NCBI GenBank assembly: GCA_964502815.1 | Contig: CAZCXV010000005.1 | Span: 2,706-66,705 of the forward strand | Direction: 5' to 3' | Source: an uncultured Gammaproteobacteria bacterium | GTDB lineage: Bacteria; Patescibacteriota; Microgenomatia; UBA8517 | DNA length: 64,000 bases | Shown here: positions 1 to 64,000 of the stretch, piece after piece | How the letters are laid out: every line of letters begins with the position of its first letter | Numbering within the stretch: the stretch's first letter is position 1 | The notes under the pieces: generated by a model | Told to the model about the DNA's origin: nothing | Database searches by the model: none | Seen by the model: the letters and a program-made list of their open reading frames with translations, nothing else | Translations under genes and position numbers: made by a program

Positions 1-113
1 TGACCCAGTTCAAAGAAAAATTTCCTTAGGTATGGTCTTAACTACTAAGCCAGTTAACTATAGATGAACTTCTTTGATCTTGTAAAACCGTTTGCTTAAA
101 GGTATAACTACTT

Positions 114-1430
114 GTGACCAAAGTAACCTCAAAGTTTGTTTGCCAACAATGCGGCTATGAAACTTCTAAATGGATGGGAAAATGCCCTGACTGCAATTCT
201 TGGAACTCACTAGTTGAAACTCTAGTTGAGACAAGAAGTGGAAGTAAAGGCACACAAAGAAATTCAACGCCACTTCTTAAGCCTCAAAAGTTAATAGAAA
301 TAAAGTTAAATAAAAACCAAAGACAAACAACCAACATTTCAGAACTTGATAGAGTACTTGGTGGTGGAATCGTTTCTGGCCAGGTTATTTTAATTGCAGG
401 AGATCCTGGAATTGGTAAGTCGACTATTTTACTGCAAGTTGCTCAAGAGCTAGGAAAAGTATTGTATGTCTCGGGTGAAGAATCAGTTAGTCAGATAAAA
501 CTGCGGGCGGAAAGGTTAGACATAAAAAACAAAGACATAGAAGTATTGGAGGCAACTGATATCGATAGTATTATTGATAGTGCAAATGCCGAAAAGAAGG
601 ACTTAAGTTTACTTATCATAGACAGTATTCAAACAGTTTCAACTCAGGATCTTACTGGTCTGGCTGGCTCTGTTGGCCAAGTAAGGGAATCAGCTTTTAG
701 ACTTGTAAAATTTGCCAAGTCCAGCAGTATTGCTGTAATACTTGTGGGCCATGTTACTAAGGAAGGAACTGTAGCTGGGCCCTCGGTTTTGGCTCACATA
801 GTAGATAGTGTTATTTGGTTTGAAGGCGACAAAAGACTGCAATACCGACTTCTTCGGGCAATCAAAAATAGATTTGGTCCAACCGACGAGGTGGGTATTT
901 TTGAAATGAGTGACAGGGGTCTTATTTCGGTGACTGAAACTGCCAAATTATTTCTCTCGGAAGACAGGAGGTCAGTACCAGGATCAGTTACTACTTCTGT
1001 AATGGAAGGAACAAGACCAATTCTGATTGAAGTTCAATCACTTGTTGTTCCAACTAGAATGGCTTTTCCTAAAAGGGTAGCTCAAGGCATTGATGCCAAA
1101 AGAGTGGAACTAATCCTTGCAGTTTTACAGAGAAGGTGTGGACTTCCAGTTATGGACTTCGATGTTTTTGTCAATATAGTTGGAGGAGTAACAGTTAAAG
1201 ATCCAGCAGCTGACCTTGCGGTTGCTATTTCAATTGCTTCTGCCTATTTTGACAAGCCAGTTGCCAAAAACACTTTAGCAGTTGGAGAAGTAGATTTATT
1301 GGGAGATATTAGACCAGTTAGATTTATAGAAAAAATAACCAAGGATGCCAAAAGACAAGGCTTTAACCAGATTATCTCCAACAAGGAATATAAATACCTG
1401 ACGGATGCGATAAAAACACTTCTTAAGTAG
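114..1430 (+). CDS. radA: DNA repair protein RadA (Sms)
   Basis: N-terminal C4 zinc ribbon (CQQCGYETSKWMGKCPDCNSW), Walker A GDPGIGKST, RecA-like core, C-terminal Lon-like domain; 438 aa. Confidence 0.9.
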   Translation: MTKVTSKFVCQQCGYETSKWMGKCPDCNSWNSLVETLVETRSGSKGTQRNSTPLLKPQKLIEIKLNKNQRQTTNISELDRVLGGGIVSGQVILIAGDPGIGKSTILLQVAQELGKVLYVSGEESVSQIKLRAERLDIKNKDIEVLEATDIDSIIDSANAEKKDLSLLIIDSIQTVSTQDLTGLAGSVGQVRESAFRLVKFAKSSSIAVILVGHVTKEGTVAGPSVLAHIVDSVIWFEGDKRLQYRLLRAIKNRFGPTDEVGIFEMSDRGLISVTETAKLFLSEDRRSVPGSVTTSVMEGTRPILIEVQSLVVPTRMAFPKRVAQGIDAKRVELILAVLQRRCGLPVMDFDVFVNIVGGVTVKDPAADLAVAISIASAYFDKPVAKNTLAVGEVDLLGDIRPVRFIEKITKDAKRQGFNQIISNKEYKYLTDAIKTLLK

Positions 1431-1611
1431 GATTATAAGTTATTCACGAGTTATCCACAAAGACTAATGTCGTTACAATAAGAGCCTAAATAAGGCCATT
1501 TTTCAATACTATATATTATAGGTCTGGTATATATGTTAGGTATTCTATAATATAGGATTTGACAAAGAGAAGGGAGTGGTACTAAAATAGATTTGTACCT
1601 TTTAGCAAAGA

Positions 1612-1691
1612 AAAAAGAGCATCGCAGTCGATAGGTTTTGGGTCTACAGAAACTAGATTCCAAACTATCTACGAACAGAAATGCTCTTTTT
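1612..1691 (+). terminator. Long nested inverted-repeat hairpin downstream of radA; probable intrinsic terminator or structured RNA
   Basis: Outer arms AAAAAGAGCAT (1612-1622) and ATGCTCTTTTT (1681-1691) enclose imperfect inner stems GATAGGTTTTGG/CCAAACTATC and TCTA/TAGA; the T-run follows the 3' arm. Confidence 0.35.
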
Positions 1692-1912
1692 AGATGTAGC
1701 ATCACTTTAAAATGATGATACATGCATAGACTAGAGACATTAATTTATCTTGTCAATAGTGGTTTCGGCCTTGGAATGAACGGGTGGAGAGTAGGGCAGG
1801 CTTACTACCCGTTCATTCTGGGGCTGATTTTTTGTTTTCAGACAAAATTTTCATATTCTCCTTACCCCATAATTTGCTTTTTTTGACAAAAATACCTATA
1901 ATATTTAACATA

Positions 1913-3883
1913 ATGACCGAGAGAAATCAGAAAAAGGACCAAAAAGATATGTTCGGTAAGTATGATTCTGATGGGGAGTGGGATGAAAGTTTAGAAAAAC
2001 AGTTGCCCGATTGGACAAGACAATTGAGTTCCACAAATGACACGATTTCGAGTGTTTCAACAATGTCGAGCCCTAAATCTTCTCCAGTTTCCACTTCTGT
2101 TGTGTCATCAAGGCCAGAAGAGCTAGAAGAACCTGTTGCAGAAGTAAAAACCAAGAAACATGGCCGTAGAAATAGATTAGTTGCTGTTGGTACAGCTGGT
2201 GGTTTGGTTTTATGTCTAGGTGCTCTTTTGCTTGGAGATGAGATTGGTAATATTGCAACAAATATTTCTGATAAGTTACCCAGATTCAACCCTAAGGGCA
2301 CTGCAACAGAATCTGGACAAGTCATTGCAGCAGAAAGTACAGCCACTAGCACTGTAACAGCTTTGCCGTCAGACACCCCTTCTCCAACTGCCTCCTTACC
2401 TCCAGCAAGTGAAACAGTTGCACCATCTACGATGCCTGATACGCCAGCACCCACTGCAACATCAAGTGAAATTATTGATCAAAGAGAATGGAAGGGAGAA
2501 AATGGATACAATGAAAATGGAACAGGCTATCCTGCATGGTTGACTATTCAACAACTACTTAGCGACTATCCATATAAAGATCAACTAACTCGCAAAAATT
2601 CATTACTGACTTCATTAACAAGACCATTTGAAGACTCAGATGCAGATGTTGGTAAGACCCCAGACAACGAACCTGGGATGGGACATGATAAGGGCGATAT
2701 TGAAGCTTACAAGAACCTATATGAAGATGTTATGAAAAATGTTGGATCTATAACTGTAGATCAAATATTGAGGGTAAATGATGAAGGGTTGTTGACTGCT
2801 GGTGTTTATGGTTATACGCACGACCGAGACCCTGAATTTTTATATTTGGTAACTGGATGGGCTGTTCACCAAAATCCAGAGTTGTTTAAAAAACCAGATG
2901 GCAGTTTCATGACCTTAGCTGAAGCTTGGACAAGCAACAAAACTTTCTCAACTCTTAGAAATTTACAACTGAATGCAGTTAGAGAGACACAAAAACAGTT
3001 CACTGGATTGTCGCAAGAAGAAAAAGACAGAAGGGATGGTAATAAAATATATCAACTTGATGCTTCTAGAGAAATTCCTAGCAGACTCCGTTTTGATGAT
3101 GGCCACATTTCTTGTGTGATTTGGATGCAAAACGGTGTTCAGAAATCTCGCCCTGTTCTTTATCAAAGTGGACAAAATAATACCTTTGAAACAGCTAATA
3201 GTGATACGGCACGAAGCCTGGTGGTTATGACAATTAATCCAGAAACTGGAGTGTTTGATATAGATGAACGCGACATTCGAGGATACAGTGGCAGTGCTGG
3301 AGTTAGTGGAGATGAAAATTCAATAACGGGTGACAATAAACTTCCTTGTGGAAATGGCCAAGGTGCTTCCGAAGTCCCAAGTCCTATTCCATCAGCCACC
3401 TCTAGCGTTATTACCACAGCCTATCCAACCTACACTCCAACTGCTCCAGCACAAGGAAACACTCCTGAAGTTGTTGCTACATCAACTACAACCTCTGCAA
3501 CTAGAACACCCAGGCCAACAAATACGCCTGAAATAGTGAATACACCGACTCCAGGCTCTACCCAAATTGCAACTGCTACTGCAACTAACTTACCTCCAGC
3601 TACAGAAACACCAAGATCAACCGAAGATCAACCTCCAACTCCAGGCTTTACACAAGTTGCTACTCAAAGGCCAACAGAGGAGCCAACTTCAGAGTCAACA
3701 GTTGAAAGTGTGGGATACCCAAGAGCAAGTTATATTGATAGACACAACGATAAACCTGAGACTTATTATGATAATAAAAAACATAATGCACAGGTAGGAC
3801 GCAGAAATCAAAAAAGGGATACTTTTGGATTTAGAAATAAAATTGACCATAAAAGTCAACCATATAAGCATAGAAAATATTGA
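1913..3883 (+). CDS. Membrane-anchored Thr/Pro-rich surface protein of unknown function
   Basis: ATG at 1913 sits just downstream of TTGACA (1883-1888) and TATAAT (1897-1902). One TM helix (LVAVGTAGGLVLCLGALLLG), long Pro/Thr/Ser-rich low-complexity tracts, basic C-terminal tail. The six-frame ORF call from 1784 probably over-extends 5'. Confidence 0.5.
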   Translation: MTERNQKKDQKDMFGKYDSDGEWDESLEKQLPDWTRQLSSTNDTISSVSTMSSPKSSPVSTSVVSSRPEELEEPVAEVKTKKHGRRNRLVAVGTAGGLVLCLGALLLGDEIGNIATNISDKLPRFNPKGTATESGQVIAAESTATSTVTALPSDTPSPTASLPPASETVAPSTMPDTPAPTATSSEIIDQREWKGENGYNENGTGYPAWLTIQQLLSDYPYKDQLTRKNSLLTSLTRPFEDSDADVGKTPDNEPGMGHDKGDIEAYKNLYEDVMKNVGSITVDQILRVNDEGLLTAGVYGYTHDRDPEFLYLVTGWAVHQNPELFKKPDGSFMTLAEAWTSNKTFSTLRNLQLNAVRETQKQFTGLSQEEKDRRDGNKIYQLDASREIPSRLRFDDGHISCVIWMQNGVQKSRPVLYQSGQNNTFETANSDTARSLVVMTINPETGVFDIDERDIRGYSGSAGVSGDENSITGDNKLPCGNGQGASEVPSPIPSATSSVITTAYPTYTPTAPAQGNTPEVVATSTTTSATRTPRPTNTPEIVNTPTPGSTQIATATATNLPPATETPRSTEDQPPTPGFTQVATQRPTEEPTSESTVESVGYPRASYIDRHNDKPETYYDNKKHNAQVGRRNQKRDTFGFRNKIDHKSQPYKHRKY

Positions 3884-3916
3884 TTCCTAGAATAAGAAAG
3901 CCTATAATTTGCAAAA

Positions 3917-5422
3917 ATGAAAGTATTAAGAAAAATGTCACTTAAAAAGTCACTTGCTATCTATTTAGTTTTATTTAGTCTATCTGTTTTTGCCCTAAAC
4001 TTTATTAGAACAAAGATTCTTCTGGCGCAAACCTTAAGGGGAACTGATGCAACATTTGATATCTTTAATGGAACAAACTTTGGCGCAGGCAGTGGCTGGG
4101 TAGATCCAGTATCAGCAAATATCAATGAAGGAATTCAGGGTAAAATTACGGCTTGGAATACTGAAGAAGGAACAAATGCGGTTTACACTAAAGTCAGAAT
4201 TGAAATACCAGTAAGTGTTGGGACATCTCACCAGATAATTGCTCATCTTTGGGCCGATAATGCAGCTGAAGTTACAGATACATTAACTATAAATACTACG
4301 GTTCCAACTAGAATTGTGTATCAACCAGGCCATGCAGTGGTTTATTCTCCAGCATGTCCCAATTCATGTCCAATTACAGATAACGCTTTGATTGGGTCTG
4401 GTGTTACTATAGGAAACATCTTAAGTGGCGGAACTGAAAGTGCACAGGTTCATTTTAAAGTGACTATTCTTGAACCAGAACCAACACCAACACCAACTGC
4501 CACGCCTACAGCCACACCGACAAGTACGCCAACTGCTACTCCAACTAGTACTCCCACAAGTACGCCTACAGCCACACCAACCATGACTCCAACTAGTACT
4601 CCTACGGCTACCCCCACTCTTACACCTACAATAACACCAACTGCCACCCCAACAGCAACTCCTACTCCTGATACTCAATTAAAACTTTGTAAATATGAAG
4701 ATGATAATGGGGACGGGGATAGGGATAGTGGTGAAAATGTCCTAAGTTGGAGATTTAGAGTTACTTATAATGGGGTCGTCAGGGATATAGATAGCCACTG
4801 GTGGAATCTTTTTAGCCAAGGTTGTGTAATTATCGATGTTCCTGCAAATACATCTATCACAGTTGAAGAAGAGGGTAGGGCTGGCTGGAGACTAACGGAC
4901 TTGTGGCAAGATGGCCAAAGGGTGAATAACCAAGCAACTTATTCCTACATTTCAAATATTGACAATGTAAAAGTGCTCTGGTTTTTGAACACTTTTACTC
5001 CAGGAGTAACCAATGAAACCAGTAGTTGCGATGATTTGGATGCAGCCCCAACTTCGGGAACAGAAGACCTGACGGTGGCATTTACTGGAAGGGGAGCAAA
5101 CTCAAATGGCTCAATAGACCAATATGAATTTAATTTTGGCGACGGAAATATTACTTCCCAAAGCTCAAACACAGTTTCTCACATCTATTATAATTCTGGA
5201 AGCTATAACGCAAGTCTTAAAGTAAAAGACTCAAGGGGTAACTGGCTATCAAGTGATAATTGTAAATTGACTATAAACGTCAATGCCAAGCCGCAAGTCT
5301 TGGGAACAACTTCTCCAAAGGAGCTGCCAAAAACTGGAGCTACTGGACTGATGTTTATAACTTCTTCATTAATCTCAGTTACATCTGGCATCTACCTATT
5401 TAGAAAGTTTAGATTAGTTTGA
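3917..5422 (+). CDS. LPXTG cell-wall-anchored surface protein with Thr-Pro linker and PKD-like domain
   Basis: N-terminal signal/TM; (TPTA/TPTS)n linker; PKD-like segment (FNFGDGNITSQSSNTVSHIYYNSGSYNASLKVKDSRGNW); C-terminal LPKTG, then hydrophobic stretch, then RKFR tail, which is a sortase sorting signal. Confidence 0.7.
   Translation: MKVLRKMSLKKSLAIYLVLFSLSVFALNFIRTKILLAQTLRGTDATFDIFNGTNFGAGSGWVDPVSANINEGIQGKITAWNTEEGTNAVYTKVRIEIPVSVGTSHQIIAHLWADNAAEVTDTLTINTTVPTRIVYQPGHAVVYSPACPNSCPITDNALIGSGVTIGNILSGGTESAQVHFKVTILEPEPTPTPTATPTATPTSTPTATPTSTPTSTPTATPTMTPTSTPTATPTLTPTITPTATPTATPTPDTQLKLCKYEDDNGDGDRDSGENVLSWRFRVTYNGVVRDIDSHWWNLFSQGCVIIDVPANTSITVEEEGRAGWRLTDLWQDGQRVNNQATYSYISNIDNVKVLWFLNTFTPGVTNETSSCDDLDAAPTSGTEDLTVAFTGRGANSNGSIDQYEFNFGDGNITSQSSNTVSHIYYNSGSYNASLKVKDSRGNWLSSDNCKLTINVNAKPQVLGTTSPKELPKTGATGLMFITSSLISVTSGIYLFRKFRLV
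4483..4675 (+). repeat. In-frame tandem 9-nt (ACN CCN ACN) repeat tract encoding the Thr-Pro-Thr linker
   Basis: Directly visible degenerate ccaacaccaac... repeats. The antisense frame yields the artefactual (VGVA)n ORF 4450..4647. Confidence 0.8.
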
Positions 5423-5429
5423 ATAGGAT

Positions 5430-6152
5430 ATGTATCCCAGAGGTGTAATATATCAATTTGGAGTTTCTAAAAGACGGGGAGTAATAAGTATCAAAGCCCC
5501 TCTTGGAGTTAGGGCTGCCTATTTCTTGTTTAGAGGTCTGGGGGCAGGCTTCATTGGTTTTGCCGTTATGGCCTTCGTTTTCACTTTTGGGCCTCCAATT
5601 AAGGAAGAATTAAACTACCGACTGGTCAAAAAAGATGATCTTGATTATCTTGAACAACTCAAGTTTGCCCAGGCTCAAAAAACCTCAGATATTCAGGAAG
5701 AAGCTAAAGCCCTAGGTCTTGACTCCTATTTCTCTTTGTATATCCCAAAGCTAGAAGCTAAAGCCAAAATAATTTCCAATGTTGACCCAACTGCCAAAGA
5801 AGAATACCTCTCTTCCCTGCAAAAAGGCGTTGCCCACGCCAGAGGGACGCATTTTCCAGGCCAAGGGAGTTTAATATATCTTTTTGCCCACTCAACTGAC
5901 TCCCCAGTCAATTTTACCAGATATAACGCTGTTTTTTACCTTCTCTCAAAGCTGGAACAAGGGGATATCGTTACGGTTTACTTTGCAGACAAGAAGTATG
6001 TGTACCGAGTATCGGATAAAGTATTAGCCAAGGCTGAAGATACCTCTTGGCTGACAAAGGAATATGGTGAGGAAGTGTTAGTCCTGCAGACTTGTGATCC
6101 TCCAGGAACTACTTGGAATAGACTTTTGGTTATTGCCAAACCCATCCCATAG
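5430..6152 (+). CDS. Sortase family transpeptidase
   Basis: N-terminal TM anchor, conserved His (LFAHS), catalytic LQTC (TLxTC) motif and downstream Arg; lies immediately after an LPXTG substrate gene. Confidence 0.7.
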   Translation: MYPRGVIYQFGVSKRRGVISIKAPLGVRAAYFLFRGLGAGFIGFAVMAFVFTFGPPIKEELNYRLVKKDDLDYLEQLKFAQAQKTSDIQEEAKALGLDSYFSLYIPKLEAKAKIISNVDPTAKEEYLSSLQKGVAHARGTHFPGQGSLIYLFAHSTDSPVNFTRYNAVFYLLSKLEQGDIVTVYFADKKYVYRVSDKVLAKAEDTSWLTKEYGEEVLVLQTCDPPGTTWNRLLVIAKPIP

Positions 6153-6155
6153 TAC

Positions 6156-6184
6156 TTGACAAAGCTTTTTTTGTATCCTATAAT
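6156..6184 (+). promoter_or_regulatory. sigma70-type promoter (TTGACA-17 nt-TATAAT)
   Basis: TTGACA 6156-6161, exact 17-nt spacer, TATAAT 6179-6184, 7 nt before ATG 6192. Confidence 0.45.
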
Positions 6185-6191
6185 TCCCCAG

Positions 6192-7268
6192 ATGTACAAA
6201 AAGCTTGCCTTTACAGCTTTAATAGTTGCCCTAGTAGCCGGGTTTATTTTCTTTGGAAAACTTCTAGTAAAAGCTGCAACCTCGGTTTCTTTCGATCCAG
6301 CAGTAGTAGCTGTTAATCCTGGGGATTCTGTAACTGGTGATGGCAGTTTGATGTGTGGACTAATCATCGGAAATAGCGGAGAAAACACCGTTTCCTACAT
6401 TCAAGAAGGAACCCAACCTTCAGCTTATGGAGCAAACAATAGCGATGTCGATCTAAATAGCTTCCAAAATGGCTGTTTGCCAAAAGGTTTTGGAATTGCC
6501 GATTTGGGGGATGGAAGTAGCGCGATGAGTAAAACTCATTTGTATGACTTTAGTTTTTCGGCTGGAACTACAGTCAACGCTTTTTCAATCTCTATTTCTG
6601 ACTGGGGAGATTACTTGCCAAATGTCAAAGGAATGGCAGGTCGCCATGAAATGATTCTTACCGCCTATGATTCTGCTAATACAGTACTTGATACTGCAAG
6701 TTTAGTTTTTGATACAGATTATAACGCCAAAGCCGTAAATAGAAATTCTCCACAATTTGGGGCAATGACTAGGGCAGGAGACGCCTGTCAGGCAACCTCT
6801 GGCCAGCCGGGAAACTTTACTTTAACTGTTAATGGATCTGGAATCGCCAGAGTTGAGCTAAGATATGCCGATGCCCAAAGTTATGATCCAAATATTGGGA
6901 TTTCTGACATTACCTATGTTTTAGAGGATGGCGCTGTTGCAACTAGATGTGCTGGAACACCAGTTACTTCACCTGTACAAAATGATATGTGTGCAAATAT
7001 CGAAGGAGTTCAAACCAGTGTTCCAAACGACTATCATATCGACGCTTCGGGCAGAAACTGCGTCCAATATCAATTGGGTGGAGCACCACAAAACAGTGGA
7101 TCAAATAGTGGCCAGGTTTTAGGAACAACTACAACCAAAACAGGATCTGTCCTGGGAGTATCTACTTTGGGAAGTACTGGAAGCTTAGATGACCTAATGA
7201 ATATTGTTTTTACCTTAGGCGCAGGCTCAGTCGCCTTTGGGCTTAGAAAATCCTCTCTTGACAAATAA
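6192..7268 (+). CDS. Secreted protein with possible non-canonical C-terminal sorting signal
   Basis: Signal/TM (MYKKLAFTALIVALVAGFIFFG). C-terminus is LGSTGS, then a 20-aa hydrophobic stretch, then RKSSLDK. The ORF-tool TTG start at 6156 overlaps the promoter -35, so ATG 6192 is preferred. Confidence 0.5.
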   Translation: MYKKLAFTALIVALVAGFIFFGKLLVKAATSVSFDPAVVAVNPGDSVTGDGSLMCGLIIGNSGENTVSYIQEGTQPSAYGANNSDVDLNSFQNGCLPKGFGIADLGDGSSAMSKTHLYDFSFSAGTTVNAFSISISDWGDYLPNVKGMAGRHEMILTAYDSANTVLDTASLVFDTDYNAKAVNRNSPQFGAMTRAGDACQATSGQPGNFTLTVNGSGIARVELRYADAQSYDPNIGISDITYVLEDGAVATRCAGTPVTSPVQNDMCANIEGVQTSVPNDYHIDASGRNCVQYQLGGAPQNSGSNSGQVLGTTTTKTGSVLGVSTLGSTGSLDDLMNIVFTLGAGSVAFGLRKSSLDK

Positions 7269-7332
7269 GGGTAATTTGGTAGTATATAGCTACTTTAAGT
7301 CTTCCTTGAAGTAAAGAAGTTTTCTTCCGAAA

Positions 7333-8550
7333 ATGAACGAAGATACACAATCTAATAATTCGCTTGTTGTAGATGACAGGATTTTGCCCGATTCAAACCT
7401 GCCTACAGAATATGTTGAGGGTCTTTTGGATATTGCCAATGAAGGCTCAGGACTTTTAAGGAGAAGTTACAATGGTACCGAAAAAGATGTCTATATCTCG
7501 GGCTCACAAATAAGAAGATTCATTCTGAAAAACGGTGATCTTGTTGGCGGCCTTGCCAGACGACCCAAGGAAAATGAAAGGTATTGGGGACTTTTAAAAG
7601 TTGAAACTGTAAATGCAATTCCAATTGAACAGATGTCTCAAGACCGACCAAGTTTTGACGATCTGACTGCAGTTTATCCCGATGAGCAGATTAAAACTGC
7701 AACTGGCTCTGAACCTCTGACGACTAGAGTAATTGACCTAATTGCTCCTATTGGCTTTGGTCAAAGGGCCTTGATTGTTTCCCCTCCAAAAGCGGGTAAG
7801 ACTTGGTTAATTAAAGACATCATGTCTGGCATTGCCCAAAACTATCCTGAAGGAAAAGAAAATGGCGTTCATTTAATGGCGGTTTTAATTGGGGAGAGAC
7901 CCGAGGAAGTAACCGATATTGGGCTGCATATGAAGAAGATTACCGAAGGTCGTGGAGAAGTTGCTTCCAGTAATTTTGATGAATCTCCAGAAAAGCAAAC
8001 CAGAATTTCAGAACTGGCTTTGGATAGAGCCAAAAGGTTGGTTGAAGTGGGTCAAGATGTGGTTATTGTTCTCGATTCTATAACCAGGCTTGCCAGAGCT
8101 TACAACCTTGCTCTTCCGACTTCGGGAAGAACTCTAACTGGGGGGTTTGATCCAATTGCTCTATTCCCAGCCAAGAAATTTTTTGGAGCTGCCAGAAAAA
8201 TCGATGGTGGTGGATCTTTAACCATTATTGGAACCTCTTTAGTTGAGACCGGCAGTAGGATGGATGACTTAATTTATGAAGAGTTTAAAGGGACAGGGAA
8301 CATGGAGCTTCATTTAGTCAGAAGGTTGGCTGAAAGAAGAGTCTTCCCGGCAATTGATGTCTCTAGGAGTGGGACTAGGCAAGAGGAACTTTTATATGGC
8401 ACAGATCTAATGCCAACCATTCTTACTTTAAGAAGAATGTTAGATATCTTGCACGATGATGAGCGAACAGAAAGCTTTTTAGAGCGACTTAGAAAAACCC
8501 AAAACAACGAAGAATTCCTGGCCACTTTAAAAACTGCTGCAAAAGAATAA
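7333..8550 (+). CDS. rho: Transcription termination factor Rho
   Basis: Walker [19 protein letters not shown] motif, RecA-type ATPase core, with an N-terminal extension. Confidence 0.9.
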
Positions 8551-8553
8551 TTT

Positions 8554-9690
8554 CTATTTTTTGACAAAATCAAGATAATTTTCTCTTGATATCAATTTTA
8601 CTTCAACTTTATAGAGATCTCTAAAAGTTTTTGGGGTAGTAATTTTTTTGCTTTTCCATTTGAACTCAAACGCTCTAATCTTATTTTCCTTTATTTCCAC
8701 CCAATCAACTTCTGCTTTTTCATAGCTTCTCCAAAAGAAGTTCTGAACAGTTTCTTGATTATATTCCTGTACCTTAAGGCGTTCTACAGCTAAGAAATTT
8801 TCCCAAATTTGTCCAATGTCTGGACGGATATCTAGAGAGGCAAACTGGCCAATCAATGAGTTTCTTACCCCAATATCCCAAAAGTAGTACTTTTTGCTCT
8901 TTACAACTTCAGTTCTTAAATTTCTGGAGAATGCTCCTAATTCAAAGATAATAAATCCGCTTTTTAATAAGTAGATATACTTAGATATTGTTTTAACGTC
9001 AACTTTAAGTTTTGTTGCCAATTCATTTAGAGAAACCTCAGAACCTAATTGGAAAGCAAGAAGAGTTGCTAGGTTTTTTATAACCTCTGGATAGGCTATT
9101 TGTTGTAAAGTTGTTATTTCTCTAAATAGATATTCATTTGCCAATTTTTGCAAATAAGCAATTTTTTCGGAAGGAGATCCTAGTTGAGTTAAATATGGAT
9201 ATCCGCCGAACAATAATTGATTTTCTAAAAGATATGGAGTTTGGTATTCTTCAAGATTTTCAGACAATTCAGTTGTTGAAAAAGGAAAAAGATGAAATTC
9301 ATTAATTCGTCCCGTAAGAGTTTCTTTCATGCCTGTTGCAAGATCTAGAGACGAAGAGCCTGTAACAATAACTTTTTTGTCTGGAAAGTTGTCAATAATT
9401 ATTTTTATAGACAGTGCAATGTTTGGAATCCTTTGTGCTTCGTCTATTGAGATGACGGAATAGGGCTTTACTAAGTTTTCTAGGTGCACTATGGAGGTAT
9501 TTCCTAAGGCATCTCTTGCTTCTTGAGTGTCGCCATTGAGATTTAAGACTTTTTGTAAGTCTTTTTCTAGAGAACTGACAACCTGATTTAAGAGTATAGT
9601 TTTTCCTACTCGTCTAGGACCATAAATTACGGTTACAAAACCAGGCTTAAAAGAATTCAAGATGACTGGAAAAAGCTGTCTTTGTATCAT
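8554..9690 (-). CDS. AAA+ ATPase, AAA_14/DUF4143 family
   Basis: Walker A GPRRVGKT near the N-terminus, Walker B hhhhDE; C-terminal DUF4143-like region. Confidence 0.65.
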   Translation of the reverse strand: MIQRQLFPVILNSFKPGFVTVIYGPRRVGKTILLNQVVSSLEKDLQKVLNLNGDTQEARDALGNTSIVHLENLVKPYSVISIDEAQRIPNIALSIKIIIDNFPDKKVIVTGSSSLDLATGMKETLTGRINEFHLFPFSTTELSENLEEYQTPYLLENQLLFGGYPYLTQLGSPSEKIAYLQKLANEYLFREITTLQQIAYPEVIKNLATLLAFQLGSEVSLNELATKLKVDVKTISKYIYLLKSGFIIFELGAFSRNLRTEVVKSKKYYFWDIGVRNSLIGQFASLDIRPDIGQIWENFLAVERLKVQEYNQETVQNFFWRSYEKAEVDWVEIKENKIRAFEFKWKSKKITTPKTFRDLYKVEVKLISRENYLDFVKK

Positions 9691-9863
9691 TCCATAAAAT
9701 CATATCAAATCTATGGAATCTTGTCAACATATTCGGTACTAATTTATGGAATCGGTCTCCAAAAGGTAGATTGAGTAAATTTGGGGTTTGTGGAAAAAAT
9801 TTGCTTCCCAACTACTGGCTTGATAGACTACACTGCAAGCTGTCCTTTTGCCTTGCCAGATAA

Positions 9864-10970
9864 ATGGAAGAAGTTTACCAAGACCTGAATAAATTTATTG
9901 CAAACTTAAGGCTTTTTAGCTTTGAGCTGGCAAAATTCCTCCTGCATACTTTCCACCTGCAATTTCTGAAGTTTGAAAATCACAAGGGAAACTTTGTAAA
10001 TGCTCTTTATAAACAAAGAGGAAGATTATCAAGAAAATTAATACATTCTGGCATGGCCTCAATTACAGCCTTGGGAATTATGATTGCCCCGGTGATTGCC
10101 CAAGAGCTTCCCGGCCGCACTGTTGACCCTTGGAATATAGCTCCCAAAACTCAGGTTTTATCCGCCAGTATTGAGGATCAATCAACAGCCACTATAGTTT
10201 CTGATAAACCCAGATCCCAAGTTGAGGAATATCTTGTTCAAGAAGGGGATACTGTAGGAACTATCGCCGATAAGTTTGGTATTTCCCAGGACACTATCCG
10301 TTGGGAGAATAACCTGGTTAAAGATAAAATAAAGCCTGGGGAAAAACTAAAAATTCTGCCTGTAGCTGGGATTTCCCATAAGGTGAGAAAAGGGGATACT
10401 GTTTATTCAATTGCTAAAGAGTACGACACTTCAGAACAAGGAATAGTTGACTTTCCATATAATTCTTTCTCAAATGATGAAACTTTTGAATTGGCAGTGG
10501 GACAAATTATTGTTGTTCCAGATGGGGTAAAAAAGCCAGAAGTTACGATTCCTGGTTCTGGCGCGGTCAGACCAAGACAAACAACTCCAGACGCCGGAAC
10601 AGTTGTTGCTTCGGGCCAATTTGTCTGGCCAACCCAAGGAACTATTTCCCAAAGATTTGCTTGGTATCATCCTGGAGTCGATATTGCCAATAAAAGCTTA
10701 CCGCCAATACTTGCTGCTGACTCTGGAAAAGTAATTGCCTCTGGCTGGGATCCGTCTGGCTATGGAAATAAAGTAATGATTGATCATGGTAATGGCTATA
10801 TAACTCTCTATGGCCACATGTCTAAATTATATGTCACAATAGGACAAACTGTAACAAGAGGCAATCAAATAGGTCAAATGGGCTCAACTGGAAGATCAAC
10901 CGGGCCTCACCTACATTTTGAAATCTACAAAGGGGGAACAAGGCTAAGTCCATTCCTGTATTTGAAGTAA
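9864..10970 (+). CDS. LysM-domain M23 family metallopeptidase (cell-wall hydrolase)
   Basis: Two LysM motifs (GDTVGTIADKFGIS, GDTVYSIAKEYD); M23 motifs HPGVD...GHMSK...GPHLHFE. The true start is probably the internal ATG at 10053 (MASITALGIMIAPVIA, a TM helix). Confidence 0.8.
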   Translation: MEEVYQDLNKFIANLRLFSFELAKFLLHTFHLQFLKFENHKGNFVNALYKQRGRLSRKLIHSGMASITALGIMIAPVIAQELPGRTVDPWNIAPKTQVLSASIEDQSTATIVSDKPRSQVEEYLVQEGDTVGTIADKFGISQDTIRWENNLVKDKIKPGEKLKILPVAGISHKVRKGDTVYSIAKEYDTSEQGIVDFPYNSFSNDETFELAVGQIIVVPDGVKKPEVTIPGSGAVRPRQTTPDAGTVVASGQFVWPTQGTISQRFAWYHPGVDIANKSLPPILAADSGKVIASGWDPSGYGNKVMIDHGNGYITLYGHMSKLYVTIGQTVTRGNQIGQMGSTGRSTGPHLHFEIYKGGTRLSPFLYLK

Positions 10971-11003
10971 AGTTGCGTGTTTCTAGCCACAAACTAAGAA
11001 AAA

Positions 11004-11037
11004 TTTCCTTGACAGAAGGAAACTTTTAAGGTATTCT
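11004..11037 (+). promoter_or_regulatory. Hairpin terminator overlapping a TTGACA-17-TATTCT promoter
   Basis: Stem TTTCCTT/AAGGAAA (11004-11022) followed by CTTTT; TTGACA 11009-11014 and TATTCT 11032-11037, 6 nt before ATG 11044. Confidence 0.35.
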
Positions 11038-11043
11038 TTCCTT

Positions 11044-12339
11044 ATGACAAGGAAAGAAATCTTGAAAAGTATTATTTTAGAGAGCCAAAATAGGCAAATG
11101 CCTCAGATTTGGCCCAGAAATTTGGTTTTGCCAATTGACTCCGGTAAGATAGTTACCTTGATGGGGGTGAGAAGAAGTGGTAAGACCTACCTTTTGTTCG
11201 ATTTAATAGATAAACTCATCAAAAAAGGCATACCTTCAAAGAGAATCTTTTATTTGAATTTTGAGGATGAACGTTTGAAACTTAACTCTCGCGAGCTTGA
11301 CTTAATAATACAGTCTTATAGAGAAATATATCCAGATAACGATTTATCAGAATGCTACTTTTTTTTCGACGAAATTCAAGAAGTTAAAGGTTGGGAAAAA
11401 TTTATTATCAGACTATATAACACTATAAGTAAGCAGATCTTTTTAACTGGGTCAAATGCCTCCTTTTTATCAAAAGAAATAGCTACAGCGCTAAGAGGTA
11501 GGACTGTTACTTTTGAAGTTTATCCATTGTCATTTAAGGAATATTTAAACGTTCTTTCTCCTGGTCTTAACCCACTCCATTCTAGTGACAGAGCTAAGGT
11601 TGTCAGTTTTTTTGATAGATTTCTACATCTAGGGGGGTTTCCTGAGATGGTAGACAGAAAAGACAATTTGCATGAAAAAATACTTCAGGAATATTTCAAT
11701 GTTATGGTTTTTAGAGATCTTATAGAAAGATACAATATATCCCAGGCTTCAATACTTAAATATTTCTGTAAAAGAGTAGTGGCCAATAGTGCTTGTGAAT
11801 TCAGTTCTAATAAAATATACAATGAGATTAAGTCTCAAGGTTATAAAGTTGGTAAAGACGCTATCTACAACTACCAAAACAACGTTGAATCTATTTATCT
11901 TGCTAGATTTATTCCGAAATACTCGTATTCAATCGTTAAAAGTGAATTATCTCAAAAGAAGAGCTATGTAATTGATCAAGGTCTGGGAGTAGCTCTAGAC
12001 TTTAAGTTAAATCAAGACAAAGGAAGGTTATTGGAAACAGTTGTCTGCTTGGAACTATTAAAGCAGGGCAGTTCAATCAGCTATATCCAAAACGGAACAG
12101 AATGTGATTTTCTAGTTGTTGAAAAAGATAAAGTTACAAAGGCAATTCAAGTTGCCTTTGATGTTTCAGATGAAAAAACAAAAGGCAGAGAATTAAAAGG
12201 GTTAATTGAAACTTGTAAGAAGTTTGAGTTGAAAGAAGGATACATTCTTACTTTAGATGAAGAAGAAGAATTAATAACCAAAAATCTAAATATCCATATT
12301 GTTCCAGTCTGGAAATATTTTACTTTCGACACCCTATAA
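11044..12339 (+). CDS. AAA+ ATPase, AAA_14/DUF4143 family (paralogue of 8554..9690)
   Basis: Walker A GVRRSGKT; same architecture as the minus-strand paralogue. Confidence 0.65.
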   Translation: MTRKEILKSIILESQNRQMPQIWPRNLVLPIDSGKIVTLMGVRRSGKTYLLFDLIDKLIKKGIPSKRIFYLNFEDERLKLNSRELDLIIQSYREIYPDNDLSECYFFFDEIQEVKGWEKFIIRLYNTISKQIFLTGSNASFLSKEIATALRGRTVTFEVYPLSFKEYLNVLSPGLNPLHSSDRAKVVSFFDRFLHLGGFPEMVDRKDNLHEKILQEYFNVMVFRDLIERYNISQASILKYFCKRVVANSACEFSSNKIYNEIKSQGYKVGKDAIYNYQNNVESIYLARFIPKYSYSIVKSELSQKKSYVIDQGLGVALDFKLNQDKGRLLETVVCLELLKQGSSISYIQNGTECDFLVVEKDKVTKAIQVAFDVSDEKTKGRELKGLIETCKKFELKEGYILTLDEEEELITKNLNIHIVPVWKYFTFDTL

Positions 12340-12447
12340 AGTTTATATTCCTATTTCTCCTATAATATACGGTTGGACGTTTTAACGCTTTTTGAGTGAC
12401 AAAACTATGCATGATTTAAAGCTAAATCTATGCACTATTATTATAGG

Positions 12448-15400
12448 TTACCAGATGGCAATCCAATCAATAACTGTATCCTCCAGAGGAGCAGTTGCTA
12501 CATTTATAGTAAAGCCTGTTTCATCTCTATTTGTTAGCCAAACATTGGTGTTATAAGAAGGAGTAATGCTAACAGAAACGGGCTTTGTCTCCCAAGTTTT
12601 ATTTATGCGTACTGAAGTCTGGCCGGCAGGAAGTATTTCACTTCCTCTAAAGGTTGGATTACCAATAATTTGACCCTTTTGGATATTTAAGTTTCCTTTA
12701 GTATCTACTTTGAGTAAGTTACCCATTATTTCCACATCCCCCAGTGCCAATGGTTGGATTTTTAAGGTGCCAATAGCGTCTATAGAGGAGTCTAAGGAAG
12801 AGATTTGAATAGCGCCAACATTTAATTTACCTGTAACTACGACGTCATTTAAAGTGGTAAGACCTGTAAGGCTTGCGCTAGCAGACGCTGATTGAATTTC
12901 TCCAGATTGGGTTGCAGTTCCAAGAATTTGTTGTTGACTTTCTAAAAGCGCAATCTTTGTCTCCAACTCTGATATTTTTGTCGAAAGTTCTATGTCTTTG
13001 TCTTTGAGGTTGGTAATATCTTTCATTAAATCTGTGTTGTCTTGTGTATCTAAATTATTGATTTTGTTATTTAGTTCTAGAATGTAAAGGGAATTTGTCT
13101 CTGCCGTTTCCCAGAGTTGAGAAGCAAGGGAGCCAAGGGAGAATTTGCCATTTTTCCTCCATTCATCGCGCCCTGCAATTGTTGGCAAGTGTCTGTTTTG
13201 ATTAACATATACTCCCATTTCATCTAAGGTCATCATAGAGTAATCTCCGTGTAGATCTATATCTTCTTGTCTCACATTTCCATCAAAGTATTTGTCGAAA
13301 ACATAGTCGGTCAAGAGGACATTATCATCATATACAGCAACTGCATTTAAGGTTCCTATTCCTTTTGCTCCTCCTGTTGGGGCACCAACTACTACAGAAC
13401 CATCCCCATAAGTAGTCAGGGTTGCAGCATCATCATTATTTGCTATTTGAAACACCGTCTCTGCAGCTGCCAGATCGACAATACCGGTGCCACTTCCTTT
13501 GGCACCCACGAGTTTAATTGCAGGGACGGTGTCGTCGGGAGTATTGCCCAGGATGCCTCGAAGGGAGAGTGCTTGAGCGGTATTGACGTTATCTGCCAGG
13601 GCGGTGAGTTGAACTCCACCATCTGTGGATGAGATGGCACCAACGTGTAAGAAGGCATCGGTATTGGCAAGCGTTGTGACTCCATGAGCCACATCGCCAT
13701 CGGTCATGCTGAAGGTGGAGTCAGAGCCAGAAGCGCGGAAAAGTTCGAGCGTGGTGTCGGGGGTGCCGTCAGCACCACCGATGACGGTGTTGCCGTCTTC
13801 AGAGTTGATGATGGTGGTATTGGTGCCCACATCAGAAATATCTGTCGTATTGCTTTCTAATTGATTGAAAGAAATCACGTTATCAGCTTCTGTACTTGCC
13901 GCTATGTTTATACCTATGTCTCCCGCGCCGGAAAATCCGGAAATGCTGTTGCCATTTATAATGTTGCTGTCAGAATTGGTAACAACGTTTATACCCTTGC
14001 CACCGGTCCCATCATCCACAATTGTGTTGCCGGTGACGGAATTGTAAGAAGCGGTCCACAGAGCGATAGCTCCCTGCGCTGAACCGGGATTAGTAATCGT
14101 ATTACCCGTAATGCTATTGTAGTTTCCCTGGGAAAAGACGAATGAATTTATACCACCCTCGTAGGTATTGTTGGCAACGACTATTGAATTTGCGGTGGCA
14201 ATAATACCGTACTGCCCATAGGTGTTTTGCTCAAAATGGTTATTTTCAACACTGTTATAGTGTGAAGAACTCGCAAAAGCAATCCCGGCATAATCTTGAT
14301 TGAGGAATGTACTGCCGGTGATTGTGTTGTATTGGGATGATGTAGTAAGCTGAATACCGTATTCATCTCCGCCGGTAAAATAGAGATTCCGAAATACAGA
14401 CTGTATTGCCCCTGCTCCGATCATTATCTGATAACTATTTCCTCCCCCATTTTGCGCCGTAGCATCAACTTGAAAATCAGAAAACGTGAGGTAATCTTTT
14501 CCATTCAGGTTAATGATGTGTCCCGGCGTCCCCCATGATGCCCAGGCGGAAGCGACGATCTTGCTTCCCTTCCCCGCGCCTCGGATCGTCGTATTGTTTG
14601 CATCAATCGTGATGGATTCTGTACACGTATAGGTCCCCTCAGGCAGGTAAACTTCTCCTCCATTTGCCCCTAACGCATCGATGGCGGCATTGATACCTGT
14701 ACACGTCTGGGCATAGACAGTGCCGTCAACAGTAATCACTTTGTTTAATTCTGGTGCATACACCGTGCCATCACCCAAAATATACAAAGCATTTGAGTTG
14801 TCGTTATTTGCAACTGCAAACACTGTATCAGCTGCTTCCAGATCTATCACTCCGGTTCCTGAAGCCAAAGCACCAACAAGCTTGATGGCAGGAGTAGTGT
14901 CGGTGGGAGTAGTCTGGACTGCCTTGATTTCAAGTGCTTGCCCATCAGCATCGGCAAAAGCAGTGAGTCTAGCACCGCCAACAGTAGAGGAGATGGGAGC
15001 AAGATGGAAGAAAGCATCAGTATTGGCAAGTGTGGTCACCCCGTGGGCGACATCATCATCGGTCATGGCAAAGGTAGGGTCAGACGAGGCAGCGGTATTG
15101 AGTTCGAGGAGATAGTCTGGGGTAATGTCACCACCAATGCTTGTATTGCCAGAGAAGTAGTTGTAGGTACTAGCATCGGATGCGTAAAACGAATACGGAG
15201 TGTTGGTTTGGGTGCCAGCTGTAAGATCGCCGATATAGACTCCGTAGGTGTTAGTAAACGTTCCAGAATTGGCTTCTACATCTGTATAGAACCCATAGAC
15301 AGTAGCTGCTGTTGCGGAAGACCGCCAATCTATTCCTGATGCTACTCCACTGAGTGTCGAAAGCGATCCTGTTGTTGCGGCAGATAGAGCTCCGGATTCG

Positions 15401-18279
15401 ACATATACACCCTTTATAGCACTAATGGAGCCTGTATTGTTAACATTGGATGACTTTACATACAATCCTATATTGTTGCTCGAATAATTTGTGCCACCCC
15501 CTGAAAGCGTCATGTCTACTTCTGCGCCGGCAACAACACTACCAAGGTTTGCTGTAGGAGTGAAGGTTAAGGATGTATAAGAAGCAATACGGCCTGTGGC
15601 ATTGGAAGCACTATTCACTACGTGGAGGCCGTATGAAGGTGCTGTACCGCTTCCTAAGAAATATCCACTGTTGGTATAGATATCGCCATCAACAATTACA
15701 TCTGCGCCGGCTGGGTCTAAGGTTAAATCACCAGAGGCAGATAAAGTATTGCCTGAGAGATTTAAAGTGCCGGCAATGTCATGCGTACCTGCGCCGTTAA
15801 TGTCCAGGACTCCTGCTGCGGTCAGGTTGCCTGCATTGGAGAGGTTGAAGACGTCGGTGCCGTCGGATTGTTCGAAGACGGCCAGATCAGTGGTCTGGGT
15901 GGCATTGCCTTGGATAATGAACTGGATTTGGTCAGTGTCTCCATCAATACTGAGTTTGGCGCTTGAGAGAGGGGAGGATCCTCCTAAGATAACTTCATTG
16001 GTAGTGGTGGTGAGGTAGGTATTGGTGGTGGATGTAGTCCAGGGAGCACCGGCTCCTCCAGTAACATCAATCCAGGCCAAAGTACCTGTAGCATTACTGG
16101 ACAAGACTTGATTAGCTGAAGAAGCATCAGCAAGAGGAAGAACGTAAATGACATTTCCTGCCAATGAGTCAGGAGCTTTAAATCCAGTATAGTGGTCGCC
16201 ATTGGCTTCCAGTTCTTCAAAATCAATTTCACCTGTTGTGCCAGCGGTGGTGTTGTAGGGGTTTAGATGTAATCCAGAGGCTGAGATATCCATCCAAAGA
16301 GGTGAGTCGGAAGTGGTGCTACCAAGAGAAAAGTCATCGGTAGTGGAGGTGAGGTAAGTGATGTCACCTCCATCAGTCCATTGAGAACCAGCCCCTGCCG
16401 AGACATTAATCCAAGAGAGGACCCCGGCTCCACTACTGGCAAGGACTTGGTTACTGACGGTGGCATCAGCTGAAGGGAGTGTGTAGACAATGTTGGCAAT
16501 AAGAGAGTCAGGGGCTTTCAGGCCGGTGTAGTGGTCACCATTGGCTTCCAACTCCTCAAATCTTGCCTCACCAGTATTGCCAGCACTGGCGCCATGAGGA
16601 TTGAGGGAAAGGGCAGAAGCAGAGGTATCAAAGAAGAGAGGTGAGTCAGAAGTGGTGCCACCAACAGATAGATCATCCGCAGTTGCAGTTAAGTATGTAA
16701 TTGTTCCTCCATCAGTCCAAAGAGAACCTCCAGCAGCTGCAACATCAACCCAGGCAGATCCATTATACATCATCAACTTGTTGTCGTCAGAGTCCCAGGC
16801 GACGTAGCCTTCTCCTGTTGAAGGAGCTGTAAAAGAGGTGGCCTGTGGAAGTTTAATGCCTTCGGCCGATGTAGTGTTGTGAGTGATAGTAGAAAGGTCA
16901 AGGAGTAAGTCACTACCGGCAACAATATTGCCACTGCTGTTAAAGGTAACGAAAGCAGTTCCATTGTCTTGAATAACAAAGTCTCCACTACTAGATAAGT
17001 TGAAGGTAGTGTTACTGGAGCCTGAGTTAGTTAGAGTTAAAAGACCAGTATTCCCAACGGCAAAGATATCGGTGCCGTCGGATTGTTCAAGAACTAAAAG
17101 ACTTTCTGTTTGCGTACTGTTGCCTTGGATCTGAAGCTGGATGATGTCCGATGAGCCATCAATCATTAGTTGGGAAGTTCCAGCAGTTACAGAACCCAAG
17201 GTCATTTTGGATGAAGAAAGGATGTCACTTCCGCCAACGACTAAAGTTAAGTCTCCAGTAGTCGTGAAGGTAGTTGTGGCTCCATCAAAGGCAATGTCAG
17301 TATCGGCAATCAAAACTTCAGAATTGATATCCAGAGTTCCAGCAATAGTTAGAGTATTACCACTTTCATAAGTGTCTGTTGCATTAGAACGTAGGAAAGC
17401 TGTGGAATCTAGTCCGTCAATTTTATCGACGTCCAAACTTGAATCTAGATCAGTAAGGGCTTTCCATGAAGGAGCTAGAGCACCATTGCTGACAAAAATT
17501 TGATTGGCTGTGCCAACAGCAGACACTTGCATTCCAGTGGCTGTAGAGTAGGCAATTCCTCCTTCAGCCAGAGTTAACCCGTCTAAGTAATTAAGTTCAG
17601 AGGCAGTGCTGGTAAGAGAGGTACCGTTAATTACTAGGGAATTAATAGTTGCAGATCCAGTTGCAGTCAAATCCCCAGTAGTTAATTCATTAACAGTTAA
17701 GCCATTCAAAAAACTGACGGCTGCCCTAAATACACTTTCTACATTTACTCCAAATGTCGGGTTTTCCAGAGCTTCTGCAGCCAAGACTTGGGATTTTCTG
17801 CCTTTATTCGCCATAATCTCACTTATGTTACTACTATTAGTAAACATCTGAGACAAAATTGGAATATCGAAGGTATTTGATATAGTTTGTAGGTTTTTGA
17901 TAGCTATTGGAAAAAATGTTTTTGTCAACATTAATCCCGCCAGAAGCCAGATAAAAAACATGATTCCAGCTTTTACTATTGTCTTTCTTTCTTTTGATAG
18001 ATCGTCGTACAGGTTTGGATAATTAGTGATTTGAACTAGCTCTACTTCTCGAGCTTTAATCTCTGGTGTAATAACTGTCTTCTCACTTTGTTTTGGCCGG
18101 TGTTTTTGAACTAAACTTTCAAGGATATGAAGATCATACCTCCTATGACCACCTTTAGTTCTCTTAGAAGGAAGGATGCCCTTTTTTTCCCACCTCCTGA
18201 GAGTGTCTTTTGAAACACACAAGACTTTGCTTGCTTCCTCAATTGTCAGATATCTTTTGTCTTTTTTGGGCAGATCCAT
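12448..18279 (-). CDS. Giant (1943 aa) membrane protein: cytoplasmic excisionase/MerR-type HTH, one TM helix, extracellular parallel beta-helix / fibre region
   Basis: N-terminus YLTIEEASKVLCVSKDTLRRWEKKGILPSKRTKGGHRRYD matches the HTH_17 excisionase family. TM IMFFIWLLAGLMLTKTFFPIAI. PbH1-like repeats (NNHFEQNTYGQYGIIATANSIVVANNTYEGG...). C-terminal coiled coil and beta-rich domain. Confidence 0.75.
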   Translation of the reverse strand: MDLPKKDKRYLTIEEASKVLCVSKDTLRRWEKKGILPSKRTKGGHRRYDLHILESLVQKHRPKQSEKTVITPEIKAREVELVQITNYPNLYDDLSKERKTIVKAGIMFFIWLLAGLMLTKTFFPIAIKNLQTISNTFDIPILSQMFTNSSNISEIMANKGRKSQVLAAEALENPTFGVNVESVFRAAVSFLNGLTVNELTTGDLTATGSATINSLVINGTSLTSTASELNYLDGLTLAEGGIAYSTATGMQVSAVGTANQIFVSNGALAPSWKALTDLDSSLDVDKIDGLDSTAFLRSNATDTYESGNTLTIAGTLDINSEVLIADTDIAFDGATTTFTTTGDLTLVVGGSDILSSSKMTLGSVTAGTSQLMIDGSSDIIQLQIQGNSTQTESLLVLEQSDGTDIFAVGNTGLLTLTNSGSSNTTFNLSSSGDFVIQDNGTAFVTFNSSGNIVAGSDLLLDLSTITHNTTSAEGIKLPQATSFTAPSTGEGYVAWDSDDNKLMMYNGSAWVDVAAAGGSLWTDGGTITYLTATADDLSVGGTTSDSPLFFDTSASALSLNPHGASAGNTGEARFEELEANGDHYTGLKAPDSLIANIVYTLPSADATVSNQVLASSGAGVLSWINVSAGAGSQWTDGGDITYLTSTTDDFSLGSTTSDSPLWMDISASGLHLNPYNTTAGTTGEIDFEELEANGDHYTGFKAPDSLAGNVIYVLPLADASSANQVLSSNATGTLAWIDVTGGAGAPWTTSTTNTYLTTTTNEVILGGSSPLSSAKLSIDGDTDQIQFIIQGNATQTTDLAVFEQSDGTDVFNLSNAGNLTAAGVLDINGAGTHDIAGTLNLSGNTLSASGDLTLDPAGADVIVDGDIYTNSGYFLGSGTAPSYGLHVVNSASNATGRIASYTSLTFTPTANLGSVVAGAEVDMTLSGGGTNYSSNNIGLYVKSSNVNNTGSISAIKGVYVESGALSAATTGSLSTLSGVASGIDWRSSATAATVYGFYTDVEANSGTFTNTYGVYIGDLTAGTQTNTPYSFYASDASTYNYFSGNTSIGGDITPDYLLELNTAASSDPTFAMTDDDVAHGVTTLANTDAFFHLAPISSTVGGARLTAFADADGQALEIKAVQTTPTDTTPAIKLVGALASGTGVIDLEAADTVFAVANNDNSNALYILGDGTVYAPELNKVITVDGTVYAQTCTGINAAIDALGANGGEVYLPEGTYTCTESITIDANNTTIRGAGKGSKIVASAWASWGTPGHIINLNGKDYLTFSDFQVDATAQNGGGNSYQIMIGAGAIQSVFRNLYFTGGDEYGIQLTTSSQYNTITGSTFLNQDYAGIAFASSSHYNSVENNHFEQNTYGQYGIIATANSIVVANNTYEGGINSFVFSQGNYNSITGNTITNPGSAQGAIALWTASYNSVTGNTIVDDGTGGKGINVVTNSDSNIINGNSISGFSGAGDIGINIAASTEADNVISFNQLESNTTDISDVGTNTTIINSEDGNTVIGGADGTPDTTLELFRASGSDSTFSMTDGDVAHGVTTLANTDAFLHVGAISSTDGGVQLTALADNVNTAQALSLRGILGNTPDDTVPAIKLVGAKGSGTGIVDLAAAETVFQIANNDDAATLTTYGDGSVVVGAPTGGAKGIGTLNAVAVYDDNVLLTDYVFDKYFDGNVRQEDIDLHGDYSMMTLDEMGVYVNQNRHLPTIAGRDEWRKNGKFSLGSLASQLWETAETNSLYILELNNKINNLDTQDNTDLMKDITNLKDKDIELSTKISELETKIALLESQQQILGTATQSGEIQSASASASLTGLTTLNDVVVTGKLNVGAIQISSLDSSIDAIGTLKIQPLALGDVEIMGNLLKVDTKGNLNIQKGQIIGNPTFRGSEILPAGQTSVRINKTWETKPVSVSITPSYNTNVWLTNRDETGFTINVATAPLEDTVIDWIAIW
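16045..16725 (-). repeat. Two tandem ~113-aa (339-nt) repeats inside the giant gene
   Basis: Repeated units WTDGG(T/D)ITYLT...SDSPL...EELEANGDHYTG(L/F)KAPDSL...VLP.ADA...NQVL. A second duplicated ~110-aa module (TDxDVAHGVTTLANTDAF...AIKLVGA..GTG) flanks the beta-helix core at ~14745-15132 and ~13420-13765. Confidence 0.7.
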
Positions 18280-18383
18280 AATTTGTATTTAAATTTATGT
18301 TTTTTTGAAGCTAAATTTAGGTATTCAACTTTAGCCTCAAATCATTAAGACATATAAATACTATAGTGTCAAGAGTGGTTTAG

Positions 18384-18401
18384 CCGCAAATGCGGTTTTT
18401 A
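18384..18401 (+). terminator. Small GC hairpin plus T5, terminator-like, in the 850-bp AT-rich intergenic region
   Basis: GCCGC-AAAT-GCGG followed by TTTTT; plus-strand orientation only. Confidence 0.25.
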
Positions 18402-19133
18402 CTGCGGGGAAACGGAAAAAATGAAGCGTTACAATTAGTAAATAAGTACTCTCTATCCAATAAAGTCAAACTACTGACCGATTACTAGCTTACTATATCA
18501 GTGGACCGTACCAGAATTGGACTGGTGTCTGCGCAATGCGAATGCGCTGTACTGCCACTATACTAACGGCCCTGATATTCTATTCTACACCATAGTTGGT
18601 AAATAGTATTTTGATATAGTTCAAGGCTAATAATTATAAGATATATATGGGTATGTTTGGAATTACTTGATTAACGCTTTATTTCACGATTAAGCATAAT
18701 TTTTCTTCCGCAATATCTTCTCTTTACTCAAATAATATCAAATATATCACTTACATATCCTATAAGAGAAGTAGTTCAGCGTTTTTCGTAAGAATCTGCG
18801 GAGAATTATTGAGGCTAAGCGGTTAATTCTTTCACACATTATGACCAATCCTAAGGGATAGGTTAATTAACGCGATTTTTACCGACATATTTTAGAGTTA
18901 GCCTTGAGTTTTCGTTAATCTTTTTTTTGTTAGTGATCCATTTTCACCGATTATTTTCAATACTAGAGGATATTTTTTACCATTGTTGGTGTGGTGATAT
19001 ATGAGCTTGTTGTCACTGAGTGTGTTAGAGTGCTAGGAAAGGAAAGGACCATTTTTTACCATGGTTTTGGGATTTGGTTTGAAGAAAGTAGTAGAACTTT
19101 CGATTTACTTGAAAATCTAGTAAGATATGACAA

Positions 19134-21599
19134 ATGCAAGACTCAAGTAAATATAATCATACAGTCATTGAAAAGAAATGGCAAGCCAAGTGGCGTGAAA
19201 CAAAGCTCTATAATCCAGACATTCTTCACACACAAAGAAAGAGTAAATTTTACAATCTCTGGATGTTTCCATATCCTTCTGCAGAAGGATTACATGCAGG
19301 CCATGCTTTTGCTTCAACTGGATCAGATATTGCTGGAAGATTCCAAAGAATGCATGCTAAAACCGTTTTTCAGCCAATAGGTTACGACTCCTTTGGAATT
19401 CATACCGAGAATTTTGCAATTAAGATTGGTGAGACTCCCCAAAAACTATTGGCACGAGCAACTATACACTATGAACAACAATTTAGAAGTATGGGTCATG
19501 GTTATGATTGGACAAGGACTGTAGCCACACATGAGAAGGATTACTACAAATGGACGCAGTGGCTATTTGTTAAGCTATTTAAAGCAGGATTGGCTTACAA
19601 AAAGAAAGCTTTTGTTAACTGGTGTCCTTCCTGTAAAACAGTTCTGTCTGACGAGCAAGTTGTTACTCCCGCTCAGGCAGGTAAGTTTCCACTAGGCTAC
19701 AGCTCCACAGAAGAGGTTCCAGAGGGTATTCGCGTCTGTGAGCGATGTGGTAGTATTCCTGAAAGAAAAGAACTGTCGCAGTGGTTTTTTAGAATTACTA
19801 AATATGCAGACAGACTTTTAGACAATCTTCCCAAGATAGATTGGACAGAAAAAGTCAAAGTGGCTCAGAAAGAATGGATTGGCCGGTCTGAAGGCGCCAA
19901 TGTTAAATTTGACTTAAAAGGGAAAAATCTAAATCTGGAAGTATTTACTACTAGACTTGACACAATTGATGGGGTAACGTTTTTGGTTCTGGCTCCAGAG
20001 AAAGTTGATAGTTTATTGGAAATCATACCTGCAAGTAATTTGAAGAATGTATCTAAATACATTAAAGACTCACTAAATAAATCAGAACAGCAAAGAAAAA
20101 GGGGAGAAAAAGAAAAAACTGGCGTAAATACTGGTCTTCTGGCGATAAATCCCTCTAATTTACAAGAAATCCCTGTTTGGATAGCCGACTATGTTCTTAT
20201 GGATTATGGAACAGGGGTAGTTATGGGTGTGCCTTATTTTGATGATCGAGATAAAGCTTTTGCAGAAAAATTTAGTTTGCCAATTCAGAAAATTAAGCTG
20301 AATAAAGAGATTATAAATGCTAAAAAAATCTGGTTTAAGAAAAAGGTACACTACCATTTGCGGGATTGGTTAATATCAAGACAAAGATATTGGGGGCCGC
20401 CTATTCCAATGATCCATTGCAAAAAGTGTGCGTCTGCAGGTAAGTCTTTCTTTGACCTTCAGAGCGTTACCTTGAAGGTGGAGCAAACAGATTGGAAACA
20501 TGCTGGCTGGTATCCTGAAGAAAATTTGCCTGTAGTATTGCCTGAAATATCAGATTATCAACCGGAAGGAAATGGTAAGGGGCCACTGGCTAATCACCCT
20601 GATTTCTATAAAGTAAACTGCCCAAATTGTGGAGGGGAAGCGGAGCGGGAAACTGACGTTTCAGACACTTTTGTTGATTCTTCCTGGTATTTTCTGCGCT
20701 ATCCAAGTGTAGATGCAGAGAGCAGTAGTAAGATGTCTTTTGATAACAAAATCACTAAGTCTTGGCTGCCTGTAGACTTATACTTTGGGGGAGCAGAACA
20801 CTCGGTACTTCATTTAATGTATGCCAGATTTGTGACGATGGTTTTGTCTGACTTGAAACTTATTGATTTTGAAGAACCTTTCCCAAGGTTTTATGCTCAC
20901 GGCTTAATGATTAAAGACGGTGCCAAGATGAGTAAATCCCGGGGTAATGTAGTCAACCCAGACGAATACATCGAAAAGTTTGGCGCAGATACCCTAAGGC
21001 TTTATTTGATGTTTATGGGGCCTATGGATGGCTTTCCTGACTTTAGGGATACAGGTATGGAAGGTATGCAAAGGTTTGTTAATAAACTTGCAAATATCTT
21101 TTCCCAGACACATGTGGACAAAGAAGATGGTGAGCTAACTGCTAAACTGCATCAAACTATAAAAAAAGTTACTAAAGATGTCGCCAGCTTTAACTACAAC
21201 ACTGCAATTTCAAGCTTGATGGAGTATGTAAATCATCTAAACACCAAAAAGAACTATTCAAAAATGTATTTGCTGCCTTTAGCTCAAATGATTGCACCGT
21301 TTGCACCACACTTAGCAGAAGAAGCCTGGGAACAACTAGGCCAAAACTATTCCATTCACACTTCAGCTTGGCCAGATTACCAGGAAGAGCTGACAAAACC
21401 AGCTGAACTAACAGTGATAGTTCAGGTGGATGGCAAAGTAAGATCGCAGTTGCAAGTAGCAAGCGGGCAAGTGGAAAATAAAAATGAAGTTCTTGCACGA
21501 GCAAAAGATATTAAGAGCATTAAAAAATATCTTGAAGGGGCTAAGATAGCCAAAGAAATCTATGTTCCCGGAAAAGTTATCAATTTTGTTACAAAGTGA
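19134..21599 (+). CDS. leuS: Leucyl-tRNA synthetase
   Basis: HAGHAF (HIGH-type) motif, KMSKSRGN motif, editing-domain insertion, 821 aa. Confidence 0.92.
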   Translation: MQDSSKYNHTVIEKKWQAKWRETKLYNPDILHTQRKSKFYNLWMFPYPSAEGLHAGHAFASTGSDIAGRFQRMHAKTVFQPIGYDSFGIHTENFAIKIGETPQKLLARATIHYEQQFRSMGHGYDWTRTVATHEKDYYKWTQWLFVKLFKAGLAYKKKAFVNWCPSCKTVLSDEQVVTPAQAGKFPLGYSSTEEVPEGIRVCERCGSIPERKELSQWFFRITKYADRLLDNLPKIDWTEKVKVAQKEWIGRSEGANVKFDLKGKNLNLEVFTTRLDTIDGVTFLVLAPEKVDSLLEIIPASNLKNVSKYIKDSLNKSEQQRKRGEKEKTGVNTGLLAINPSNLQEIPVWIADYVLMDYGTGVVMGVPYFDDRDKAFAEKFSLPIQKIKLNKEIINAKKIWFKKKVHYHLRDWLISRQRYWGPPIPMIHCKKCASAGKSFFDLQSVTLKVEQTDWKHAGWYPEENLPVVLPEISDYQPEGNGKGPLANHPDFYKVNCPNCGGEAERETDVSDTFVDSSWYFLRYPSVDAESSSKMSFDNKITKSWLPVDLYFGGAEHSVLHLMYARFVTMVLSDLKLIDFEEPFPRFYAHGLMIKDGAKMSKSRGNVVNPDEYIEKFGADTLRLYLMFMGPMDGFPDFRDTGMEGMQRFVNKLANIFSQTHVDKEDGELTAKLHQTIKKVTKDVASFNYNTAISSLMEYVNHLNTKKNYSKMYLLPLAQMIAPFAPHLAEEAWEQLGQNYSIHTSAWPDYQEELTKPAELTVIVQVDGKVRSQLQVASGQVENKNEVLARAKDIKSIKKYLEGAKIAKEIYVPGKVINFVTK

Positions 21600-22206
21600 T
21601 GAGAAGTTGGCTGGCTTTGCCAAAAAAGGCTGGCTATTTCTTTTGCCCTTGGTTGGTTTACTCCTAATAGGTTTTGGAATTCTGGCTGCTAAAGTTTCTC
21701 TAACTCCTTTAGAAAAAGTGGAGATAATAAGCCCCTCAACACTTCCTGAAAATTTTTCAGAAATCATTGTAGAAGTTACAGGGGAGGTCAATAAACCTGG
21801 AGTATACCACTTACCAAAAGATTCCAGAATTGAAGATCTGCTTTTCAAAGGGGATGGGTTTACCAAAGACGCTGATAGTAAATGGATTACCAAGAATTTA
21901 AATCGGGCGGCAAAACTTGTTGACGGGCAAAAGTTGTATATCCCTAATCAGTCGGAAGTCTTGAGTGCCAGCGTTGTAACTACGGGGTCGACTACATCAA
22001 ACAGTATCATTGGCAATTCTGCAACAAACATCAATATTAACTCTGCAAGCAAAGAACAGTTGGAATCTTTGTCAGGAATAGGCCCTGTTTACGCCCAAAA
22101 GATAATTGACAACAGACCTTACTCAGATATCTCTGAACTGACTTCCAAAAGAATAATTCCTCAAAAAACCTTCGACAAGATAAAAGACCAGATTTCTGTT
22201 TACTGA
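21562..22206 (+). CDS. comEA: Competence protein ComEA (SLBB plus helix-hairpin-helix DNA receptor)
   Basis: N-terminal TM, SLBB-like VTGEVNKPGVYHLP, C-terminal tandem HhH (LESLSGIGPVYAQKIIDNRPY). Start uncertain; it overlaps the leuS 3' end. Confidence 0.7.
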   Translation: MFPEKLSILLQSDEKLAGFAKKGWLFLLPLVGLLLIGFGILAAKVSLTPLEKVEIISPSTLPENFSEIIVEVTGEVNKPGVYHLPKDSRIEDLLFKGDGFTKDADSKWITKNLNRAAKLVDGQKLYIPNQSEVLSASVVTTGSTTSNSIIGNSATNININSASKEQLESLSGIGPVYAQKIIDNRPYSDISELTSKRIIPQKTFDKIKDQISVY

Positions 22207-23270
22207 TGAAAATACGCTATCTTTTTTGGCTTGTCTTAATATCCATTTTTGCTGTCAGATATGTTTACACTAGACCAGTTTATAAAGATGGGGATAGAGT
22301 AAGAATTACAACTAGCGTTAGGTCTGAACCATTAAGATATCCTAATTCCCAATACTTAAAAATATCAGGGTTAAAAACATATTTACCTATATTCCCTGAA
22401 CTTTCGTATGGTGACAATATAATTGTTGAAGGAACAGTTGATAACCAAAAGGGAAGGCTTAAAAATCCAAGTCTTTTAAACGTCCATAAAAGTACTAATT
22501 TATTGTATCACTTTAGACAAAGGCTAATTAACTTTTATAAGTCTTCTCTTCCCCAACCACATTCTTCATTAATTGCCGGGGTTGTTATTGGCGCCAAACA
22601 AAATCTCCCTCCAGATTTTTGGCAAAGTTTGAAAAACAAAGGTCTGGCTCATGTTGTCGTGGCGTCGGGAATGAACATTACTTTAGTGGGAGGATTTCTC
22701 TTAAACTCAACTCTTCCAGCCTTTGGCAGAAAAAAAGCTTTGACGATAGCAGTAGCGGGAATCTGGACCTACGCGTTTGTCTCAGGTTTTGATGCCCCGA
22801 TAGTCAGAGCTGCCATTATGGGAACAATTGCCTTTACGGCTCAACAGTTTGGCAGGGTTAATCTACCTTTAAGGGCTCTGTTTTTGACAGCTTTCTTAAT
22901 GCTTATAGTAAATCCCAGTTGGATATTAGACTTTGGTTTCATTCTTTCGTTTACGGCGACGCTGTCATTGATACTGTTTCAGACTAAAGTTGGTAGATTG
23001 ATATATTTTGTACCAGAATTTTTGAGACAAGATTTGGCGACTACCTTGGCAGCCCAAATAGGAGTTGCTCCAATTTTGTATTTTGCTTTTGGCCAACTGA
23101 ACTTTTTGTCGCCAGTTTATAACCTCCTTGTTCTTTGGACAATTCCTTTAATAACAATATTTGGCTTTATGGGAGGACTAATAGGCTTGATTGTTCCAGA
23201 GGTTGGTAGATTGATACTATTTGTTGTATATCCTTTGACTTCTTGGTTTGTCTTAGTTACAACTAAGTAA
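22206..23270 (+). CDS. comEC: ComEC/Rec2 competence channel, membrane (DUF4131 plus Competence) domains only
   Basis: Polytopic membrane protein with ComEC-type motifs (LAHVVVASGMNITLVGGF). It ends in a stop codon before the metallo-beta-lactamase domain. Confidence 0.65.
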   Translation: MKIRYLFWLVLISIFAVRYVYTRPVYKDGDRVRITTSVRSEPLRYPNSQYLKISGLKTYLPIFPELSYGDNIIVEGTVDNQKGRLKNPSLLNVHKSTNLLYHFRQRLINFYKSSLPQPHSSLIAGVVIGAKQNLPPDFWQSLKNKGLAHVVVASGMNITLVGGFLLNSTLPAFGRKKALTIAVAGIWTYAFVSGFDAPIVRAAIMGTIAFTAQQFGRVNLPLRALFLTAFLMLIVNPSWILDFGFILSFTATLSLILFQTKVGRLIYFVPEFLRQDLATTLAAQIGVAPILYFAFGQLNFLSPVYNLLVLWTIPLITIFGFMGGLIGLIVPEVGRLILFVVYPLTSWFVLVTTK

Positions 23271-23297
23271 GTATTTTGTTGTTAGTAAATAAATAAA

Positions 23298-24149
23298 ATG
23301 AAAATATTTAAAAATTTCGCCGTTTTGTTATTACTTCTTAACGCAACTGTGTGGATTTCGGTATTTGCCTTTCCAAACGACAAACTCCAGCTAATTGCTT
23401 GCGATGTAGGACAAGGGGATGCAATTCTTATTAACTACAAAAGCTTTCAGATATTAACAGATGGAGGACCTGATAATTCTGTATCAAATTGTTTGTCAAA
23501 ATATATGCCTTTTTGGGATAGGACAATTGAAGTAGTTATTTTGACAAATCCAGACAAAGATCACTACCAAGGACTTATTGATGTCCTAAAAACTTACAAA
23601 GTGGAAAACTATATTGAAAGCTATTTACCAGATAGCACTCAAGGATACAAAGTGCTACAAGATACAGTAGGGAGTAGTGGTACTAAGGTGTTAAAACCCC
23701 AAAAAGGCACAAGTATCAGGTATGGTTTGATGTCTTTAGATATAATTTACCCAGAAGGTAGTGTAAAAACTGATTTTAAAAGTCCTCAAAACAACAATTC
23801 AACTGTTACAGTTCTTATATTTGGAGATTTTAAGGCCATATTTACCGGAGATATTGAAGAGGAAGCCTCAGATTATATGGCTCAATATATTAACATTGGA
23901 AAGGTAGACTATATCAAAGTAGCACATCACGGAAGTAAGAATGGAATTACTAAGAGCCTGTTAGAACAATTAAGGCCAAAAATTGCGGTTATCTCTGCGG
24001 GGAAAAAGAATAGTTATGGCCATCCCCACAAAGAAGTCCTAGATATGCTTCAAGAATACCAAGTAAAAATCTATGGCACCTATGACAATGGAGATATAAT
24101 ATTTACAACAGACGGAAAGACTTATCAGAAAGATAAATTTCCATATTGA
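23298..24149 (+). CDS. ComEC-type metallo-beta-lactamase domain protein (separate ORF with its own N-terminal TM)
   Basis: ACDVGQGDAILI...DHYQGL...VAHHGSKNG MBL motifs. 27-nt gap and a different frame from the upstream comEC membrane ORF. Confidence 0.65.
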   Translation: MKIFKNFAVLLLLLNATVWISVFAFPNDKLQLIACDVGQGDAILINYKSFQILTDGGPDNSVSNCLSKYMPFWDRTIEVVILTNPDKDHYQGLIDVLKTYKVENYIESYLPDSTQGYKVLQDTVGSSGTKVLKPQKGTSIRYGLMSLDIIYPEGSVKTDFKSPQNNNSTVTVLIFGDFKAIFTGDIEEEASDYMAQYINIGKVDYIKVAHHGSKNGITKSLLEQLRPKIAVISAGKKNSYGHPHKEVLDMLQEYQVKIYGTYDNGDIIFTTDGKTYQKDKFPY

Positions 24150-25864
24150 GCAAGAAAGATATAAAATTGGCTATGGTTAGGGGTCAACTACTAAAAGTAC
24201 TTAAAGATTTATCTGGGGAAAAGGAAATTCATCTAGAGTTTCCGGAGCGCCAGGAGCATGGGGATTATACAACCAACATAGCTATGATAATGGCAAAAAA
24301 GGAAGATAAAAACCCTAGAGAATATGCCCAAGAACTAGTCAAAAAGTTATCACAAGTTGCTAGTTTGATGGCATTTGTTTCAAAAATAGAAATGGCCGGC
24401 CCAGGCTTTATTAATTTCTTTTTGCAGGAAGAATATATAGTAAAAAAGATAGTAGAAATTGATGAGACTTATGGAACTTCAATTGAAAACGAAGGAAAAG
24501 AGGTTATTGTTGAGTACAGCTCTCCCAATATCGCCAAACCTTTTGGAGTGGGACACCTAAGATCAACCATTATTGGCGATTGCATAGCTAACCTTCTGGA
24601 AGCTACTGGCTGGAAAGTTTACCGCGACAATCATTTGGGAGATTGGGGTACTCAGTTTGGCAAGCAAATCTATGCGATTAAGGCTTGGGGCAATGAAGAG
24701 GATTTGGATAAATCAACAAAACCAATTAAGGATTTAGTAGCTTTGTACGTCAAATTCCACGAAGAAGCCCAAAAAGATCCTTCTTTGGAAGAAGGGGCCA
24801 GAAAATGGTTCAAGAAACTTGAAGAAGGCGATAGTGAAGCCAAAAGGTTGTGGAAAAAATGCATAGACTGGTCTTTTAAGGAATTCTCCAAGCTTTACCA
24901 GAAGCTTGGGGTTAGTTTTACTGAAAATAACGGCTTGGGGTATGGTGAATCTTACTTTGAAGATAAAATGCAACCTATTATTATTGAACTCCAAGAAAAA
25001 GGGTTCCTAAAAGAAAGTCAGGGGGCAAAGCTATTATTTTTCCCCAAAGACAAATATCCACCATTAATGATTCTCAAAAAAGACGGTGCAACACTTTATG
25101 CAACCAGAGATTTAGCAACAGACAAATTTAGACTTGAAAAATATGGCAAAGACATCTTGGTTATTAACGAAGTTGGTGGAGAACAAAGCCTTTATTGGAA
25201 ACAAGTATTTGAGACTGAATACCTACTAGGGTGGTATAAAAAAGGGCAAAGAATCCATATTGGCCATGGGATGATTAGACTGAAGACTGGCAAAATGTCG
25301 ACCAGAAAAGGGACAACAATCCTTTTGGAAGACATCTTAGACGAAGCTGTCAAGCGTGCAACAACTTTGGCTAAGGACGGACAGATTGAAAATTTAAACA
25401 AAGTTTCCCAGCAAGTAGGAATGGGAGCAATAAAATGGAATGATTTAAAAAGAGATTATAAACAAGATATTCTTTTTGATTGGGACGAGATTTTGAATAT
25501 GCAAGGTAACTCTGGTCCATATATTCAGTACACCTATGCCAGAACCCAAAGTATTTTGGCAAAATCTACCCTTCAGGGTGTCACCCTGCAGGAGACAGAG
25601 GGTCTTGAAGCCGAAGAACTATCGGTCGCAAAACATCTAGTTAAGTTCCCAGAAATTGTAAGCTTTGCAGCAATTAATTACTCACCAAATCTGCTTTGTA
25701 ATTATCTTTTTGAACTGGCTCAAAAATTCAATACTTTCTATAATAAACATAAAGTTATAGGTAGCCAGAAAGAGGAGTATAGACTACTTCTGACGAAAGC
25801 CACAGGTCAAGTTCTTAAAAACGGTCTTAACTTACTTGGCATTGAAACCCCAAAAAGAATGTAA
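24146..25864 (+). CDS. argS: Arginyl-tRNA synthetase
   Basis: Class I motifs SSPNIAKPFGVGHLRS and KMSTRKG; C-terminal DALR anticodon-binding domain. TTG start at 24146 overlaps the upstream stop; an alternative ATG lies at 24173. Confidence 0.9.
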   Translation: MSKKDIKLAMVRGQLLKVLKDLSGEKEIHLEFPERQEHGDYTTNIAMIMAKKEDKNPREYAQELVKKLSQVASLMAFVSKIEMAGPGFINFFLQEEYIVKKIVEIDETYGTSIENEGKEVIVEYSSPNIAKPFGVGHLRSTIIGDCIANLLEATGWKVYRDNHLGDWGTQFGKQIYAIKAWGNEEDLDKSTKPIKDLVALYVKFHEEAQKDPSLEEGARKWFKKLEEGDSEAKRLWKKCIDWSFKEFSKLYQKLGVSFTENNGLGYGESYFEDKMQPIIIELQEKGFLKESQGAKLLFFPKDKYPPLMILKKDGATLYATRDLATDKFRLEKYGKDILVINEVGGEQSLYWKQVFETEYLLGWYKKGQRIHIGHGMIRLKTGKMSTRKGTTILLEDILDEAVKRATTLAKDGQIENLNKVSQQVGMGAIKWNDLKRDYKQDILFDWDEILNMQGNSGPYIQYTYARTQSILAKSTLQGVTLQETEGLEAEELSVAKHLVKFPEIVSFAAINYSPNLLCNYLFELAQKFNTFYNKHKVIGSQKEEYRLLLTKATGQVLKNGLNLLGIETPKRM

Positions 25865-25888
25865 CCTTCAAGGTGTCACCTTGAAGGT
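25864..25888. terminator. 25-nt palindrome ACCTTCAAGGTGTCACCTTGAAGGT; bidirectional terminator / REP-like element between convergent argS and a DUF1003 gene
   Basis: Perfect 10-bp stem with a short loop; identical copy at 35976-36000; variants at 25574-25588 and 63872-63892. Confidence 0.55.
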
Positions 25889-26443
25889 GTTTTCGATTTC
25901 CTTAGCCACTTTTTTAACAGGTTGAGTGACAATAGTATTAAAGGTATGTGTTTTAGGCGGGGCAAGTTGCTTTTCCAGCTGTCTTTCAATGTAGGAGGCG
26001 TCAAGATCTTTAATCATATCTTCAAGTTCAGGATCATTCATTAAAATCTTGTGATGTCTATTCAAGTCATGCAACAGCCTTAAAATTTTGGTAATTTCTT
26101 TCTCTGAAATAAGGTTTATCTGTAGATGTAGTTCCTCCCGAAGGGTGGAAACATAACTTTGCCTGTTTTGAGCGATAAGGACGATGATCGTCAAAAATAT
26201 AGCCTCCAAGGAAACTATGGTCGTCAGCATAGTAAAAGGATAGTGATCAAAAATAGGAAGAGGGGTTAAACCTGTATTTATAACAATCCAACTGCTAAAA
26301 AAAAGGGCATTAATGATAAAAAACTCAATACTGCCAAAAAAGGAAGCTACTTGGTCGGCAAATTTTAGAAACCAATTTCTTGTTTTGAGTTCCTTAGCTT
26401 CAAAGCTTTTAATCAATCTGTAGGTTGAGTGAGTATTAGACAT
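25868..26443 (-). CDS. DUF1003-family membrane protein
   Basis: Two TM helices with the FDHYPF...IAQNRQ signature typical of PF06210-like proteins, then a charged C-terminal coiled coil. Confidence 0.55.
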   Translation of the reverse strand: MSNTHSTYRLIKSFEAKELKTRNWFLKFADQVASFFGSIEFFIINALFFSSWIVINTGLTPLPIFDHYPFTMLTTIVSLEAIFLTIIVLIAQNRQSYVSTLREELHLQINLISEKEITKILRLLHDLNRHHKILMNDPELEDMIKDLDASYIERQLEKQLAPPKTHTFNTIVTQPVKKVAKEIENTFKVTP

Positions 26444-26468
26444 GCCTCTAATATAATATTAACTCTTT

Positions 26469-26477
26469 TGGTATAAT
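26469..26477 (+). promoter_or_regulatory. Extended -10 promoter element TGgTATAAT
   Basis: TG at 26469-70, TATAAT 26472-26477, 8 nt before ATG 26486; no SD, so a near-leaderless transcript. Confidence 0.4.
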
Positions 26478-26485
26478 TTACAAAT

Positions 26486-27772
26486 ATGGAATGTAAATTA
26501 GCAGAGCTTGCAAATAGACTGAGGGTTATTACCGTTCCCATGCCATCACTTGAGTCAGCAACTGTTACTGTTTGGGTGGGGACTGGTTCCAGGTATGAAA
26601 CTCAAAAGATTTCGGGCATCAGCCATTTTTTGGAGCATATGGTTTTTAAAGGCAGCAAAAGAAGGCCTTCTGCCAGGGAAATTGCCGAAGCCGTGGATAG
26701 CATTGGCGGAGAGTTTAATGCCGGGACTTCTAAGGATTGGACTAACTTCTATATTAGAAGCAGATCTGCCAGTCTTGAGACAGCCTTTGATGTTCTTTCC
26801 GATATGGTTTTGGCTCCGCTTCTCAAAAAAGATGATATTGAAAGGGAGAAGGGAGTAATAGTTGAAGAAATTGCTATGTATGAGGATACGCCAATGCAGA
26901 ACATTGGCAATATCTTTGAGCAGCTAATTTTTTCTGGCAACCCTCTGGGAATGGATATTGCTGGGGACAAAAAAACAGTCAGAAGTTTAACTAGGCAGGA
27001 TTTCGTAGATTATCGAAATAGTCATTATCACCCGGACAATATTGTCTTGACTGTTTCTGGAGGGATAAGTCAAAAGCAAGTATTTAAGCTGGCAGAAAAA
27101 TACTTTGGCAGTCTGGAGGAGACAAAAAAGCAAAAGACGAATGATTTTAAAAAATTTAGTCACAAACAAGATAAGCCAGAAGTAAAACTCAAAACCAAGA
27201 CTAATTCAGAACAAGGTCATTTTATTTTGGGCTTTAGAGGGCTTCCTAGGGGTCACAAAGACAGATTTGCAGAAGGAGTGCTGTCTTCCATTTTGGGTGG
27301 AGGCATGTCAAGCCGGATGTTCACTGAGATCAGAGAGAAAAGGGGACTAGCATATGCTGTACACTCAGACGCTGAGCATTACGGCGACACTGGCTACTTT
27401 GGCATCTATGCGGGAGTATTGGTAACAAAGATTGAGGATGCTATAAAAGTAATCTTAGAGGAGACAGACAAGTTCGCATTGGGCAAGGCAGATTTGACGG
27501 ATCAGGAACTATCTAAAGCTAAAGAATATATTAGAGGACATATGGCATTGGTATTAGAAAACACCAAGGCAGTGAATTCTTTTTTTGGCATGAAGGAGCT
27601 TTTAGAAGAAAAACAAGAGACTCCTGAGGAAGTATTTGAGAGTATTGCCAAAGTCACCAAGGAAGATGTCTACAATATTGCCAAAAAGCTCTTCAAGAAA
27701 GATAGCTTGAACCTAGGTATAATTGGCCCCTACAAAGATCAAGACAAGTTTGCTAAAATGCTACTAAACTAA
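26486..27772 (+). CDS. M16 family zinc peptidase (insulinase-like)
   Basis: Inverted zinc motif HFLEHMVFKG (HxxEH) plus a distal Glu; 428 aa. Confidence 0.85.
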   Translation: MECKLAELANRLRVITVPMPSLESATVTVWVGTGSRYETQKISGISHFLEHMVFKGSKRRPSAREIAEAVDSIGGEFNAGTSKDWTNFYIRSRSASLETAFDVLSDMVLAPLLKKDDIEREKGVIVEEIAMYEDTPMQNIGNIFEQLIFSGNPLGMDIAGDKKTVRSLTRQDFVDYRNSHYHPDNIVLTVSGGISQKQVFKLAEKYFGSLEETKKQKTNDFKKFSHKQDKPEVKLKTKTNSEQGHFILGFRGLPRGHKDRFAEGVLSSILGGGMSSRMFTEIREKRGLAYAVHSDAEHYGDTGYFGIYAGVLVTKIEDAIKVILEETDKFALGKADLTDQELSKAKEYIRGHMALVLENTKAVNSFFGMKELLEEKQETPEEVFESIAKVTKEDVYNIAKKLFKKDSLNLGIIGPYKDQDKFAKMLLN

Positions 27773-27774
27773 AT

Positions 27775-28239
27775 ATGGAACAAACCTGCGTGCTTCTAAA
27801 ACCTGACTCACTCCAGAGAGGGCTTGTTGGTGAAATAATTCACCGCTTTGAAAGAAAAGGTCTAAAGCTTAAGGCCATAAAAATGATGACCATGTCAGAA
27901 GAGCTTATCAATAATTGGTATGCTCATCACCGAGAAAAAGATTTTTTTAAAGATATCCAAAGATTTATGACCTCAACACCTATTGTTGCAATGATTTGGG
28001 AAGGTGTTGGAGCAATTGCTGCAGTCAGAAAGATTGTGGGTGTAACTAAAGGCAGAGAAGCAGAAGGTGGATCTATTAGAGGAGATTTTGGCATGAGCGG
28101 ATCCCAGAATCTTATACACGCTTCAGACTCACAAGAATCAGCCAGAAAGGAAATTGGTTTAATTTTTGCAAAAGAGGAAATATTTAATTACCAAAGCGCA
28201 GTTGATTGTCTTATTTATAGCCCGAAAGAAATAGTTTAA
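27775..28239 (+). CDS. ndk: Nucleoside diphosphate kinase
   Basis: LLKPD, catalytic His in NLIHASDS, 154 aa. Confidence 0.9.
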   Translation: MEQTCVLLKPDSLQRGLVGEIIHRFERKGLKLKAIKMMTMSEELINNWYAHHREKDFFKDIQRFMTSTPIVAMIWEGVGAIAAVRKIVGVTKGREAEGGSIRGDFGMSGSQNLIHASDSQESARKEIGLIFAKEEIFNYQSAVDCLIYSPKEIV

Positions 28240-28853
28240 TCTTCCACTTCTCGTTCTCGAAGCATCTCTTTTTGAAACTCCTCGGTAATTAAGGTTGTAG
28301 TTTGGCTAAAGATATCTGTATATAAGTCACTGTTTTTTTGGAAACCACTAACAATATTTTTAACCAGTAGTCCACTAATAATGATTAAAGAAACCAGTGT
28401 CAAAGCTCCTACAATAGCTTGTGCAGGCCTTTTGACTATTACAACAGTACTTGCTGCCATATCATGCCAAGTCTGTTGATTTGGGTCTCTCAACATCCAC
28501 CAAAAACCCAGGCCAAAAAGAGGAGATGAAATAAATTTGGCAATAAACTCTCTAAAGAAGGCCTTCTTGAAAGTTAACCTATGGCCATCTAAATCACTAA
28601 TTTCAATTCCAGTCAAAAGTTTACCTATAGATCCGCCAAATTGGGAAACAAGGTAGGCTTGTAAAAGAGCAATAAGTGTTCCTGATAGGAAAAGAAATAC
28701 TAAAATATTTAATACCGAATTAAATATTTGAGGGAGGTCGGTGGCAGATGCAATACCGACAAGTAAAAGCAAATAAAGAGTACTTCTAACCAAAAACTCA
28801 ATTAGGTGAGCTATGACTCTTAAAGCTGGTGAAGCATATTTTTTGCTGTCCAT
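28236..28853 (-). CDS. RDD family membrane protein
   Basis: Three or four TM segments, conserved W...D...TWHDMAASTVVI C-terminal signature. Confidence 0.6.
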   Translation of the reverse strand: MDSKKYASPALRVIAHLIEFLVRSTLYLLLLVGIASATDLPQIFNSVLNILVFLFLSGTLIALLQAYLVSQFGGSIGKLLTGIEISDLDGHRLTFKKAFFREFIAKFISSPLFGLGFWWMLRDPNQQTWHDMAASTVVIVKRPAQAIVGALTLVSLIIISGLLVKNIVSGFQKNSDLYTDIFSQTTTLITEEFQKEMLREREVED

Positions 28854-29924
28854 TTATTTTATTTCCCTTTTTTCTAACTCTTCAAACCATAAATTCCAAT
28901 TTGAGGCAGAAAAGACTACTATCAAAGCCCGTAAAAAGATGTTTGCCAAACCAAAGATAATTAGTAGCATTGCCAAGAAGGCTACGCTTCCCCAATAGTC
29001 TGTTAACGAAAAGTTGGAAATATCTTTTGAGATGGCATTTACTAAAGGCAAGCCAAAGATAAAACCAGGGATACCAAGAACGATTAAGAGAACGATGTTG
29101 GTTACACAGCCAAAAGCAACTCCAGAAATGCCTGAAATTATCCCCATCAAAATAGTTGGGAAAAAGTTTCTCAGTGTTAACCTCCAACCCTTTTTCCAAG
29201 CCTTCCAAGCAGGTAGGGAATCATAGATTAAGGCTCTTTGAGATAAAACTGCAGTTAAACCAAGCTGTAAGAATAGCCAAATAAAGAAGATAGCTAGTGG
29301 AATAATGGCCAATCCTCCTAGATTACTGTTTGATATCGAGACTACAAACCCTGCCCCAAAGGCAACTATGAAAATTGCTAAGAAGATTGCTATTAGGACG
29401 ACAGTTTGGATGAGCGTTAATACAATCATACCCTTGATGTTTTTAATTCCCAAAGGAGAAGAGTTTTTTAAAGTTACTTCTTTTTCTTGGTTTGCCAGTC
29501 TAAGACCGGCGATTAAAGAGCCGTTTAGCCAAGCAGACAGAACCCAAGAAATAACGATTCCCAAAACTGCCGACCCAAGGACGCCTATAAATAGTAGAAA
29601 CCAGGTTTGGGGAGAAACACTAGTCAACCAATCGAGAAAAGAATTAGTAAAAGTTTCCAATACTTCTTTCGATTGGTTGAGATTATTTGAGTTTTCCAAC
29701 TTTTGGAAAGGCAAAGGTGAAGATATGGGGAGAGGTGGGGTTTGACTGCTGTTTTGATTACCAAAATTCTGCCCAATTCTGCCAAAGTTGCCACCGCCAG
29801 AGCCCCCAGCCGTTGCTGCAAGCGCTAGTCCATACACCCAGAGCCATTTGTATTTTTTGCTAATTTCAATTGACCTATTGATAATTTTTCCGTAATCAGC
29901 CATATACAGATAACATTTTAGCAA
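28854..29924 (-). CDS. Polytopic membrane protein of unknown function (Gly-rich N-terminal loop)
   Basis: At least six predicted TM helices, GGSGGGNFGRIGQNFGNQN loop; no recognisable catalytic motif. Confidence 0.5.
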   Translation of the reverse strand: MLKCYLYMADYGKIINRSIEISKKYKWLWVYGLALAATAGGSGGGNFGRIGQNFGNQNSSQTPPLPISSPLPFQKLENSNNLNQSKEVLETFTNSFLDWLTSVSPQTWFLLFIGVLGSAVLGIVISWVLSAWLNGSLIAGLRLANQEKEVTLKNSSPLGIKNIKGMIVLTLIQTVVLIAIFLAIFIVAFGAGFVVSISNSNLGGLAIIPLAIFFIWLFLQLGLTAVLSQRALIYDSLPAWKAWKKGWRLTLRNFFPTILMGIISGISGVAFGCVTNIVLLIVLGIPGFIFGLPLVNAISKDISNFSLTDYWGSVAFLAMLLIIFGLANIFLRALIVVFSASNWNLWFEELEKREIK

Positions 29925-29938
29925 AAAGAAGATAAACT

Positions 29939-30379
29939 TTAAAGTTTGATAACCACAGTACCGGCAATTTTGTCGTGCCAGCCTTGTCTTTTGTCATCCC
30001 AAATTATCCACAGGTAGCCAAGAAGAAGAACTAGACTCGAGATAAATCTGCCGACTATTTCTCTTAGGAAAGCAGTTACATAATCAGGATTTTGGCTAGT
30101 TCCAACCTTGACTACTTTTAAACCCAAAGCCTTCTTGCCAAGAGTTTGGCCAGTAGAGCCTGTAAAATAAATAAGATAACCCCAAGCAACAACTACGCCG
30201 ACTAATGTGCCAAAAGCCTGCAGCTTCATTGCTGCAAAAGCCATCGAGATAATTGAACTGGCAATCATTATCACAACAACATCAATTAAATAAGCCAGAA
30301 GCCTAAGTCCAAAGTTTGCGTATTTTTGATTTTCTGTTGCCATTTGTTTAGTGTAGGAAATTTCTAAGGTACTTGTCAA
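29939..30379 (-). CDS. RDD family membrane protein
   Basis: Arg-Asp-Asp positions within conserved blocks LLAYLIDVVV...GQTLGKKALGLKVV...QGWHDKIAGTVVI. Confidence 0.7.
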   Translation of the reverse strand: MTSTLEISYTKQMATENQKYANFGLRLLAYLIDVVVIMIASSIISMAFAAMKLQAFGTLVGVVVAWGYLIYFTGSTGQTLGKKALGLKVVKVGTSQNPDYVTAFLREIVGRFISSLVLLLGYLWIIWDDKRQGWHDKIAGTVVIKL

Positions 30380-32388
30380 TTGGGAATTTGGCTAGGCGTA
30401 GGGGAAGTTAGGGGTGTTGGAATTGGTGACGCAACAACTGGTGGTTGGGAGTCTGCAGACAACTCAAGTTGGGGATCAATAATTGGCTCACTTTCCTTGG
30501 GGGTAGTAAGTTCTCCGGCATTTAGAGCTTCATTGGCTGGCTTTCTGGCTTCTAAGTTTTCAAGTTCTTTTTTTGCCAATTTGTAATCTTCAGAATCTTT
30601 GTTAACCAAGCCCATAACAATCTTCATTTCGGAAATAGCTTTGTCTATTTGCTTATTTTCCCGATAACTAATCGCCAAATTGTAGTGGGCATTGGGGTAA
30701 TCTGGCTTGACAACTGTAGCCAATTTAAAGACGTCGACAGCGTTTTCAAAGTTTCCCGTTGAATAATAAATTCCCCCCAAAGAAAGCCTAAGAAAAGGGT
30801 TGACTGGATCAAGGATTATTGCCTGAGAGTAAGATTGAATCGCAAATTGATCAACGTCTTTGGCATAAGGCATAATTGATCTATAGATGTTACCCAGGAA
30901 TTCCCAATTTTCAGCTTTTTGGGGATTGATGGCCACAGCTTGTTTGGCAAGAGAAATGGCTTCTTGGATGTAGGAACTAATGGCACTTTTTTCTTGGTCG
31001 GTTAGTGTTCTTGGATCTTTTTTAGCAATAATATTGGCAATGGCAATATCAATACGAGCGGCATATAAATAGTAATTGTCCATTTTATTATTCTTTTCAA
31101 TCGCTTTAGAAAGATGAGTTTTAGTTGTCGTTCCACCGTCCTTTTGAGTTTCGGCTTTAACAGCCGAAGCAATATGGCTTTCGGCCGTAATTAACTTGAT
31201 CTCTACAGCCAGAGCATAGGCAATAAGAATCAAAAGGGGAATTGTAACTATGTAGACGGGAATTTTGTAGCTTTGGCTTCTAGTTTTGTCTATATATGGC
31301 AAATCGGGAATAATTGGTAAGTGAATTTTGGTAGTACTTGAAGACAATGAAAAAAGAACAAACAGTAGAAAGATGTTTACTAGGTTAAAAGGCATTATTA
31401 AAGCGGTTAAAAGTAGGCAAACTAAAGCAATATTGGCGCTTTTTGTGGCCATTTCTTGTTTGTTTACTGGTAAGCTTTTTATGGCAAAAAGGATAACAAG
31501 AGCAATCGCCAGCAGGCCAATTATGCCCGTTTCTGTCCAGAGAGTTAGGTAGAAGTTGTTGGCTGTATTAAATCTAGTACTCCAGAGCTTTGACTGGTTA
31601 TAGGAAATTGGTCTAAATTTATCAAAAGCAAATTTGTAATTGTCTACTCCAACTCCAAACAGAGGACTTTCTTTAAAAGTATCGATAGCGACAGTCCATG
31701 TAGTTGTCAAAGAAGGAAGAGGAAACACTTGGTCTTTTTGTGGAATCAGAGTATAAATTGAGACTAGAAGGCCAAAAGCTGTCAAAAAGGAAAGAAAACC
31801 AAAAGCGACTTTTTCCTTGACTTTTTTTTCATAAATTACACTTAACACCCCTAAAACTAAAAGCGGGAGTAAAAAAACAATTTGGGGAATAACTCCTCCG
31901 GTCAAAGAAAAGCTGGGACTTTTAAAGAATCCAGGAATACCAGGCAGACTGGATAAAACCTTGGTATAAACTAAAAGACTGATTAGAGAAACAATGGCTC
32001 CGGAAATAATTAAGCCAAGTTTGACAAGAGATTTGTTCTTTCCCTGATTGAGGGTGAAGTAGAAAAGCGAACAGGCAAGAACCACAGTTGCAGTTCCTGG
32101 AATAAAAAAAGCCTCCATCCTATTGGGGGACTTTATTAGGGCGCTGGCAAGGTAAGCGGCTGTTAATAGAAAGACGGCCGCGTCAAATTTAGATGTTGAA
32201 AAATCAATTGACTCTTTGCCGATTATTTTAACCAGCTTTAGGGCAACTAAAAGCAAAACCCCAGTAACCAGGAAGGCTGTCTTGGCAGGAAAGAAAACAT
32301 TTACAAATTCGGTGATAAAGAAAATAGGGAAAAGTACACATACTAATACAATAATAATTTTTTCAATATTTTCAATTATTTTTAACAT
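30376..32388 (-). CDS. O-antigen ligase-like (Wzy_C) polytopic membrane protein with C-terminal TPR domain
   Basis: About 12 TM helices with a large loop; C-terminal TPR repeats (AENWEFLGNIY...AIILDP...NAHYNLAISY); Pro/Thr/Ser-rich tail. Confidence 0.55.
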   Translation of the reverse strand: MLKIIENIEKIIIVLVCVLFPIFFITEFVNVFFPAKTAFLVTGVLLLVALKLVKIIGKESIDFSTSKFDAAVFLLTAAYLASALIKSPNRMEAFFIPGTATVVLACSLFYFTLNQGKNKSLVKLGLIISGAIVSLISLLVYTKVLSSLPGIPGFFKSPSFSLTGGVIPQIVFLLPLLVLGVLSVIYEKKVKEKVAFGFLSFLTAFGLLVSIYTLIPQKDQVFPLPSLTTTWTVAIDTFKESPLFGVGVDNYKFAFDKFRPISYNQSKLWSTRFNTANNFYLTLWTETGIIGLLAIALVILFAIKSLPVNKQEMATKSANIALVCLLLTALIMPFNLVNIFLLFVLFSLSSSTTKIHLPIIPDLPYIDKTRSQSYKIPVYIVTIPLLILIAYALAVEIKLITAESHIASAVKAETQKDGGTTTKTHLSKAIEKNNKMDNYYLYAARIDIAIANIIAKKDPRTLTDQEKSAISSYIQEAISLAKQAVAINPQKAENWEFLGNIYRSIMPYAKDVDQFAIQSYSQAIILDPVNPFLRLSLGGIYYSTGNFENAVDVFKLATVVKPDYPNAHYNLAISYRENKQIDKAISEMKIVMGLVNKDSEDYKLAKKELENLEARKPANEALNAGELTTPKESEPIIDPQLELSADSQPPVVASPIPTPLTSPTPSQIPN

Positions 32389-32445
32389 AGTTTTAATGCA
32401 AGACTTAAGTAACTTTATCCTACTAAATGAGATATAATCAAGTAG

Positions 32446-33258
<813 letters not shown>

Positions 33259-33279
33259 ACAAATAACTTAAGTGAAAAT

Positions 33280-35001
33280 ATGTTTAATCCTCTAGCCATT
33301 TTCAAAAAAAAAGTTAATCTCAAAGACTCGGGGCTTAGTCCTGTTGTCCTATTGGTTTTGGATGGTTGGGGACTGGCTCCAGCAAGTCCAGGCAATCCGA
33401 TCCCCATGGCAAAAACTCCCAATATGAATTTGTTGATGGCTAAATTTCCCCACACCCAGCTTATTGCCTCAGGCGAATCAGTAGGTCTTCCGGCAAATGA
33501 AGTAGGCAATACCGAAGTGGGACATATAAATCTTGGAGCCGGGCGTACTATTTACCAAGATTTAAAAAGAATCAACCTGGCAATAGAAAGCGGCAAATTT
33601 TTTGACAATGAAGCTTTGATAAAAACAGTCAAACATGTCAAGGAATATGGCTCAAATCTGCATATCATGGGACTTGTTTCCTCGGGCAATGTTCATTCGT
33701 CTTTAAACCACTTCTGGGCAGTAATGAAGTTTATGCAAAAGTATGGCGTCAAAAATATCTACCTCCATTTATTTACTGACGGTCGAGATGCTCCGCCGAA
33801 GGAAGGAATAGATATCATTGCCAAAATTGAAGGTCAAATCAAAACTTTAGGTTTTGGCAAAATTGCCTCAATTTCAGGAAGGTACTATGCCATGGATAGA
33901 GATAGAAGGTGGGACAGAACTCAAAAAGCCTACGCGGCAATTATCCAAGGCGTGGGAAAGACGGCAAACGGCGCTGTTGAGGCAATGCAAATGGCCTATG
34001 GTAACGGCCAGACAGATGAATTTGTCGAGCCGACCGTTATTCTTGATAACGGCAAGCCACAAACTGTCAATGATAATGACGCGGTTTTGTTTTTTAACTT
34101 CAGAATCGACAGGCCAAGGCAATTAACGATGGCTTTTGTGGCTCAGGACTTCAAAGAGCTTGCCTCTTCCTGGGAATTTGACCCCTATGCGGTTAAATAT
34201 GAGGCCAAAGAAAGCAGGGCAGAACAAAAAATAATTCTAAAAGATCCTTTTCCAAGAGAGAAAATAGTTAAAAATCTTTTTTTTGTTACTTTTACCCAGT
34301 ATCAAAAGAATCTGCCGGTTTCGGCGGTAGCTTTTCCTCCCGAGGTCGTTGTCGATTCTTTGCCTGAAGTAATTTCTAAAAAAGGACTATTTCAGATGCA
34401 TATGGCAGAAAGCGAGAAGGAAAGATTTGTAACTTACTACTTTAACGGTCTTCGAGAAGAAGCCTTCTCTGGAGAAGATAAAGAAATAGTAGCTTCACCG
34501 CGTGTTGCTACCTATGACAAAAAGCCTGAGATGAGTGTTGGATCACTGTCTGACAAATTCAGCGAAGTGTTGGCCCTAAATAAGTACAAATTTATCATTG
34601 TAAATTTTGCCAATCCCGACATGGTAGCCCATACTGGCAATCTCCCCGCGACTATTAAAGCCTTGGAAGCAACAGATCTGGCGATTGGCAAAACAGTCAA
34701 TGCAGCTTTAGCCGTTGGAGGAACAATATTAATTACTGCGGACCACGGCAATGCCGAGGAGCTTTTAACCTATGAAGGCACGTCTTATTTTTTTACCTCG
34801 CAAAAAGGAACGGTAAATACCGACCATTCCAATAATCCTGTTCCTCTAATAATTGCCTCGCGGCTCCTGGAAGGAAAAAATGTAATTTTGCCCAAAGGCT
34901 CGCTTGCGGACGTAGCTCCTACTATATTAAACTTAATGGGAATAGCAGTCTCTGAAAAAATGACCGGAATTGATCTTTTGAAGGGGATAAGTAAGATTTA
35001 A
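33280..35001 (+). CDS. gpmI: 2,3-bisphosphoglycerate-independent phosphoglycerate mutase
   Basis: VLLVLDGWG, HLFTDGRDAPP and ADHGN metal-binding motifs; 573 aa. Confidence 0.9.
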   Translation: MFNPLAIFKKKVNLKDSGLSPVVLLVLDGWGLAPASPGNPIPMAKTPNMNLLMAKFPHTQLIASGESVGLPANEVGNTEVGHINLGAGRTIYQDLKRINLAIESGKFFDNEALIKTVKHVKEYGSNLHIMGLVSSGNVHSSLNHFWAVMKFMQKYGVKNIYLHLFTDGRDAPPKEGIDIIAKIEGQIKTLGFGKIASISGRYYAMDRDRRWDRTQKAYAAIIQGVGKTANGAVEAMQMAYGNGQTDEFVEPTVILDNGKPQTVNDNDAVLFFNFRIDRPRQLTMAFVAQDFKELASSWEFDPYAVKYEAKESRAEQKIILKDPFPREKIVKNLFFVTFTQYQKNLPVSAVAFPPEVVVDSLPEVISKKGLFQMHMAESEKERFVTYYFNGLREEAFSGEDKEIVASPRVATYDKKPEMSVGSLSDKFSEVLALNKYKFIIVNFANPDMVAHTGNLPATIKALEATDLAIGKTVNAALAVGGTILITADHGNAEELLTYEGTSYFFTSQKGTVNTDHSNNPVPLIIASRLLEGKNVILPKGSLADVAPTILNLMGIAVSEKMTGIDLLKGISKI

Positions 35002-35007
35002 AAAAAC

Positions 35008-35604
35008 ATGTTCAATCTGCCTACGATTTTAATCGCACTTGAGAGTCTAATTATTGTCTGGCTTTTTTTCTCGCTTCAAAAAATTACTTCTGACTTTTCG
35101 AGATTAAAAACGAAAGAAAATTTATTGAAAGATGCCGATTATCAAAGGCGAAAGGCAGAAAAAATTCTAGAAAATGCCAAGGAAAAATATGCACAAGTAA
35201 TTTCTCAGTCTTACAAAAAAGCCCAGCAAGTGATAGCTGACGCCAAAGTCTTTAATGAAGAAACTAAGGAAAAAGTCCTGGGAGAGTTGGGCAAATCGAT
35301 TCAAAACATAACTAGCGAGATCAAAAACGAAACCTTGGAAGAAGTTAGGGATTTTGGTCAAGAATTAAAAGAGGAGGTAAAAGTTCAGGAAGAAGCAAGC
35401 CAAAAAGTCATTGCTGACAAATATGACCAGGTTAATGCCGAAATTGAACAGTATAGAAAAAACAAAGTAACTGAAATAGATAAAAGTGCAGTCAAAGCCG
35501 TGGAAGAAGTAACTAAAAATATTTTGACAAAAAGTTTAGACCTTTCAGGCCATGAAGAATTCATATTAGAGGCGCTAGAAAATGCTAAAAAAAATCTACA
35601 CTAG
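35008..35604 (+). CDS. atpF: F0F1 ATP synthase subunit b
   Basis: Single N-terminal TM followed by a long charged coiled coil; first gene of the atp cluster. Confidence 0.7.
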   Translation: MFNLPTILIALESLIIVWLFFSLQKITSDFSRLKTKENLLKDADYQRRKAEKILENAKEKYAQVISQSYKKAQQVIADAKVFNEETKEKVLGELGKSIQNITSEIKNETLEEVRDFGQELKEEVKVQEEASQKVIADKYDQVNAEIEQYRKNKVTEIDKSAVKAVEEVTKNILTKSLDLSGHEEFILEALENAKKNLH

Positions 35605-36007
35605 GCTGGAAGTTGATGAAGTTCTTTCAGAGTTAAATCTTTTGAAAGTAAGCCTATCAAAAACTGACAATTCTTTTGACGAAGCTTTGAAAAATAAAGT
35701 GCGGCTGGATTTGGCTGATACGCCAAAAGATGTAGATCAGATTAGCCAGTTAATAAAACAAATTGAGTCTCTAAAGGTAGTAGAACTAGCGTTGGCAATC
35801 AAACCTACACAAAATTTTATTGAGAAAATACTTACTTTTGTCGAAACAAATTTCGGTCCAGACATTGTTTTAGATTTGAAATTTAACCCCGATTTAATCG
35901 CGGGAGCACAGGTAATATATGGTGGCAAGTATTTTGATTTTAGCCTCAAAAAATCGTTGGAGGATTATTTCAAAAACCTTCAAGGTGTCACCTTGAAGGT
36001 AGAGTAG
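35582..36007 (+). CDS. atpH: F0F1 ATP synthase subunit delta (OSCP), short
   Basis: Position between b and alpha, all-helical 141 aa, C-terminal GAQVIYGGKYFDFSLK as in the OSCP C-domain. The 3' end is overlapped by the 25-nt palindrome. Confidence 0.55.
   Translation: MLKKIYTRLEVDEVLSELNLLKVSLSKTDNSFDEALKNKVRLDLADTPKDVDQISQLIKQIESLKVVELALAIKPTQNFIEKILTFVETNFGPDIVLDLKFNPDLIAGAQVIYGGKYFDFSLKKSLEDYFKNLQGVTLKVE
35976..36000. repeat. Second exact copy of the palindrome ACCTTCAAGGTGTCACCTTGAAGGT (encodes LQGVTLKVE at the atpH C-terminus)
   Basis: Identical 25-mer to 25864-25888. Confidence 0.6.
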
Positions 36008-37481
36008 GAGAAAAATATGGGAAAATACATAGACTATTTAAATAAAACTGGCGAGATTGGAACCGTCATTTCAGTCATTCACGCAATTGTTTACGTCGAA
36101 GGTCTGCCTGGCACTCAAACTCACGAACTGATTGTTTTTGAAGAGGGGCAAATGGGTTATGCCCTAAGCCTGACTGAAGAAGCCGTCGAAGTCCTCCTTT
36201 TGTCAGATGGTGGAGTAAGGGTAGGGACAAAAGCGACCAGAACCAACGAGTTTTTGGAAATAGAAATAGGCCTTGAGTTACTCGGCAAGCACATAAATCC
36301 TTTGGGGGAGATAGTGGATGGAAACCAAATTAAGTATTTAAGTGGTCAGAGTGAAAAAAGAAAGATTGATATTTCCCCCCCGCCAATTTTGGCGCGCGAA
36401 GTAATCAAAGATGGTTTTGAAACTGGAATTACTTTAGTTGATCTGACAGTCCCTTTAGGTAAGGGCCAAAGGGAATTGGTGATTGGGGATAGAAAAACCG
36501 GCAAGACGGGTTTTTTGCAGGCAACCATGATCCATCAAGCCCAGATGGGAACTATTTGTATCTATGCCACTATGGGCAGACGTGCTCAGGATGTCAAAAG
36601 GTTTGAAGAAAACTTAAATAAAAAAGGCACTACCCAAAATGTAATCATCGTTTCGGCAACTTCGCCAGAGGCAGCAGGCTTGATTTTTATCACTCCTTAT
36701 GTCGCTATGACCATAGCGGAGTATTTCAGAGACCTTGGAAAAGATGTCTTAGTAATTCTTGACGACTTGACAAATCATGCTAAATACTGGCGGGAAATTT
36801 CACTTCTAGCCAAAAGATTTCCCGGCAGAAGCTCTTACCCTGGAGATATTTTCTATATCCACGCCAGACTTCTCGAACGCGCGGGAAAATTCAAAAAAGG
36901 CTCGATAACCGCGCTCCCAGTTGCCGAATCCGTCCTTGGCGATTTGTCAGGTTATATCCAGACAAATCTGATGGCTATGACCGACGGCCATATCTTTTTT
37001 GATTCCGATTTCTACAATCAAGGCAGGCGCCCAGCAATTAACCCTTTTCTTTCGGTCACTCGTGTTGGCCGCCAAGCCCAATCAGCGCTAGTTAAAGACC
37101 TAAGCCGGGAAGTGAGTACTTTCATGGTTCGCTATAAAAAGATGCAGGAATTCGTCCATTTTGGCGCCGAACTCAATGAAGAAGTCAGGCGAGCCTTGGC
37201 AATGGGGGACAGACTAGTTGCTTTTTTTGATCAGCCAACTGGCGGGGGAATGGATTTAAATGTTTCAGTTATTTTAACTGCTTTTTTGTGGGCAGGCTTT
37301 TGGGAAGAAGAAGAAATAGCTCAAATGAAAGCGCAAATCAGAATGTGTTTTGACTATTATCATACAAATCCAGATTACAAAGTTAAAGTAAATGAAATTA
37401 TCTCAAAAGCAAATACTTTTGCCGATTTAGTTACTAAAGTTCGCGAAAATAAAAATGATTTCATCTCATATCTTTTTGCCG

Positions 37482-39768
<2,287 letters not shown>

Positions 39769-39769
<1 letters not shown>

Positions 39770-40035
39770 TGCCTCAAAACCAAACTAGTGACTTAGAACT
39801 TACGGTAAGAGATCGAACGCGGGTTATTTTTAATGGTCCAATAAAATCTCTCTCTTCTGTAAATGAAACTGGGCCTTTTGATATTTTGCAAAGCCACGCC
39901 AATTTTATTTCGATTATCAAAGATAAGATCACAATAAGGGTTGAAGGCAAAAAAGAGGAAGAAATAAAGATTGACCAGGGAGTTTTGAAAGTAAAAGGGA
40001 ACAAAGTGACAGTCTATTTAGGGATAAAGGCCTAA
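39769..40035 (+). CDS. atpC: F0F1 ATP synthase subunit epsilon
   Basis: 88-aa beta-sandwich (GPFDILQSHANFISII), start overlaps the atpD stop. Confidence 0.6.
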
Positions 40036-40082
40036 CTAAAGGCGTTTGACTTTTACAGAATGTTATATTATCCTGTACAGTA

Positions 40083-40583
40083 ATGACCCAGATAAGCAAA
40101 CTAAATCTACTTTTGAAATCAGGTAGGAAGTTGTTCCACACTCAGGATTTAGCGGTTTTGTGGGCAATGGAAAACAGAAACTCACTTTATACTGTCATTA
40201 AGAGAATGGTAAAGAGGGGTATTTTACTTCCTGTCATAAAAGGTCTTTACTCAACCGTCCCACTTAATGAAATCAATAAATACCAATTGGGAACTGCCCT
40301 AATTCACAAATATTGTTATGTGAGTTTGGAAACTGTTCTTTTCAATGAGGGAATAATTCATCAAAAGATTTATCCGATAACTTTCGTGTCTTCTGTTTCT
40401 CAAAAAGTTGAACATGATGGTGTACTGTATATCTACAGAAAGATGAAGCCCGAGTTATTTTTTTCTCCAGATGGAATTGAAGAAAAAGATGGTTATTTTA
40501 TTGCAAGCCGTGATCGGGCTATTTCTGATATTTTGTATTTTAACCCTAAATACTATTTTGACAGTCTTGAAGAAGACAAATAA
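40083..40583 (+). CDS. AbiEi-family antitoxin / transcriptional regulator (type IV TA)
   Basis: N-terminal winged HTH with AbiEi_4 hallmarks (LAVLWAMENRNSLYTVIKRMVKRG...YVSLETVLFNEGII), upstream of an NTase partner. Confidence 0.7.
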   Translation: MTQISKLNLLLKSGRKLFHTQDLAVLWAMENRNSLYTVIKRMVKRGILLPVIKGLYSTVPLNEINKYQLGTALIHKYCYVSLETVLFNEGIIHQKIYPITFVSSVSQKVEHDGVLYIYRKMKPELFFSPDGIEEKDGYFIASRDRAISDILYFNPKYYFDSLEEDK

Positions 40584-40586
40584 AAA

Positions 40587-41324
40587 ATGATAACAGCGAA
40601 AAAAGAAGACCGTCTACATGAATTCCAGCTCATAAAACTTTTGACCGGAGTTTGTGACAATGAGATTCTTGCCCAAAACCTTTTTTTTAAGGGTGGTACT
40701 TGTGCTGCCTTGGCTGGATATTTGGATAGATTTTCAGTTGATTTGGATTTTGATTTGAGTCCAAAGGCAAACAAAGCAAAAGTAAGAGGAGAGTTGGAAA
40801 AAGTTTTTAAAGGGTTAGATTTTACAATTGAAAACAATAATCAGAAAACACTCTATTTCACCCTGAAATATAAATCCCCCGGTATTCAAAGAAATACACT
40901 TAAGCTGAGTGTCTTTGAAGAGATAGTTGAATCAAATGACTACAAACCAATATATTTGGCGCAAATTGAGAGACTAGTTAACTGTCAGGTTATTGAAACA
41001 ATGTTTGCTAATAAGTTGGTCACTCCTGTAGATCGATACCAAAAACATAAAAAGGTGGCCGGAAGAGATATATATGACATCTATTATTTTTTCTTCCAGG
41101 GGTATGATTTCAAAAAGGAAATTATTGAAGAGAGGACTGGATTAAATACTTCTGATTATCTTGATAAACTAATAAGTTTTATAGAAGAACGAGTAACTGA
41201 AGACATTTTAACCAGAGATCTAAATCTCCTTTTGCCATATGAAAAATTCAAAATAATAAGGAAGACACTAAAGAATGATGTTTTAATGCTTTTAAAAGGT
41301 TTTGGTCGGAGTGGGCAGAATTGA
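40587..41324 (+). CDS. AbiEii/AbiGii-family nucleotidyltransferase toxin (DUF1814)
   Basis: NTase motif FKGGTCAALAGYLDRFSVDLDFDL (hG[GS]...DhD). 4-nt gap after the AbiEi gene; the 3' end overlaps tRNA-Pro. Confidence 0.7.
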   Translation: MITAKKEDRLHEFQLIKLLTGVCDNEILAQNLFFKGGTCAALAGYLDRFSVDLDFDLSPKANKAKVRGELEKVFKGLDFTIENNNQKTLYFTLKYKSPGIQRNTLKLSVFEEIVESNDYKPIYLAQIERLVNCQVIETMFANKLVTPVDRYQKHKKVAGRDIYDIYYFFFQGYDFKKEIIEERTGLNTSDYLDKLISFIEERVTEDILTRDLNLLLPYEKFKIIRKTLKNDVLMLLKGFGRSGQN

Positions 41325-41377
41325 ACTGCCTGCTTCTGCTTCCCGAAAGCAGCGGTCTACCGATGACCTACACTCCG
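41303..41377 (-). tRNA. tRNA-Pro (anticodon CGG), CCA encoded
   Basis: Manual fold: acceptor CGGAGTG/CACTCCG, D arm GGTC-ATCGGTA-GACC, anticodon stem CTGCT/AGCAG with loop TTCGGGA, T arm GGCAG-TTCAATT-CTGCC, discriminator A then CCA. Confidence 0.85.
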
Positions 41378-41399
41378 TTTAATGATATTATAATCTCAA

Positions 41400-42089
41400 A
41401 TGACAGGAAATTTATATATAGTGGCCACCCCAATTGGAAATCTTCAGGATATGACTCTTAGAGCGATAGAAACTTTGAAGTCAGTTGAGCTCGTTATTGC
41501 TGAGGATACCAGAAAAACCAGTATTCTTTTGAGGCATTACGAAATAGATGTATCTAGTTTGAGCTATCACCAGCAAAGCAGTGACGATAAAAGATTTGAA
41601 ATTTTAAAAAGACTTTTGGACGGTAAAAATGTTGCCTTGGTAACTGACGCTGGAACTCCAGGCGTCTCTGATCCAGGCAATGAATTGATTGCTTTTTTGC
41701 TGGAAAAAGAGCCAGACATCAAAATAATTCCCATTCCCGGTTCATCAAGTCTAACAGCAGCCTTGTCAGTGAGTGGCATGAATGTAAATAAATTTGCGTT
41801 TCTTGGTTTTTTGCCCAAGAAGGGGAGACAAAAGCTGTTTTTAAGCCTGATTGAACAAAAAAATCCGATTGTCTTTTTTGAATCACCCTACAGAATTATC
41901 AAGACTATAGACTGGCTGATTGAACTAATGGGAGAAGACAAGGAAGTATTTGTAGGCCAAGAGTTAACCAAATTGCACGAGAGAATACTGAGAGGAAATT
42001 TGAAAAATGTAAAAGAGAAACTAGAAGAAGAACAAAAAACTCCTGCAGGCAGAGTTAGGGGAGAGATTGTGGTTATTTTGTCTTCTTAG
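41400..42089 (+). CDS. rsmI: 16S rRNA (cytidine1402-2'-O)-methyltransferase RsmI
   Basis: Tetrapyrrole-methylase-fold motifs LYIVATPIGNLQDMTLRA, LIAEDTR, GTPGVSDPG. Confidence 0.88.
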   Translation: MTGNLYIVATPIGNLQDMTLRAIETLKSVELVIAEDTRKTSILLRHYEIDVSSLSYHQQSSDDKRFEILKRLLDGKNVALVTDAGTPGVSDPGNELIAFLLEKEPDIKIIPIPGSSSLTAALSVSGMNVNKFAFLGFLPKKGRQKLFLSLIEQKNPIVFFESPYRIIKTIDWLIELMGEDKEVFVGQELTKLHERILRGNLKNVKEKLEEEQKTPAGRVRGEIVVILSS

Positions 42090-42357
42090 TATAAACTTCT
42101 TTGTGTGTACCAATCTGAAGGAATCTGACCTGGTTGTTTCCTCTTTTTTCGTAAATGATTCTAATATCATTTGTAATACTGAATGCCCATTTTCCTCTAA
42201 GGCGTCTTTTTAGGGAATGATTTCTTAATCTTGTGTCTTCTGGTTTGTTCACAAAGAGTTTAATCTTGGAGTCTATCGTTTCTCTCAATTCCGGTTGTGA
42301 CAAGATGAGTTTGATGTATTGCTTATTAAAACTACCTGTTGTTTTTCCTTTTGGCAT
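42073..42357 (-). CDS. RelE/ParE-family type II toxin
   Basis: 94 aa; RLRGKWAFSITNDIRIIYEKRGNNQVRFLQIGTHKEVY matches the RelE/ParE core; lies downstream of and overlapping an RHH antitoxin gene. Confidence 0.7.
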   Translation of the reverse strand: MPKGKTTGSFNKQYIKLILSQPELRETIDSKIKLFVNKPEDTRLRNHSLKRRLRGKWAFSITNDIRIIYEKRGNNQVRFLQIGTHKEVYTKKTK

Positions 42358-42619
42358 AGGCAGTAGGATTTTTGAAGTAACTCAATATATCCTCTTTTGT
42401 TTCCAAAATAATATCGTTTTCCTCAGGTTCTTTAGCTGCTCTTAAGATTTCATCTTCAAATTCCTTAGTAAAGCCATTAACAGTCAACTCGGGATACAAT
42501 CTTTTTCTTAAAGACTCCCTAATTAGTTCACTGACTGAGGAATAACTGTATTTTTTGACGGCTGTCTTAGCTTCTTCGTATAAATCCTTTGGTAGAGATA
42601 TGTTTATAGTCATATTCAT
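42332..42619 (-). CDS. Ribbon-helix-helix (CopG/ParD-like) antitoxin
   Basis: MTINISLPKDLYEEAKTAVKKYSYSSVSELIRESLRKRL is a classic RHH beta-strand plus two helices. The ORF call begins at TTG 42640; an internal ATG is preferred. Confidence 0.65.
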   Translation of the reverse strand: MNMTINISLPKDLYEEAKTAVKKYSYSSVSELIRESLRKRLYPELTVNGFTKEFEDEILRAAKEPEENDIILETKEDILSYFKNPTAYAKRKNNR

Positions 42620-42636
42620 ACAATCATTGTATGATA

Positions 42637-43752
42637 TCAATACAAAGAAGTCAAATGTTGTACTCGGAGCTTTTCCATCAAAATGGAATAGAATCTTAAG
42701 TTGTGAATGGTTGCAAGTCGGCTAGCTGTAAAGTCTTCTATTCTAAAAAGATGAGCCAAGTAGCTTCTGGTGTAGTGGGTGCACAGGAGGCAATCACAAG
42801 CCGTAGAAACAGGACTTAGGTCATGATAATATCTTTCTTTGTCTGGAACAAAGTAAGAGTAGAAATTGGGACTTCTGACATCTATTTCTGCAACTGACTT
42901 TGCGCTATAAACATACAGCCTTTTATGTCTGGCGTCCCTGGTTGGAAGAACACAGTCAAAAATGTGGTAGCCCATGTCAACCAGCTTAACTATTTCATCC
43001 GGCTTGCCAATTCCCAGGCCATACAAGAGATAATCTTTGGGGGCGTTGTCCTTAATGGTTTTAGCAGATTGATAGTCAAAAGTTTTATTATCCAATATTG
43101 GCCAGCCTCCGTAGCCCAAGCCGTCAAAGCCTATCTTTACAAGTTCTTGTGTACAGTAAGATCTTAAGTCTTGATATATTCCTCCTTGGACAACTCCAAG
43201 TAAATATGGTTTTTCGTTCTCCTTCCATCTCTTTTCTTTGACAATCTTTTCAAATTCTGTCTTACACCTTTTTGCCCAGAGCAAAGTTCTTTCTACTGTT
43301 TCGCGGGCTAAGTCATAAGTTGCATTAGGAGGAGTAAAATCATCCAAAACTACCACCATATCAGTACCAAGGGTCATTTGAAAATCAATTGAATCTTCTG
43401 GAGTAAGCTTTACCTTTGGATGCCCCGGAACTTGGAAAGAAGCTCCTTCATCACTAATTTTGCCTTTGTTGCCAGGAGATTTGGCCAGGCTCATGACCTG
43501 AAAACCTCCAGAGTCAGAAATTACTCCACCAGAGAAGTTCATGAACTTTCTAATGCCACCATGCTCCTTAATTACTTTTTTGCCAAGGTCTTTAAAGAGG
43601 TGATAAGTGTTGACCAAAATCCCTTGAGTTTTAGTGTTTGTAATATCAACCGAGTCGAGTGTTTTAAGTACTGCCCTGGTTGCATCGGGAAAAAATATGG
43701 GCAGAGAAATATTCCCTGCAGTCTCGGTCTTAAAGTATTTGGGACTATTCAC
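42637..43752 (-). CDS. tgt: Queuine tRNA-ribosyltransferase (tRNA-guanine transglycosylase)
   Basis: TIM-barrel motifs (DSGGFQV), zinc site CDCLLCTHYTRSYLAHLF (CxCxxC...H). Confidence 0.9.
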   Translation of the reverse strand: MNSPKYFKTETAGNISLPIFFPDATRAVLKTLDSVDITNTKTQGILVNTYHLFKDLGKKVIKEHGGIRKFMNFSGGVISDSGGFQVMSLAKSPGNKGKISDEGASFQVPGHPKVKLTPEDSIDFQMTLGTDMVVVLDDFTPPNATYDLARETVERTLLWAKRCKTEFEKIVKEKRWKENEKPYLLGVVQGGIYQDLRSYCTQELVKIGFDGLGYGGWPILDNKTFDYQSAKTIKDNAPKDYLLYGLGIGKPDEIVKLVDMGYHIFDCVLPTRDARHKRLYVYSAKSVAEIDVRSPNFYSYFVPDKERYYHDLSPVSTACDCLLCTHYTRSYLAHLFRIEDFTASRLATIHNLRFYSILMEKLRVQHLTSLY

Positions 43753-43798
43753 ATTGTAAATTATAGCAAAGGAGTGTTATATTTGCCCAAAGAAGATA

Positions 43799-44149
43799 AT
43801 GCGTGAGATATTTTTTGATATTGATGAAAATGGCTATGTCGGCTGGGAGAATCTGCCAGAAAAAAATTTTCTAGGTGATCAAATAATGCCTTCATTTAAA
43901 GCTGGATCTTTAACACCCCAAAAACTATCCAGACTTCTTAGTGAAAACGTTGAAATAAGTCCAATAAACTTAGTTTTGGCTAGTTTGAGACCTGGTTATT
44001 TTGCGGTTGCCAAGTGTTTGATTGACTTCCTATTAGATGTTGTTGGTTATGATGGTCAGCCAGATCTGAGAATTTCAGATGGCACATTGGAAATTCGCGC
44101 AAGGCATCTAGAGCAGATGGGAAACTGGATAGCCAGAAAGATACATTAG
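43799..44149 (+). CDS. Hypothetical protein
   Basis: 116-aa ORF with coding-like composition; no recognisable motif. Confidence 0.4.
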   Translation: MREIFFDIDENGYVGWENLPEKNFLGDQIMPSFKAGSLTPQKLSRLLSENVEISPINLVLASLRPGYFAVAKCLIDFLLDVVGYDGQPDLRISDGTLEIRARHLEQMGNWIARKIH

Positions 44150-44340
44150 TGAAGTATCGCTCGTATGACGGGAACGGTTTCAATTGTGTATCCAGGTTTT
44201 AACTCTATCCAAAAAACTGGGGGTTTTTGTGTAGCCACTTCAATTTCTACAATCATGGCTTCTCTTTCTGCTCTAAGAGGAGGAACCGAGCCTACCAGTT
44301 TGCAATTATCCAAAATAAAATGTGAGGCTGCATGTTTTGC

Positions 44341-44994
44341 TTAATGATAGGTAACTGCCTGAATCCTGTTATTCCATTCCTGAACTATTTCACCCTGTCT
44401 TGTTACCCACTGAGAAGGGGGAAACTGAGGTAAAACATATTGATATAAAAGTCTGGTGTAGGGCATTGGCATATGAACTGTGCAGTTTCCTTCTTGCCAG
44501 GTTGCGTCTCCTGAGTCGTCATCTGAAAAAGTATAGAGGTGGAGTTGGGAAGGATTTTCCAATCCAACTGCATCTTTTAAGGCTCTTATACCAAAAGGGG
44601 AATAATAAATTTTCAATCCTTCGGGTTCACCATTTAGAGAAACTCTGATGTTTTTTGCATCATTAACTATCACTGTTTCATTTGTGCCAGGAAAAGAAAT
44701 TGCATCTTCAGGTTTTTGAATTTGTCTACCAATTTTTTCCCGCCTGAGATTATCTATTTCATTGTCCGTTAAGACTCTTGGATTTCTTCTTTTGTCTTGT
44801 TCTGTCATGTTTGTCGCCAGCTCTGATATTCCATATGTGGCTGCAACCAGTCCTAGAAAGATTCCCCCTTTAATAAACACTCTTCGGTTTGCAGTTTGTT
44901 CCCGTCTCTTTTTGGAAAATGGTTGTCTTTCTGGCATGGAAGTGCATTGTATCATATTGCGCTTTATACGCCCCCCTACTAAAATACACCTCAT
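44341..44994 (-). CDS. Hypothetical exported protein with twin-arginine-like motif
   Basis: NRRVFIKGGIFLGLVAATYG resembles an RRxFLK Tat signal plus h-region; real start probably downstream of 44994. Confidence 0.4.
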   Translation of the reverse strand: MRCILVGGRIKRNMIQCTSMPERQPFSKKRREQTANRRVFIKGGIFLGLVAATYGISELATNMTEQDKRRNPRVLTDNEIDNLRREKIGRQIQKPEDAISFPGTNETVIVNDAKNIRVSLNGEPEGLKIYYSPFGIRALKDAVGLENPSQLHLYTFSDDDSGDATWQEGNCTVHMPMPYTRLLYQYVLPQFPPSQWVTRQGEIVQEWNNRIQAVTYH

Positions 44995-45871
44995 GGGTGG
45001 AGAAAGACGATTGGTCGACCAAGTAGAAACTCGTCAGGAGATTTTGAAAAACACGAGCAATTGGTATGTCCAACAAAGAGTAATAATGGCTCATGAGTTA
45101 GCCACACATTTTGCCTCAGACCAAGAAAGTGGTCTTGTATCAGACATTACTAGACAGTTACATCAAGAAGGTAGGACATATAAAGATGTGATTATTGACT
45201 ATTTTTCTCGAGAAAGTAAATCAATTGGTGAACTTATAAACAGCCCATTCATCAGTGCGTTTAGAAAAACTAAACTTTGTTCTGAAGCAGAAGAGGAATT
45301 TCTATCTTCAGATCCAAGTGAAGAAGATTTTTTGGATTGGCTTAAAATGCAAATTCATGTTTTGGCAGATGGATTGGCAACGTGTGTGAATATAGAAGGT
45401 GTTATTGAGAAAGTGCCCCAAGCCATTCAAAATAAGAAGAGATTGGATAAAGGAGCTCTTTGGAGAGAGCAAAATCCTGAAGAGGCGATAAGGATTCAGA
45501 AGTTGGCTACCCAAAAAGCAATTGAGGCTGCAAAACCATATGTTTTTACTGACGAGTTAAGAGGACTTGTGCAATTTCTTTTAGAAGACATGAAACCTGA
45601 AAAAGTTGTCACAGTTCTTAAAATGCTTGGTTATAGAACTGACTATGCTTCTTTAATGAGAGCAATCAGAAAATATCCAGATATGAAAAATTCATTTCAA
45701 GAGAAAAGGGATTTGGAACAACAAAAGAGAGAAGAGACAATATTAAGAGTTTACAAAGAGACGGGATCGATTGTTAAAACCTATCGACTGTTAAGTAGTC
45801 TTTACACTCACAAACAAGTTGGATATGTAATTTTAAAATCAAGGGAATCTGACCTAGAAGAAGATTTATAG
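44993..45871 (+). CDS. Hypothetical cytoplasmic protein
   Basis: ATG at 44993 preferred over the upstream 44762 start, which would overlap the divergent gene by 230 nt; acidic, helical, no known motif. Confidence 0.45.
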   Translation: MGGERRLVDQVETRQEILKNTSNWYVQQRVIMAHELATHFASDQESGLVSDITRQLHQEGRTYKDVIIDYFSRESKSIGELINSPFISAFRKTKLCSEAEEEFLSSDPSEEDFLDWLKMQIHVLADGLATCVNIEGVIEKVPQAIQNKKRLDKGALWREQNPEEAIRIQKLATQKAIEAAKPYVFTDELRGLVQFLLEDMKPEKVVTVLKMLGYRTDYASLMRAIRKYPDMKNSFQEKRDLEQQKREETILRVYKETGSIVKTYRLLSSLYTHKQVGYVILKSRESDLEEDL

Positions 45872-45875
45872 TTTG

Positions 45876-45947
45876 TGTTCCCGCCGAGAATCGAACTCAG
45901 ATTTAAGGTTTAGGAAACCTTTGTTCTATCCGTTGAACTACGGGAAC
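45876..45947 (-). tRNA. tRNA-Arg (anticodon CCT), no encoded CCA
   Basis: Manual fold: acceptor GTTCCCG/CGGGAAC, D arm GTTC-AACGGATA-GAAC, anticodon stem AAGGT/ACCTT with loop TTCCTAA, T arm CTGAG-TTCGATT-CTCGG, discriminator A. Confidence 0.85.
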
Positions 45948-46572
45948 AAAATTGCTCTGTTACTTGATCTTTTAAAGCTAAAATGTATTTTAACATGTAG
46001 CTCGTGGCTTTTTTAACTCTAACTCTACACATCCCATATTTTAGTTTTCCGACCTTTTTTCCATAAATAATCTCGGTATGTTGAAAATTGCTTAAGGGTA
46101 TTTTTGTAACTCCTGACCAATATTGTTTGCAAGTATTTTCATCCATGTCTTGAAAAATTCTTATATTGGCTCTAAGTTGGTCATTTTTGACATCAAAGAG
46201 ATCTCTCAGGCCTTGGACAAAAACATTAATCATTTTTGGATCACTATTATTCATAATAAAGTCACTTTTATTGCCTTCACCCCAATACAAAGCTGTCAAA
46301 AATATTAACTTTTCTTTGTTTGTAACTGAAGGGATGTCTCTTTTTGCATTTAATTTTGCTTTCTCAATTGCTAATTTCTCTCTTAATGTGCTGGTGGATT
46401 GTTTGTTTTTCCAAACATGCATATTTTCGGGGGAAATTTTCACAGTGGAGGCATACCGATAAACAGTTCCATGGCCAACATTGACAAGTTTCTTAATCTC
46501 AGTATAACTATTTCCTTTATTTCTTAATAATTTTATTTTTAGTATTTGATTCTCAGTTAAATGTTTGCTCAT
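45910..46572 (-). CDS. HTH-domain protein with LAGLIDADG-like motif (putative homing endonuclease / mobile-element protein)
   Basis: N-terminal HTH (GNSYTEIKKLVNVGHGTVYRY). NKEKLIFLTALYWGEGNKS aligns with the I-CreI block NKEFLLYLAGFVDGDGSI. The last 12 codons plus stop are read from the 5' half of tRNA-Arg, with the stop TAA in the anticodon loop. Confidence 0.5.
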   Translation of the reverse strand: MSKHLTENQILKIKLLRNKGNSYTEIKKLVNVGHGTVYRYASTVKISPENMHVWKNKQSTSTLREKLAIEKAKLNAKRDIPSVTNKEKLIFLTALYWGEGNKSDFIMNNSDPKMINVFVQGLRDLFDVKNDQLRANIRIFQDMDENTCKQYWSGVTKIPLSNFQHTEIIYGKKVGKLKYGMCRVRVKKATSYMLKYILALKDQVTEQFCSRSSTDRTKVS

Positions 46573-46609
46573 ACAATTGTAATTATACTATTGACAAATT
46601 CTTTGTAAA

Positions 46610-46647
46610 CTAGGACGGGTCTGCTCTGTCCGTTGAGCTATGGGAGC
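46610..46647 (-). pseudogene. Truncated tRNA 5' half (acceptor and D arm, ending in an anticodon loop carrying CCT)
   Basis: GCTCCCA-TA-GCTC-AACGGACA-GAGC-A-GACCC-GTCCTAG has no 3' half; it runs directly into the promoter region of 45910..46572. Confidence 0.4.
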
Positions 46648-46698
46648 TCGTGATAGGAAACCTCATGTTCTACCGGCTTAAGCCGGCCAAGCTTTGCT

Positions 46699-46719
46699 TA
46701 TCCGTTGAACTACGGGAAC
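46699..46719 (-). pseudogene. Fragment identical to the first 21 nt of tRNA-Arg(CCT), followed by a 27-nt palindromic insert and a degenerate D/anticodon segment
   Basis: GTTCCCGTAGTTCAACGGATA, then AGCAAAGCTTGGCCGGCTTAAGCCGGT, then AGAACATGAGGTTTCCTA (compare GAACAAAGGTTTCCTA in the intact gene). Confidence 0.45.
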
Positions 46720-46748
46720 TTTAGGTTATTTTAACATAAAACATGAAG

Positions 46749-48143
46749 CTATCTTGTGGGATTTTCAAACCAAATGACTCCTAATCCTTGTTTGTCATTG
46801 GTTTTTTCCTCAGTCGTGACTACGTCTAGGTCTCCATCTTTATCAACATCAATTAAAGGTATCAAGTCATACTTAATTCCAAGTTTTCCTGATATGCTTT
46901 CTGCCATCCAACTCCCCTGAAAAGTGGAGAGATTGTTTTTTAAGTAGAAGACATTTTCAGAACCTTCATATTTGTTATTTGTTGAGACAATAATTTCATT
47001 TTTACCATCCAAATCTATGTCAGCAACTGAAACAGCTTTAGATAATCCAAAATTGTTAGGAAAATCAATTTGATAAGTTGTCCAATCCAAACCTGTTCTA
47101 GAAAGCCTTTTAGAAATTAAAATCTGTCTTTGTTTAGCTGCTGTGACAATATCGTCTAGGCCATCCTTGTCAAGGTCTGCTATTGTGATGAACCCTGGAT
47201 GTACATTTTCTAGAATATAGTGCTGGATCCACTTGTTATCTAATTGTTCTAGTCCAGGGTTTTCTAACCAACGGACACTTCCTTGAATCGCTAAGTCATC
47301 TTCACTATCTTTATCATCTGAAAACGATTTTCCTCGGTCTGAGATCAGGATATCTTGATCTCCGTCCGAGTCCATATCTGTAGCAAATATTGACATTATA
47401 TAATTAACATCACTTAAAACATGCCAAACCCACTTATCTATCTCTCTTGGATTCTGTGGTGATTCAAACCAACCAAGTTTGGCATTTATACCTTTGCTTC
47501 CTGCCACAATGTCAATTCTTCCGTCTTTGTTTAGGTCAATCGGAAAAGTATACATCCATTTTGTTTTTCCTTTTGACTCAGTCAAAATTTCAGTTTTCCA
47601 GGCAATTGGGTCAAGAATTTTCTGTTTGTCTTTGGGTCCCCAAGAAAGATATATTTTTCTATCATCCATTTCTGTTGAACTAATTACATCATACGAGTTG
47701 TCATTGTCTAAATCCGCAAAGACTGCATCTTCAACATATGGAGTTTTTGCGACAGTTACACTTTGCCATTTGTTTTTTGAAGCATTTATATTTCCGGGGT
47801 GGAGAAAAACATCTGTTCGACCGCCTTTTTCACCACCACTGACTAAATCGGGAAAATTATCGCCATTTATATCCATACTTCTGACACCGTCTGATCCTTT
47901 GGCGTTTCCAATAACGTGCATTTGCCATGGTTTAGAAGCTGGATTATATGTTGCAGTACCTAAGCTTTGGGTAGGACTTGAGGCAAAAGGAAGTTTAAGA
48001 ACTTGTTTCTGGACTAGGTAAGCTCCTACAAAAGTAGCAACAATTAAAACAGTAATAAGTAAAAGGGTAATGATTTGTTTACTGTTATAGTTTCTGGCAG
48101 ACATATTACTTAAATGATAGTTCTTTCGAACGGCCATCGTCAA
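46749..48143 (-). CDS. Secreted FG-GAP/VCBS repeat protein (beta-propeller)
   Basis: N-terminal TM/signal; at least seven Dx[DN]xDGxxD Ca-binding repeats (DINGDNFPDLV, DLNKDGRIDIV, DMDSDGDQDIL, DLDKDGLDDIV, DIDLDGKNEII, DVDKDGDLDVV). Confidence 0.65.
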   Translation of the reverse strand: MTMAVRKNYHLSNMSARNYNSKQIITLLLITVLIVATFVGAYLVQKQVLKLPFASSPTQSLGTATYNPASKPWQMHVIGNAKGSDGVRSMDINGDNFPDLVSGGEKGGRTDVFLHPGNINASKNKWQSVTVAKTPYVEDAVFADLDNDNSYDVISSTEMDDRKIYLSWGPKDKQKILDPIAWKTEILTESKGKTKWMYTFPIDLNKDGRIDIVAGSKGINAKLGWFESPQNPREIDKWVWHVLSDVNYIMSIFATDMDSDGDQDILISDRGKSFSDDKDSEDDLAIQGSVRWLENPGLEQLDNKWIQHYILENVHPGFITIADLDKDGLDDIVTAAKQRQILISKRLSRTGLDWTTYQIDFPNNFGLSKAVSVADIDLDGKNEIIVSTNNKYEGSENVFYLKNNLSTFQGSWMAESISGKLGIKYDLIPLIDVDKDGDLDVVTTEEKTNDKQGLGVIWFENPTR

Positions 48144-48147
48144 GTAA

Positions 48148-49326
48148 TCACTTTAGATTCAAGTGGTAAAGATTGGCGGCTCCATCAATTGACCCCAAAT
48201 TTGTCAGGATTAAAAGCTTTCCCGAGATCGAGTTTGGGTAGGCATGGGGAAAAATGTATGAACCGGAGTAAATGGTTTGCCTATTGGTATTGTCATAGTC
48301 TGAAATTACAACTTTGTCTTTCTGGGGAATAACCAGATGCCTTGAAGTTCCAAGCCAATAAATAAAATCATCTTTTCCAGCTATTTCAAAGTTTCTGTCT
48401 TCTTTGATGTCAAAAATATATTTAACATTCTTTTTGAGCTCTCTGGTTTGGTTTTGAGTAGACGCTCCTGGAAGCGCTGGAATTAGCCCTTCTGGAATTT
48501 TAGCGCTGTCGGTTGCGGTGTATAAAATCTTGGTTTCATCTGGGGAGAAAATTATATTGGTGGTTTTTTCTTTAAATAAAATTGCCAATTCATCGGGTAG
48601 ATTTGCCAGTTGAGAATCAAGCTTTTTTAGCTCTTTTCCCTGCCAAGTCTCTTTTATTTTGTCTGCCTGGGTTGAAATGTTTACTCTCTGGCTTTGGTTA
48701 ACAAATTCAGTTGGGTCTAGTAGAAAAATACCCCCCTTGGTTGTCAAAAGTATTTCTTTGCCGTCGGGAGACCAAACCCATTGTGCATCCGTCAAATCCC
48801 CATCAGTTATTCTTTTTGGATCTCTGGAAAAGCCAATTGGAAGAGAGTTTACTTCAGTTACCCACAAGCCAGCTTTGTCTAAATTATCTTTAGTTGGTGG
48901 AACTACGTAAGCAATGCGGGTTGCGTCATGGGAAGAGACTGGGTTTATGACACCAGAAAAGGTTAGAGCCGAGAGCGAAGGGGCTGCCGGAAAAAGAGAG
49001 GCATCAATTTCAGTGACTTCTTCTTTTTGAATGGTCATTTTTTTACTCCAGGTCAAAAAACCATCTTTTTTGATTTCAATCTTGTAGGTTCCAGGAGCCA
49101 GGGAAATAGTAGCGTCAGTTGCAGTTTTCAAAACGCTGTCAACATAGATTCCAGCACCATTGGGGTCAGAATTAACTACCATGATACCATTTGGGGTAAA
49201 CCTAAAGTTTTTGCGATCAAATTTGTAACCCCTGGCATAATATGAAGCAATTAAGCCAAAAAAAGAAACAATCAAAATAGTGGACAAAAAAACTAGAATT
49301 CTTACTTTTGGCATCTTAAAAGACAA
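48148..49326 (-). CDS. Secreted PEGA-like domain plus TolB-like beta-propeller protein
   Basis: N-terminal TM; PEGA-like GAGIYVDSVLKTATDATISLAPGTYKIEIKKDGF; propeller blades (WVWSPDGKEILLT...). Confidence 0.5.
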   Translation of the reverse strand: MSFKMPKVRILVFLSTILIVSFFGLIASYYARGYKFDRKNFRFTPNGIMVVNSDPNGAGIYVDSVLKTATDATISLAPGTYKIEIKKDGFLTWSKKMTIQKEEVTEIDASLFPAAPSLSALTFSGVINPVSSHDATRIAYVVPPTKDNLDKAGLWVTEVNSLPIGFSRDPKRITDGDLTDAQWVWSPDGKEILLTTKGGIFLLDPTEFVNQSQRVNISTQADKIKETWQGKELKKLDSQLANLPDELAILFKEKTTNIIFSPDETKILYTATDSAKIPEGLIPALPGASTQNQTRELKKNVKYIFDIKEDRNFEIAGKDDFIYWLGTSRHLVIPQKDKVVISDYDNTNRQTIYSGSYIFPHAYPNSISGKLLILTNLGSIDGAANLYHLNLK

Positions 49327-49430
49327 TTATACCACTTGTTGGCACCTGAAAAGACAAATATAATGCTTTTGCTAGTGGTGCTTTGACTAGATCAAAATAC
49401 CAACAAACTGAAACATCTACATATAAAAAA

Positions 49431-50435
49431 ATGAGAAAACGAATTGCAATTGATCTTGGGACAGCCAACACTTTGGTATGGGTGGATGGCATGGGAATTG
49501 TGACTAATGAGCCGACCGTGGTGGCGGTTTCCTCGGACGATAATAAGGTGGTAGCCGTCGGTGAAGACGCCAAAAGAATGCTGGGAAGAACTCCAGAATC
49601 CCTAATCGCCATGCGCCCCATGCGTGAGGGGGTAATTGCAGACTATCAGGTAACTAAAGCTCTTTTAAGATATTTTATTAGTAAAGTAACGGGTAGGGTG
49701 TCGTTTTTCAAGCCCGACGTCATGGTGTGTGTTCCCGCAGGCTGCACCCAGGTCGAAAGACGCGCAGCACTGGATGCTACTCTGGAAGCTGGAGCCGCCC
49801 ATGCCTACCTAATAGATGAACCATTGGCTGCAGCAATCGGGGCGGGTATTCCGGTTTCAGCGCCTTCTGGCCACATGATTTTGGATATTGGCGGAGGCGC
49901 TGCGGAGGCTGCAGTACTCTCTCTTGGGGGAGTGGTGGTCCATAAATCGGTCAGAGTTGCCGGAAATAAGATCGATGAAGCAATTCAAAGCTATCTAAAG
50001 AAAAAACATAATCTGATTGTTGGAGACCAAACGGCCGAGGATATTAAAATAAAAATAGGTTCTGCAATAGACTTGCCAAAGGAGGAAAAGTTAGAAATCT
50101 CTGGCCGGGATTTGGTTTTTGGATTACCCAGAAGTGTAGTAATCACTTCGCACGAAGTAACTGAGGCCATCCATCCAACTTTAAACATGATAATAGGAGC
50201 TGTAAAAGGAGTTCTGGAGGATACACCTCCAGAACTGGCAGCCGATATTATTGATAAAGGCATAGTCATGAGTGGGGGAACCTCAACTTTAAGAAATTTC
50301 GACAAGTTGGTAACCCAGGAAACTGGCGTTCCCGCCCACGTCGCCGAAGATGCCCTGTACTGTGTTGTTAAAGGAACGGCTGTAGTGATGGAGAATATTG
50401 AACTTTGGAAAAGGTCGGTGACCACAAAAAGATAA
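49431..50435 (+). CDS. mreB: Rod-shape determining protein MreB
   Basis: Actin fold motifs IAIDLGTANTLV, DIGGGAAEAAV, GIVMSGGTSTL. The ORF call extends to 49383; ATG 49431 is preferred. Confidence 0.88.
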   Translation: MRKRIAIDLGTANTLVWVDGMGIVTNEPTVVAVSSDDNKVVAVGEDAKRMLGRTPESLIAMRPMREGVIADYQVTKALLRYFISKVTGRVSFFKPDVMVCVPAGCTQVERRAALDATLEAGAAHAYLIDEPLAAAIGAGIPVSAPSGHMILDIGGGAAEAAVLSLGGVVVHKSVRVAGNKIDEAIQSYLKKKHNLIVGDQTAEDIKIKIGSAIDLPKEEKLEISGRDLVFGLPRSVVITSHEVTEAIHPTLNMIIGAVKGVLEDTPPELAADIIDKGIVMSGGTSTLRNFDKLVTQETGVPAHVAEDALYCVVKGTAVVMENIELWKRSVTTKR

Positions 50436-50698
50436 TTCCTATAATATCGACAATTATCTTTTCACAGGACCAGTGTATAGTTTGTGGGTAAAGGCTAATA
50501 TTTAAGGCTAAGAATTGAATCAATAATTTGTGCATTAGTGTACAAAATCCATTGTCGGTAAGCTGAATATCTTACCTATAACAATAATCAAGTAAAATTT
50601 TAGTATTTTGTCTGTAGAAAAAAATTACAAAATTAAAATTAACCCTTTTTCATTGCGGAAGTTGCAAAAGCCTTGTCTTTAATACTAAAATTTAACTT

Positions 50699-51475
50699 AT
50701 GACGATTGCAAAACTGACCCAAAAACAGGTCAAAATATTAAACATCCGAATAGATGGCATTACCAAGGGTAGACTGCTAACGACTATCGGTAATTTGTTA
50801 GCCAATGGGAAGAAATTTAACGTCGTTACCCCCAACCCCGAAATGATACTTCAGGCACAAACTGACCGAAATCTAGCTTTGGCCATTGACAGAGCAACTT
50901 TTAGTCTAGCTGATGGCATTGGATTAAAGATGTTTGCCGATAACACTTTGGAAATAATTCATGGAAGAAAATTGGTTTTGGACTTACTTAAACTTGCAAA
51001 CAAAAAAGGTTTGAAAGCTTTTTTTGTTACTTCCGATCAGAAAAATACTAACCAGAAGCTTCTTGCCAAGATTGAAAGAGAATATCCACAGATTGCAGTT
51101 CAATCTGAAGTAGGGCCGAGATTAACGTCAGGGGCACTGCCTACAAATTCCCAGGAAACCGAAAAACAAGCACAGCTAATTATAAAAATAAATACTTTTA
51201 AACCAGATTTGTTATTTGTTTCTATGAGCACTCCAAAACAGGAAATTTGGGTTGATATACACCGGGAAGAATTAAATGCCATAGGAGTTTTTTGTGTGGG
51301 CGCAGGACTTGACTTCTATGCCGGGACTGCAAAGGCTCCACACAGATGGATGGAAAAATTAGAGATTGAATGGTTGTGGAGGCTTTTAACCGAACCAAAA
51401 AGATTTAAAAGAATACTAAATGCAGTGGTCGTATTTCCACTTACCTTATTATTAAATAGATTCAAAAAGAACTAA
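50699..51475 (+). CDS. WecB/TagA/CpsF-family glycosyltransferase
   Basis: NVVTPNPEM signature and overall 258-aa architecture of the TagA/WecG family. Confidence 0.75.
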   Translation: MTIAKLTQKQVKILNIRIDGITKGRLLTTIGNLLANGKKFNVVTPNPEMILQAQTDRNLALAIDRATFSLADGIGLKMFADNTLEIIHGRKLVLDLLKLANKKGLKAFFVTSDQKNTNQKLLAKIEREYPQIAVQSEVGPRLTSGALPTNSQETEKQAQLIIKINTFKPDLLFVSMSTPKQEIWVDIHREELNAIGVFCVGAGLDFYAGTAKAPHRWMEKLEIEWLWRLLTEPKRFKRILNAVVVFPLTLLLNRFKKN

Positions 51476-51625
51476 TCTCCTGATACTAAAATTGCTATTT
51501 TGATATATTGCTAAGTATTTTGATATATATAATTGAGCGTTTAGTTTGAATCTTGACTTTTGGGCAAAATATGTCAAAATGAGATCTGGAACTGACGAAA
51601 TTCGATAGGTTCAGACGTTAAATCA

Positions 51626-52195
51626 ATGAATCCAATAGCCAAACTATATCAGTCTTCGAAAACGGTCTTTACGAATAAAGATTTAGCTGTAATTTGGGAG
51701 GAAAATGACCCTTCAAGATTGTGGTCAAAAACATATCGTTATTTAAAAAAGGGGTTGTTGACTAGGTTAGCAAGAGGGGTATATGTAAAGAATAAAGATT
51801 ATGACCCCTTGGAATTGGCAACGAGTCTTTATTTACCCTCATACATTAGTTTTGAAACAATTTTCAGACAAGTTGGATTTGTATTCCAGTATTATGAAAC
51901 CATATTTGTGGCAAGCAATATTTCAAAAACTGTGATTGTTGATGACAAAAAAATTATCTTTAGAAGGTTAAAAGATGAAATTTTGTACAGTCCTGAAGGG
52001 ATAGTAAAAGAAGGGAACTATAATATTGCTTCTCCTGAAAGGGCATTTCTGGACATGTTGTACTTGGCGCCTAATTATTATTTTGATAATTTAAATCTGC
52101 TTAATTGGGAAAACTGCTTTGAACTTGTAAACGTATATAATAATAAACAATTAGTCAAAAGACTAAAAACCTATCAAAAAGATTATGCTAAATAA
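51626..52195 (+). CDS. AbiEi-family antitoxin (second module)
   Basis: Homologous to 40083..40583 (LAVIWEEND...SYISFETIFRQVGFV). Confidence 0.7.
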   Translation: MNPIAKLYQSSKTVFTNKDLAVIWEENDPSRLWSKTYRYLKKGLLTRLARGVYVKNKDYDPLELATSLYLPSYISFETIFRQVGFVFQYYETIFVASNISKTVIVDDKKIIFRRLKDEILYSPEGIVKEGNYNIASPERAFLDMLYLAPNYYFDNLNLLNWENCFELVNVYNNKQLVKRLKTYQKDYAK

Positions 52196-52895
52196 AGCAC
52201 AACACAGACGGATAATGGGTCAGATATTGAAGGATATCTTTTCTGACATTTTTCTTGCACCAATTATGGGGTTCAAAGGTGGGACTTGTGCCGCCTTTTT
52301 CTATGATCTGTCCAGACCATCGGTCGATTTAGATTTTGATTTGTTTAAAGTTGATGAAGGGACTCAAAAAATAGTCTTTGAAAAAATCTTAAAAATTGCA
52401 CAGAATTATGGCAAAATTAAAAATAGCTATATAAAATACCATACCATTTTTATTTTACTTTCTTATGGAGAAAAAGATCACAACATAAAAATTGAAACTA
52501 ATACCAGGCTCGATCCTGCAAACTCTAAAGATTACTTTGTGCCTAAGGAATATCTTGGAATTACCATACTTGTTCCGGTCAAAAATTATATGTTTGCCAA
52601 TAAGCTTGTAGCTTTGACAACTCGCTTGAGGGTAGTAAATCGCGACATCTATGATATCTGGTATTTTGCCAAAAGTAATTGGGATATTGACGTTGAAATA
52701 ATCAAACATAAGACTGGCAAGGATCTTTCAAGCTATCTCAATGATTGCATCCAGGTGATTGAAAAAGTAAAAGACAATGAAATATTGCAAGGACTAGGTG
52801 AGCTTTTAGATGAGAAAGAAAAAATCTGGGTCAAAAGTCATCTGCGTAAAGAAGCGATTTTCCAATTAAAAAACTACCTTGCAGCATTGAAATAA
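52185..52895 (+). CDS. AbiEii/AbiGii nucleotidyltransferase toxin (second module)
   Basis: FKGGTCAAFFYDLSRPSVDLDFDL NTase motif; 11-nt overlap with the upstream AbiEi gene (translational coupling). Confidence 0.7.
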   Translation: MLNKAQHRRIMGQILKDIFSDIFLAPIMGFKGGTCAAFFYDLSRPSVDLDFDLFKVDEGTQKIVFEKILKIAQNYGKIKNSYIKYHTIFILLSYGEKDHNIKIETNTRLDPANSKDYFVPKEYLGITILVPVKNYMFANKLVALTTRLRVVNRDIYDIWYFAKSNWDIDVEIIKHKTGKDLSSYLNDCIQVIEKVKDNEILQGLGELLDEKEKIWVKSHLRKEAIFQLKNYLAALK

Positions 52896-52952
52896 TACCT
52901 CTTAATCGTCAATTTGAACTCTCTTGCAATCCTCTGATATACTATTTCCTGC

Positions 52953-54233
52953 ATGGTGCAAGACAACATAATTCTTCCTAAAAACACTAAAGTTCCCTCT
53001 CATATTGCCCTTGTTCTAGATGGTAACAGAAGATGGGCCAGATCCAGGGGGTTGGCACCTACAGAAGGTCATAAGGCAGGCTACAGAGCTGTCCTGGAAG
53101 TTTCCAAAGCCGCAAGAGACCTCGGAGTGCATACATTCACAGCTTGGGCCTTGTCAACTGAAAACTGGCGGGAAAGACCAGAGAGAGAAGCTAAGGTCAT
53201 TTTTCATTTGGCTAAAAAGGCCTTGAAACTAATAGCCAAGGATGCCAAAAGAGAAGGAGTGAGGTTTATTCATCTTGGCAGAAAAGATAGGTTGCCAAAA
53301 GAAATAATCGCTGAAATCATTAAGCTCGAAAAGGCAACAGACCACTATACTAAGCATGTTTTTAACCTGGCTTTAGATTATGGTGGAAGAGATGAAATAG
53401 TCAGAGCGGTGCAAAAAATTGTTGATGATCAGATTCCATCAGAAAAAATCGACGACAAACTTTTTGAGAAATATTTAGATACCGGAGATCAGCCGTATCC
53501 ATATGTTGATTTATTCATTAGAACCTCAGGCGAACAGAGAACATCTGGCCTCATGCCCTGGCAAAACGATTATGCCGAGTATTACTGGGAGGAAGGCCAC
53601 TTGCCGGATTTTACTCCTGAAAAATTAAAAGCTGCTATTCTTGATTATTCCAGACGCAGGAGAAGATTTGGAGGAAATGATGCCGTGGAGCATTTTACTT
53701 TCAAACCCGAGCTTGCAGCTAAACTTGAAATAAACTGGTGGAGGCTTCGAAATATTCCTCAGGGAGTCAGCTTTACGCAGTATGCAGTTAAACACTTAAA
53801 AGAACAATATGGCCTCTCTAAAGAACTGGCGGGAAAAGCTGCTAAATATATGCTTCTGGCAGTCAAGGATGGGGATGCCAATAAGTGGGGTAAGGCAGGA
53901 ATAAACCTAAAAAGGTTTTATAAACTGATAAAAGAAGAATTAAAAATAGCCTTTGAGCCAAAACTGGTTGCTTCTTTAGAAATAAAGCTTTGGCAGGATC
54001 TTAAAAACAAAGATTCTGTTAAAAGCGCAGCTGTTGCAGAGGAGTCCGCAAGGCAGCTGTATGCCGAAAGTTATAGAATTTCTCTTTTTCAGGCTGCAAA
54101 ATTAGCTCACTTGAGGGTTCTTGCAAATATAGAGCGAAATATGGCTGAAAAAGGCATGGGAGAAGATCATTGGGATAGGGCAGAAGATTACCTCCACAAG
54201 TTTTACAGTGAACTCAAGAACAGAGTAGCTTGA
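52953..54233 (+). CDS. uppS: Undecaprenyl pyrophosphate synthase with ~180-aa C-terminal extension
   Basis: HIALVLDGNRRWA, TAWALSTENWRERP, RTSGEQR cis-prenyltransferase motifs; 426 aa against ~250 aa typical. Confidence 0.8.
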   Translation: MVQDNIILPKNTKVPSHIALVLDGNRRWARSRGLAPTEGHKAGYRAVLEVSKAARDLGVHTFTAWALSTENWRERPEREAKVIFHLAKKALKLIAKDAKREGVRFIHLGRKDRLPKEIIAEIIKLEKATDHYTKHVFNLALDYGGRDEIVRAVQKIVDDQIPSEKIDDKLFEKYLDTGDQPYPYVDLFIRTSGEQRTSGLMPWQNDYAEYYWEEGHLPDFTPEKLKAAILDYSRRRRRFGGNDAVEHFTFKPELAAKLEINWWRLRNIPQGVSFTQYAVKHLKEQYGLSKELAGKAAKYMLLAVKDGDANKWGKAGINLKRFYKLIKEELKIAFEPKLVASLEIKLWQDLKNKDSVKSAAVAEESARQLYAESYRISLFQAAKLAHLRVLANIERNMAEKGMGEDHWDRAEDYLHKFYSELKNRVA

Positions 54234-54253
54234 ACTCAAGAACAGAGTAGCTT
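54210..54253 (+). repeat. Perfect 22-bp tandem duplication (GAACTCAAGAACAGAGTAGCTT x2) spanning the uppS stop codon
   Basis: Copy 1 at 54210-54231, copy 2 at 54232-54253; the junction creates the TGA stop. Confidence 0.85.
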
Positions 54254-54319
54254 ATTATACTTGACAAGGTTTAAGGACTGCGATTTACTTAAAGAAAGCT
54301 TAGTAAACCTAAATAATTC

Positions 54320-55324
54320 ATGCCCAAACAAATAATAATATTACCAATTATTGTAGTTGTGGTGTTTTTTGTATTTGGAAATAAATTTCTTCAGAAACAA
54401 TCAAATTCTATTAATTCTGTTGAAAAAGTCAGAGTGGGCATCTCAAAAGTTGCACCCGAACTCTCAAGTCTTATTGTGATTGCAAACAATAAAGGTTATT
54501 ATAAAGAAGAGGGATTAGAAGTTATATTAACCAATGAAGAAAACGGTATAATAGGTCAACAAAACCTTCTTGCAAACAAAGAAGACATCATAACCACTTC
54601 GGAGTTTGGTTTTGTTAGGAATAGTTTTTCTGATTCTTCCTCAAAAATAATTGCCACAATTGATCGTGTAATTTTCATTGACGTTATTGCCAGACGTGAT
54701 AAGGGGATTAGTGTCCCAGCTGATCTAAAGAATAAAAAAATAGGTTATGTTTCCAAAACATCTCTTGAATATTTCTTGTCGAAATTTTTAACTTTTAACA
54801 ATATGTCGCTTAGTGATGTCAAATCTATGGATCTTACTTTTATTGAATCGCAAGAAGCCCTAGCCACGGGCAAAATCGACGCAGTGGTGGTGAATGATCT
54901 ATTTGCCTATCAAATAAATAAGACGCTTGGCACCAATGGTGTTAGTTGGGATGCCCAGAGTGGTCAAGATGTTTTTTCATCAGTTGTCAGCACGGATGAA
55001 TTTATAGAGTCTCATCCGCAGGAAGTTGAGCGTTTTCTAAGAGCCCTCGTACGTGCAGAACAGTTTGTAAAAACGGATCCCGATCAAGTGAAACAAATTG
55101 TAAAGGATTATTTTCATTTGGAGCAAGAATATTTTGACCAATCGTGGGGTAAAAACAACTTCACCATATCACTTGACCAATCTTTATTGTTGATAATGGA
55201 GGATGAGGCAAGATGGGTAATAGCAAACAAACTTACTGATAAGACAAAAATCCCCGATTATATTGACTTAATCTACCCAGATGCCTTGCGTAAAGTGAAA
55301 TTAGAAGGTGTCACGCTTTATTAA
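54320..55324 (+). CDS. Membrane-anchored NMT1/THI5-SsuA-like periplasmic binding protein
   Basis: N-terminal TM, two-lobed solute-binding fold resembling the sulfonate/nitrate/bicarbonate SBP family (ISKVAPELSSLIVIANNKGYYKEEGLEV...). Confidence 0.65.
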   Translation: MPKQIIILPIIVVVVFFVFGNKFLQKQSNSINSVEKVRVGISKVAPELSSLIVIANNKGYYKEEGLEVILTNEENGIIGQQNLLANKEDIITTSEFGFVRNSFSDSSSKIIATIDRVIFIDVIARRDKGISVPADLKNKKIGYVSKTSLEYFLSKFLTFNNMSLSDVKSMDLTFIESQEALATGKIDAVVVNDLFAYQINKTLGTNGVSWDAQSGQDVFSSVVSTDEFIESHPQEVERFLRALVRAEQFVKTDPDQVKQIVKDYFHLEQEYFDQSWGKNNFTISLDQSLLLIMEDEARWVIANKLTDKTKIPDYIDLIYPDALRKVKLEGVTLY

Positions 55325-55350
55325 TTTATGCTATTGTTATATACAAAAAT

Positions 55351-56346
55351 ATGACTAAGTATCTACTCGTTTTTGTAGCCATTATTATTTTGACTGGTGT
55401 TTACTTTGTGGCGCAAAAACAGCGACCACAAACACCTCGAACCGCTGAAAAACTAACTATTGCTATGTTTGATAATCCCACCTTTGCGTTAGTATTGATC
55501 GCCCAAAACAAAGGGTATTTCAAAGATGAAAATTTGGAAGTTACTTACAGGCGCATTGGCAGTGGCATAAGTAATTTGACTGATGCACTCGAAGGGAATT
55601 CTGATATCGGTTGGGCATACGAAACACCGATTGTCAGAAAGATATATGAAGGAGAAAAGTTGGGTATCATCACCACCCTTCACACATCTAGTAAAAACGT
55701 TGCTTTGATTGCTCGAAAAGATAGAGGCATTTCAACGGTAAATGATTTCAAGGGTAAAAAAATCGGGGTTTCAACAGGTTCAGCTTATGAATTTTTCCTG
55801 TATTCCTATCTTCTAAGTCAAGGAATTAACTTAAGCGATATAACATTCGTACATACAGATTTTGGAAATACGGCAACCATACTCAAAAATGGAAAAGTGG
55901 ACGCGGTGGCAATAGGAAACCCATGGTTTTATGATATAGAGAAGGCATACCCACCAGAATCACTTTCAATTTTTCAGTCCGAGGTATATACAGAGAACAG
56001 TATTTTAGCTGGTAGAGAGGATATTGTTGTAAATAAAAAGGAAGCAATAATAAGATTATTGAGAGCATTGGTGAAAGCAGAAAACTTTTATAGAACCAAT
56101 AATAAAGAAGCGCTAAATGCGGTTGTTGCCGAGCTCCCGGCTGTGTCTGAAGAAAGTATTCGAGGTACTTGGGATCATTTTACGCCCGCATTAAAACTGG
56201 ACAATGTATTACTGACACTTTTGAACCGAGAAGGACAATGGTTTAAAGATAACGGAATTTATACAACCGAGCTCCCGGATTTTAAAAAAGCTATATTTAC
56301 TGACTATTTAAAAACTGTAAAGCCGGAAGTGGTTACACTCTACTAG
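55351..56346 (+). CDS. Membrane-anchored NMT1/SsuA-like periplasmic binding protein (paralogue)
   Basis: Same architecture; the shared C-terminal ...VTLY suggests tandem duplication. Confidence 0.65.
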   Translation: MTKYLLVFVAIIILTGVYFVAQKQRPQTPRTAEKLTIAMFDNPTFALVLIAQNKGYFKDENLEVTYRRIGSGISNLTDALEGNSDIGWAYETPIVRKIYEGEKLGIITTLHTSSKNVALIARKDRGISTVNDFKGKKIGVSTGSAYEFFLYSYLLSQGINLSDITFVHTDFGNTATILKNGKVDAVAIGNPWFYDIEKAYPPESLSIFQSEVYTENSILAGREDIVVNKKEAIIRLLRALVKAENFYRTNNKEALNAVVAELPAVSEESIRGTWDHFTPALKLDNVLLTLLNREGQWFKDNGIYTTELPDFKKAIFTDYLKTVKPEVVTLY

Positions 56347-56362
56347 TGAGTAGCAATGAAAA

Positions 56363-58330
56363 ATGAAACTTGGATTAAAAATAATTCTGCCAATACTTTT
56401 ACTTCTTATTGTTTTGTTGGGATCATTTAGATATCTTCTTTCTAGCTTAGAACAACAAGAAACAGTAATTTCCAAACAACTAACAAGGATTCAAAAACTC
56501 AACAGTCTTAATGAGCGGCTAAAAAGACAACAAGAACAAACAGATTACAATACTCTCTCTTATGTGTTTGATCAAAACAGAGCATTTCTCCAGGAAATAT
56601 CGCAGGCAGAAATCGATAAGTCAAAAACACTCGATGAGATGTATCCATACATAACATCTTCTCGAGGACGAGAATTAGTAAATAATTATATTTTTGCAAA
56701 AAAGGGTGTCGAGTTACTTTGGAATGGATTGATAATAGCAATTGATACGGGCGATACTGTGCAAATTAAGTTTTCCTATAATCGGTGGAATATCCAAACC
56801 CAAAATATTAAGGCTGCATTAACCGATATTCAAGTTTACAACATTAATTCATTGGAAAAGACCCTCACTGCAGTTGACATAATTAGAGCTAAGATTTCCC
56901 AAATAATGACAATGCTGGCTTTGATAATTATTGCTACAGTCATATTTATTTATTTTTATCTCAGAGTTTTTATAATCATGCCGCTCATAAAACTCGCTCA
57001 CTTCGCTGATGAAATTGCCAATAAAAACTTTACTACTACTACTACTACTACTGGTATTAATTCAAATGATGAGATTGGTATGTTGTCCCGTAGCTTTAAC
57101 ACAATGAGCATGAAATTAAAGGCATATTATATGGAGCTGGAACAGAAAGTAGAGAATAGGACTAAATATCTGTCAATTAAGATTTCGGAGTTGGAAGAGA
57201 CAAAAAAAGCCACCTTGAATATTTTAGAAGATTTGCAATTGTCCCAGAAACGGGCCGAGATATTAGCAAATGATTTGGAAAAATTCAAATTGGCAGTTGA
57301 TAATACCTCTGACATGGTACTTATTACCGATCCTGAAGGAATTGTTCTTTATGGAAATAAAGCGGTAGAAAAGGTGACTGGTTATACGTCTAAAGAAGCA
57401 CTTGGCGAAAAATCTGGAACTCTTTGGAAAAAACCCATGTCACCAGAGTACTATCAAATATTATGGGATACTATTAAGAACAAGAAAAAGACTTATACAG
57501 GTGAAATACAAAATAAGAGGAAATCAGGCGAGATTTATACGGCAATACTGAATATATCTCCGATTCTGGATAACAATGGTGAGATAATTTATTTTGTTGC
57601 TATTGAGCGTGATATCAGTAAAGACAAGGAGATAGAAATGGCAAAAGACGAGTTTTTGGCTATAACTTCACACGAACTTAGAACTCCTCTTGCAGTTATA
57701 AAAGGAAATGCTTCAATGTTAATTGAGGGAGTTATTAAAGGAGTTTCTGGTGAAGCCAAAAATGTTCTTGGAGATATTTACGAATCGAGCGAAAGATTGG
57801 TAGGACTTGTCAATAGTTTCCTCGATGTTTCTAGAATGAGTCTTGGAAAGATATCGTTTAATATCAAAGACATCGATATTACAAAAATATGTATCAAAGT
57901 AATTAATCAATTCAATGGCCAGCTTGAGGAAAAAGGACTCAAAGTCAAATATACCCCGCTTGATAATTTGCCATTTGTAGTTGCTGATCCAGAGAAATTT
58001 GAACAGGTAATGGTTAATCTTCTTGGAAATAGCATTAGATATAGCCAGAAAGGAGAAATTGTCGTTAATCACGAATTAAAGAATGGCTTTATAGAAACTT
58101 TAGTAACTGATTTTGGAATTGGGATTTCAAAAGAGATGCAAAAATTACTTTTTACAAAGTTTCAACAGGGAGCTGATGGAATTTTGAATAGACAATCTGG
58201 AAGTACGGGCTTAGGGCTTTTTATTTCAAAAATGCTACTTGAAAAGATGGATGGAAAGATCTATCTTGTAAGGAGTGAACTGGGAAAAGGTAGTACATTT
58301 GGTTTTACTCTTCCAGTTGCAAATAAATAA
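56363..58330 (+). CDS. Sensor histidine kinase (TM, HAMP-like, PAS, HisKA, HATPase_c)
   Basis: PAS (LITDPEGIVLYGNKAVEKVTGY...), H-box LAITSHELRTPLAVI, G-boxes GTGLGLFISK. Confidence 0.85.
   Translation: MKLGLKIILPILLLLIVLLGSFRYLLSSLEQQETVISKQLTRIQKLNSLNERLKRQQEQTDYNTLSYVFDQNRAFLQEISQAEIDKSKTLDEMYPYITSSRGRELVNNYIFAKKGVELLWNGLIIAIDTGDTVQIKFSYNRWNIQTQNIKAALTDIQVYNINSLEKTLTAVDIIRAKISQIMTMLALIIIATVIFIYFYLRVFIIMPLIKLAHFADEIANKNFTTTTTTTGINSNDEIGMLSRSFNTMSMKLKAYYMELEQKVENRTKYLSIKISELEETKKATLNILEDLQLSQKRAEILANDLEKFKLAVDNTSDMVLITDPEGIVLYGNKAVEKVTGYTSKEALGEKSGTLWKKPMSPEYYQILWDTIKNKKKTYTGEIQNKRKSGEIYTAILNISPILDNNGEIIYFVAIERDISKDKEIEMAKDEFLAITSHELRTPLAVIKGNASMLIEGVIKGVSGEAKNVLGDIYESSERLVGLVNSFLDVSRMSLGKISFNIKDIDITKICIKVINQFNGQLEEKGLKVKYTPLDNLPFVVADPEKFEQVMVNLLGNSIRYSQKGEIVVNHELKNGFIETLVTDFGIGISKEMQKLLFTKFQQGADGILNRQSGSTGLGLFISKMLLEKMDGKIYLVRSELGKGSTFGFTLPVANK
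57032..57052 (+). repeat. (ACT)7 trinucleotide microsatellite encoding Thr7 inside the histidine kinase linker
   Basis: ACT repeated seven times, visible in the sequence. Confidence 0.9.
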
Positions 58331-58692
58331 TGGCAAAAATACTTATAGTTGAGGATTCAGAACCGGTTGCAAATATGTACCAGAGACAGCTTGAAGCAGA
58401 TGGGCACAAGGTTGTCCGTGCGGCTAATGGAAAGATTGGTTTAGCAAAAGTTAAAAGTGAAAATCCTGACTTGGTACTTTTGGATATAATCCTGCCTGAA
58501 ATATCCGGGCTTGATTTTTTAGCTAAAATACAAAGCAGTCCAGATACAAAAAAAATTCCAGTTGTGGCTGTTTCAGCATTTGGAAGTGAAGAAAATCAAA
58601 AAAAGGCTTTGGAACTTGGCTCAAAAGAATTTATTGAAAAAGAGAATGTAAACCCTTCAGATGTAGTAAAAATAGTGAACAAATACCTCTAA
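58330..58692 (+). CDS. Single-domain response regulator (REC only, CheY-like)
   Basis: ILIVEDSEPV, phospho-acceptor Asp in LVLLDIILP, no output domain; start overlaps the HK stop. Confidence 0.8.
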   Translation: MAKILIVEDSEPVANMYQRQLEADGHKVVRAANGKIGLAKVKSENPDLVLLDIILPEISGLDFLAKIQSSPDTKKIPVVAVSAFGSEENQKKALELGSKEFIEKENVNPSDVVKIVNKYL

Positions 58693-58785
58693 ACCATACT
58701 TGACAACTTTTCACGGATATGATCTGATTAGATATAGTCTCTTTCTATGTATTTGCATAGGTAAATGAAGCTAATATAAAATAAA

Positions 58786-61700
58786 TTGGTTAAGAATCTG
58801 CCCGGATCGCTTGAAGAAGAGAACAAAAAATTGGTACAGATCAGTAAAGCTGCTCTGATTTTAGGTGTCTCTATTGATACTTTGAGACGTTGGGATAAAA
58901 AAGGTATCTTAAAAGCAGTCAAATCTAAAGGTAAACGTTTCTATTTACTTGAAGAACTTGAAAAGTTTGGTAAAGAGAAAACAAAATCTTCTACCTATGC
59001 AAATACATATGCAAATGAGCCTGAAAAAACAGAAAAACTAGATTGGCAAGTTTTTCAATGGTTGAGTAGTGCAGTTGAATCAGTTAAAAAGGCTCAAGTC
59101 AGGCTTTTGTCTTTCAATAAAATTATAAGGTTTTCAGTTTTAATACCCTTGGTACTATTTCTGGTTGTCATTTTTCTTGTCTCTTTTCTATTTTTACTCA
59201 AGCCCCGGGCAACTACAGAGTTTTTTAATTATAAATTAAAATCTCAAATAGTTAATGAGAAAGGGGAAACTGCAGCAGTTTTGGCGGCACAAACCTCAAG
59301 TGAAGCAATTTCAAGCCAAAATATCATTGCAAATTATCTTCAAGGACCAGCTAATATATCGGTGAAGATACTGCGAACTATTGGAAATGAGCAAGCTACA
59401 GAAATTGTTCTACCATCTGAAGAACTTGATCAGATTAGGCAGCGGCTGGGAATTGTTGGAGAAGGGGATATAAGTCCAAACGGTAGTTTAGTTCTTAGAG
59501 ACATTTCTCAGATTAAGATTGGAAACGAAGACTTGTTGACTAGATTAAATACTGAGTTTTCCAAAACACCAGACCAAAATACAACTATCGAGACTAGAAT
59601 TGGGGAAATAAAATCTGATTCAAATCGGCTTAGCGTTAACTCCTTGGACGGAGTGTCCGTTTTTAGTCTTGATTTAGCAGGTATACTTGCCGATATTTCA
59701 GCAGATTCTGTTAAAAGTGAGAATATCAAAGATGGAGAAGTTAAAAATTCCGATCTTTCCCAAATTACCGATACAAATAAAGTAGCTGGATCTGCAGTTC
59801 AACTTTCTTCAACTGGAGGACTAATAAACAGTTCTGGTCTTTCATTATCTATTTCTTGCTCTTCAAATCAAATTCTTGTCTGGGATGGTGATTCTTGGGA
59901 ATGTGGTACTCAAACTGGTGGAGGCGGTGGGTCTTATTTAGCTGGTAATGATTTAGACATAACGGGGACGACTTTTGATATAGAAGCAACTTTAGATAGT
60001 GTATCTACTGTCAACTTTTTAGGAACTGGGACAATAAATGGACTTGATTTAATTGATGACACATCAGAATCAACAATTGAAAGTTCTATTGATACGCTGG
60101 CAAATCTTACTTCTGCCTCCTCTTTAGTTACAGTTGGAACATTGACAGGTGGGGCTACTGGGTCTGGTTTTACACTGAATTTTGGTTCTTCTACCTTATC
60201 AGGCAATATTACAGGTACAAATATATCGGGAATTGATATTTCAGATGATACAAATTTATCAGCAACAAGTGGAATAAGTTTAACGGGAGATCAATTAACG
60301 GCCACTTTAGGAACAACAATTGCCAATTCTGAGATTGATATCGATACAATTAATTTTGATAGGCTCGATTCAAGCCTGACTTTAGATGAAGCAACAACAA
60401 TCTCATCAGGATCCGCTCTTGGATTTAGTATTGGCAACAATGTAACTTTTGCAGTAACCGGAACAGGTCAAATAATTGCAACAGACTTATCATGTAGTGA
60501 TTGTATTGGTTCAACAGAAATATCGGGATTGACTTGGTCAGAGATTTCTTCCACCCCAACCACTCTCTCTGGTTATGGAATTACTGATGGATTATCAACT
60601 TCAATAATTCAAACAGCAGATGGATATTTTGGCGATATCTATCTCAAAGATGATACCTCTCCATCTCACTATCTGCAAATCACCAATGCCCAGAATCTAA
60701 CTGCAGCCCACGTTCTTTCTATTTCAACATCAGATGCGGACCGTACACTGACCATTTCTGCCAATTCAACTATCTCTGGAACAAATACAGGAGATCAGAC
60801 GATAACCCTTACAGGAGATGTAACAGGAAGTGGAACAGGAAGTTTTGCAGCAACTATTGAAAATGACAAGATTTTAGAAGTGCATTTAAAGGCAGTTGAT
60901 GGGGCAACAGATGAAGAATGCCTAACTTATGAATCAACCGTCGGAGATTTTGAATGGCAAAGCTGTGGAGCTGGAGGATCAACAACTTGGGATGCAATTG
61001 GTGATCCTACTCTTGGGGGAGCTATTGCCATGGCTGAGACTACTCAAACAATGGACTGGAACAGTAATGACGTTACAGCCCTTGCAGTTGATGGTTTAAC
61101 GCTTACCTATACTAATGATGCGGCAACTGACATTTTAAACCAAAATCTTTTGACCTTGGCAAATGTCAACACTTCTGGGTCTAGTACTACTGAAGCTTTG
61201 TTGGTGATTGACAACAGAGATACTAATGAAGCAGTTACCGCTGGTATTCGGATCATTTCTGCAGCAGGTGGGATAACAAAGGGAGTTGATTTTGACGATA
61301 CCGATATTGTAACCGACATTGAATTTCAAAATGACGAAACAATGGATAATAATACTAACGGCCAGCTTACCTTCACCGGTGTAGGTCAGACAAATAATGG
61401 CACATTGACACTTGATTTAGAAACAAATAGCATACCAACCTTAACATCTTCAACAGATACTGCAATAGGAATAGACGAAGATCTGCAGTTTATTGGAGCG
61501 CAAACTATAAGTACTTCAACTGGAAACCTAACAATTGATTCTGGAGCAAACACTATTTTAGCAGATGCAACAATCCAGCTTTCAAATGCAGGTTTTGCGT
61601 CTTGTTCTACTTTAGCGACAGATTCTTCCGGAAACCTTACTTGTAGTGGTATTGGAGATACTGCTTCTTTTAGCGATACAACGCCTGCAGCTATTGCAGA

Positions 61701-63051
61701 TAATGATACAACCGAACTTTTTAACGATGCGACCAGACCAAATATCACGCCAAACTCTACGGGTTCAACCATACTTATCACTGTTCACGACCGGTTTACT
61801 GGGGGTGGAAATACCGATACTGACGCTGCAGTGCAGATCTACCGTAAAGTTGGTGGTAATCCAACTTGTGGCACAGACACTTTGGTTGGAGACAATTTCA
61901 GCGCTTTTCTGACCAACGGAACTGACATCAATGATGCGACAGGTACATTTCTAGATTCACCAGCGACTACAAGCAATGTCTTTTATACTGTTTGTTCAAG
62001 TTCCAATTCTACTCTCGGAAGCGCCCCAACTAATAATAGGATTGATGTGACTCTTATTGAATTGGGAGCAGATTTGGCAGAGAATTACTTTACTTCTGAT
62101 GAATCAATAGTTCCAGGTGACATCGTTTCCTTGGATCCAAGGTCGCCTTCCTGGGTGAAAAAATCAAATAAGGCCTATGATTCCAACGCCGTTGGAATCG
62201 TATCGACAGTGCCAGCTTTGACTCTTTCAAATGCAGTTGGAATATCGGGCAAAAATGTAGTTCCTGTAGCCTTGGCAGGGAGAGTTCCAGTTAAGGTTTC
62301 TACTGAAAATGGTCGAGTGAAAGCTGGAGACTTTCTAACGACGTCTTCTATACCTGGTGTTGCCATGAAAGCGACCAAGTCGGGTCAAATTATCGGCCAA
62401 GCTCTTCAGGATTTTGGCTATCAAGACCAAGAAATTGGTTTACTTGTCGTTTTTGTCAAAACTGGATATACAAATGGATCGAGATCTTTGAGTACGCTTC
62501 CAAGCGGGGAAAACAGCACGCAGGTCAATTATGAATTGTCAGAAATTGTCACAGACAGACTATTTGCGGATGAACAAATTTCTACAAACAGTTTGAAGAT
62601 CGGTGAAGGTTTAAACATTTCTTCTGGAGGGCTAGTAACTGGCGAAGTTTCTTTTGAAAATTTAGTTAGATTACTGGGAGAGGTAGAGTTTTTAGCAACT
62701 CCGTACTTTAATTCTGATACTGCGGGATTTGCGACTATTAGACAGGGTGCAAAAGCGGTTGAAGTAAAATTCGAAAAAGAGTATACAAATCTGCCCGTTG
62801 TTGTTGCGTCTGCCGACCGCCAGATTCTTTACTCTATAGTAAATGCAACTACCAGAGGGTTTGAAATTCAAATAGCTGACAGCGCCCAAGAAGATATAAA
62901 ATTCAACTGGATTGTCTTGGCTGTCAAAAATCCAAAGATATTTGTAAGTTTGAATGAAGCGGAAAACATTCCAGCGGCTTCACCAATTCCTTCGGTTGAT
63001 AGCGAAAAAAATGATGAGGCAACTAGCTCCGCGCAAGTACTAGTAAATTAA
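58786..63051 (+). CDS. Giant (1421 aa) membrane protein: N-terminal excisionase/MerR-type HTH, TM, extracellular beta-rich fibre/adhesin region
   Basis: LVQISKAALILGVSIDTLRRWDKKGILKAVKSKGKRFY HTH_17. TM VLIPLVLFLVVIFLVSFLFLL. C-terminal ~55-aa module homologous to the C-terminus of 12448..18279. TTG start. Confidence 0.7.
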   Translation: MVKNLPGSLEEENKKLVQISKAALILGVSIDTLRRWDKKGILKAVKSKGKRFYLLEELEKFGKEKTKSSTYANTYANEPEKTEKLDWQVFQWLSSAVESVKKAQVRLLSFNKIIRFSVLIPLVLFLVVIFLVSFLFLLKPRATTEFFNYKLKSQIVNEKGETAAVLAAQTSSEAISSQNIIANYLQGPANISVKILRTIGNEQATEIVLPSEELDQIRQRLGIVGEGDISPNGSLVLRDISQIKIGNEDLLTRLNTEFSKTPDQNTTIETRIGEIKSDSNRLSVNSLDGVSVFSLDLAGILADISADSVKSENIKDGEVKNSDLSQITDTNKVAGSAVQLSSTGGLINSSGLSLSISCSSNQILVWDGDSWECGTQTGGGGGSYLAGNDLDITGTTFDIEATLDSVSTVNFLGTGTINGLDLIDDTSESTIESSIDTLANLTSASSLVTVGTLTGGATGSGFTLNFGSSTLSGNITGTNISGIDISDDTNLSATSGISLTGDQLTATLGTTIANSEIDIDTINFDRLDSSLTLDEATTISSGSALGFSIGNNVTFAVTGTGQIIATDLSCSDCIGSTEISGLTWSEISSTPTTLSGYGITDGLSTSIIQTADGYFGDIYLKDDTSPSHYLQITNAQNLTAAHVLSISTSDADRTLTISANSTISGTNTGDQTITLTGDVTGSGTGSFAATIENDKILEVHLKAVDGATDEECLTYESTVGDFEWQSCGAGGSTTWDAIGDPTLGGAIAMAETTQTMDWNSNDVTALAVDGLTLTYTNDAATDILNQNLLTLANVNTSGSSTTEALLVIDNRDTNEAVTAGIRIISAAGGITKGVDFDDTDIVTDIEFQNDETMDNNTNGQLTFTGVGQTNNGTLTLDLETNSIPTLTSSTDTAIGIDEDLQFIGAQTISTSTGNLTIDSGANTILADATIQLSNAGFASCSTLATDSSGNLTCSGIGDTASFSDTTPAAIADNDTTELFNDATRPNITPNSTGSTILITVHDRFTGGGNTDTDAAVQIYRKVGGNPTCGTDTLVGDNFSAFLTNGTDINDATGTFLDSPATTSNVFYTVCSSSNSTLGSAPTNNRIDVTLIELGADLAENYFTSDESIVPGDIVSLDPRSPSWVKKSNKAYDSNAVGIVSTVPALTLSNAVGISGKNVVPVALAGRVPVKVSTENGRVKAGDFLTTSSIPGVAMKATKSGQIIGQALQDFGYQDQEIGLLVVFVKTGYTNGSRSLSTLPSGENSTQVNYELSEIVTDRLFADEQISTNSLKIGEGLNISSGGLVTGEVSFENLVRLLGEVEFLATPYFNSDTAGFATIRQGAKAVEVKFEKEYTNLPVVVASADRQILYSIVNATTRGFEIQIADSAQEDIKFNWIVLAVKNPKIFVSLNEAENIPAASPIPSVDSEKNDEATSSAQVLVN

Positions 63052-63075
63052 CTGGCTCTGTGCTATATATAGTTT

Positions 63076-63537
63076 ATGAGTGATGATGAAAAAGTTTCGG
63101 AAAATAAATCTCAGTCAGTCTTATTGATTGTTTTAATTGTTTTTCTAATATCGGTGAGTATAACGATAGGGGTAACTACCTATGTCATAAAGAAAAAGCC
63201 TGAAATACTAGGTCTCTCTAAGGGAACTCAAGCTATTCAAGCTGAAACCGAAAAACTTCTGGCCGAAGTGGGAAAATTGATTTCTCTTCCAAATGATGAA
63301 AAACCAACAATAGCTACAGTGTCGGATGTTGAAAAAGTGAAAAATCAGCCTTTCTTTAAGAATGCAAAAAATGGAGACAAAGTGATAATTTATACAAATG
63401 CAAAAAAAGCAATTCTTTATCGACCAAGTGAGAAAAAGATAGTGGAAGTCGGAGCGGTAAATATTAATCAACAAACAAAGGAAGATGAAACTCAAGTTGA
63501 ATCTTCGCCACCTTCTCCAGAAGAAAAACAAAATTAA
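63076..63537 (+). CDS. Small membrane-anchored protein, unknown function
   Basis: Single TM (LLIVLIVFLISVSITIGVTTYVI) followed by a lysine-rich soluble domain. Confidence 0.45.
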   Translation: MSDDEKVSENKSQSVLLIVLIVFLISVSITIGVTTYVIKKKPEILGLSKGTQAIQAETEKLLAEVGKLISLPNDEKPTIATVSDVEKVKNQPFFKNAKNGDKVIIYTNAKKAILYRPSEKKIVEVGAVNINQQTKEDETQVESSPPSPEEKQN

Positions 63538-63560
63538 TTTCTTTTGTTTTAAAAACTTAT

Positions 63561-63600
63561 CAAACACCTCATTGACAGTGATGATTGTGTTTGATATCTT
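63561..63600 (+). promoter_or_regulatory. Promoter (TTGACA-17-TATCTT) flanked by 7-bp inverted repeat CAAACAC/GTGTTTG; candidate operator
   Basis: TTGACA 63572-63577, -10 63595-63600; inverted-repeat arms at 63561-63567 and 63587-63593 bracket the -35. Confidence 0.35.
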
Positions 63601-63621
63601 GTGATTAACTTTAGTTAATAC

Positions 63622-63870
63622 TTGAGCTTAAGACTACATCAGAATATGGATAAAGATATCAAACCCAAGAAAAGACTGAGGATTGACGATCTTCCAGACT
63701 TACTAACTGTCAGAGAAGTAGCGGAGTTTTTGCGTGTTTCTCCCTTAACCATCAAAAGATGGGGAAAAAGAGGAAAGCTTACTCCTATTAGAATTAATTC
63801 CAGGGGAGACAGAAGGTATAAAAAAGAAGCAGTTCTTTGGCTACTTGGCATGACTCCAAAAGAGGACTAA
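63622..63870 (+). CDS. Stand-alone excisionase/MerR-family HTH protein (82 aa), paralogue of the giant-protein N-termini
   Basis: LLTVREVAEFLRVSPLTIKRWGKRGKLTPIRINSRGDRRY. Confidence 0.6.
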   Translation: MSLRLHQNMDKDIKPKKRLRIDDLPDLLTVREVAEFLRVSPLTIKRWGKRGKLTPIRINSRGDRRYKKEAVLWLLGMTPKED

Positions 63871-63871
63871 C

Positions 63872-63892
63872 TTGCAGGGTCTCACCCTGCAG
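63872..63892. terminator. Palindrome TGCAGGGT-CTC-ACCCTGCA, variant of the recurrent GGTGTCACC family
   Basis: 8-9 bp stem immediately after the stop of the HTH gene. Confidence 0.45.
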
Positions 63893-63931
63893 GTACTACT
63901 ATACAATTCCAAACTTTGATATATTGTAAAG

Positions 63932-64000
63932 GTGAGAAAAATAATATCTGTCTTTTTACTATTTATTTTTCTTTTTGGTATTCTTTCTCCCATTCTTCCT
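63932..64000 (+). CDS. Partial ORF (GTG start) opening with a TM helix, truncated by the window end
   Basis: VRKIISVFLLFIFLFGILSPILP; follows the stand-alone HTH gene. Confidence 0.2.
   Translation, partial: MRKIISVFLLFIFLFGILSPILP

Follow-up and report, generated by a model that had tools for sequence, protein, structure and literature searches.

How CPR/Patescibacteria, most of which are uncultured, build their envelopes and hold host cells is largely unknown. The window analysed here, a stretch of 64,000 nucleotides (64 kb) from a tiny, Woesebacteria-like groundwater bacterium of the CPR (Patescibacteria), carries a sortase gene in the midst of three genes for surface proteins, and it raises the question of which of these proteins the enzyme would attach to the wall and by which signal. 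The locus is laid out as follows.

114–1430, + strand: radA, upstream boundary marker; Pfam Zn-ribbon, KaiC-type ATPase and Lon_C/ChlI domains
1913–3883, + strand: P1, a 656-aa type-II membrane protein
3917–5422, + strand: P2, a 501-aa surface protein predicted to be LPKTG-anchored
5430–6152, + strand: sortase, 240 aa; Pfam PF04203
6192–7268, + strand: P4, a 358-aa protein predicted to be secreted, with an LGSTG-type tail
7333–8550, + strand: rho, downstream boundary marker; Pfam Rho_RNA_bind and ATP-synt_ab

All open reading frames named in an earlier interpretation made from the letters alone (the sequence-only reading) were present, and the four-gene surface island that it placed between radA and rho was recovered as a complete copy in one other assembly (L085). 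The core of the island, an LPxTG-protein gene plus a sortase gene between radA and rho, recurs in ~35 genomes. Among 80 loci around sortases of the window's family, 30 share radA with the window (50–73% identity between the window radA and the radA adjoining the sortase locus) and 38 share rho (67–83% identity). Within the window, P2 and the sortase gene are separated by only 8 nt in which there is no promoter-like site, and from this spacing the two are very likely co-transcribed; rho is the next gene after P4, at a distance of 65 nt. A consensus scan placed promoter-like sites upstream of P1, P2, P4 and rho, two of which are as follows.

3880–3908, + strand: promoter-like site TTGATT-17-TATAAT, a consensus match only (10/12 matches), ending 9 nt before the P2 start codon
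6156–6184, + strand: sigma-70-type promoter consensus TTGACA-17-TATAAT, a perfect match (12/12), ending 8 nt before the P4 start codon

Because a perfect promoter consensus lies 8 nt before its start codon, P4 would appear to be transcribed on its own.

The sortase is composed of a conserved N-terminus (MxPxGxIY), a membrane helix (aa 32–53; 5523–5588), a helical stalk and a β-barrel catalytic domain (aa 101–238), with the long helical stalk region spanning aa 25–94 in the AlphaFold2 model. It scored 73.4 bits against Pfam PF04203 (cut-off 26.6) and 48.5 bits against TIGR01076 (cut-off 39.35). The model (pLDDT 79.7) has the eight-stranded β-barrel fold of sortases, with 124 PDB matches at E ≤ 0.001 in Foldseek, the best 50 of these 124 being sortases throughout, and with identity to solved sortases of only 15–28%. 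The catalytic residues were located at these positions.

5889–6122, + strand: catalytic residues His154 (5889–5891), Cys222 in VLQTC (6093–6095) and Arg231 (6120–6122)

The enzyme lies where the sequence-only reading had seen it, directly after P2 and with an LQTC active site. The His/Cys/Arg triad, on which that reading had made its proposal depend, is invariant in an alignment of 28 homologues, and its three residues line up with their counterparts in solved class C sortases. A total of 1478 homologues were found, the named ones of which are from Woesebacteria or Patescibacteria. Its sequence marks the protein as a member of the sortase superfamily, a predicted cysteine transpeptidase with a membrane anchor. 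The proposed class assignment by HMM succeeded at the level of the superfamily (PF04203, TIGR01076) and failed at that of the class: scores were 54.5–55.5 bits for NCBIfam class D (cut-off 140–165), 52.6 bits for class C (cut-off 160) and 30.6 bits for class E (cut-off 160), and classes C, D and E were matched in fold at a Foldseek E-value of ~1e-8. Class A structures were weaker matches than those of C, D and E, yet with E-values of the same order, and no class A model was among the NCBIfam hits. As classes C, D and E are equally distant both by NCBIfam and by Foldseek against the PDB, no class is claimed for this enzyme.

The protein encoded directly upstream, P2, consists of a signal peptide, domain D1 (aa 45–185), a Thr-Pro linker, domain D2 (aa 251–362), a PKD domain (aa 368–456) and a sorting signal, in this order, so that it carries three β-sandwich domains including the PKD. 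The following elements were distinguished in its gene.

4472–4672, + strand: Thr-Pro linker (aa 186–252), with imperfect tandem repeats at 4481–4665; predicted disordered (pLDDT 42–56)
4450–4647, − strand: antisense (VGVA)n shadow ORF of 65 aa, which mirrors the tandem repeat of the linker
5324–5419, + strand: sorting signal, with LPKTG at 5324–5338 (aa 470–474), a membrane helix at 5339–5401 and RKFRLV at 5402–5419

The C-terminus of P2 reads ...QVLGTTSPKE-LPKTG-ATGLMFITSSLISVTSGIYLF-RKFRLV, which is the LPKTG, hydrophobic helix and RKFR end that the sequence-only reading had described, with RKFRLV as its full basic end; the tail reached 19.4 bits against the curated LPXTG_anchor model TIGR01167, above the cut-off of 15.9. 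Leu470, Pro471 and Gly474 are the only invariant columns among 32 P2 homologues. In the AlphaFold2 model of P2 (mean pLDDT 82.4; domain blocks 79–98, mostly >89), the LPKTG segment is disordered and lies between the last domain and the terminal helix, and the best PDB match is the Staphylococcus aureus adhesin SdrD. The PKD domain, which Pfam places at aa 376–452, scored 48.3 and 41.5 bits against PF00801/PF18911, above the gathering score, and its model superimposed on the PKD domain of ColG with a TM of 0.85 and an rmsd of 1.7 Å, while D1 and D2 had no match in Pfam or NCBIfam. From the adhesin-like domain string of P2 we infer a possible role in an attachment structure. As for the antisense (VGVA)n frame, it had been called deceptive, and it was likewise rejected here as a gene: it is the mirror image of the imperfect tandem repeats underlying the Thr-Pro linker, it sits within P2, which has homologues and a confident structure model, and a similar shadow ORF is found opposite the linker in L085.

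The pairing of this tail with this enzyme is conserved. At loci that share radA or rho with the window, almost all ORFs lying directly 5′ of the sortase end in LPxTG, a hydrophobic stretch and (K/R)(K/R)F(K/R)L(V/I), and this end is kept despite differing N-terminal domains; in total, the tripartite tail is found directly upstream of the sortase at ~35 loci. Most related loci have one substrate gene, with very different N-terminal domains from locus to locus, and P4-type tails were absent within ~6 kb of the window-family sortases at the 80 genome loci. As read from this gene order, P2 and the sortase are a dedicated sortase–substrate pair. The window most probably holds a housekeeping-type sortase locus of Woesebacteria-like CPR in which P2 would be anchored to the wall by the adjacent sortase, a reading that draws on analogy with characterized systems as well as on sequence. 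The steps proposed for P2 follow the established sortase mechanism as exemplified by S. aureus SrtA. The Sec pathway would export P2, whose C-terminal helix and basic tail would keep it in the membrane; LPKTG would then be cut between Thr and Gly by Cys222 to give a thioacyl intermediate, from which P2 would be handed to the amine of a peptidoglycan precursor, leaving an adhesin-like stalk covalently on the wall. For CPR this acceptor is putative, as the structure of their envelope is described as unresolved (PMC5220378). Biochemical data on any CPR sortase or substrate were not found in the literature searched. A published survey reports sortase family fam000526 as near ubiquitous in Microgenomates and as occurring in over half of CPR genomes (Meheust et al. 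2019, PMC6744442); on that account, a sortase–LPKTG pair is ordinary for the group.

The remaining membrane protein of the island, P1, was correctly described by the sequence-only reading as Thr/Pro-rich: it has a cytoplasmic N-terminus, a single membrane helix (aa 89–108, by hydropathy), a central globular part and stretches with 38–47% T+P+S. Neither a sorting signal nor a Pfam or NCBIfam match was found in P1, and its orthologues are weak, with one in L085 (24% identity, E 1.5e-14) and a further one in L024.

Three surface-protein genes around one sortase gene, with a substrate gene adjoining that of the enzyme as in pilus islands, could also be read as the locus of a sortase-polymerized pilus or fibre, in which a class C-like enzyme would join subunits of P2 (possibly P4) head to tail; the best sequence matches of the enzyme among solved structures are indeed class C sortases (2xwg, 8t28 and 3re9). 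However, the sortase is devoid of the DP[W/F/Y] lid motif and of a C-terminal membrane helix, the protein ending 9 residues past Arg231; its score against the NCBIfam class C model is 53 bits for a cut-off of 160; and classes D and E match its fold as well as class C does. Moreover, neither the YPK pilin motif nor an E-box is present in P1, P2 or P4, and the single substrate gene of most related loci, with its very different N-terminal domains, speaks against this reading as well. Because YPK, E-box, lid and C-terminal helix are all missing, polymerization is considered very improbable, and anchoring of P2 to the wall by the adjacent sortase is retained as the preferred reading.

Whether P4 is a second substrate is a separate question. 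P4 consists of a signal peptide, an N-terminal domain with no Pfam or NCBIfam match, and a C-terminal module that is made up of a Cys-containing unit (6984–7067) and the LGSTG-type tail. The C-terminus reads VLGVST-LGSTG-SLDDLMN-IVFTLGAGSVAFGL-RKSSLDK, and its parts are placed as follows.

7146–7265, + strand: candidate sorting signal of a second type, with VLGVST-LGSTG at 7146–7181, the acidic spacer SLDDLMN at 7182–7202, IVFTLGAGSVAFGL at 7203–7244 and RKSSLDK at 7245–7265

The sequence-only reading had described this end as LGSTGS, a 20-aa hydrophobic segment and RKSSLDK. Its two flanks were recovered, but the hydrophobic segment, which follows the acidic spacer, comprises 14 uncharged residues (17 when LMN is counted) and is short and weak, staying below a Kyte–Doolittle mean of 1.5 over 19 residues. 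The tail matched no NCBIfam or Pfam model even at E ≤ 10, and the threshold of TIGR01167 was not reached. Among the ORFs of the window, only in P2 and P4 does L[PAG]x[TSA]G precede a C-terminal hydrophobic stretch with a basic tail; as these are the only two such ORFs in 64 kb and both motifs are conserved in homologues, the pattern is, at the sequence level, more than chance. A full-length orthologue of P4 (44% identity) is found at the same position in L085, where P0130 repeats the window's arrangement of P4 and sortase; the residues at the LGSTG position are MAATG in L085 and LADTG, LGNTG or LGATG in other orthologues. The P4 homologue of L031, the closest relative by sortase identity (65%), is without the tail, and two tailed homologues, P0123 (L087) and P0122 (L091), have no sortase nearby, both contigs ending a few hundred bases upstream.

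The P4 tail belongs to a larger family, which was defined in this work and is not curated: VLG(A/V)(S/T)T followed by [ML][AG]xTG, an acidic spacer, a hydrophobic stretch and a basic end. The C-terminal module of P4 has 363 representative homologues. Of 154 proteins sharing the module, 111 carry the consensus tail L/M-[A/G]-x-T-G, in which Thr-Gly occupies positions 4–5 in 101 and Gly5 is found in 111/111. The acidic spacer between TG and the hydrophobic stretch is 4–8 residues long, the hydrophobic stretch has a mode of 14 residues, and Met is the commonest first residue of the motif, with literal LAGTG, LAATG and LASTG variants also occurring. N-terminal domains of many unrelated kinds precede the tail. 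When tail genes with enough downstream sequence were counted, a same-strand short sortase gene directly followed the tail gene (within −100 to +60 nt of it) at 54 of 63 informative metagenome loci, and its start is often overlapped by the tail gene. These partner enzymes are ~175–210 aa long and of the YGHN...LTxYTC...R type, with His, Cys and Arg conserved at 98–100%, and they are only ~22% identical to the window sortase. At 62% identity, their subclusters track the tail subtype: one subcluster of eight members is found solely with LG[AT]TG tails, which come closest to LGSTG among the subtypes.

These features bear on whether the tail is cut at all. It could instead be a conserved linker plus an uncleaved membrane anchor, with the neighbouring sortase related to it in some other way, for example as partner or regulator. 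The length of the acidic spacer, which exceeds that known from classical LPXTG signals, the shortness of the hydrophobic stretch and the failure of every curated sorting-signal model to match the tail would agree with this. On the other hand, near-constant Thr-Gly with an invariant Gly5 is the pattern expected of a scissile Thr-Gly bond; known sorting signals share the layout, in which a motif precedes ~30 residues that include a hydrophobic stretch and a basic end; the spread over unrelated N-terminal domains is that of a portable signal; and the tail gene frequently runs into the 5′ end of that for the short sortase. An uncleaved anchor is considered unlikely. The tails of P2 and P4 both came out as conserved motifs rather than as plain membrane anchors (LPKTG by its invariant columns, the LGSTG position by the consensus in 111/154), and the earlier suggestion that P4 ends in a non-canonical sorting signal gained support from the tail family and its short-sortase neighbours. 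Judged from these alignments and gene orders, the P4 tail is probably a true sortase signal.

Which enzyme would read it is less clear-cut. Because such signals normally pair with a short sortase, processing by the adjacent enzyme is only one of two live options for P4. Under the other, the LGSTG tail would be cut by a dedicated short sortase with its gene at another genomic site, and the adjacency seen in the window would be a remnant of an ancestral order of long sortase, tail gene and short sortase. Such an order exists: in L158, the tail gene is flanked by an intact window-family sortase immediately 5′ and by a short sortase immediately 3′, and L152 and L156/L157 are arranged likewise, with the window-family copy minus its catalytic Cys. 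The 54 of 63 loci with a short sortase, the subcluster dedicated to LG[AT]TG tails and the perfect promoter consensus of P4 itself point in the same direction. Yet tblastn with short sortases found none in the 64-kb window, none lies between the sortase and rho in L085, and the tail is kept beside the long sortase in both assemblies, the sortases of which are 61% identical. This remnant scenario is a substantial possibility, albeit one that falls short of an even chance. Processing of the P4 tail by the adjacent long sortase is possible, if somewhat doubtful. More broadly, CPR may use a second, undescribed sortase system, in which a portable tail on many small Cys-rich secreted proteins is served by dedicated short sortases encoded immediately downstream; as the short sortase is missing from the window locus, the long sortase may have taken over there and may read both LPKTG and LGSTG. 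We rate this combined proposal, which is drawn from sequence comparison, as close to evenly balanced, with the balance slightly against it. The searches returned no curated model of or paper on the [M/L][A/G]xTG tail signal, and the literature on CPR sortases gave general statements only.

By itself, the sortase–LPKTG pair adds little, as it confirms the published Microgenomates sortases with substrate detail and a conserved radA–rho address. The more useful outcome is the two signal–enzyme pairs, LPxTG with the long sortase and [M/L][A/G]xTG with the short sortase. They could serve to predict from sequence which surface proteins a CPR genome would anchor to the wall, to guide the choice of peptides for in vitro specificity assays (SPKELPKTGATG, VSTLGSTGSLDD and ASTMAGTGSFAE), and to seek new sortase specificities, possibly useful for protein ligation.

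Among known systems, S. aureus SrtA resembles the window sortase in its N-terminal membrane anchor, His/Cys/Arg triad and xLxTC motif, and S. aureus MSCRAMM adhesins (SdrD) resemble P2 in the signal peptide, the string of β-sandwiches, the low-complexity stalk and the LPKTG, helix and basic tail. In contrast to SrtA, the window enzyme combines a conserved N-terminus in the cytoplasm with a long helical stalk, is not assigned to class A and is encoded by a CPR bacterium. To our knowledge, a substrate gene fixed directly upstream of the enzyme gene is not typical of SrtA either.

The CPR sortases of fam000526 (PMC6744442) are comparable in that the window enzyme, a possible member of that family, has its 1478 homologues, where named, in Woesebacteria/Patescibacteria. 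In the consulted part of that source, no mention of substrates, sorting motifs, synteny or LPXTG was found, whereas the order radA–(LPxTG gene)–sortase–rho comes from the present analysis.

Class E sortases that recognize LAxTG (Streptomyces coelicolor SrtE1 and Thermobifida fusca SrtE) share with this system the LAxTG variants among P4-type tails; the class E structures 5cuw and 9m4u rank with the best matches to the fold of the window sortase, and one homologue is called 'class E sortase' by NCBI. However, scores on the class E model are 23–32 bits for the short partner sortases and the window enzyme alike, far below the cut-off of 160; the P4-type motif mostly starts with Met and always has a VLGAST-like lead-in, with an acidic spacer of 4–8 residues past TG; and the conserved adjacent substrate of the window sortase carries LPxTG, only P4 having an L[A/G]xTG-like motif. 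As to class C, Actinomyces oris SrtC-1 (PDB 2xwg) is the best match among solved structures in both sequence (E 3.3e-7) and fold (E 4.8e-9), and in the window, too, the enzyme gene adjoins that of its substrate; the differences lie in the lid motif, C-terminal helix and pilin motif, none of which is found in the locus, and in a model score far below the cut-off.

SrtB and IsdC are encoded by a dedicated sortase–substrate gene pair with an NPQTN signal. That pair differs from the present one in its motif and in its functional context, there being no iron-uptake genes here. In both, the genes for an enzyme and its cognate substrate adjoin and are very probably transcribed together, and the motif subtype tracks the enzyme subfamily.

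The four-gene surface island proposed by the sequence-only reading was recovered in a map of open reading frames (ORFs), with every gene in place on the forward strand; this confirms the observation, and the comparisons below support its interpretation.

Features of the radA-rho island in the ORF map
114-1430, forward: radA, confirmed by Pfam; gap to P1 482 nt
1913-3883, forward: P1, Thr/Pro-rich membrane protein; gap to P2 33 nt
3917-5422, forward: P2, the LPKTG protein; gap to sortase 7 nt
5430-6152, forward: sortase, Pfam sortase domain at 73 bits; gap to P4 39 nt
6192-7268, forward: P4, the LGSTG protein; gap to rho 64 nt
7333-8550, forward: rho, confirmed by Pfam
4450-4647, reverse: (VGVA)n antisense ORF, mirror of the imperfect tandem repeat 4481-4665 encoding the Thr-Pro linker

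The (VGVA)n frame, rightly suspected of being deceptive, is a repeat shadow and not a gene; a similar ORF runs antisense to the linker in the orthologue from L085 (a related locus, assembly GCA_034680565.1). P1 has one helix (aa 89-108) behind a charged N-terminus, and stretches rich in Thr, Pro and Ser. P2 and P4 are the only two ORF products of the 64-kb window with L[PAG]x[TSA]G followed by a hydrophobic segment and a basic tail. In many related loci the gene preceding the LPxTG gene likewise encodes a Thr/Pro-rich product with a lipoprotein-like or single-helix N-terminus (for example, L009 2916-4442, L023 4613-5224, L024 2883-4430, L034 3436-4899 and L016 4672-5241); PTN(E/A/K)D(I/L/T)(I/F)P is their frequent C-terminal ending, which P1, in the same position, lacks.

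Promoter-like sites precede P1, P2, P4 and rho and the sortase has none, the overall site count being not above chance. One of them, TTGACA-17-TATAAT at 6156-6184 on the forward strand, is a perfect 12/12 consensus match; it stops 8 nt short of the P4 start codon and would yield a leaderless or near-leaderless P4 transcript. Between 1400 and 8700, four of the five best matches stop just ahead of gene starts (P1, P2, P4 and rho).

By sequence and modelled fold, the product of 5430-6152 (the long sortase) is a genuine sortase; its family is typical of CPR and unclassified. The expected His/Cys/Arg triad was found: an alignment of 28 sequences, homologues with 51-64% identity to the window protein, shows no variation at His154, Cys222 (in VLQTC) or Arg231, and these three line up with the active-site residues of solved class C enzymes. 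Its AlphaFold2 model (pLDDT 79.7) starts with a helix that takes in the membrane segment and continues as a long helical stalk, followed by a beta-barrel (aa 101-238). Foldseek gave 124 PDB matches at E <= 0.001, and the 50 listed are all sortases, with classes C, D and E alike at E about 1e-8. Scores on the class-specific NCBIfam models stay far below their cut-offs of 140-165 bits (55 for class D, 53 for C, 31 for E), and both the lid motif and the C-terminal helix are absent. The search at E <= 1e-5 returned 1478 homologues.

Named homologues of this sortase belong to Candidatus Woesebacteria or the 'Patescibacteria group', and contigs of the groundwater metagenome project PRJNA292723 encode the identical protein. 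The related genome loci, 80 in all, lie in MAGs of Woesebacteria, Curtissbacteria, Daviesbacteria, Shapirobacteria and Gottesmanbacteria; together with the named homologues, these taxa indicate that the window is of Woesebacteria-like Microgenomates (CPR) origin. Many MAG records with radA-substrate-sortase-rho synteny are titled 'uncultured Gammaproteobacteria bacterium' (L007, L010-L012, L019, L023, L024 and others), titles that are probably placeholders or wrong taxonomic labels.

Several features lie around the island. Just downstream of rho, a LysM/M23 peptidase gene (9864-10970) is flanked by AAA_14/DUF4143 ATPase genes (8554-9690, reverse; 11044-12339, forward); L085 has the peptidase in the same place without the two ATPase genes. 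Giant ORFs of 1943 and 1421 aa (12448-18279, reverse; 58786-63051, forward) both begin with a MerR/HTH_17 DNA-binding domain, and the larger also carries NosD/beta-helix repeats, so that a regulator domain of cytoplasmic type is oddly joined to a body resembling a surface protein; L085 has a counterpart of 2032 aa in the same relative position. Beyond the window's left end, L001 carries LAGLIDADG homing-endonuclease ORFs (461-988 and 2267-2785) a few kb upstream of radA and an S1-domain gene. ORFs of this kind are typically found within rRNA insertions in CPR.

P2 bears out its description as a PKD protein with an LPXTG-type sorting signal: it ends in QVLGTTSPKE-LPKTG, 21 uncharged residues and RKFRLV, passes the curated LPXTG_anchor model, and has a Pfam PKD domain at aa 376-452. 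Its model (mean pLDDT 82.4; domain blocks 79-98, most above 89) runs from a signal-peptide helix through two beta-sandwich domains, D1 (aa 45-185) and D2 (aa 251-362), separated by the disordered Thr-Pro linker (aa 186-250), to the PKD domain, after which come a disordered stretch with LPKTG and a final helix. Among PDB structures P2 matches SdrD best, an LPXTG adhesin of S. aureus, and its PKD domain can be superposed on the one in ColG (TM 0.85); no pilin motifs were found in the island's surface proteins.

ORFs were called in the 80 genome loci and compared with the window proteins. The sortase is accompanied by rho in 38 and by radA in 30, and in nearly all loci sharing radA or rho the ORF directly upstream of it ends in LPxTG (LPKTG, LPATG, LPSTG, LPVTG, LPEAG and others, usually after (Q)VLG(A/T)), a hydrophobic stretch and (K/R)(K/R)F(K/R)L(V/I). 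At the N-terminus their domains vary greatly, with a PKD domain plus sorting signal common to about 20 loci; among 32 P2 homologues only L470, P471 and G474 are invariant. P2 and the sortase can thus be read, from sequence and synteny, as a bicistronic unit, a substrate with its dedicated enzyme, whose place on the chromosome is conserved. By the established SrtA mechanism, P2 would be cleaved after Thr, held as a thioacyl intermediate and transferred to a wall precursor. The sortase-LPKTG core is an ordinary one for the lineage. PMC6744442 reports one sortase family that over half of CPR genomes have and that is almost universal in Microgenomates; a closed Microgenomates genome encodes a sortase (PMC7143001), and 'sortase motifs' are mentioned for CPR surface proteins (PMC5220378). 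Because CPR sortases are already published, the window pair is one more case of a known type. For the conserved position between radA and rho, no description was found in the openly searchable literature.

P4 ends in VLGVST-LGSTG-SLDDLMN-IVFTLGAGSVAFGL-RKSSLDK. With full-length P4 as query, only six other homologues were found among 5.8 billion proteins, four of them (one with an unrelated N-terminus) carrying the tail in the same position as LADTG (twice), LGNTG or LGATG. The 106-residue C-terminal module alone gave 363 matches at E <= 0.001 in 1.84 billion representatives, of which 133 reach E <= 1e-10. Of 154 proteins retrieved, 111 share the consensus VLGAST-[M/L][A/G]xTG, a usually acidic spacer of 4-8 residues, an uncharged stretch of 14-19 and an end rich in Lys/Arg, so that TG is followed by some 30-32 residues. 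Gly5 is present in all 111 and Thr4 in 101, MAGTG (37), MAKTG (15), LGATG (10) and MAATG (8) being the commonest pentapeptides. Searches with Pfam and NCBIfam models gave no match to the tail, and the N-terminal parts are highly diverse. At 6984-7067, ahead of the P4 tail, lies a unit of ~30 residues, D-x-C-x-N-I-x-G-x-Q-x-x-V-P-x-x-Y-H-x-D-x-x-G-x-N-C-V, which no Pfam model matches; it forms long tandem arrays in other proteins (P0128, P0129, P0132 and further matches of the module), with up to 26 matched stretches in P0128 (2410 aa).

On long contigs, three tail proteins are directly followed by a sortase of 183-198 aa, and for a fourth the sortase comes one gene later. A metagenome scan seeded on the tail module alone yielded 79 loci, with 63 tail ORFs having at least 400 nt of downstream sequence. 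For 54 of the 63, a same-strand sortase starts within -100 to +60 nt of the tail-ORF stop, often overlapping it, and four more are the first of a tandem tail-gene pair preceding a sortase. YGHN (His), LTxYTC (Cys) and Arg are each kept by 98-100% of these short sortases, which share only about 22% identity with the window sortase, and fall below every cut-off of the class-specific models. In clusters at 62% identity, an 8-member subcluster goes with LG[AT]TG tails only, and a 25-member cluster with M[AG]xTG or LAGTG tails. The conserved tail, the gene adjacency and the subcluster pairing together provide strong contextual evidence that the P4-type tail is a sortase signal, as had been suspected for LGSTG; that it is a plain uncleaved anchor is unlikely.

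Across L088-L090, L092 and L094-L172, the tail proteins are small, secreted and Cys-rich, and the short sortases that mostly follow them have 175-210 aa (pairs such as L111 4521-5264 with 5206-5802, and L097 129-671 with 678-1205). Proteins of ~1170 aa ending in VLG(A/I)STELP(A/G)TG, a helix and a basic tail (L098 1-3513, L111 1-3570, L133 3-3494) are encoded two genes upstream of a MAxTG gene and its short sortase, so LPxTG and MAxTG substrates occur within one cluster, which often adjoins gyrA. Some window-family sortase paralogues have lost the catalytic Cys and may be pseudo-sortases: L152 730-1347 (QTGSPPGT), L156 3641-4258 and L157 3650-4267 (QTDYPPGM), and L029 10708-11631 (QTSHPPGT). 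The L029 copy follows an LPETG protein, and the others lie directly upstream of a tail gene and short sortase.

Two enzymes could process P4 in this genome. A tblastn search with short sortases found none in the 64-kb window; that one encoded elsewhere in the genome acts on P4 is quite possible, somewhat short of an even chance. Processing by the adjacent long sortase is nearly as likely. L085 (sortase 61% identical) has the same four-gene island, then rho: a Thr/Pro-rich membrane protein, an LPKTG protein whose first domain shares 51% identity with D1 of P2, the sortase, and a P4 orthologue (44% identical) with a MAATG tail; the tail is therefore kept there beside a long sortase with no adjacent short one. 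However, the P4 homologue of L031 (sortase 65% identical) lacks the tail, two tailed homologues have no sortase nearby (each contig ending a few hundred bases upstream of the gene), and in L107, L117, L118, L152 and L156-L158 a window-family paralogue adjoins a tail gene and short sortase pair.

The openly searchable literature and curated model libraries gave no description of the [M/L][A/G]xTG tail with its short sortase partner. The P4 tail is a more interesting lead than the sortase-LPKTG pair, and a directly testable one. Although neither CPR sortase family, long or short, reaches the class E model cut-off, the LAxTG motif of class E sortases is the nearest known signal to this tail.

Follow-up and report, generated by a model that had tools for sequence, protein, structure and literature searches.

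The 64,000-nucleotide stretch of DNA analysed here (the window) comes from an ultra-small groundwater bacterium and carries two genes, on opposite strands, whose products join an N-terminal helix–turn–helix (HTH) domain, via a single transmembrane (TM) helix, to a giant fibre-like ectodomain. Both open reading frames (ORFs) are present as in the original prediction; the P1 product is identical to the public protein P0113 and the P2 ORF corresponds to a public gene call at identical coordinates. The features of the two genes are as follows.

12448..18279, minus strand: P1 gene (ORF), 1943 aa, encoding HTH, linker, TM helix and giant putative fibre
18100..18252, minus strand: P1 winged HTH, BldC-like, aa 10-60 (Pfam and NCBIfam matches, pLDDT >90)
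17995..18099, minus strand: P1 cytoplasmic linker, aa 61-95, predicted disordered (pLDDT ~50-58, no secondary structure)
17899..17982, minus strand: P1 single TM helix, aa ~100-127 (hydropathy, AlphaFold helix)
17722..17787, minus strand: P1 juxtamembrane stalk base, VLAA (aa 165-168) to FGVNVESVF (aa 176-186) (family motif)
16039..16782, minus strand: P1 tandem repeats of ~113 aa each, aa 500-747 (self-BLAST, 61-64% identity, E ~1e-39)
14164..14445, minus strand: P1 right-handed beta-helix core, the Pfam-matched part, aa 1279-1372 (Beta_helix, NosD, TIGR03804 repeat)
13042..13404, minus strand: P1 tail-fibre-type module, aa 1626-1746 (sequence matches in other bacteria)
12916..13137, minus strand: P1 long alpha-helix of 74 residues, aa 1715-1788 (AlphaFold, pLDDT >90)
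12451..12735, minus strand: P1 C-terminal beta-sandwich knob, lectin-like and tail-fibre-tip-like, aa 1849-1943 (AlphaFold, pLDDT >90)
58786..63051, plus strand: P2 gene (ORF), 1421 aa, paralogue of P1
58831..58974, plus strand: P2 winged HTH, aa 16-63 (Pfam MerR, 32.1 bits, cut-off 28.2; family HMM, 67.9 bits)
59122..59199, plus strand: P2 single TM helix, aa 113-138 (hydropathy 3.2)
59278-59289, plus strand: P2 VLAA motif after the TM helix, aa 165-168 (motif position)
62704..62922, plus strand: P2 C-terminal knob, aa 1307-1379, homologous to the P1 knob (hhalign)

Searching a six-frame translation of the window with a family HMM recovers exactly three HTHs, those of P1, P2 and a small protein, P3. 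Three copies of the giant design had been proposed; the count of three is right for the HTHs but the giants number two, the third HTH belonging to the small protein. At curated cut-offs the HTHs fall within the MerR/HTH_17 superfamily (PF00376, PF13411, PF12728, TIGR01764). In P1, aa 12-48 match Pfam MerR with E 6e-11 (42.4 bits, cut-off 28.2), with further matches to HTH_17 (33.7 bits, cut-off 27) and TIGR01764 (30.2 bits, cut-off 28.8) and a MerR_1 match that covers only profile positions 2-43 of 69. P2 scores 26.6 bits against HTH_17, slightly under the cut-off of 27, and P3 exceeds the cut-off for all three Pfam models (E 3-5e-9 for MerR_1 and HTH_17). The giants are not classical MerR proteins: in the P1 model a low-confidence linker leads from the HTH straight to the TM helix, and there is no coiled-coil dimerisation helix or effector-binding domain. 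Neither giant has a match to Trans_reg_C, the OmpR-type domain that would place it in the ToxR/CadC family, and the XRE-type profile HTH_3 reaches 16.7 bits only (cut-off 23), so that the domain is not of the RodZ kind.

The best match of the P1 HTH in the PDB by sequence is BldC (E 2e-5), and by Foldseek the P1 model superimposes on the BldC–DNA structure with an rmsd of 1.2 Å at 41% identity. These results, with the HTH_17, TIGR01764 and MerR matches, bear out the proposal that the N-terminus is a DNA-binding-type HTH. As in BldC, the P1 winged HTH lacks a dimerisation domain and carries the residues for DNA contact and for the head-to-tail interface; the scores for the NCBIfam BldC model NF033787 (34.3 bits for P1, 43.6 for P3) are below its cut-off of 77. 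Next in the structural ranking come RacA and Xis, which are architectural DNA binders rather than regulators, a point that counts against reading the giants as regulators.

The residues with which BldC contacts DNA have been assigned (PMC5859096), allowing their conservation to be followed in 231 HTHs from 145 family members (BldC numbering). Thr is found at position T27 in 98% and Arg at T29 in 99%; R30, which reads a base and is indispensable in BldC (PMC5859096), is Arg in 93%, W31 is Trp in 77%, G44 is Gly in 77% and R47 is Arg in 99%. By contrast, variation is seen at K26 and H46, the pair of residues on which the specificity of BldC depends (PMC5859096). P1 itself has T26, R29, W30, K32, G43, H45, R46, R47 and Y48, corresponding to T27, R30, W31, K33, G44, H46, R47, R48 and Y49 of BldC. 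Since the contact residues are 77-99% conserved, DNA binding by the family HTHs is probably retained, and variation at K26 and H46 with conservation elsewhere is what one would expect if the regulators had diversified in their targets.

The same conservation bears on two alternatives to a regulatory role. The first is that the HTHs bind DNA architecturally, bending or anchoring it as RacA, Xis and BldC do, so that the protein would tether the chromosome to the envelope and pass no signal; the nucleoid, or a single locus, would be held to the membrane at the fibre's anchoring site, such as a host-attachment pole. This fits the ranking of RacA, a MerR-like chromosome-anchoring protein, and Xis behind BldC, the weak matches of RacA NCBIfam models to the HTHs, the invariance of the backbone-contact residues, tandem arrays of up to 6-8 HTHs that would suit avid binding, and a huge, variable ectodomain unlike a sensor. 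However, variation at the two specificity positions over fixed backbone contacts suggests diversified, sequence-specific targets, and the two paralogues, encoded within 64 kb of one another, have different HTHs. We consider an architectural tether unlikely, if still a serious candidate. The second alternative dispenses with DNA binding altogether. RodZ has an HTH–TM–ectodomain layout and its cytoplasmic HTH binds MreB; the HTH of P1 and P2 might likewise have been repurposed for protein binding or anchoring, joining the fibre to a cytoplasmic partner. The shared layout and an MreB gene in the window (49383..50435) favour this, whereas the HTH is of the MerR/BldC type and not RodZ's XRE type, and the base-contacting and wing arginines are 93-99% conserved, which would be difficult to account for if the domain did not bind DNA. 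A role of this kind is, in our view, very unlikely.

A single TM helix between the HTH and the large domain had also been predicted and is upheld by hydropathy in both proteins, each of which has one hydrophobic segment, and by AlphaFold in P1, where a helix spanning the segment (aa 96-136) is modelled with pLDDT 84-95. A signal peptide is absent, the N-terminal end is basic and tailspike parts make up the ectodomain; an orientation with the HTH inside and the fibre outside, as originally proposed, is therefore the only sensible topology for what would be type II (N-in, C-out) single-pass membrane proteins. The two N-termini are homologous through this region (P1 aa 3-169 versus P2 aa 9-169, BLASTP E 1e-12). 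Across the family the linker between HTH and TM helix is flexible and 35-60 aa long, with a median of 57 aa from HTH end to TM start. Beyond the TM helix, 118 of 145 members have a [VIL]L[GA] motif, with FxVNV after it; the frequency of [VIL]L[GA] in control windows is 37%.

The predicted parts of the ectodomain differ in how they fared: P1 has the beta-helix, the ~113-aa repeats and the 74-residue helix, which is probably a coiled coil, but searches of P2 for a beta-helix match and for internal repeats found neither. The P1 beta-helix scores 35 bits with Beta_helix and 31 bits with NosD, and its core is flanked by duplicated modules (aa 1027-1173 and 1479-1629) that are 59-63% identical by self-BLAST. 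The module at aa 1626-1746 forms the C-terminal end of many 300-540-aa proteins in other bacteria, some of which contain DUF2793. Foldseek matches the knob to the C-terminus of the Pam1 tailspike (E 7e-4), H-type lectins, the R2 pyocin fibre tip and AP22 gp53; sequence searches of the PDB with the P1 and P2 ectodomains gave no matches. That the giants share a C-terminal module, as first suggested, is confirmed by profile comparison of the knobs (hhalign probability 94.5%, E 7.6e-8; BLASTP alone, E 0.034).

Among 38 relatives, Peptidase_S74 occurs in seven, with Peptidase_G2, collagen or beta-helix in others, and a chaperone domain (Peptidase_S74 or Peptidase_G2) in eight; Peptidase_S74 is absent from P1 and P2. 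Judged from profile matches and monomer models, the family ectodomain is a long, fast-evolving assembly of phage tailspike and tail-fibre modules, with either a lectin-like knob or Peptidase_S74 among them. At 1300-4600 aa it is far larger and more variable than the characterised sensor domains of transmembrane regulators, and by its appearance it could be an adhesin or depolymerase independently of any sensing, which counts against the regulator reading.

To recover the family, an exhaustive profile search was needed. Searching with P1 aa 1-204 was insufficient, returning mostly HTHs of IS607 transposases and one true relative, the fragment P0010. The profile search yielded 1212 cluster representatives at E <1e-10; in 110 of the best 150, one or two HTHs are followed by a single TM helix, in proteins of up to 4725 aa. 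Two tandem HTHs are found in 84 of 145 family members, and one protein has 6-8, an arrangement consistent with cooperative binding to direct repeats as in BldC. A survey of other genomes for the architecture had been suggested at the outset; scanning species-representative genomes with a five-sequence N-terminal alignment (whole-protein alignments being too diverged) located 52 loci with the HTH–TM architecture, and nearly all of those with credible taxonomic labels belong to the Microgenomates, chiefly Woese-, Levy-, Ames-, Chisholm- and Daviesbacteria. By these sequence criteria, the family is found mainly in Microgenomates, where it is common, and the design is a recurrent one, more than a single case. 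Public records label its members 'MerR family transcriptional regulator', and literature searches, including one on membrane-tethered factors, found no published description of the family.

The giant gene keeps its place in a conserved LeuRS–ComEA–ComEC–ArgRS backbone and so is vertically inherited, and it shifts position inside the conserved LeuRS–ComEA–ComEC–MBL–ArgRS block. A functional link to ComEA/ComEC, which adjoin the giant gene at two loci (L001 and L005), was considered and rejected as backbone synteny. In the window the neighbours of the giants are housekeeping genes, and none of 72 viral-contig relatives has the HTH–TM–fibre architecture. Thus, P1 has the features by which a tailspike is recognised (beta-helix and/or C-terminal knob or chaperone domain) but does not belong to a phage or tailocin gene cluster.

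These observations dispose of a further explanation, namely that the giants are left over from a mobile element or prophage, with an IS607-type HTH joined by chance to a prophage tailspike gene, or are an artefact of assembly or gene calling. The closest sequence matches of the HTH alone are indeed IS607 transposases (60-70% identity over ~45 aa) and the ectodomain modules are phage-like. Against this, the serine-recombinase domain (PF00239) present in the IS607 matches is missing from P1, P2 and P3, so none is an IS607 transposase, and the integrase that would be expected beside an excisionase or recombination directionality factor, a small protein of mobile elements, does not adjoin the giant genes. 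The recurrence of the fusion at the 52 loci and in over 100 separate clusters at 50% identity, the conserved chromosomal position and juxtamembrane stalk, and the absence of the architecture from viral contigs effectively refute a remnant or artefact.

Downstream of P2 lie the following features.

63076..63537, plus strand: P4, 153-aa single-TM protein between P2 and P3 (ORF and TM helix)
63558..63600, plus strand: P3 promoter-like site, TTGACA-17-TATCTT, with overlapping inverted repeat (sequence)
63622..63870, plus strand: P3, stand-alone BldC-like HTH protein, 82-aa ORF (Pfam and NCBIfam matches)

The most likely start of P3 is the ATG at 63646, giving a protein of 74 aa. It had been suggested that P3 and the next ORF are a split version of the giants. 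This did not hold: P3 has orthologues in five other genomes that are 75-81% identical, adjoined in two of the five by rplJ–rplL, and the next ORF, of which 23 codons lie within the window, has its own promoter-like site. On sequence grounds, P3 is a stand-alone protein with a separate, highly conserved orthologue group. Association of giant genes with small HTH genes is weak: 56 loci (835 kb) contain only five small HTH ORFs, all P3 orthologues. P4, homologues of which are found near giant genes at three loci (L052, L064 and L066), is a possible accessory protein.

The P3 promoter-like site is enclosed by a perfect 10-nt inverted pair (TATCAAACAC at 63558-63567 and GTGTTTGATA at 63587-63596). 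The repeat was thus correctly noted but its proposed use in autoregulation finds no backing, as it occurs in none of the five orthologous promoters and its half-site, ATCAAACAC, is about as frequent in the window as expected (22 matches versus 21). It is unrelated to the palindromes in the P1 leader, and the patterns examined near P1, P2 and P3 are mutually different, which again counts against a regulatory reading; the nearest relatives of the giants, at ~30% identity, are too diverged for promoter footprinting.

The P1 leader enters into one more alternative, according to which the fibre, as adhesin or polysaccharide depolymerase, is the working part and the HTH acts only in cis, either autoregulating the giant gene or keeping it at the membrane during co-translational export of the long chain. 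The ectodomain has a full set of tailspike-like parts, the N-terminal HTH would be first out of the ribosome, and the leader contains a 22-nt direct repeat with two TAAATTTA palindromes. That repeat is AT-rich, however, and could be due to chance, and the region upstream of P2 was examined and has no repeats. We give a purely cis-acting HTH only a slim prospect.

The explanation we tentatively favour, with confidence a little short of even, is that P1 and P2 are one-component transmembrane DNA-binding regulators with an adhesive fibre as the sensor. The fibre, which may be trimeric, would bind a glycan on the surface of a host or neighbouring cell, and its state (oligomerisation, load or cleavage) would alter the placement of the tethered HTHs on DNA, perhaps head-to-tail on AT-rich direct repeats as BldC does, and transcription would thereby respond to cell contact. 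The HTH could act either while tethered or after proteolytic release. With a cell diameter of only a few hundred nanometres, the membrane is never too far from the nucleoid for contact. That the HTH–TM–fibre design recurs across the lineage suggests that contact with a host may be relayed directly to the chromosome.

RsgI-type anti-sigma factors and Notch-like receptors provide a model for proteolytic release triggered by force or binding. By analogy, one specific form of the regulator reading has P1 and P2 as Notch-like contact receptors: a trimeric tailspike-like fibre on the episymbiont would bind a host surface glycan, and binding or mechanical load would trigger cleavage near the conserved juxtamembrane VL(G/A) motif, a candidate cleavage site, and within the membrane. 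The one or two BldC-like HTHs so freed might then line up head-to-tail along direct repeats and turn on a programme for the attached state. We regard this version as quite unlikely; window ORFs scanned against Pfam include no site-2 protease family match, and no autoproteolytic juxtamembrane domain was identified in the giants.

The label 'MerR family transcriptional regulator' conceals more than 95% of each of these proteins, in which what appears to be a phage-like host-binding fibre and an apparently intact DNA-binding domain share one polypeptide. The family offers a concrete handle on host recognition and response by ultra-small episymbiotic bacteria of the candidate phyla radiation, and Saccharibacteria relatives might permit genetic work. 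If the favoured explanation is correct, membrane-tethered transcription factors extend to sensors of adhesin size and tailspike modules have been reused as cellular receptors; the Notch-like version, if true, would let a single protein carry the signal of host recognition directly to the chromosome, in bacteria that have very few regulators.

Transmembrane transcription regulators have been defined as proteins with a DNA-binding domain and a TM helix in one polypeptide (PMC10269533), a design that P1 and P2 share. The survey from which this definition comes counts MerR (386), MerR_1 (350) and HTH_17 (151) domains among 50,302 such regulators, and the word 'Patescibacteria' is absent from its text and supplements (PMC10269533). 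ToxR, CadC and TcpP are arranged like P1 and P2, with the DNA-binding domain at the cytoplasmic N-terminus and, beyond a single TM helix, a C-terminal domain outside the cytoplasm. The ToxR/CadC likeness drawn in the original prediction is limited to this topology because ToxR and CadC have an OmpR-type winged helix, whereas the domain in the P1/P2 family is of the BldC/MerR type and often tandem-duplicated. Moreover, the compact sensor of ~100-250 aa found in transmembrane regulators is replaced in the family by a tailspike-like fibre of 1300-4600 aa.

BldC of Streptomyces (PDB 6AMA and 6AMK) is the best match to the P1 HTH by both sequence and fold, and both lack a MerR-type coiled-coil dimerisation helix and an effector domain. 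BldC is, however, a free cytoplasmic protein of 68 aa, of which P3 is the stand-alone counterpart, whilst the HTHs of P1 and P2 are tethered to the membrane. RacA of Bacillus subtilis, the second-best structural match, also attaches DNA to the cell envelope through a MerR-like winged HTH but, unlike P1 and P2, has neither TM helix nor ectodomain, reaches the membrane via DivIVA and forms a symmetric dimer through a coiled coil. Like P1 and P2, RsgI and Notch-like receptors combine a regulatory N-terminus in the cytoplasm with a large binding domain outside the cell, connected by one TM helix; the cytoplasmic domain is an anti-sigma domain in RsgI and a DNA-binding-type domain in P1 and P2. Outside the cell, the closest resemblance is to the parts of the cyanophage Pam1 tailspike, AP22 gp53, the R2 pyocin fibre and endosialidase-type Peptidase_S74 fibres. 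Beta-helix, coiled coil and C-terminal lectin-like knob are common to phage tailspikes and fibres and to the P1/P2 family; where phage fibres have a virion adaptor, however, P1 and P2 have an N-terminal TM anchor and a conserved position on a cellular chromosome.

The window encodes two giant proteins, P1 and P2, and a small protein, P3, each with an N-terminal helix-turn-helix (HTH):

12448..18279, minus strand: P1, ORF of 1943 aa
58786..63051, plus strand: P2, ORF of 1421 aa with a TTG start
63622..63870: P3, ORF of 82 aa

In all three (3/3), the Pfam MerR/HTH_17 domain lies at the extreme N-terminus. P1 matches MerR with E 6e-11 and HTH_17 with 33.7 bits (cut-off 27); P2 reaches 32.1 bits for MerR (cut-off 28.2) and 26.6 bits for HTH_17, slightly below its cut-off; P3 matches MerR_1 and HTH_17 at E 3-5e-9. 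Among NCBIfam models, the cut-off of the excisionase model TIGR01764 is passed by P1 only, and BldC and IS607-HTH matches are sub-threshold in all three. A family HMM searched against the six-frame translation of the 64 kb recovers exactly three HTHs, those of P1, P2 and P3. Each giant contains one strongly hydrophobic segment (~aa 100-127 in P1, ~aa 113-138 in P2), the N-terminal region is net basic in both and neither has an N-terminal signal peptide; we infer an N-in, C-out topology. The original prediction, made from the window sequence alone, was thus right about both ORFs, the MerR/excisionase-type HTH and the single transmembrane (TM) helix after it, and the HTH_17/TIGR01764 search that it had proposed places P1 above both cut-offs and P2 above that of MerR.

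The two N-termini are homologous across ~170 residues, through the TM helix up to a juxtamembrane VLAA motif (E 1e-12). This motif begins at residue 165 in both paralogues (P1 aa 165-168, 17776..17787; P2 aa 165-168, 59278..59289). It satisfies the signal peptidase I -3/-1 rule, yet lies ~30-40 aa past the TM helix, too distant for a canonical cleavage site.

By sequence, the closest solved relative of the P1 N-terminus is the Streptomyces DNA-binding protein BldC (6AMK/6AMA; E 2e-5). AlphaFold modelling of this end of P1, also proposed originally, was carried out on aa 1-264 using an alignment of 27 relatives and gave a winged HTH (pLDDT >90), a disordered linker (aa 61-95) and a confident helix (aa 96-136), with low confidence thereafter. 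When the HTH model was searched with Foldseek, BldC-DNA complexes ranked top (rmsd 1.2 A over 49 residues, 41% identity), followed by RacA-DNA, CarH, NmlR, GlnR, SoxR and a mycobacteriophage Xis. Since neither a MerR-type coiled coil nor an effector domain follows the HTH, the P1 N-terminus is a minimal winged HTH of BldC/Xis/RacA style and not a classical MerR regulator. The presence of RacA among these matches brings in a RacA-like nucleoid tether, which we consider unlikely.

The DNA-contacting and head-to-tail interface residues of BldC are listed in PMC5859096, and we mapped these onto 231 HTHs of the family, that is, the HTH-TM proteins related to P1 and P2.

BldC contact and interface residues and their equivalents in 231 family HTHs
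T27: T 98%
T29: R 99%
R30 (base-specific, essential): R 93%
W31: W 77%, L 20%
R41: R 94%
G44 (essential): G 77%
R47: R 99%
Y49: Y or F 100%

K26 and H46, the two specificity-setting positions of BldC, are variable across the same HTHs. Fixed backbone contacts with variable specificity positions are the pattern expected of a family whose members bind DNA sequence-specifically and have diverged in their targets, and conservation of the contact residues is our strongest evidence for a functional, putatively DNA-binding HTH. Set beside it, a RodZ-like HTH that binds protein is improbable, for all that such a domain would also sit ahead of a TM helix.

A profile of the N-terminal region, used in an exhaustive search of 1.84 billion cluster representatives, gave 11,033 matches at E <1e-3 and 1212 at E <1e-10. 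Among the best 150 representatives, 110 have one or two HTHs and then a single TM helix at ~aa 75-250, one protein has 6-8 HTHs, the greatest total length is 4725 aa and one entry (P0113) is identical to P1. An extreme relative, P0114 (623 aa), has 6-8 tandem BldC-like HTHs and a single TM helix (aa 493-521) but is almost without ectodomain. Sources that name family proteins use "MerR family DNA-binding transcriptional regulator", "helix-turn-helix domain-containing protein" and "excisionase family DNA binding protein", from Patescibacteria, Levy-, Woese-, Shapiro- and Collierbacteria and Saccharibacteria.

A one-genome-per-species scan found 373 relatives, and 52 of the best 80 passed a filter of HTH, one TM helix and >250 aa; many of these exceed the 10-kb flank at >3400 aa. 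HTH-TM ORFs below the length filter also occur among the best 80, most of the rest being ~205-aa IS607-type transposases without a TM helix from unrelated phyla. Credibly labelled loci among the 52 belong mostly to Woese-, Levy-, Ames-, Chisholm- and Daviesbacteria and other Microgenomates. Several TPA_asm records (loci L015, L016, L026 and others) are titled 'uncultured Gammaproteobacteria/Pseudomonadales bacterium', evidently wrongly to judge from their sequence, because LeuRS in several such records is 55-58% identical to that of the window, as close as in Woesebacteria records. None of 72 HTH relatives in viral contigs has the HTH-TM-giant architecture. Despite the transposase relatives, we give almost no credence to a mobile-element remnant or artefact in the face of this lineage-wide distribution.

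Pooling both searches gave 145 TM-bearing members, of which 84 carry a pair of HTHs and 60 a single HTH, with a median of 57 aa between HTH end and TM helix. In 118/145 (control windows 37%), [VIL]L[GA] occurs at a median of 31 aa past the helix, and after it comes a conserved stretch, FxVNVxSxF...L(T/S)ASN. Conservation of HTH, TM helix and stalk base across members argues that the whole N-terminal ~250 aa is one conserved unit carrying variable fibres. The tandem and multi-copy HTHs fit BldC-type cooperative head-to-tail binding on direct repeats.

The ectodomain of P1 contains, as originally described, ~113-aa tandem repeats (aa 500-747, 61-64% identity), a Pfam-matched beta-helix and a C-terminal module in common with P2 (hhalign E 7.6e-8), to which we add two further duplicated modules. 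All 38 long relatives examined have the HTH. Peptidase_S74, which serves phage tailspikes as an intramolecular chaperone, is found in 7/38, Beta_helix in 2/38, Peptidase_G2 in 1/38, and collagen, intein, GDSL lipase and LytR_C in one member each. Many proteins of 300-540 aa from unrelated bacteria, some annotated DUF2793, terminate in the module seen at P1 aa 1626-1746, and P1 aa 1797-1943 reappears at C-termini of Patescibacteria proteins. Ectodomain sequences found no match in the PDB; AlphaFold modelling of aa 1592-1943 of P1 (mean pLDDT 80) gave a small domain made of helices, a single helix of 74 residues and a knob with a beta-sandwich fold. The knob matches the C-terminal domain of the cyanophage Pam1 tailspike (E 7e-4), H-type lectins, R2 pyocin fibre tips, phage AP22 gp53 and the C-terminal domains of K1-capsule lyases. 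From domain content and knob matches together, the ectodomain is therefore pieced together from tailspike and tail-fibre modules, and by analogy is probably trimeric and glycan-binding. Such a fibre could belong to a giant adhesin with the HTH as its cis-acting or autoregulatory helper, a reading as improbable as the RodZ-like one.

P3 had been predicted to form, with the next ORF, a split giant. We reject a degenerate or split copy: P3 has its own orthologue group, 75-81% identical in five other genomes against only 40-59% for LeuRS, and the next ORF, with only 23 codons visible, has its own promoter-like site.

P3 and its orthologues
Window: 63646..63870
L003: 26822..27106
L004: 16743..16958
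L052: 2479..2703
L056: 1197..1415
L070: 1419..1700

Two of the five adjoin rplJ-rplL. P3 is a conserved stand-alone BldC-like protein, and looks like a core regulator or nucleoid protein of that type in the Microgenomates lineage. The predicted promoter-overlapping inverted repeat exists, as a perfect 10-nt pair around TTGACA-17-TATCTT; its suggested part in autoregulation fared less well, the repeat being in none of the five orthologous promoters and its half-site not enriched in the window. The promoter itself (TTGACA, 17 nt, TAyTyT) is recognisable upstream of orthologues.

The window encodes RadA, sortase, Rho, M23 peptidase, LeuRS, ComEA, split ComEC, ArgRS, NDK, ATP synthase, TGT and MreB, and is an unremarkable piece of candidate-phyla-radiation chromosome; with MreB, this ultra-small organism retains an actin-like cytoskeleton gene. 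P1 is divergent from tRNA-Ala and LeuRS. The LeuRS-ComEA-ComEC-MBL-ArgRS block also hosts giants P0247 (3356 aa) and P0175 (3418 aa) and those of L065 and L079, at varying positions inside the block; LeuRS lies 6-9 kb upstream in ten other loci, and P0122 and P0115 have the ATP synthase operon on one side and rplJ-rplL on the other. These recurrent settings indicate a vertically inherited core gene. Adjacency to ComEA/ComEC is not taken as a functional tie. ComEC is split into Competence-domain and metallo-beta-lactamase ORFs (22206..23270 and 23298..24149), a split found with the same gene order in L005 and L065.

Other features surround the giants:

1784..7268: possible sortase-dependent surface or pilus cluster, in which sortase (5430..6152) is accompanied by a protein with a PKD domain (3917..5422) and by two large ORFs (699 and 370 aa) with no Pfam match
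8554..9690 (minus) and 11044..12339 (plus): paralogous AAA_14/DUF4143 ATPase genes downstream of P1, either side of a LysM-M23 peptidase gene
18282..18325: P1 5' leader, 22-nt direct repeat (77% identity, copies spaced 22 bp), each copy bearing the palindrome TAAATTTA, located downstream of a promoter-like TTGACA and ahead of the start codon; may be fortuitous, the DNA being AT-rich
40083..41324 and 51626..52895: AbiEii toxin genes (type IV toxin-antitoxin), both with a small ORF ahead of them; that of the second gene weakly matches AbiEi
46749..50435, minus strand: FG-GAP-repeat and PEGA-domain surface proteins adjoining the MreB gene
56363..58692: PAS/HAMP histidine kinase and receiver-only response regulator, upstream of P2 on the same strand (94-bp gap) and following two NMT1-type binding proteins; weak homologues lie near a short HTH-TM protein in L071
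63076..63537: P4, a 153-aa single-TM protein directly downstream of P2

P4 homologues (41-62% identity) lie near HTH-TM giants in three other genomes (L052 1810..2133, L064 7584..7817, L066 9381..9608), and P4 may be an accessory partner.

The architecture of the family is solid and its regulatory function putative. We prefer, tentatively and at slightly less than even chances, to regard P1- and P2-type proteins as single-pass transmembrane regulators whose output is set by fibre state, and which would act either tethered or after release. A survey of transmembrane transcription regulators, a known and widespread class, counts MerR, MerR_1 and HTH_17 domains among them, and its text and stored supplements have no occurrence of 'Patescibacteria' (PMC10269533). 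The literature searched, which covered sources other than subscription journals, describes no protein in which a TM helix connects a BldC-like HTH with a giant fibre of tailspike type. What is already known, then, is the regulator class, MerR/HTH_17 domains included; what appears to be new is the combination of HTH, TM helix and tailspike-like fibre.

Follow-up and report, generated by a model that had tools for sequence, protein, structure and literature searches.

Probable REP elements inside and between genes of Patescibacteria, associated in related genomes with a RAYT-type Y1/HUH transposase

Background

In the REP/RAYT systems (REPtrons, REPINs) of E. coli, Pseudomonas and Stenotrophomonas, palindromes of about 23-25 nt occur in many dispersed copies, and the gene of a Y1/HUH transposase is flanked by cognate hairpins whose type co-varies with the enzyme. 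The REPs of S. maltophilia, for instance, are 23 nt long and have a 3-nt loop (PMC8266576). REPs often lie at the 3' ends of ORFs, frequently less than 20 bp away, and are thought to be RNA elements (PMC3733652). Work on these systems has been confined almost entirely to Proteobacteria, where the repeats are extragenic, and it is debated whether they are parasites or domesticated helpers. Intragenic REPs and the Rickettsia palindromic elements (RPEs) are found in frame in housekeeping genes (PMC3733652; PMC1779305).

Transposases of the IS200/IS605 family (IS608, ISDra2) share the HUH + Tyr fold and recognise subterminal hairpins in single-stranded DNA; an element of this family has a different hairpin at each end and moves as a unit with the transposase gene that it carries. 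The length of RPE-1-type elements is about 100-150 bp, and no transposase is known to serve the RPEs. The SDRs of filamentous cyanobacteria, reportedly described by Elhai and coworkers in 2008, are said to be 21-27 nt long, to have the potential to form hairpins and to occur at filled and empty sites; to our knowledge, no transposase has been associated with them. Finally, in Neisseria inverted pairs of the DNA uptake sequence (DUS) form terminators, i.e. short hairpin motifs found at gene ends and also, in preferred frames, in coding regions. Among the papers covered by our literature search, nothing relevant turned up on palindromic repeats or RAYTs in Patescibacteria.

Results

The window (the whole 64-kb stretch of DNA that was analysed) contains a perfect palindrome, ACCTTCAAGGTGTCACCTTGAAGGT, at 25864-25888 (copy A, + strand), which recurs identically at 35976-36000 (copy B, + strand), just as the first-pass annotation had reported. 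With its 12-nt arms it is the longest perfect palindrome of the window, where it can be written as A-CCTNCARGGTGTCACCYTGNAGG-T. The two exact occurrences compare with 0 expected in 100 shuffles, as do occurrences with up to 3 mismatches, which rules out chance as the origin of the repeat; the core of the 25-mer has 7 matches in the window versus 0.97 expected. In total we count four good copies and one decayed copy in the 64 kb, all of them singlets. A scan of the window against Rfam found three tRNAs and no other match.

Copy A lies, as had been described, between two convergent genes, argS (arginyl-tRNA synthetase, 24146..25864, + strand; Pfam tRNA-synt_1d, DALR_1 and Arg_tRNA_synt_N) and a DUF1003 gene (25868..26443, - strand). 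It begins on the final base of the argS TAA, and it supplies the C-terminal codons of the DUF1003 gene by overlapping the last 6 codons and the stop (...ENTFKVTP*). The predicted RNA hairpin has a free energy of -16 to -18 kcal/mol on both strands. Copy B occupies the 3' end of atpH (ATP synthase delta/OSCP subunit, 35582..36007, + strand), where it encodes NLQGVTLKV and, in agreement with the first-pass annotation, gives the protein the end ...NLQGVTLKVE*. The OSCP domain ends at approximately residue 131 of 141, and the peptide from copy B is located beyond it; copy B and the adjacent bases make the protein 11 residues longer. The adjoining 12 nt or so (36001..36012, + strand) hold the atpH stop TAG (36005-36007) and an SD-like GGAG.

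Two variants that had also been noticed are real, but their extents as first given fell short of the full elements. Copy C (CCCTTCAGGGTGTCACCCTGCAGGA, 25569-25593, + strand) lies in frame in argS (TLQGVTLQE), in a loop where the DALR domain begins; this loop is hypervariable among 120 homologues. Copy D (ACTTGCAGGGTCTCACCCTGCAGGT, 63870-63894, + strand; hairpin of -18 kcal/mol) begins on the final base of the TAA that closes the gene directly upstream, a small MerR/HTH_17 DNA-binding gene (63622..63870, + strand). A fifth, decayed copy, additional to the sites listed previously, was found in leuS (leucyl-tRNA synthetase, 19134..21599, + strand, recognised by alignment with Pfam-supported LeuRS genes in L109 and L006). 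This copy E (ACCTTCAGAGCGTTACCTTGAAGGT, 20455-20479, + strand) encodes DLQSVTLKV; mutations have altered its inner left arm but not its outer arms. Its orthologue in the syntenic genome JBBTWO (L019 6231) is perfect, and the loop around copy E is inserted when compared with another LeuRS. We regard as doubtful a possible relic at 55303-55325 (+ strand), at the end of a gene for an NMT1-like binding protein (LEGVTLY*). The half-site proposed there near 55308-55318 does share the 10-nt core AAGGTGTCAC (55305-55317, with roughly 0.1 matches expected by chance), but the second arm is absent and 13 of 23 positions agree with the consensus.

The element is common to several Microgenomates/Patescibacteria genomes, and a comparison of copy number across relatives found it in multiple copies in several of them. 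Its unit of about 24-25 nt comprises an 11-bp stem and a 3-nt loop, with the consensus A-CCTNCARGGT(C/G)TCACCYTGNAGG-T. In partial data, four low-GC Patescibacteria MAGs have 17-19, 10-11, 8-9 and 5-7 matches to the degenerate 23-mer (0 expected in each of the mismatch classes 0-3) and almost all other genomes have single matches; family density is about 1 per 5-16 kb. A metagenome scan for the transposase of the source genome itself returned only the argS-end locus of the window (L147) and one further exact 23-mer (L143), and a scan of viral contigs for the element gave no match. The stem is perfect or carries one mismatch at pair 5/21. Both sides have changed in 9 of the 11 pairs while 93.9% of the cells remain paired, and these compensatory changes in both arms indicate that the stem is maintained. 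Subfamilies of the hairpin (GGT..ACC, GGA..TCC, GGGC..GCCC) can be distinguished, several of which coexist within one genome. Among 57 copies, the flanks (-8..-1 and +1..+8) show no conserved bases. Most copies in relatives are singlets; two relatives have inverted doublets, at distances of 41 nt (L070), 86 nt (L068) and 86-87 nt (L087).

Of the 60 family copies, 45 are entirely contained in long ORFs, and for at least 20 of these 45 the gene is Pfam-verified; the hosts include ArgRS, LeuRS, MetRS, HisRS and ComM. In the window, the corresponding proportion is two of five. The intragenic copies use only frames that are free of stop codons, and 25 have the orientation of the host gene and 20 the opposite one. 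The DNA of the element is read as LQG[V/L/E]TLK, as P[S/T][G/R]SH[L/P]xG, or not at all, and at one and the same ArgRS loop its frame and orientation differ between genomes: an ArgRS with 60% identity has the core of copy C in another frame ('ARSHLA'), and argS of JBBTWO has an orthologous copy with the centre flipped (GAG). The statement of the first-pass annotation that the palindrome repeatedly encodes GVTL at C-termini was too strong, atpH being the sole clear C-terminal case, and the importance attached to this peptide is not borne out by a DNA that is read in three ways, in the frames without stop codons. "GVTL" is simply one of these stop-free readings. Three kinds of place retain copies: intergenic DNA, stop codons that the copy overlaps, and protein loops that tolerate an insert in frame.

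Copies have been gained or lost both between close strains and between orthologues. In two contigs that are 98.5% identical to the window outside the gap (L170/L171), copy B is missing through a 37-nt indel, which also takes away the adjoining 36001..36012, so that atpH ends with ...EDYF* (130 aa). The exact boundaries and the target site of this indel are ambiguous because of the flanking A/T runs, and it may represent either gain or loss; it counts as support for mobility. Further instances are an exact 24-nt (8-codon) in-frame insertion in the transposase gene of L099 and, in one LeuRS (CAZGNX), the insertion of a REP doublet of about 17 or more residues. Other sites present a different picture. 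The element does not make its ArgRS loop longer than loops that lack it, and a subfamily copy in comEC of JBBTWO is set apart from the window sequence by synonymous substitutions alone, without any indel. Five of five other sampled contigs of the same population carry copy A, so that the search for its empty site in other samples, which covered these five contigs, found all of them filled. The orthologous argS-end junction of JBBTWO is without copy A, and the difference from the window amounts to about 10-11 nt plus substitutions, which is not a clean insertion.

A tblastn search of the 64 kb for a RAYT-like gene found none. In related genomes, three genes (L009:5461-6093, L049:4504-5157, L099:3184-3864) score above the gathering score of Pfam Y1_Tnp, and their best NCBIfam match is 'REP-associated tyrosine transposase' (NF047646), at 37-43 bits and hence below the curated cutoff of 80. 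The proteins carry the motifs NH(F)H and Y-I-H-x-N-P. Across 29 homologues, 'LMPNHFHL' and 'YIHxNP' are invariant; the former aligns with the HUH motif of ISDra2, the latter with its 'KYI' segment near the C-terminus, where the catalytic tyrosine lies. For an AF2 model of the RAYT-like protein (pLDDT 84), the top Foldseek match is 4ER8, E. coli TnpA-REP with a REP hairpin (E 1.4e-6, TM 0.64 target-normalised), which ranks ahead of the IS608 and ISDra2 TnpA structures. A single-sequence search of the PDB with the protein yielded nothing relevant, and a profile search of the PDB reached only ISDra2 TnpA, weakly (E 0.03).

Cognate copies of the hairpin flank the Y1 gene in eight related loci (L009, L049, L099, L006, L087, L154, L177, L178), in most of which they are also found inside the gene, and the hairpin core co-varies with the transposase across these loci. 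L177 and L178 had been picked by protein homology, not by DNA pattern; in each, a cognate hairpin precedes the gene, two more lie within it and another follows it. Most of 120 homologues have a transposase ORF in which two cognate hairpins occupy fixed positions in frame; these are read as LQGx[S/T/A]LK and LP[S/T][G/R]xx[L/P]xG. Two more hairpins stand at the borders of the gene, and all four change in step with the copies elsewhere in the genome. P0228, the sole homologue with an internal LQGVTLK, was considered as a cognate enzyme for the window element and rejected, since its hairpin has the centre GTA, not GTC. One genome has two different transposase genes, each with its own hairpin subfamily; otherwise nothing suggests that the transposase genes observed have spread to multiple copies. 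For many transposase homologues among the matches listed, the longest contig is only about 1 kb.

Discussion

We propose, with a probability of roughly 0.85, that the palindromes are REP elements, i.e. non-autonomous hairpins, with which a Y1/HUH transposase of the RAYT (TnpA-REP) type is associated in relatives. The link to RAYT rests on related genomes, as the window itself is without such a gene. The idea of a dispersed, REP-like and probably mobile palindrome that is not due to chance, put forward in the first-pass annotation, gains strong support from the multi-copy relatives, the association with a RAYT-like gene, and the presence/absence polymorphism. According to the proposed mechanism, the transposase would recognise hairpins that fold on single-stranded DNA and would cut and rejoin the strand beside them, and in this way the hairpins would spread within the genome as short non-autonomous units. 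The RAYT-like protein probably catalyses this spread, and the source genome of the window presumably still has such a gene. The hairpins 3' of argS/DUF1003 and of the HTH gene may secondarily act as transcript-end or stabiliser structures, a role that REPs have elsewhere.

With respect to the systems described so far, this would be a REP/RAYT system of known kind with unusual features. It shares with REP/RAYT the size and dispersal of the palindromes, the transposase gene flanked by co-varying cognate hairpins (in the eight related loci), the best structural match, and the retention of copies at orthologous positions across long divergence; inverted doublets, 40-90 nt apart, are seen in two relatives. 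Unlike in the described REPs, there is no conserved unpaired GTAG/CGTC tetranucleotide at the 5' foot among the 57 copies compared; GTAG occurs only inside the 3' arm, in 20 of the 57 (T at position 21). Moreover, the stem of 11 bp is longer, about three quarters of the copies are intragenic and in frame rather than extragenic, the transposase ORF has, in most homologues, two embedded in-frame cognate hairpins, the protein falls below the NCBIfam RAYT cutoff, and the host belongs to the candidate phyla radiation (CPR), of which the surveys consulted make no mention.

The resemblance to other short repeats is more limited. As in intragenic REPs and RPEs, the insert is tolerated by loops or termini and is found at orthologous sites in related species, but unlike RPEs the unit has 24-25 nt and encodes only 8-9 residues, and a cognate Y1 gene can be identified in relatives. 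The transposase fold is that of IS200/IS605; however, here the hairpin alone is dispersed. The very small size, the hairpin potential and the evidence of mobility recall the SDRs, from which the element differs in its unrelated sequence and host phylum. From the inverted-pair DUS terminators it is distinguished by a density about ten times lower, by arms that co-vary in place of a fixed half-site, and by indel polymorphism and the association with a transposase.

An explanation that we consider improbable is that the hairpins are primarily intrinsic terminators or mRNA-stabilising structures selected at the 3' ends of genes, in line with the "terminator family at gene ends" of the first-pass annotation. 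In the window, three of five copies overlap a stop codon or start at one, the hairpins are stable (-16 to -18 kcal/mol, z about -4), described REPs are likewise often close to ORF ends, and copy A, between convergent genes, gives weak terminator matches on both strands (GTTTTCGATT and TACATTCTTT). Yet copy A, with weak T tracts, is the only terminator-like one. The atpH copy has no T tract and no match in the terminator scan; it ends 16 nt before the start of the co-transcribed atpA, and with an SD-like GGAG (36007-36010) 7 nt ahead of the atpA ATG (36017), a terminator at this point would split the ATP synthase operon. Copy D has no T tract either, as read from the sequence (the scan spanned 20000-39999). 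The copies inside long ORFs, in both orientations, would truncate their host genes if they acted as terminators, and the association with transposase genes would be left unexplained. Termination is plausible as a secondary effect of extragenic copies.

It is very unlikely that the element is a binding or uptake signal produced by selection or drive rather than by insertion, such as an inverted-pair DNA-uptake sequence or a parS/NBS/matS-like site. Such a site could account for the arm identity of 86-100% that orthologous copies keep in spite of 51-73% identity of the flanking coding DNA, for the replacement of sequence of equal length in ArgRS and ComEC, where the element adds none, and for the occurrence in both orientations and in preferred frames in variable protein loops, which is also seen in uptake sequences; in addition, the RAYT-like gene of JBBTWO lies between dprA and comM. 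However, a symmetric protein site would hold both half-sites to one consensus, whereas here the arms co-vary in 9 of 11 pairs and several subfamilies coexist in one genome. The density of about 1 per 5-16 kb is far below that of known uptake sequences, which occur about once per kb, and the clean 24-nt and 37-nt indels and the co-varying Y1 transposase have no place in this explanation, which we set aside on the strength of the flanking Y1 genes, the arm covariation and the indels.

The third possibility, that the peptide LQGVTL is selected at C-termini or in loops and the palindrome is a by-product, can practically be dismissed: three window sites are in frame for ...LQGVTL..., a fourth encodes EGVTL, and leuS keeps LQSVTLKV despite the decay of its palindrome, but frame and orientation contradict a peptide-level motif, as two window copies are untranslated in this frame, the DUF1003 gene reads TFKVTP, family copies read P[ST][GR]SH[LP]xG or LQGETLK or are intergenic, the frame used at one ArgRS loop varies between genomes, and the Gly and Thr codons are always GGT and ACC though the genome has 39% GC. 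A CRISPR repeat, a dif/Xer site, attC and a DGR hairpin were also rejected (no array, a centre of 1-3 nt, no integrase context, a unit of 25 nt).

Returning to REP elements served by a RAYT-type transposase, the conservation of the arms far above that of their flanks points to homogenisation or selection, since it is not what a purely selfish, decaying insertion predicts. Either process could maintain the nearly unchanged copies inside essential genes, whose products include four or five aminoacyl-tRNA synthetases, ComM, DprA, the exonuclease domain of Pol I and the delta subunit of ATP synthase. It is tempting, if tentative, to see in the transposase and its hairpins not plain selfish DNA but a long-lived, co-evolving system that may have been domesticated. 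The transposase gene could hold the master copies that template the REPs, or the enzyme could regulate itself by binding its own gene or mRNA.

Conclusions

The element described here represents a compact version of REP/RAYT in the streamlined CPR genomes of ultra-small groundwater bacteria. Intergenic space is scarce in such genomes, so that most copies are translated inside essential proteins, which provides a natural test of how much hairpin-encoded peptide these proteins tolerate. The hairpins explain odd short insertions and C-terminal tails in alignments of CPR proteins, and they are probably responsible in part for how fragmented CPR assemblies are. The two alleles of atpH, filled and empty, offer a ready strain marker, and the co-varying hairpins embedded in the transposase ORF give a handle on how the specificities of enzyme and hairpin are matched.

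Palindromic copies in the window

The 25-mer ACCTTCAAGGTGTCACCTTGAAGGT, reported by the first-pass annotation at 25864-25888 and 35976-36000 (copies A and B), is indeed identical at both sites. Its 12-nt arms flank a single central base and match throughout, making it the longest perfect palindrome in the window, and with up to three mismatches it had no match in 100 dinucleotide-preserving shuffles of the window; its core AGGGTGTCACCCT, with up to two mismatches, occurs 7 times in the window vs 0.97 expected. Read outward from the core, the proposed variants turned out to be full-length relatives: copy C (25569-25593, CCCTTCAGGGTGTCACCCTGCAGGA), in the loop opening the DALR domain inside argS, and copy D (63870-63894, ACTTGCAGGGTCTCACCCTGCAGGT), which begins at the stop codon (TAA) of a small HTH gene. 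Both differ from the 25-mer on both arms, so that pairing is kept. A relaxed scan added a decayed fifth copy, E (20455-20479), inside leuS. The half-site at 55305 matches in a 10-nt core only, and its membership is doubtful.

The gene context originally described agrees with Pfam. Copy A starts on the final base of the argS stop codon (TAA), and the convergent DUF1003 gene takes its last six codons and its stop from the same copy; copy B encodes the last residues of atpH, past the end of the OSCP domain. The longest argS ORF (start region 24146-24172) has a TTG start and 572 aa, and an identical ArgRS protein in two database entries starts 9 codons later (563 aa), so that the true start is uncertain. 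The window (GC ~39%) derives from a Microgenomates bacterium (Levybacteria-like) living in groundwater. Five further palindromes, all perfect and with 9-11-nt stems (50210-50236, 62179-62199, 11034-11058, 28703-28729 and 12137-12160; for example AGTTCTGGAGGATACACCTCCAGAACT), are singletons in the window, unrelated in sequence to the family. GC skew is positive in all 4-kb bins (1-64000), and the five family copies share one centre orientation (GTC/CTC on the plus strand), with all host genes on the plus strand; five are too few for significance. IS200/IS605-type enzymes show a strand bias relative to replication.

The family in related genomes

A scan with CYTNCARGGTNTCACCYTGNAGG, using one genome per species, returned 105 stretches. 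Four low-GC Patescibacteria MAGs carry 17-19, 10-11, 8-9 and 5-7 copies in the retrieved parts of each, and several other Microgenomates 1-4 copies each; nearly all remaining genomes have a single match, mostly in one conserved high-GC Burkholderiales gene. The multi-copy presence in related genomes bears out the original claim of a dispersed, non-chance palindrome. The expectation in shuffles is zero for mismatch classes 0-3, and the observed distribution peaks sharply at perfect matches. Among family copies no sequence conservation extends beyond ~25 nt, and the unit is thus the hairpin alone. Changes on both sides occur at 9 of 11 stem pairs among 34 distinct variants, in which 93.9% of cells pair, a percentage inflated by preselection for at least 9/11 pairs. 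The informative part is the pair types: GGT..ACC, GGA..TCC and GGC..GCC, and CCTT/AAGG, CCTG/CAGG, CTTCG/CGAAG and TTAAC/GTTAA in the outer arms.

The high-GC matches (such as L112, L117, L119, L120 and those in Rubrivivax, Aquabacterium and Undibacterium) share the same 23-mer, CCTGCA(A/G)GGTGTCACC(C/T)TGCAGG, found once per genome in many Burkholderiales, always within a single conserved region (...gtgacgatgaa(g/a)t / tagttcatcaccatgtagac...); it is presumably ordinary coding sequence, with no relation to the CPR repeat. An unrelated metagenome contig (L143:190-260, GC 0.44) has the window's 23-mer exactly, as part of a longer symmetric sequence, tgtcata-CCTTCAAGGTGTCACCTTGAAGG-taccttgaaggtatgaca. 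Another repeat family of low GC (0.36-0.42), GTG-CCTGCAGGGTGTCACCCTGCAGG-CAC, has longer arms and occurs at L115, L116, L121, L128, L130, L135, L137, L139, L144, L146, L152, L165 and L167, often ~30 nt from a second palindrome, TTCC(C/T)CAAGGCG(T/A)CGCCTTG(A/G)GGAA; L141 and L154 carry RAYT-like genes.

Location and reading of the copies

According to simple long-ORF calling, 45 of 60 family copies lie wholly within ORFs, away from gene ends. At least 20 intragenic copies are in Pfam-verified genes, encoding ArgRS, LeuRS, MetRS, HisRS, a class II synthetase, ComM, DprA, the Pol I 5'-3' exonuclease domain and the transposase itself. Their translations are LQG[L/V/E]TLK, P[S/T][G/R]SH[L/P]xG or, rarely, xFKV[R/T]PC; the frame/orientation combinations in use are exactly those without a stop codon, and orientation relative to the host gene is unbiased (25 same, 20 opposite). 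This is the pattern that purifying selection on insertions at arbitrary positions would leave, and it also accounts for the GVTL noticed at the outset, which is one of several stop-free readings. Only at the extreme 3' end of a gene can copies with a stop or a frameshift survive, which accounts for the clustering within a few bases of stop codons of A, B and D in the window and of copies at L009 (6062), L010, L022, L028 and L049.

The interpretation as a terminator family fared poorly, since copy A alone is terminator-like, weakly and on both strands. Copy B had no score in the terminator scan, and both an SD-like GGAG and the start of atpA lie in the 16 nt after it; inspection of copy D, which lay outside the scan range, revealed no T tract. 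The RNA hairpins of all copies are stable (-16 to -18 kcal/mol), which makes a secondary role of the extragenic copies as 3'-end structures plausible. No Rfam family matches the copies; the only Rfam matches in the window are three minus-strand tRNA genes (18502-18572, 41306-41377 and 45876-45947).

In the related genome JBBTWO (contig 19, L009:4617-7633) a RAYT-like gene lies between dprA and comM, single-stranded-DNA processing genes of transformation, each with in-frame copies. Among ArgRS homologues (P0005-P0104) aligned to window positions 25540-25620, the loop that holds copy C is a hotspot of differing repeat-like peptide insertions in other CPR genomes (...DSGQARMTSFWG..., ...VMPNSFQHLERTGILKPASPRGEQVQDDK..., ...SDFDIR(V/T)SNL..., ...HPELVSGS...MLKLVQHDK...), which resemble translated palindromic repeats of other families.

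Gain, loss and possible homogenization

Searching proteins with AtpH turned up a variant of 130 residues that ends ...EDYF. The contigs encoding it (L170, L171) are 98.5% identical to window positions 34989-36486 apart from one 37-nt gap, in which the palindrome and ~12 adjacent bases are missing; their atpH TAA lies 5 nt ahead of the atpA ATG. The OSCP profile stops exactly there, which makes a gain by the window lineage likelier than a loss, though not proven. The transposase gene of L099 has exactly 24 extra nt (CCTACAAGGTCTCACCTTGCAGGT, 8 codons) vs two orthologues, and in the related genome CAZGNX a REP doublet in LeuRS is an insertion of ~17 or more residues vs three orthologues. JBBTWO contig 19, syntenic with the window at 68-72% identity, shares the argS-loop and leuS copies; the argS-end copy is missing there, and the difference is no clean 25-nt gap.

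Simple selfish insertion does not explain everything. Arm identity at orthologous sites is 86-100%, vs 51-73% in the flanks, and centres can flip with arms unchanged (GTC vs GAG in ArgRS, CTC vs GAG in HisRS). The element-bearing ArgRS loop is no longer than element-free loops, and in a 60%-identical homologue the same loop has that core in a different frame, between outer arms that differ but remain complementary. The comEC gene of JBBTWO contains a subfamily palindrome (L027:3001-3025, ACAAGGAGTCTCCTTGAAGT, also at L098 3424), where the window (~23915-23945, beta-lactamase domain) has a non-palindromic sequence of the same length and with the same encoded peptide, GIT[R/K]SLLE; the substitutions are synonymous or conservative only, with no indel, and the insertion model does not account for this difference. 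Together, these sequence comparisons suggest homogenization of, or selection on, established copies.

Link to a RAYT-like transposase gene

In three genomes (L009, L049, L099) a gene of ~215 residues is both flanked by copies and contains them. It matches Pfam Y1_Tnp above the gathering score, its best NCBIfam match, 'REP-associated tyrosine transposase', is below the curated cutoff, and it has the motifs LMPNHFHL (HUH) and YIHxNP (tyrosine). By tblastn, four more such genes lie beside cognate hairpins (L006, L154, L141, and L087 together with its near-duplicate L162), and none lies within the 64-kb window. CAZGNX has two; CCTACRAGGTCTCACCTTGMAGG flanks one and CCTACGAGGACTCTCCTCGYAGG the other. 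The family is very large in Patescibacteria, with 7229 proteins at E <= 1e-10, named only 'transposase'. Two loci selected purely on protein similarity, L177 and L178, have hairpins of their own (CCTGCAGGGCCAGGCCCTGCAGG and CCTACAAGGAGAGTCCTTGAAGG), located ~30 nt upstream of the start, twice within the ORF, and at or just past the stop.

Across the family (P0125-P0244) the two ORF-internal hairpins are in frame at fixed positions, ~residue 50 (LQGx[S/T/A]LK) and ~residue 150 (LP[S/T][G/R]xx[L/P]xG), and co-vary with the dispersed copies (L177:9945-10705, L178:9949-10677, L099:3158-3889); further copies flank the ORF shortly before its start and at its stop. Among 120 homologues the first site is LQG-x-[S 39 / T 30 / A 25 / P 1]-L-K, where S, T, A and P correspond to the NCC codons that preservation of the GGN...NCC pair would predict; the second is present in most of them. 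In an AlphaFold model (pLDDT 84) the first hairpin-encoded stretch falls in a low-confidence loop, and the best PDB match is 4ER8 (E 1.4e-6), the E. coli REP-associated transposase bound to a REP hairpin, ahead of the IS608 and ISDra2 TnpA.

Relationship to REP/RAYT systems

The window palindrome family is best filed with the REP/RAYT systems, which it resembles in how it works. The initial description as REP-like holds for the short dispersed palindrome, the HUH and Tyr motifs, the TnpA-REP-like fold and the filled and empty sites, but not for the GTAG/CGTC tag, the extragenic location or the NCBIfam cutoff. A RAYT-like gene flanked by cognate hairpins, the REPtron arrangement known from Proteobacteria (PMC8266576; PMC3733652), is found only in relatives of the window genome. 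Intragenic and stop-proximal REPs have been described previously (PMC3733652). The literature searched contained no account of REP/RAYT in Patescibacteria or of cognate hairpins within a transposase ORF; either may be described elsewhere. REPIN-RAYT systems have been described as passing mostly by vertical inheritance and lasting millions of years in their lineages, which would fit homogenization of, or selection on, established copies. We regard the variant features of this Patescibacteria family as worth pursuing.
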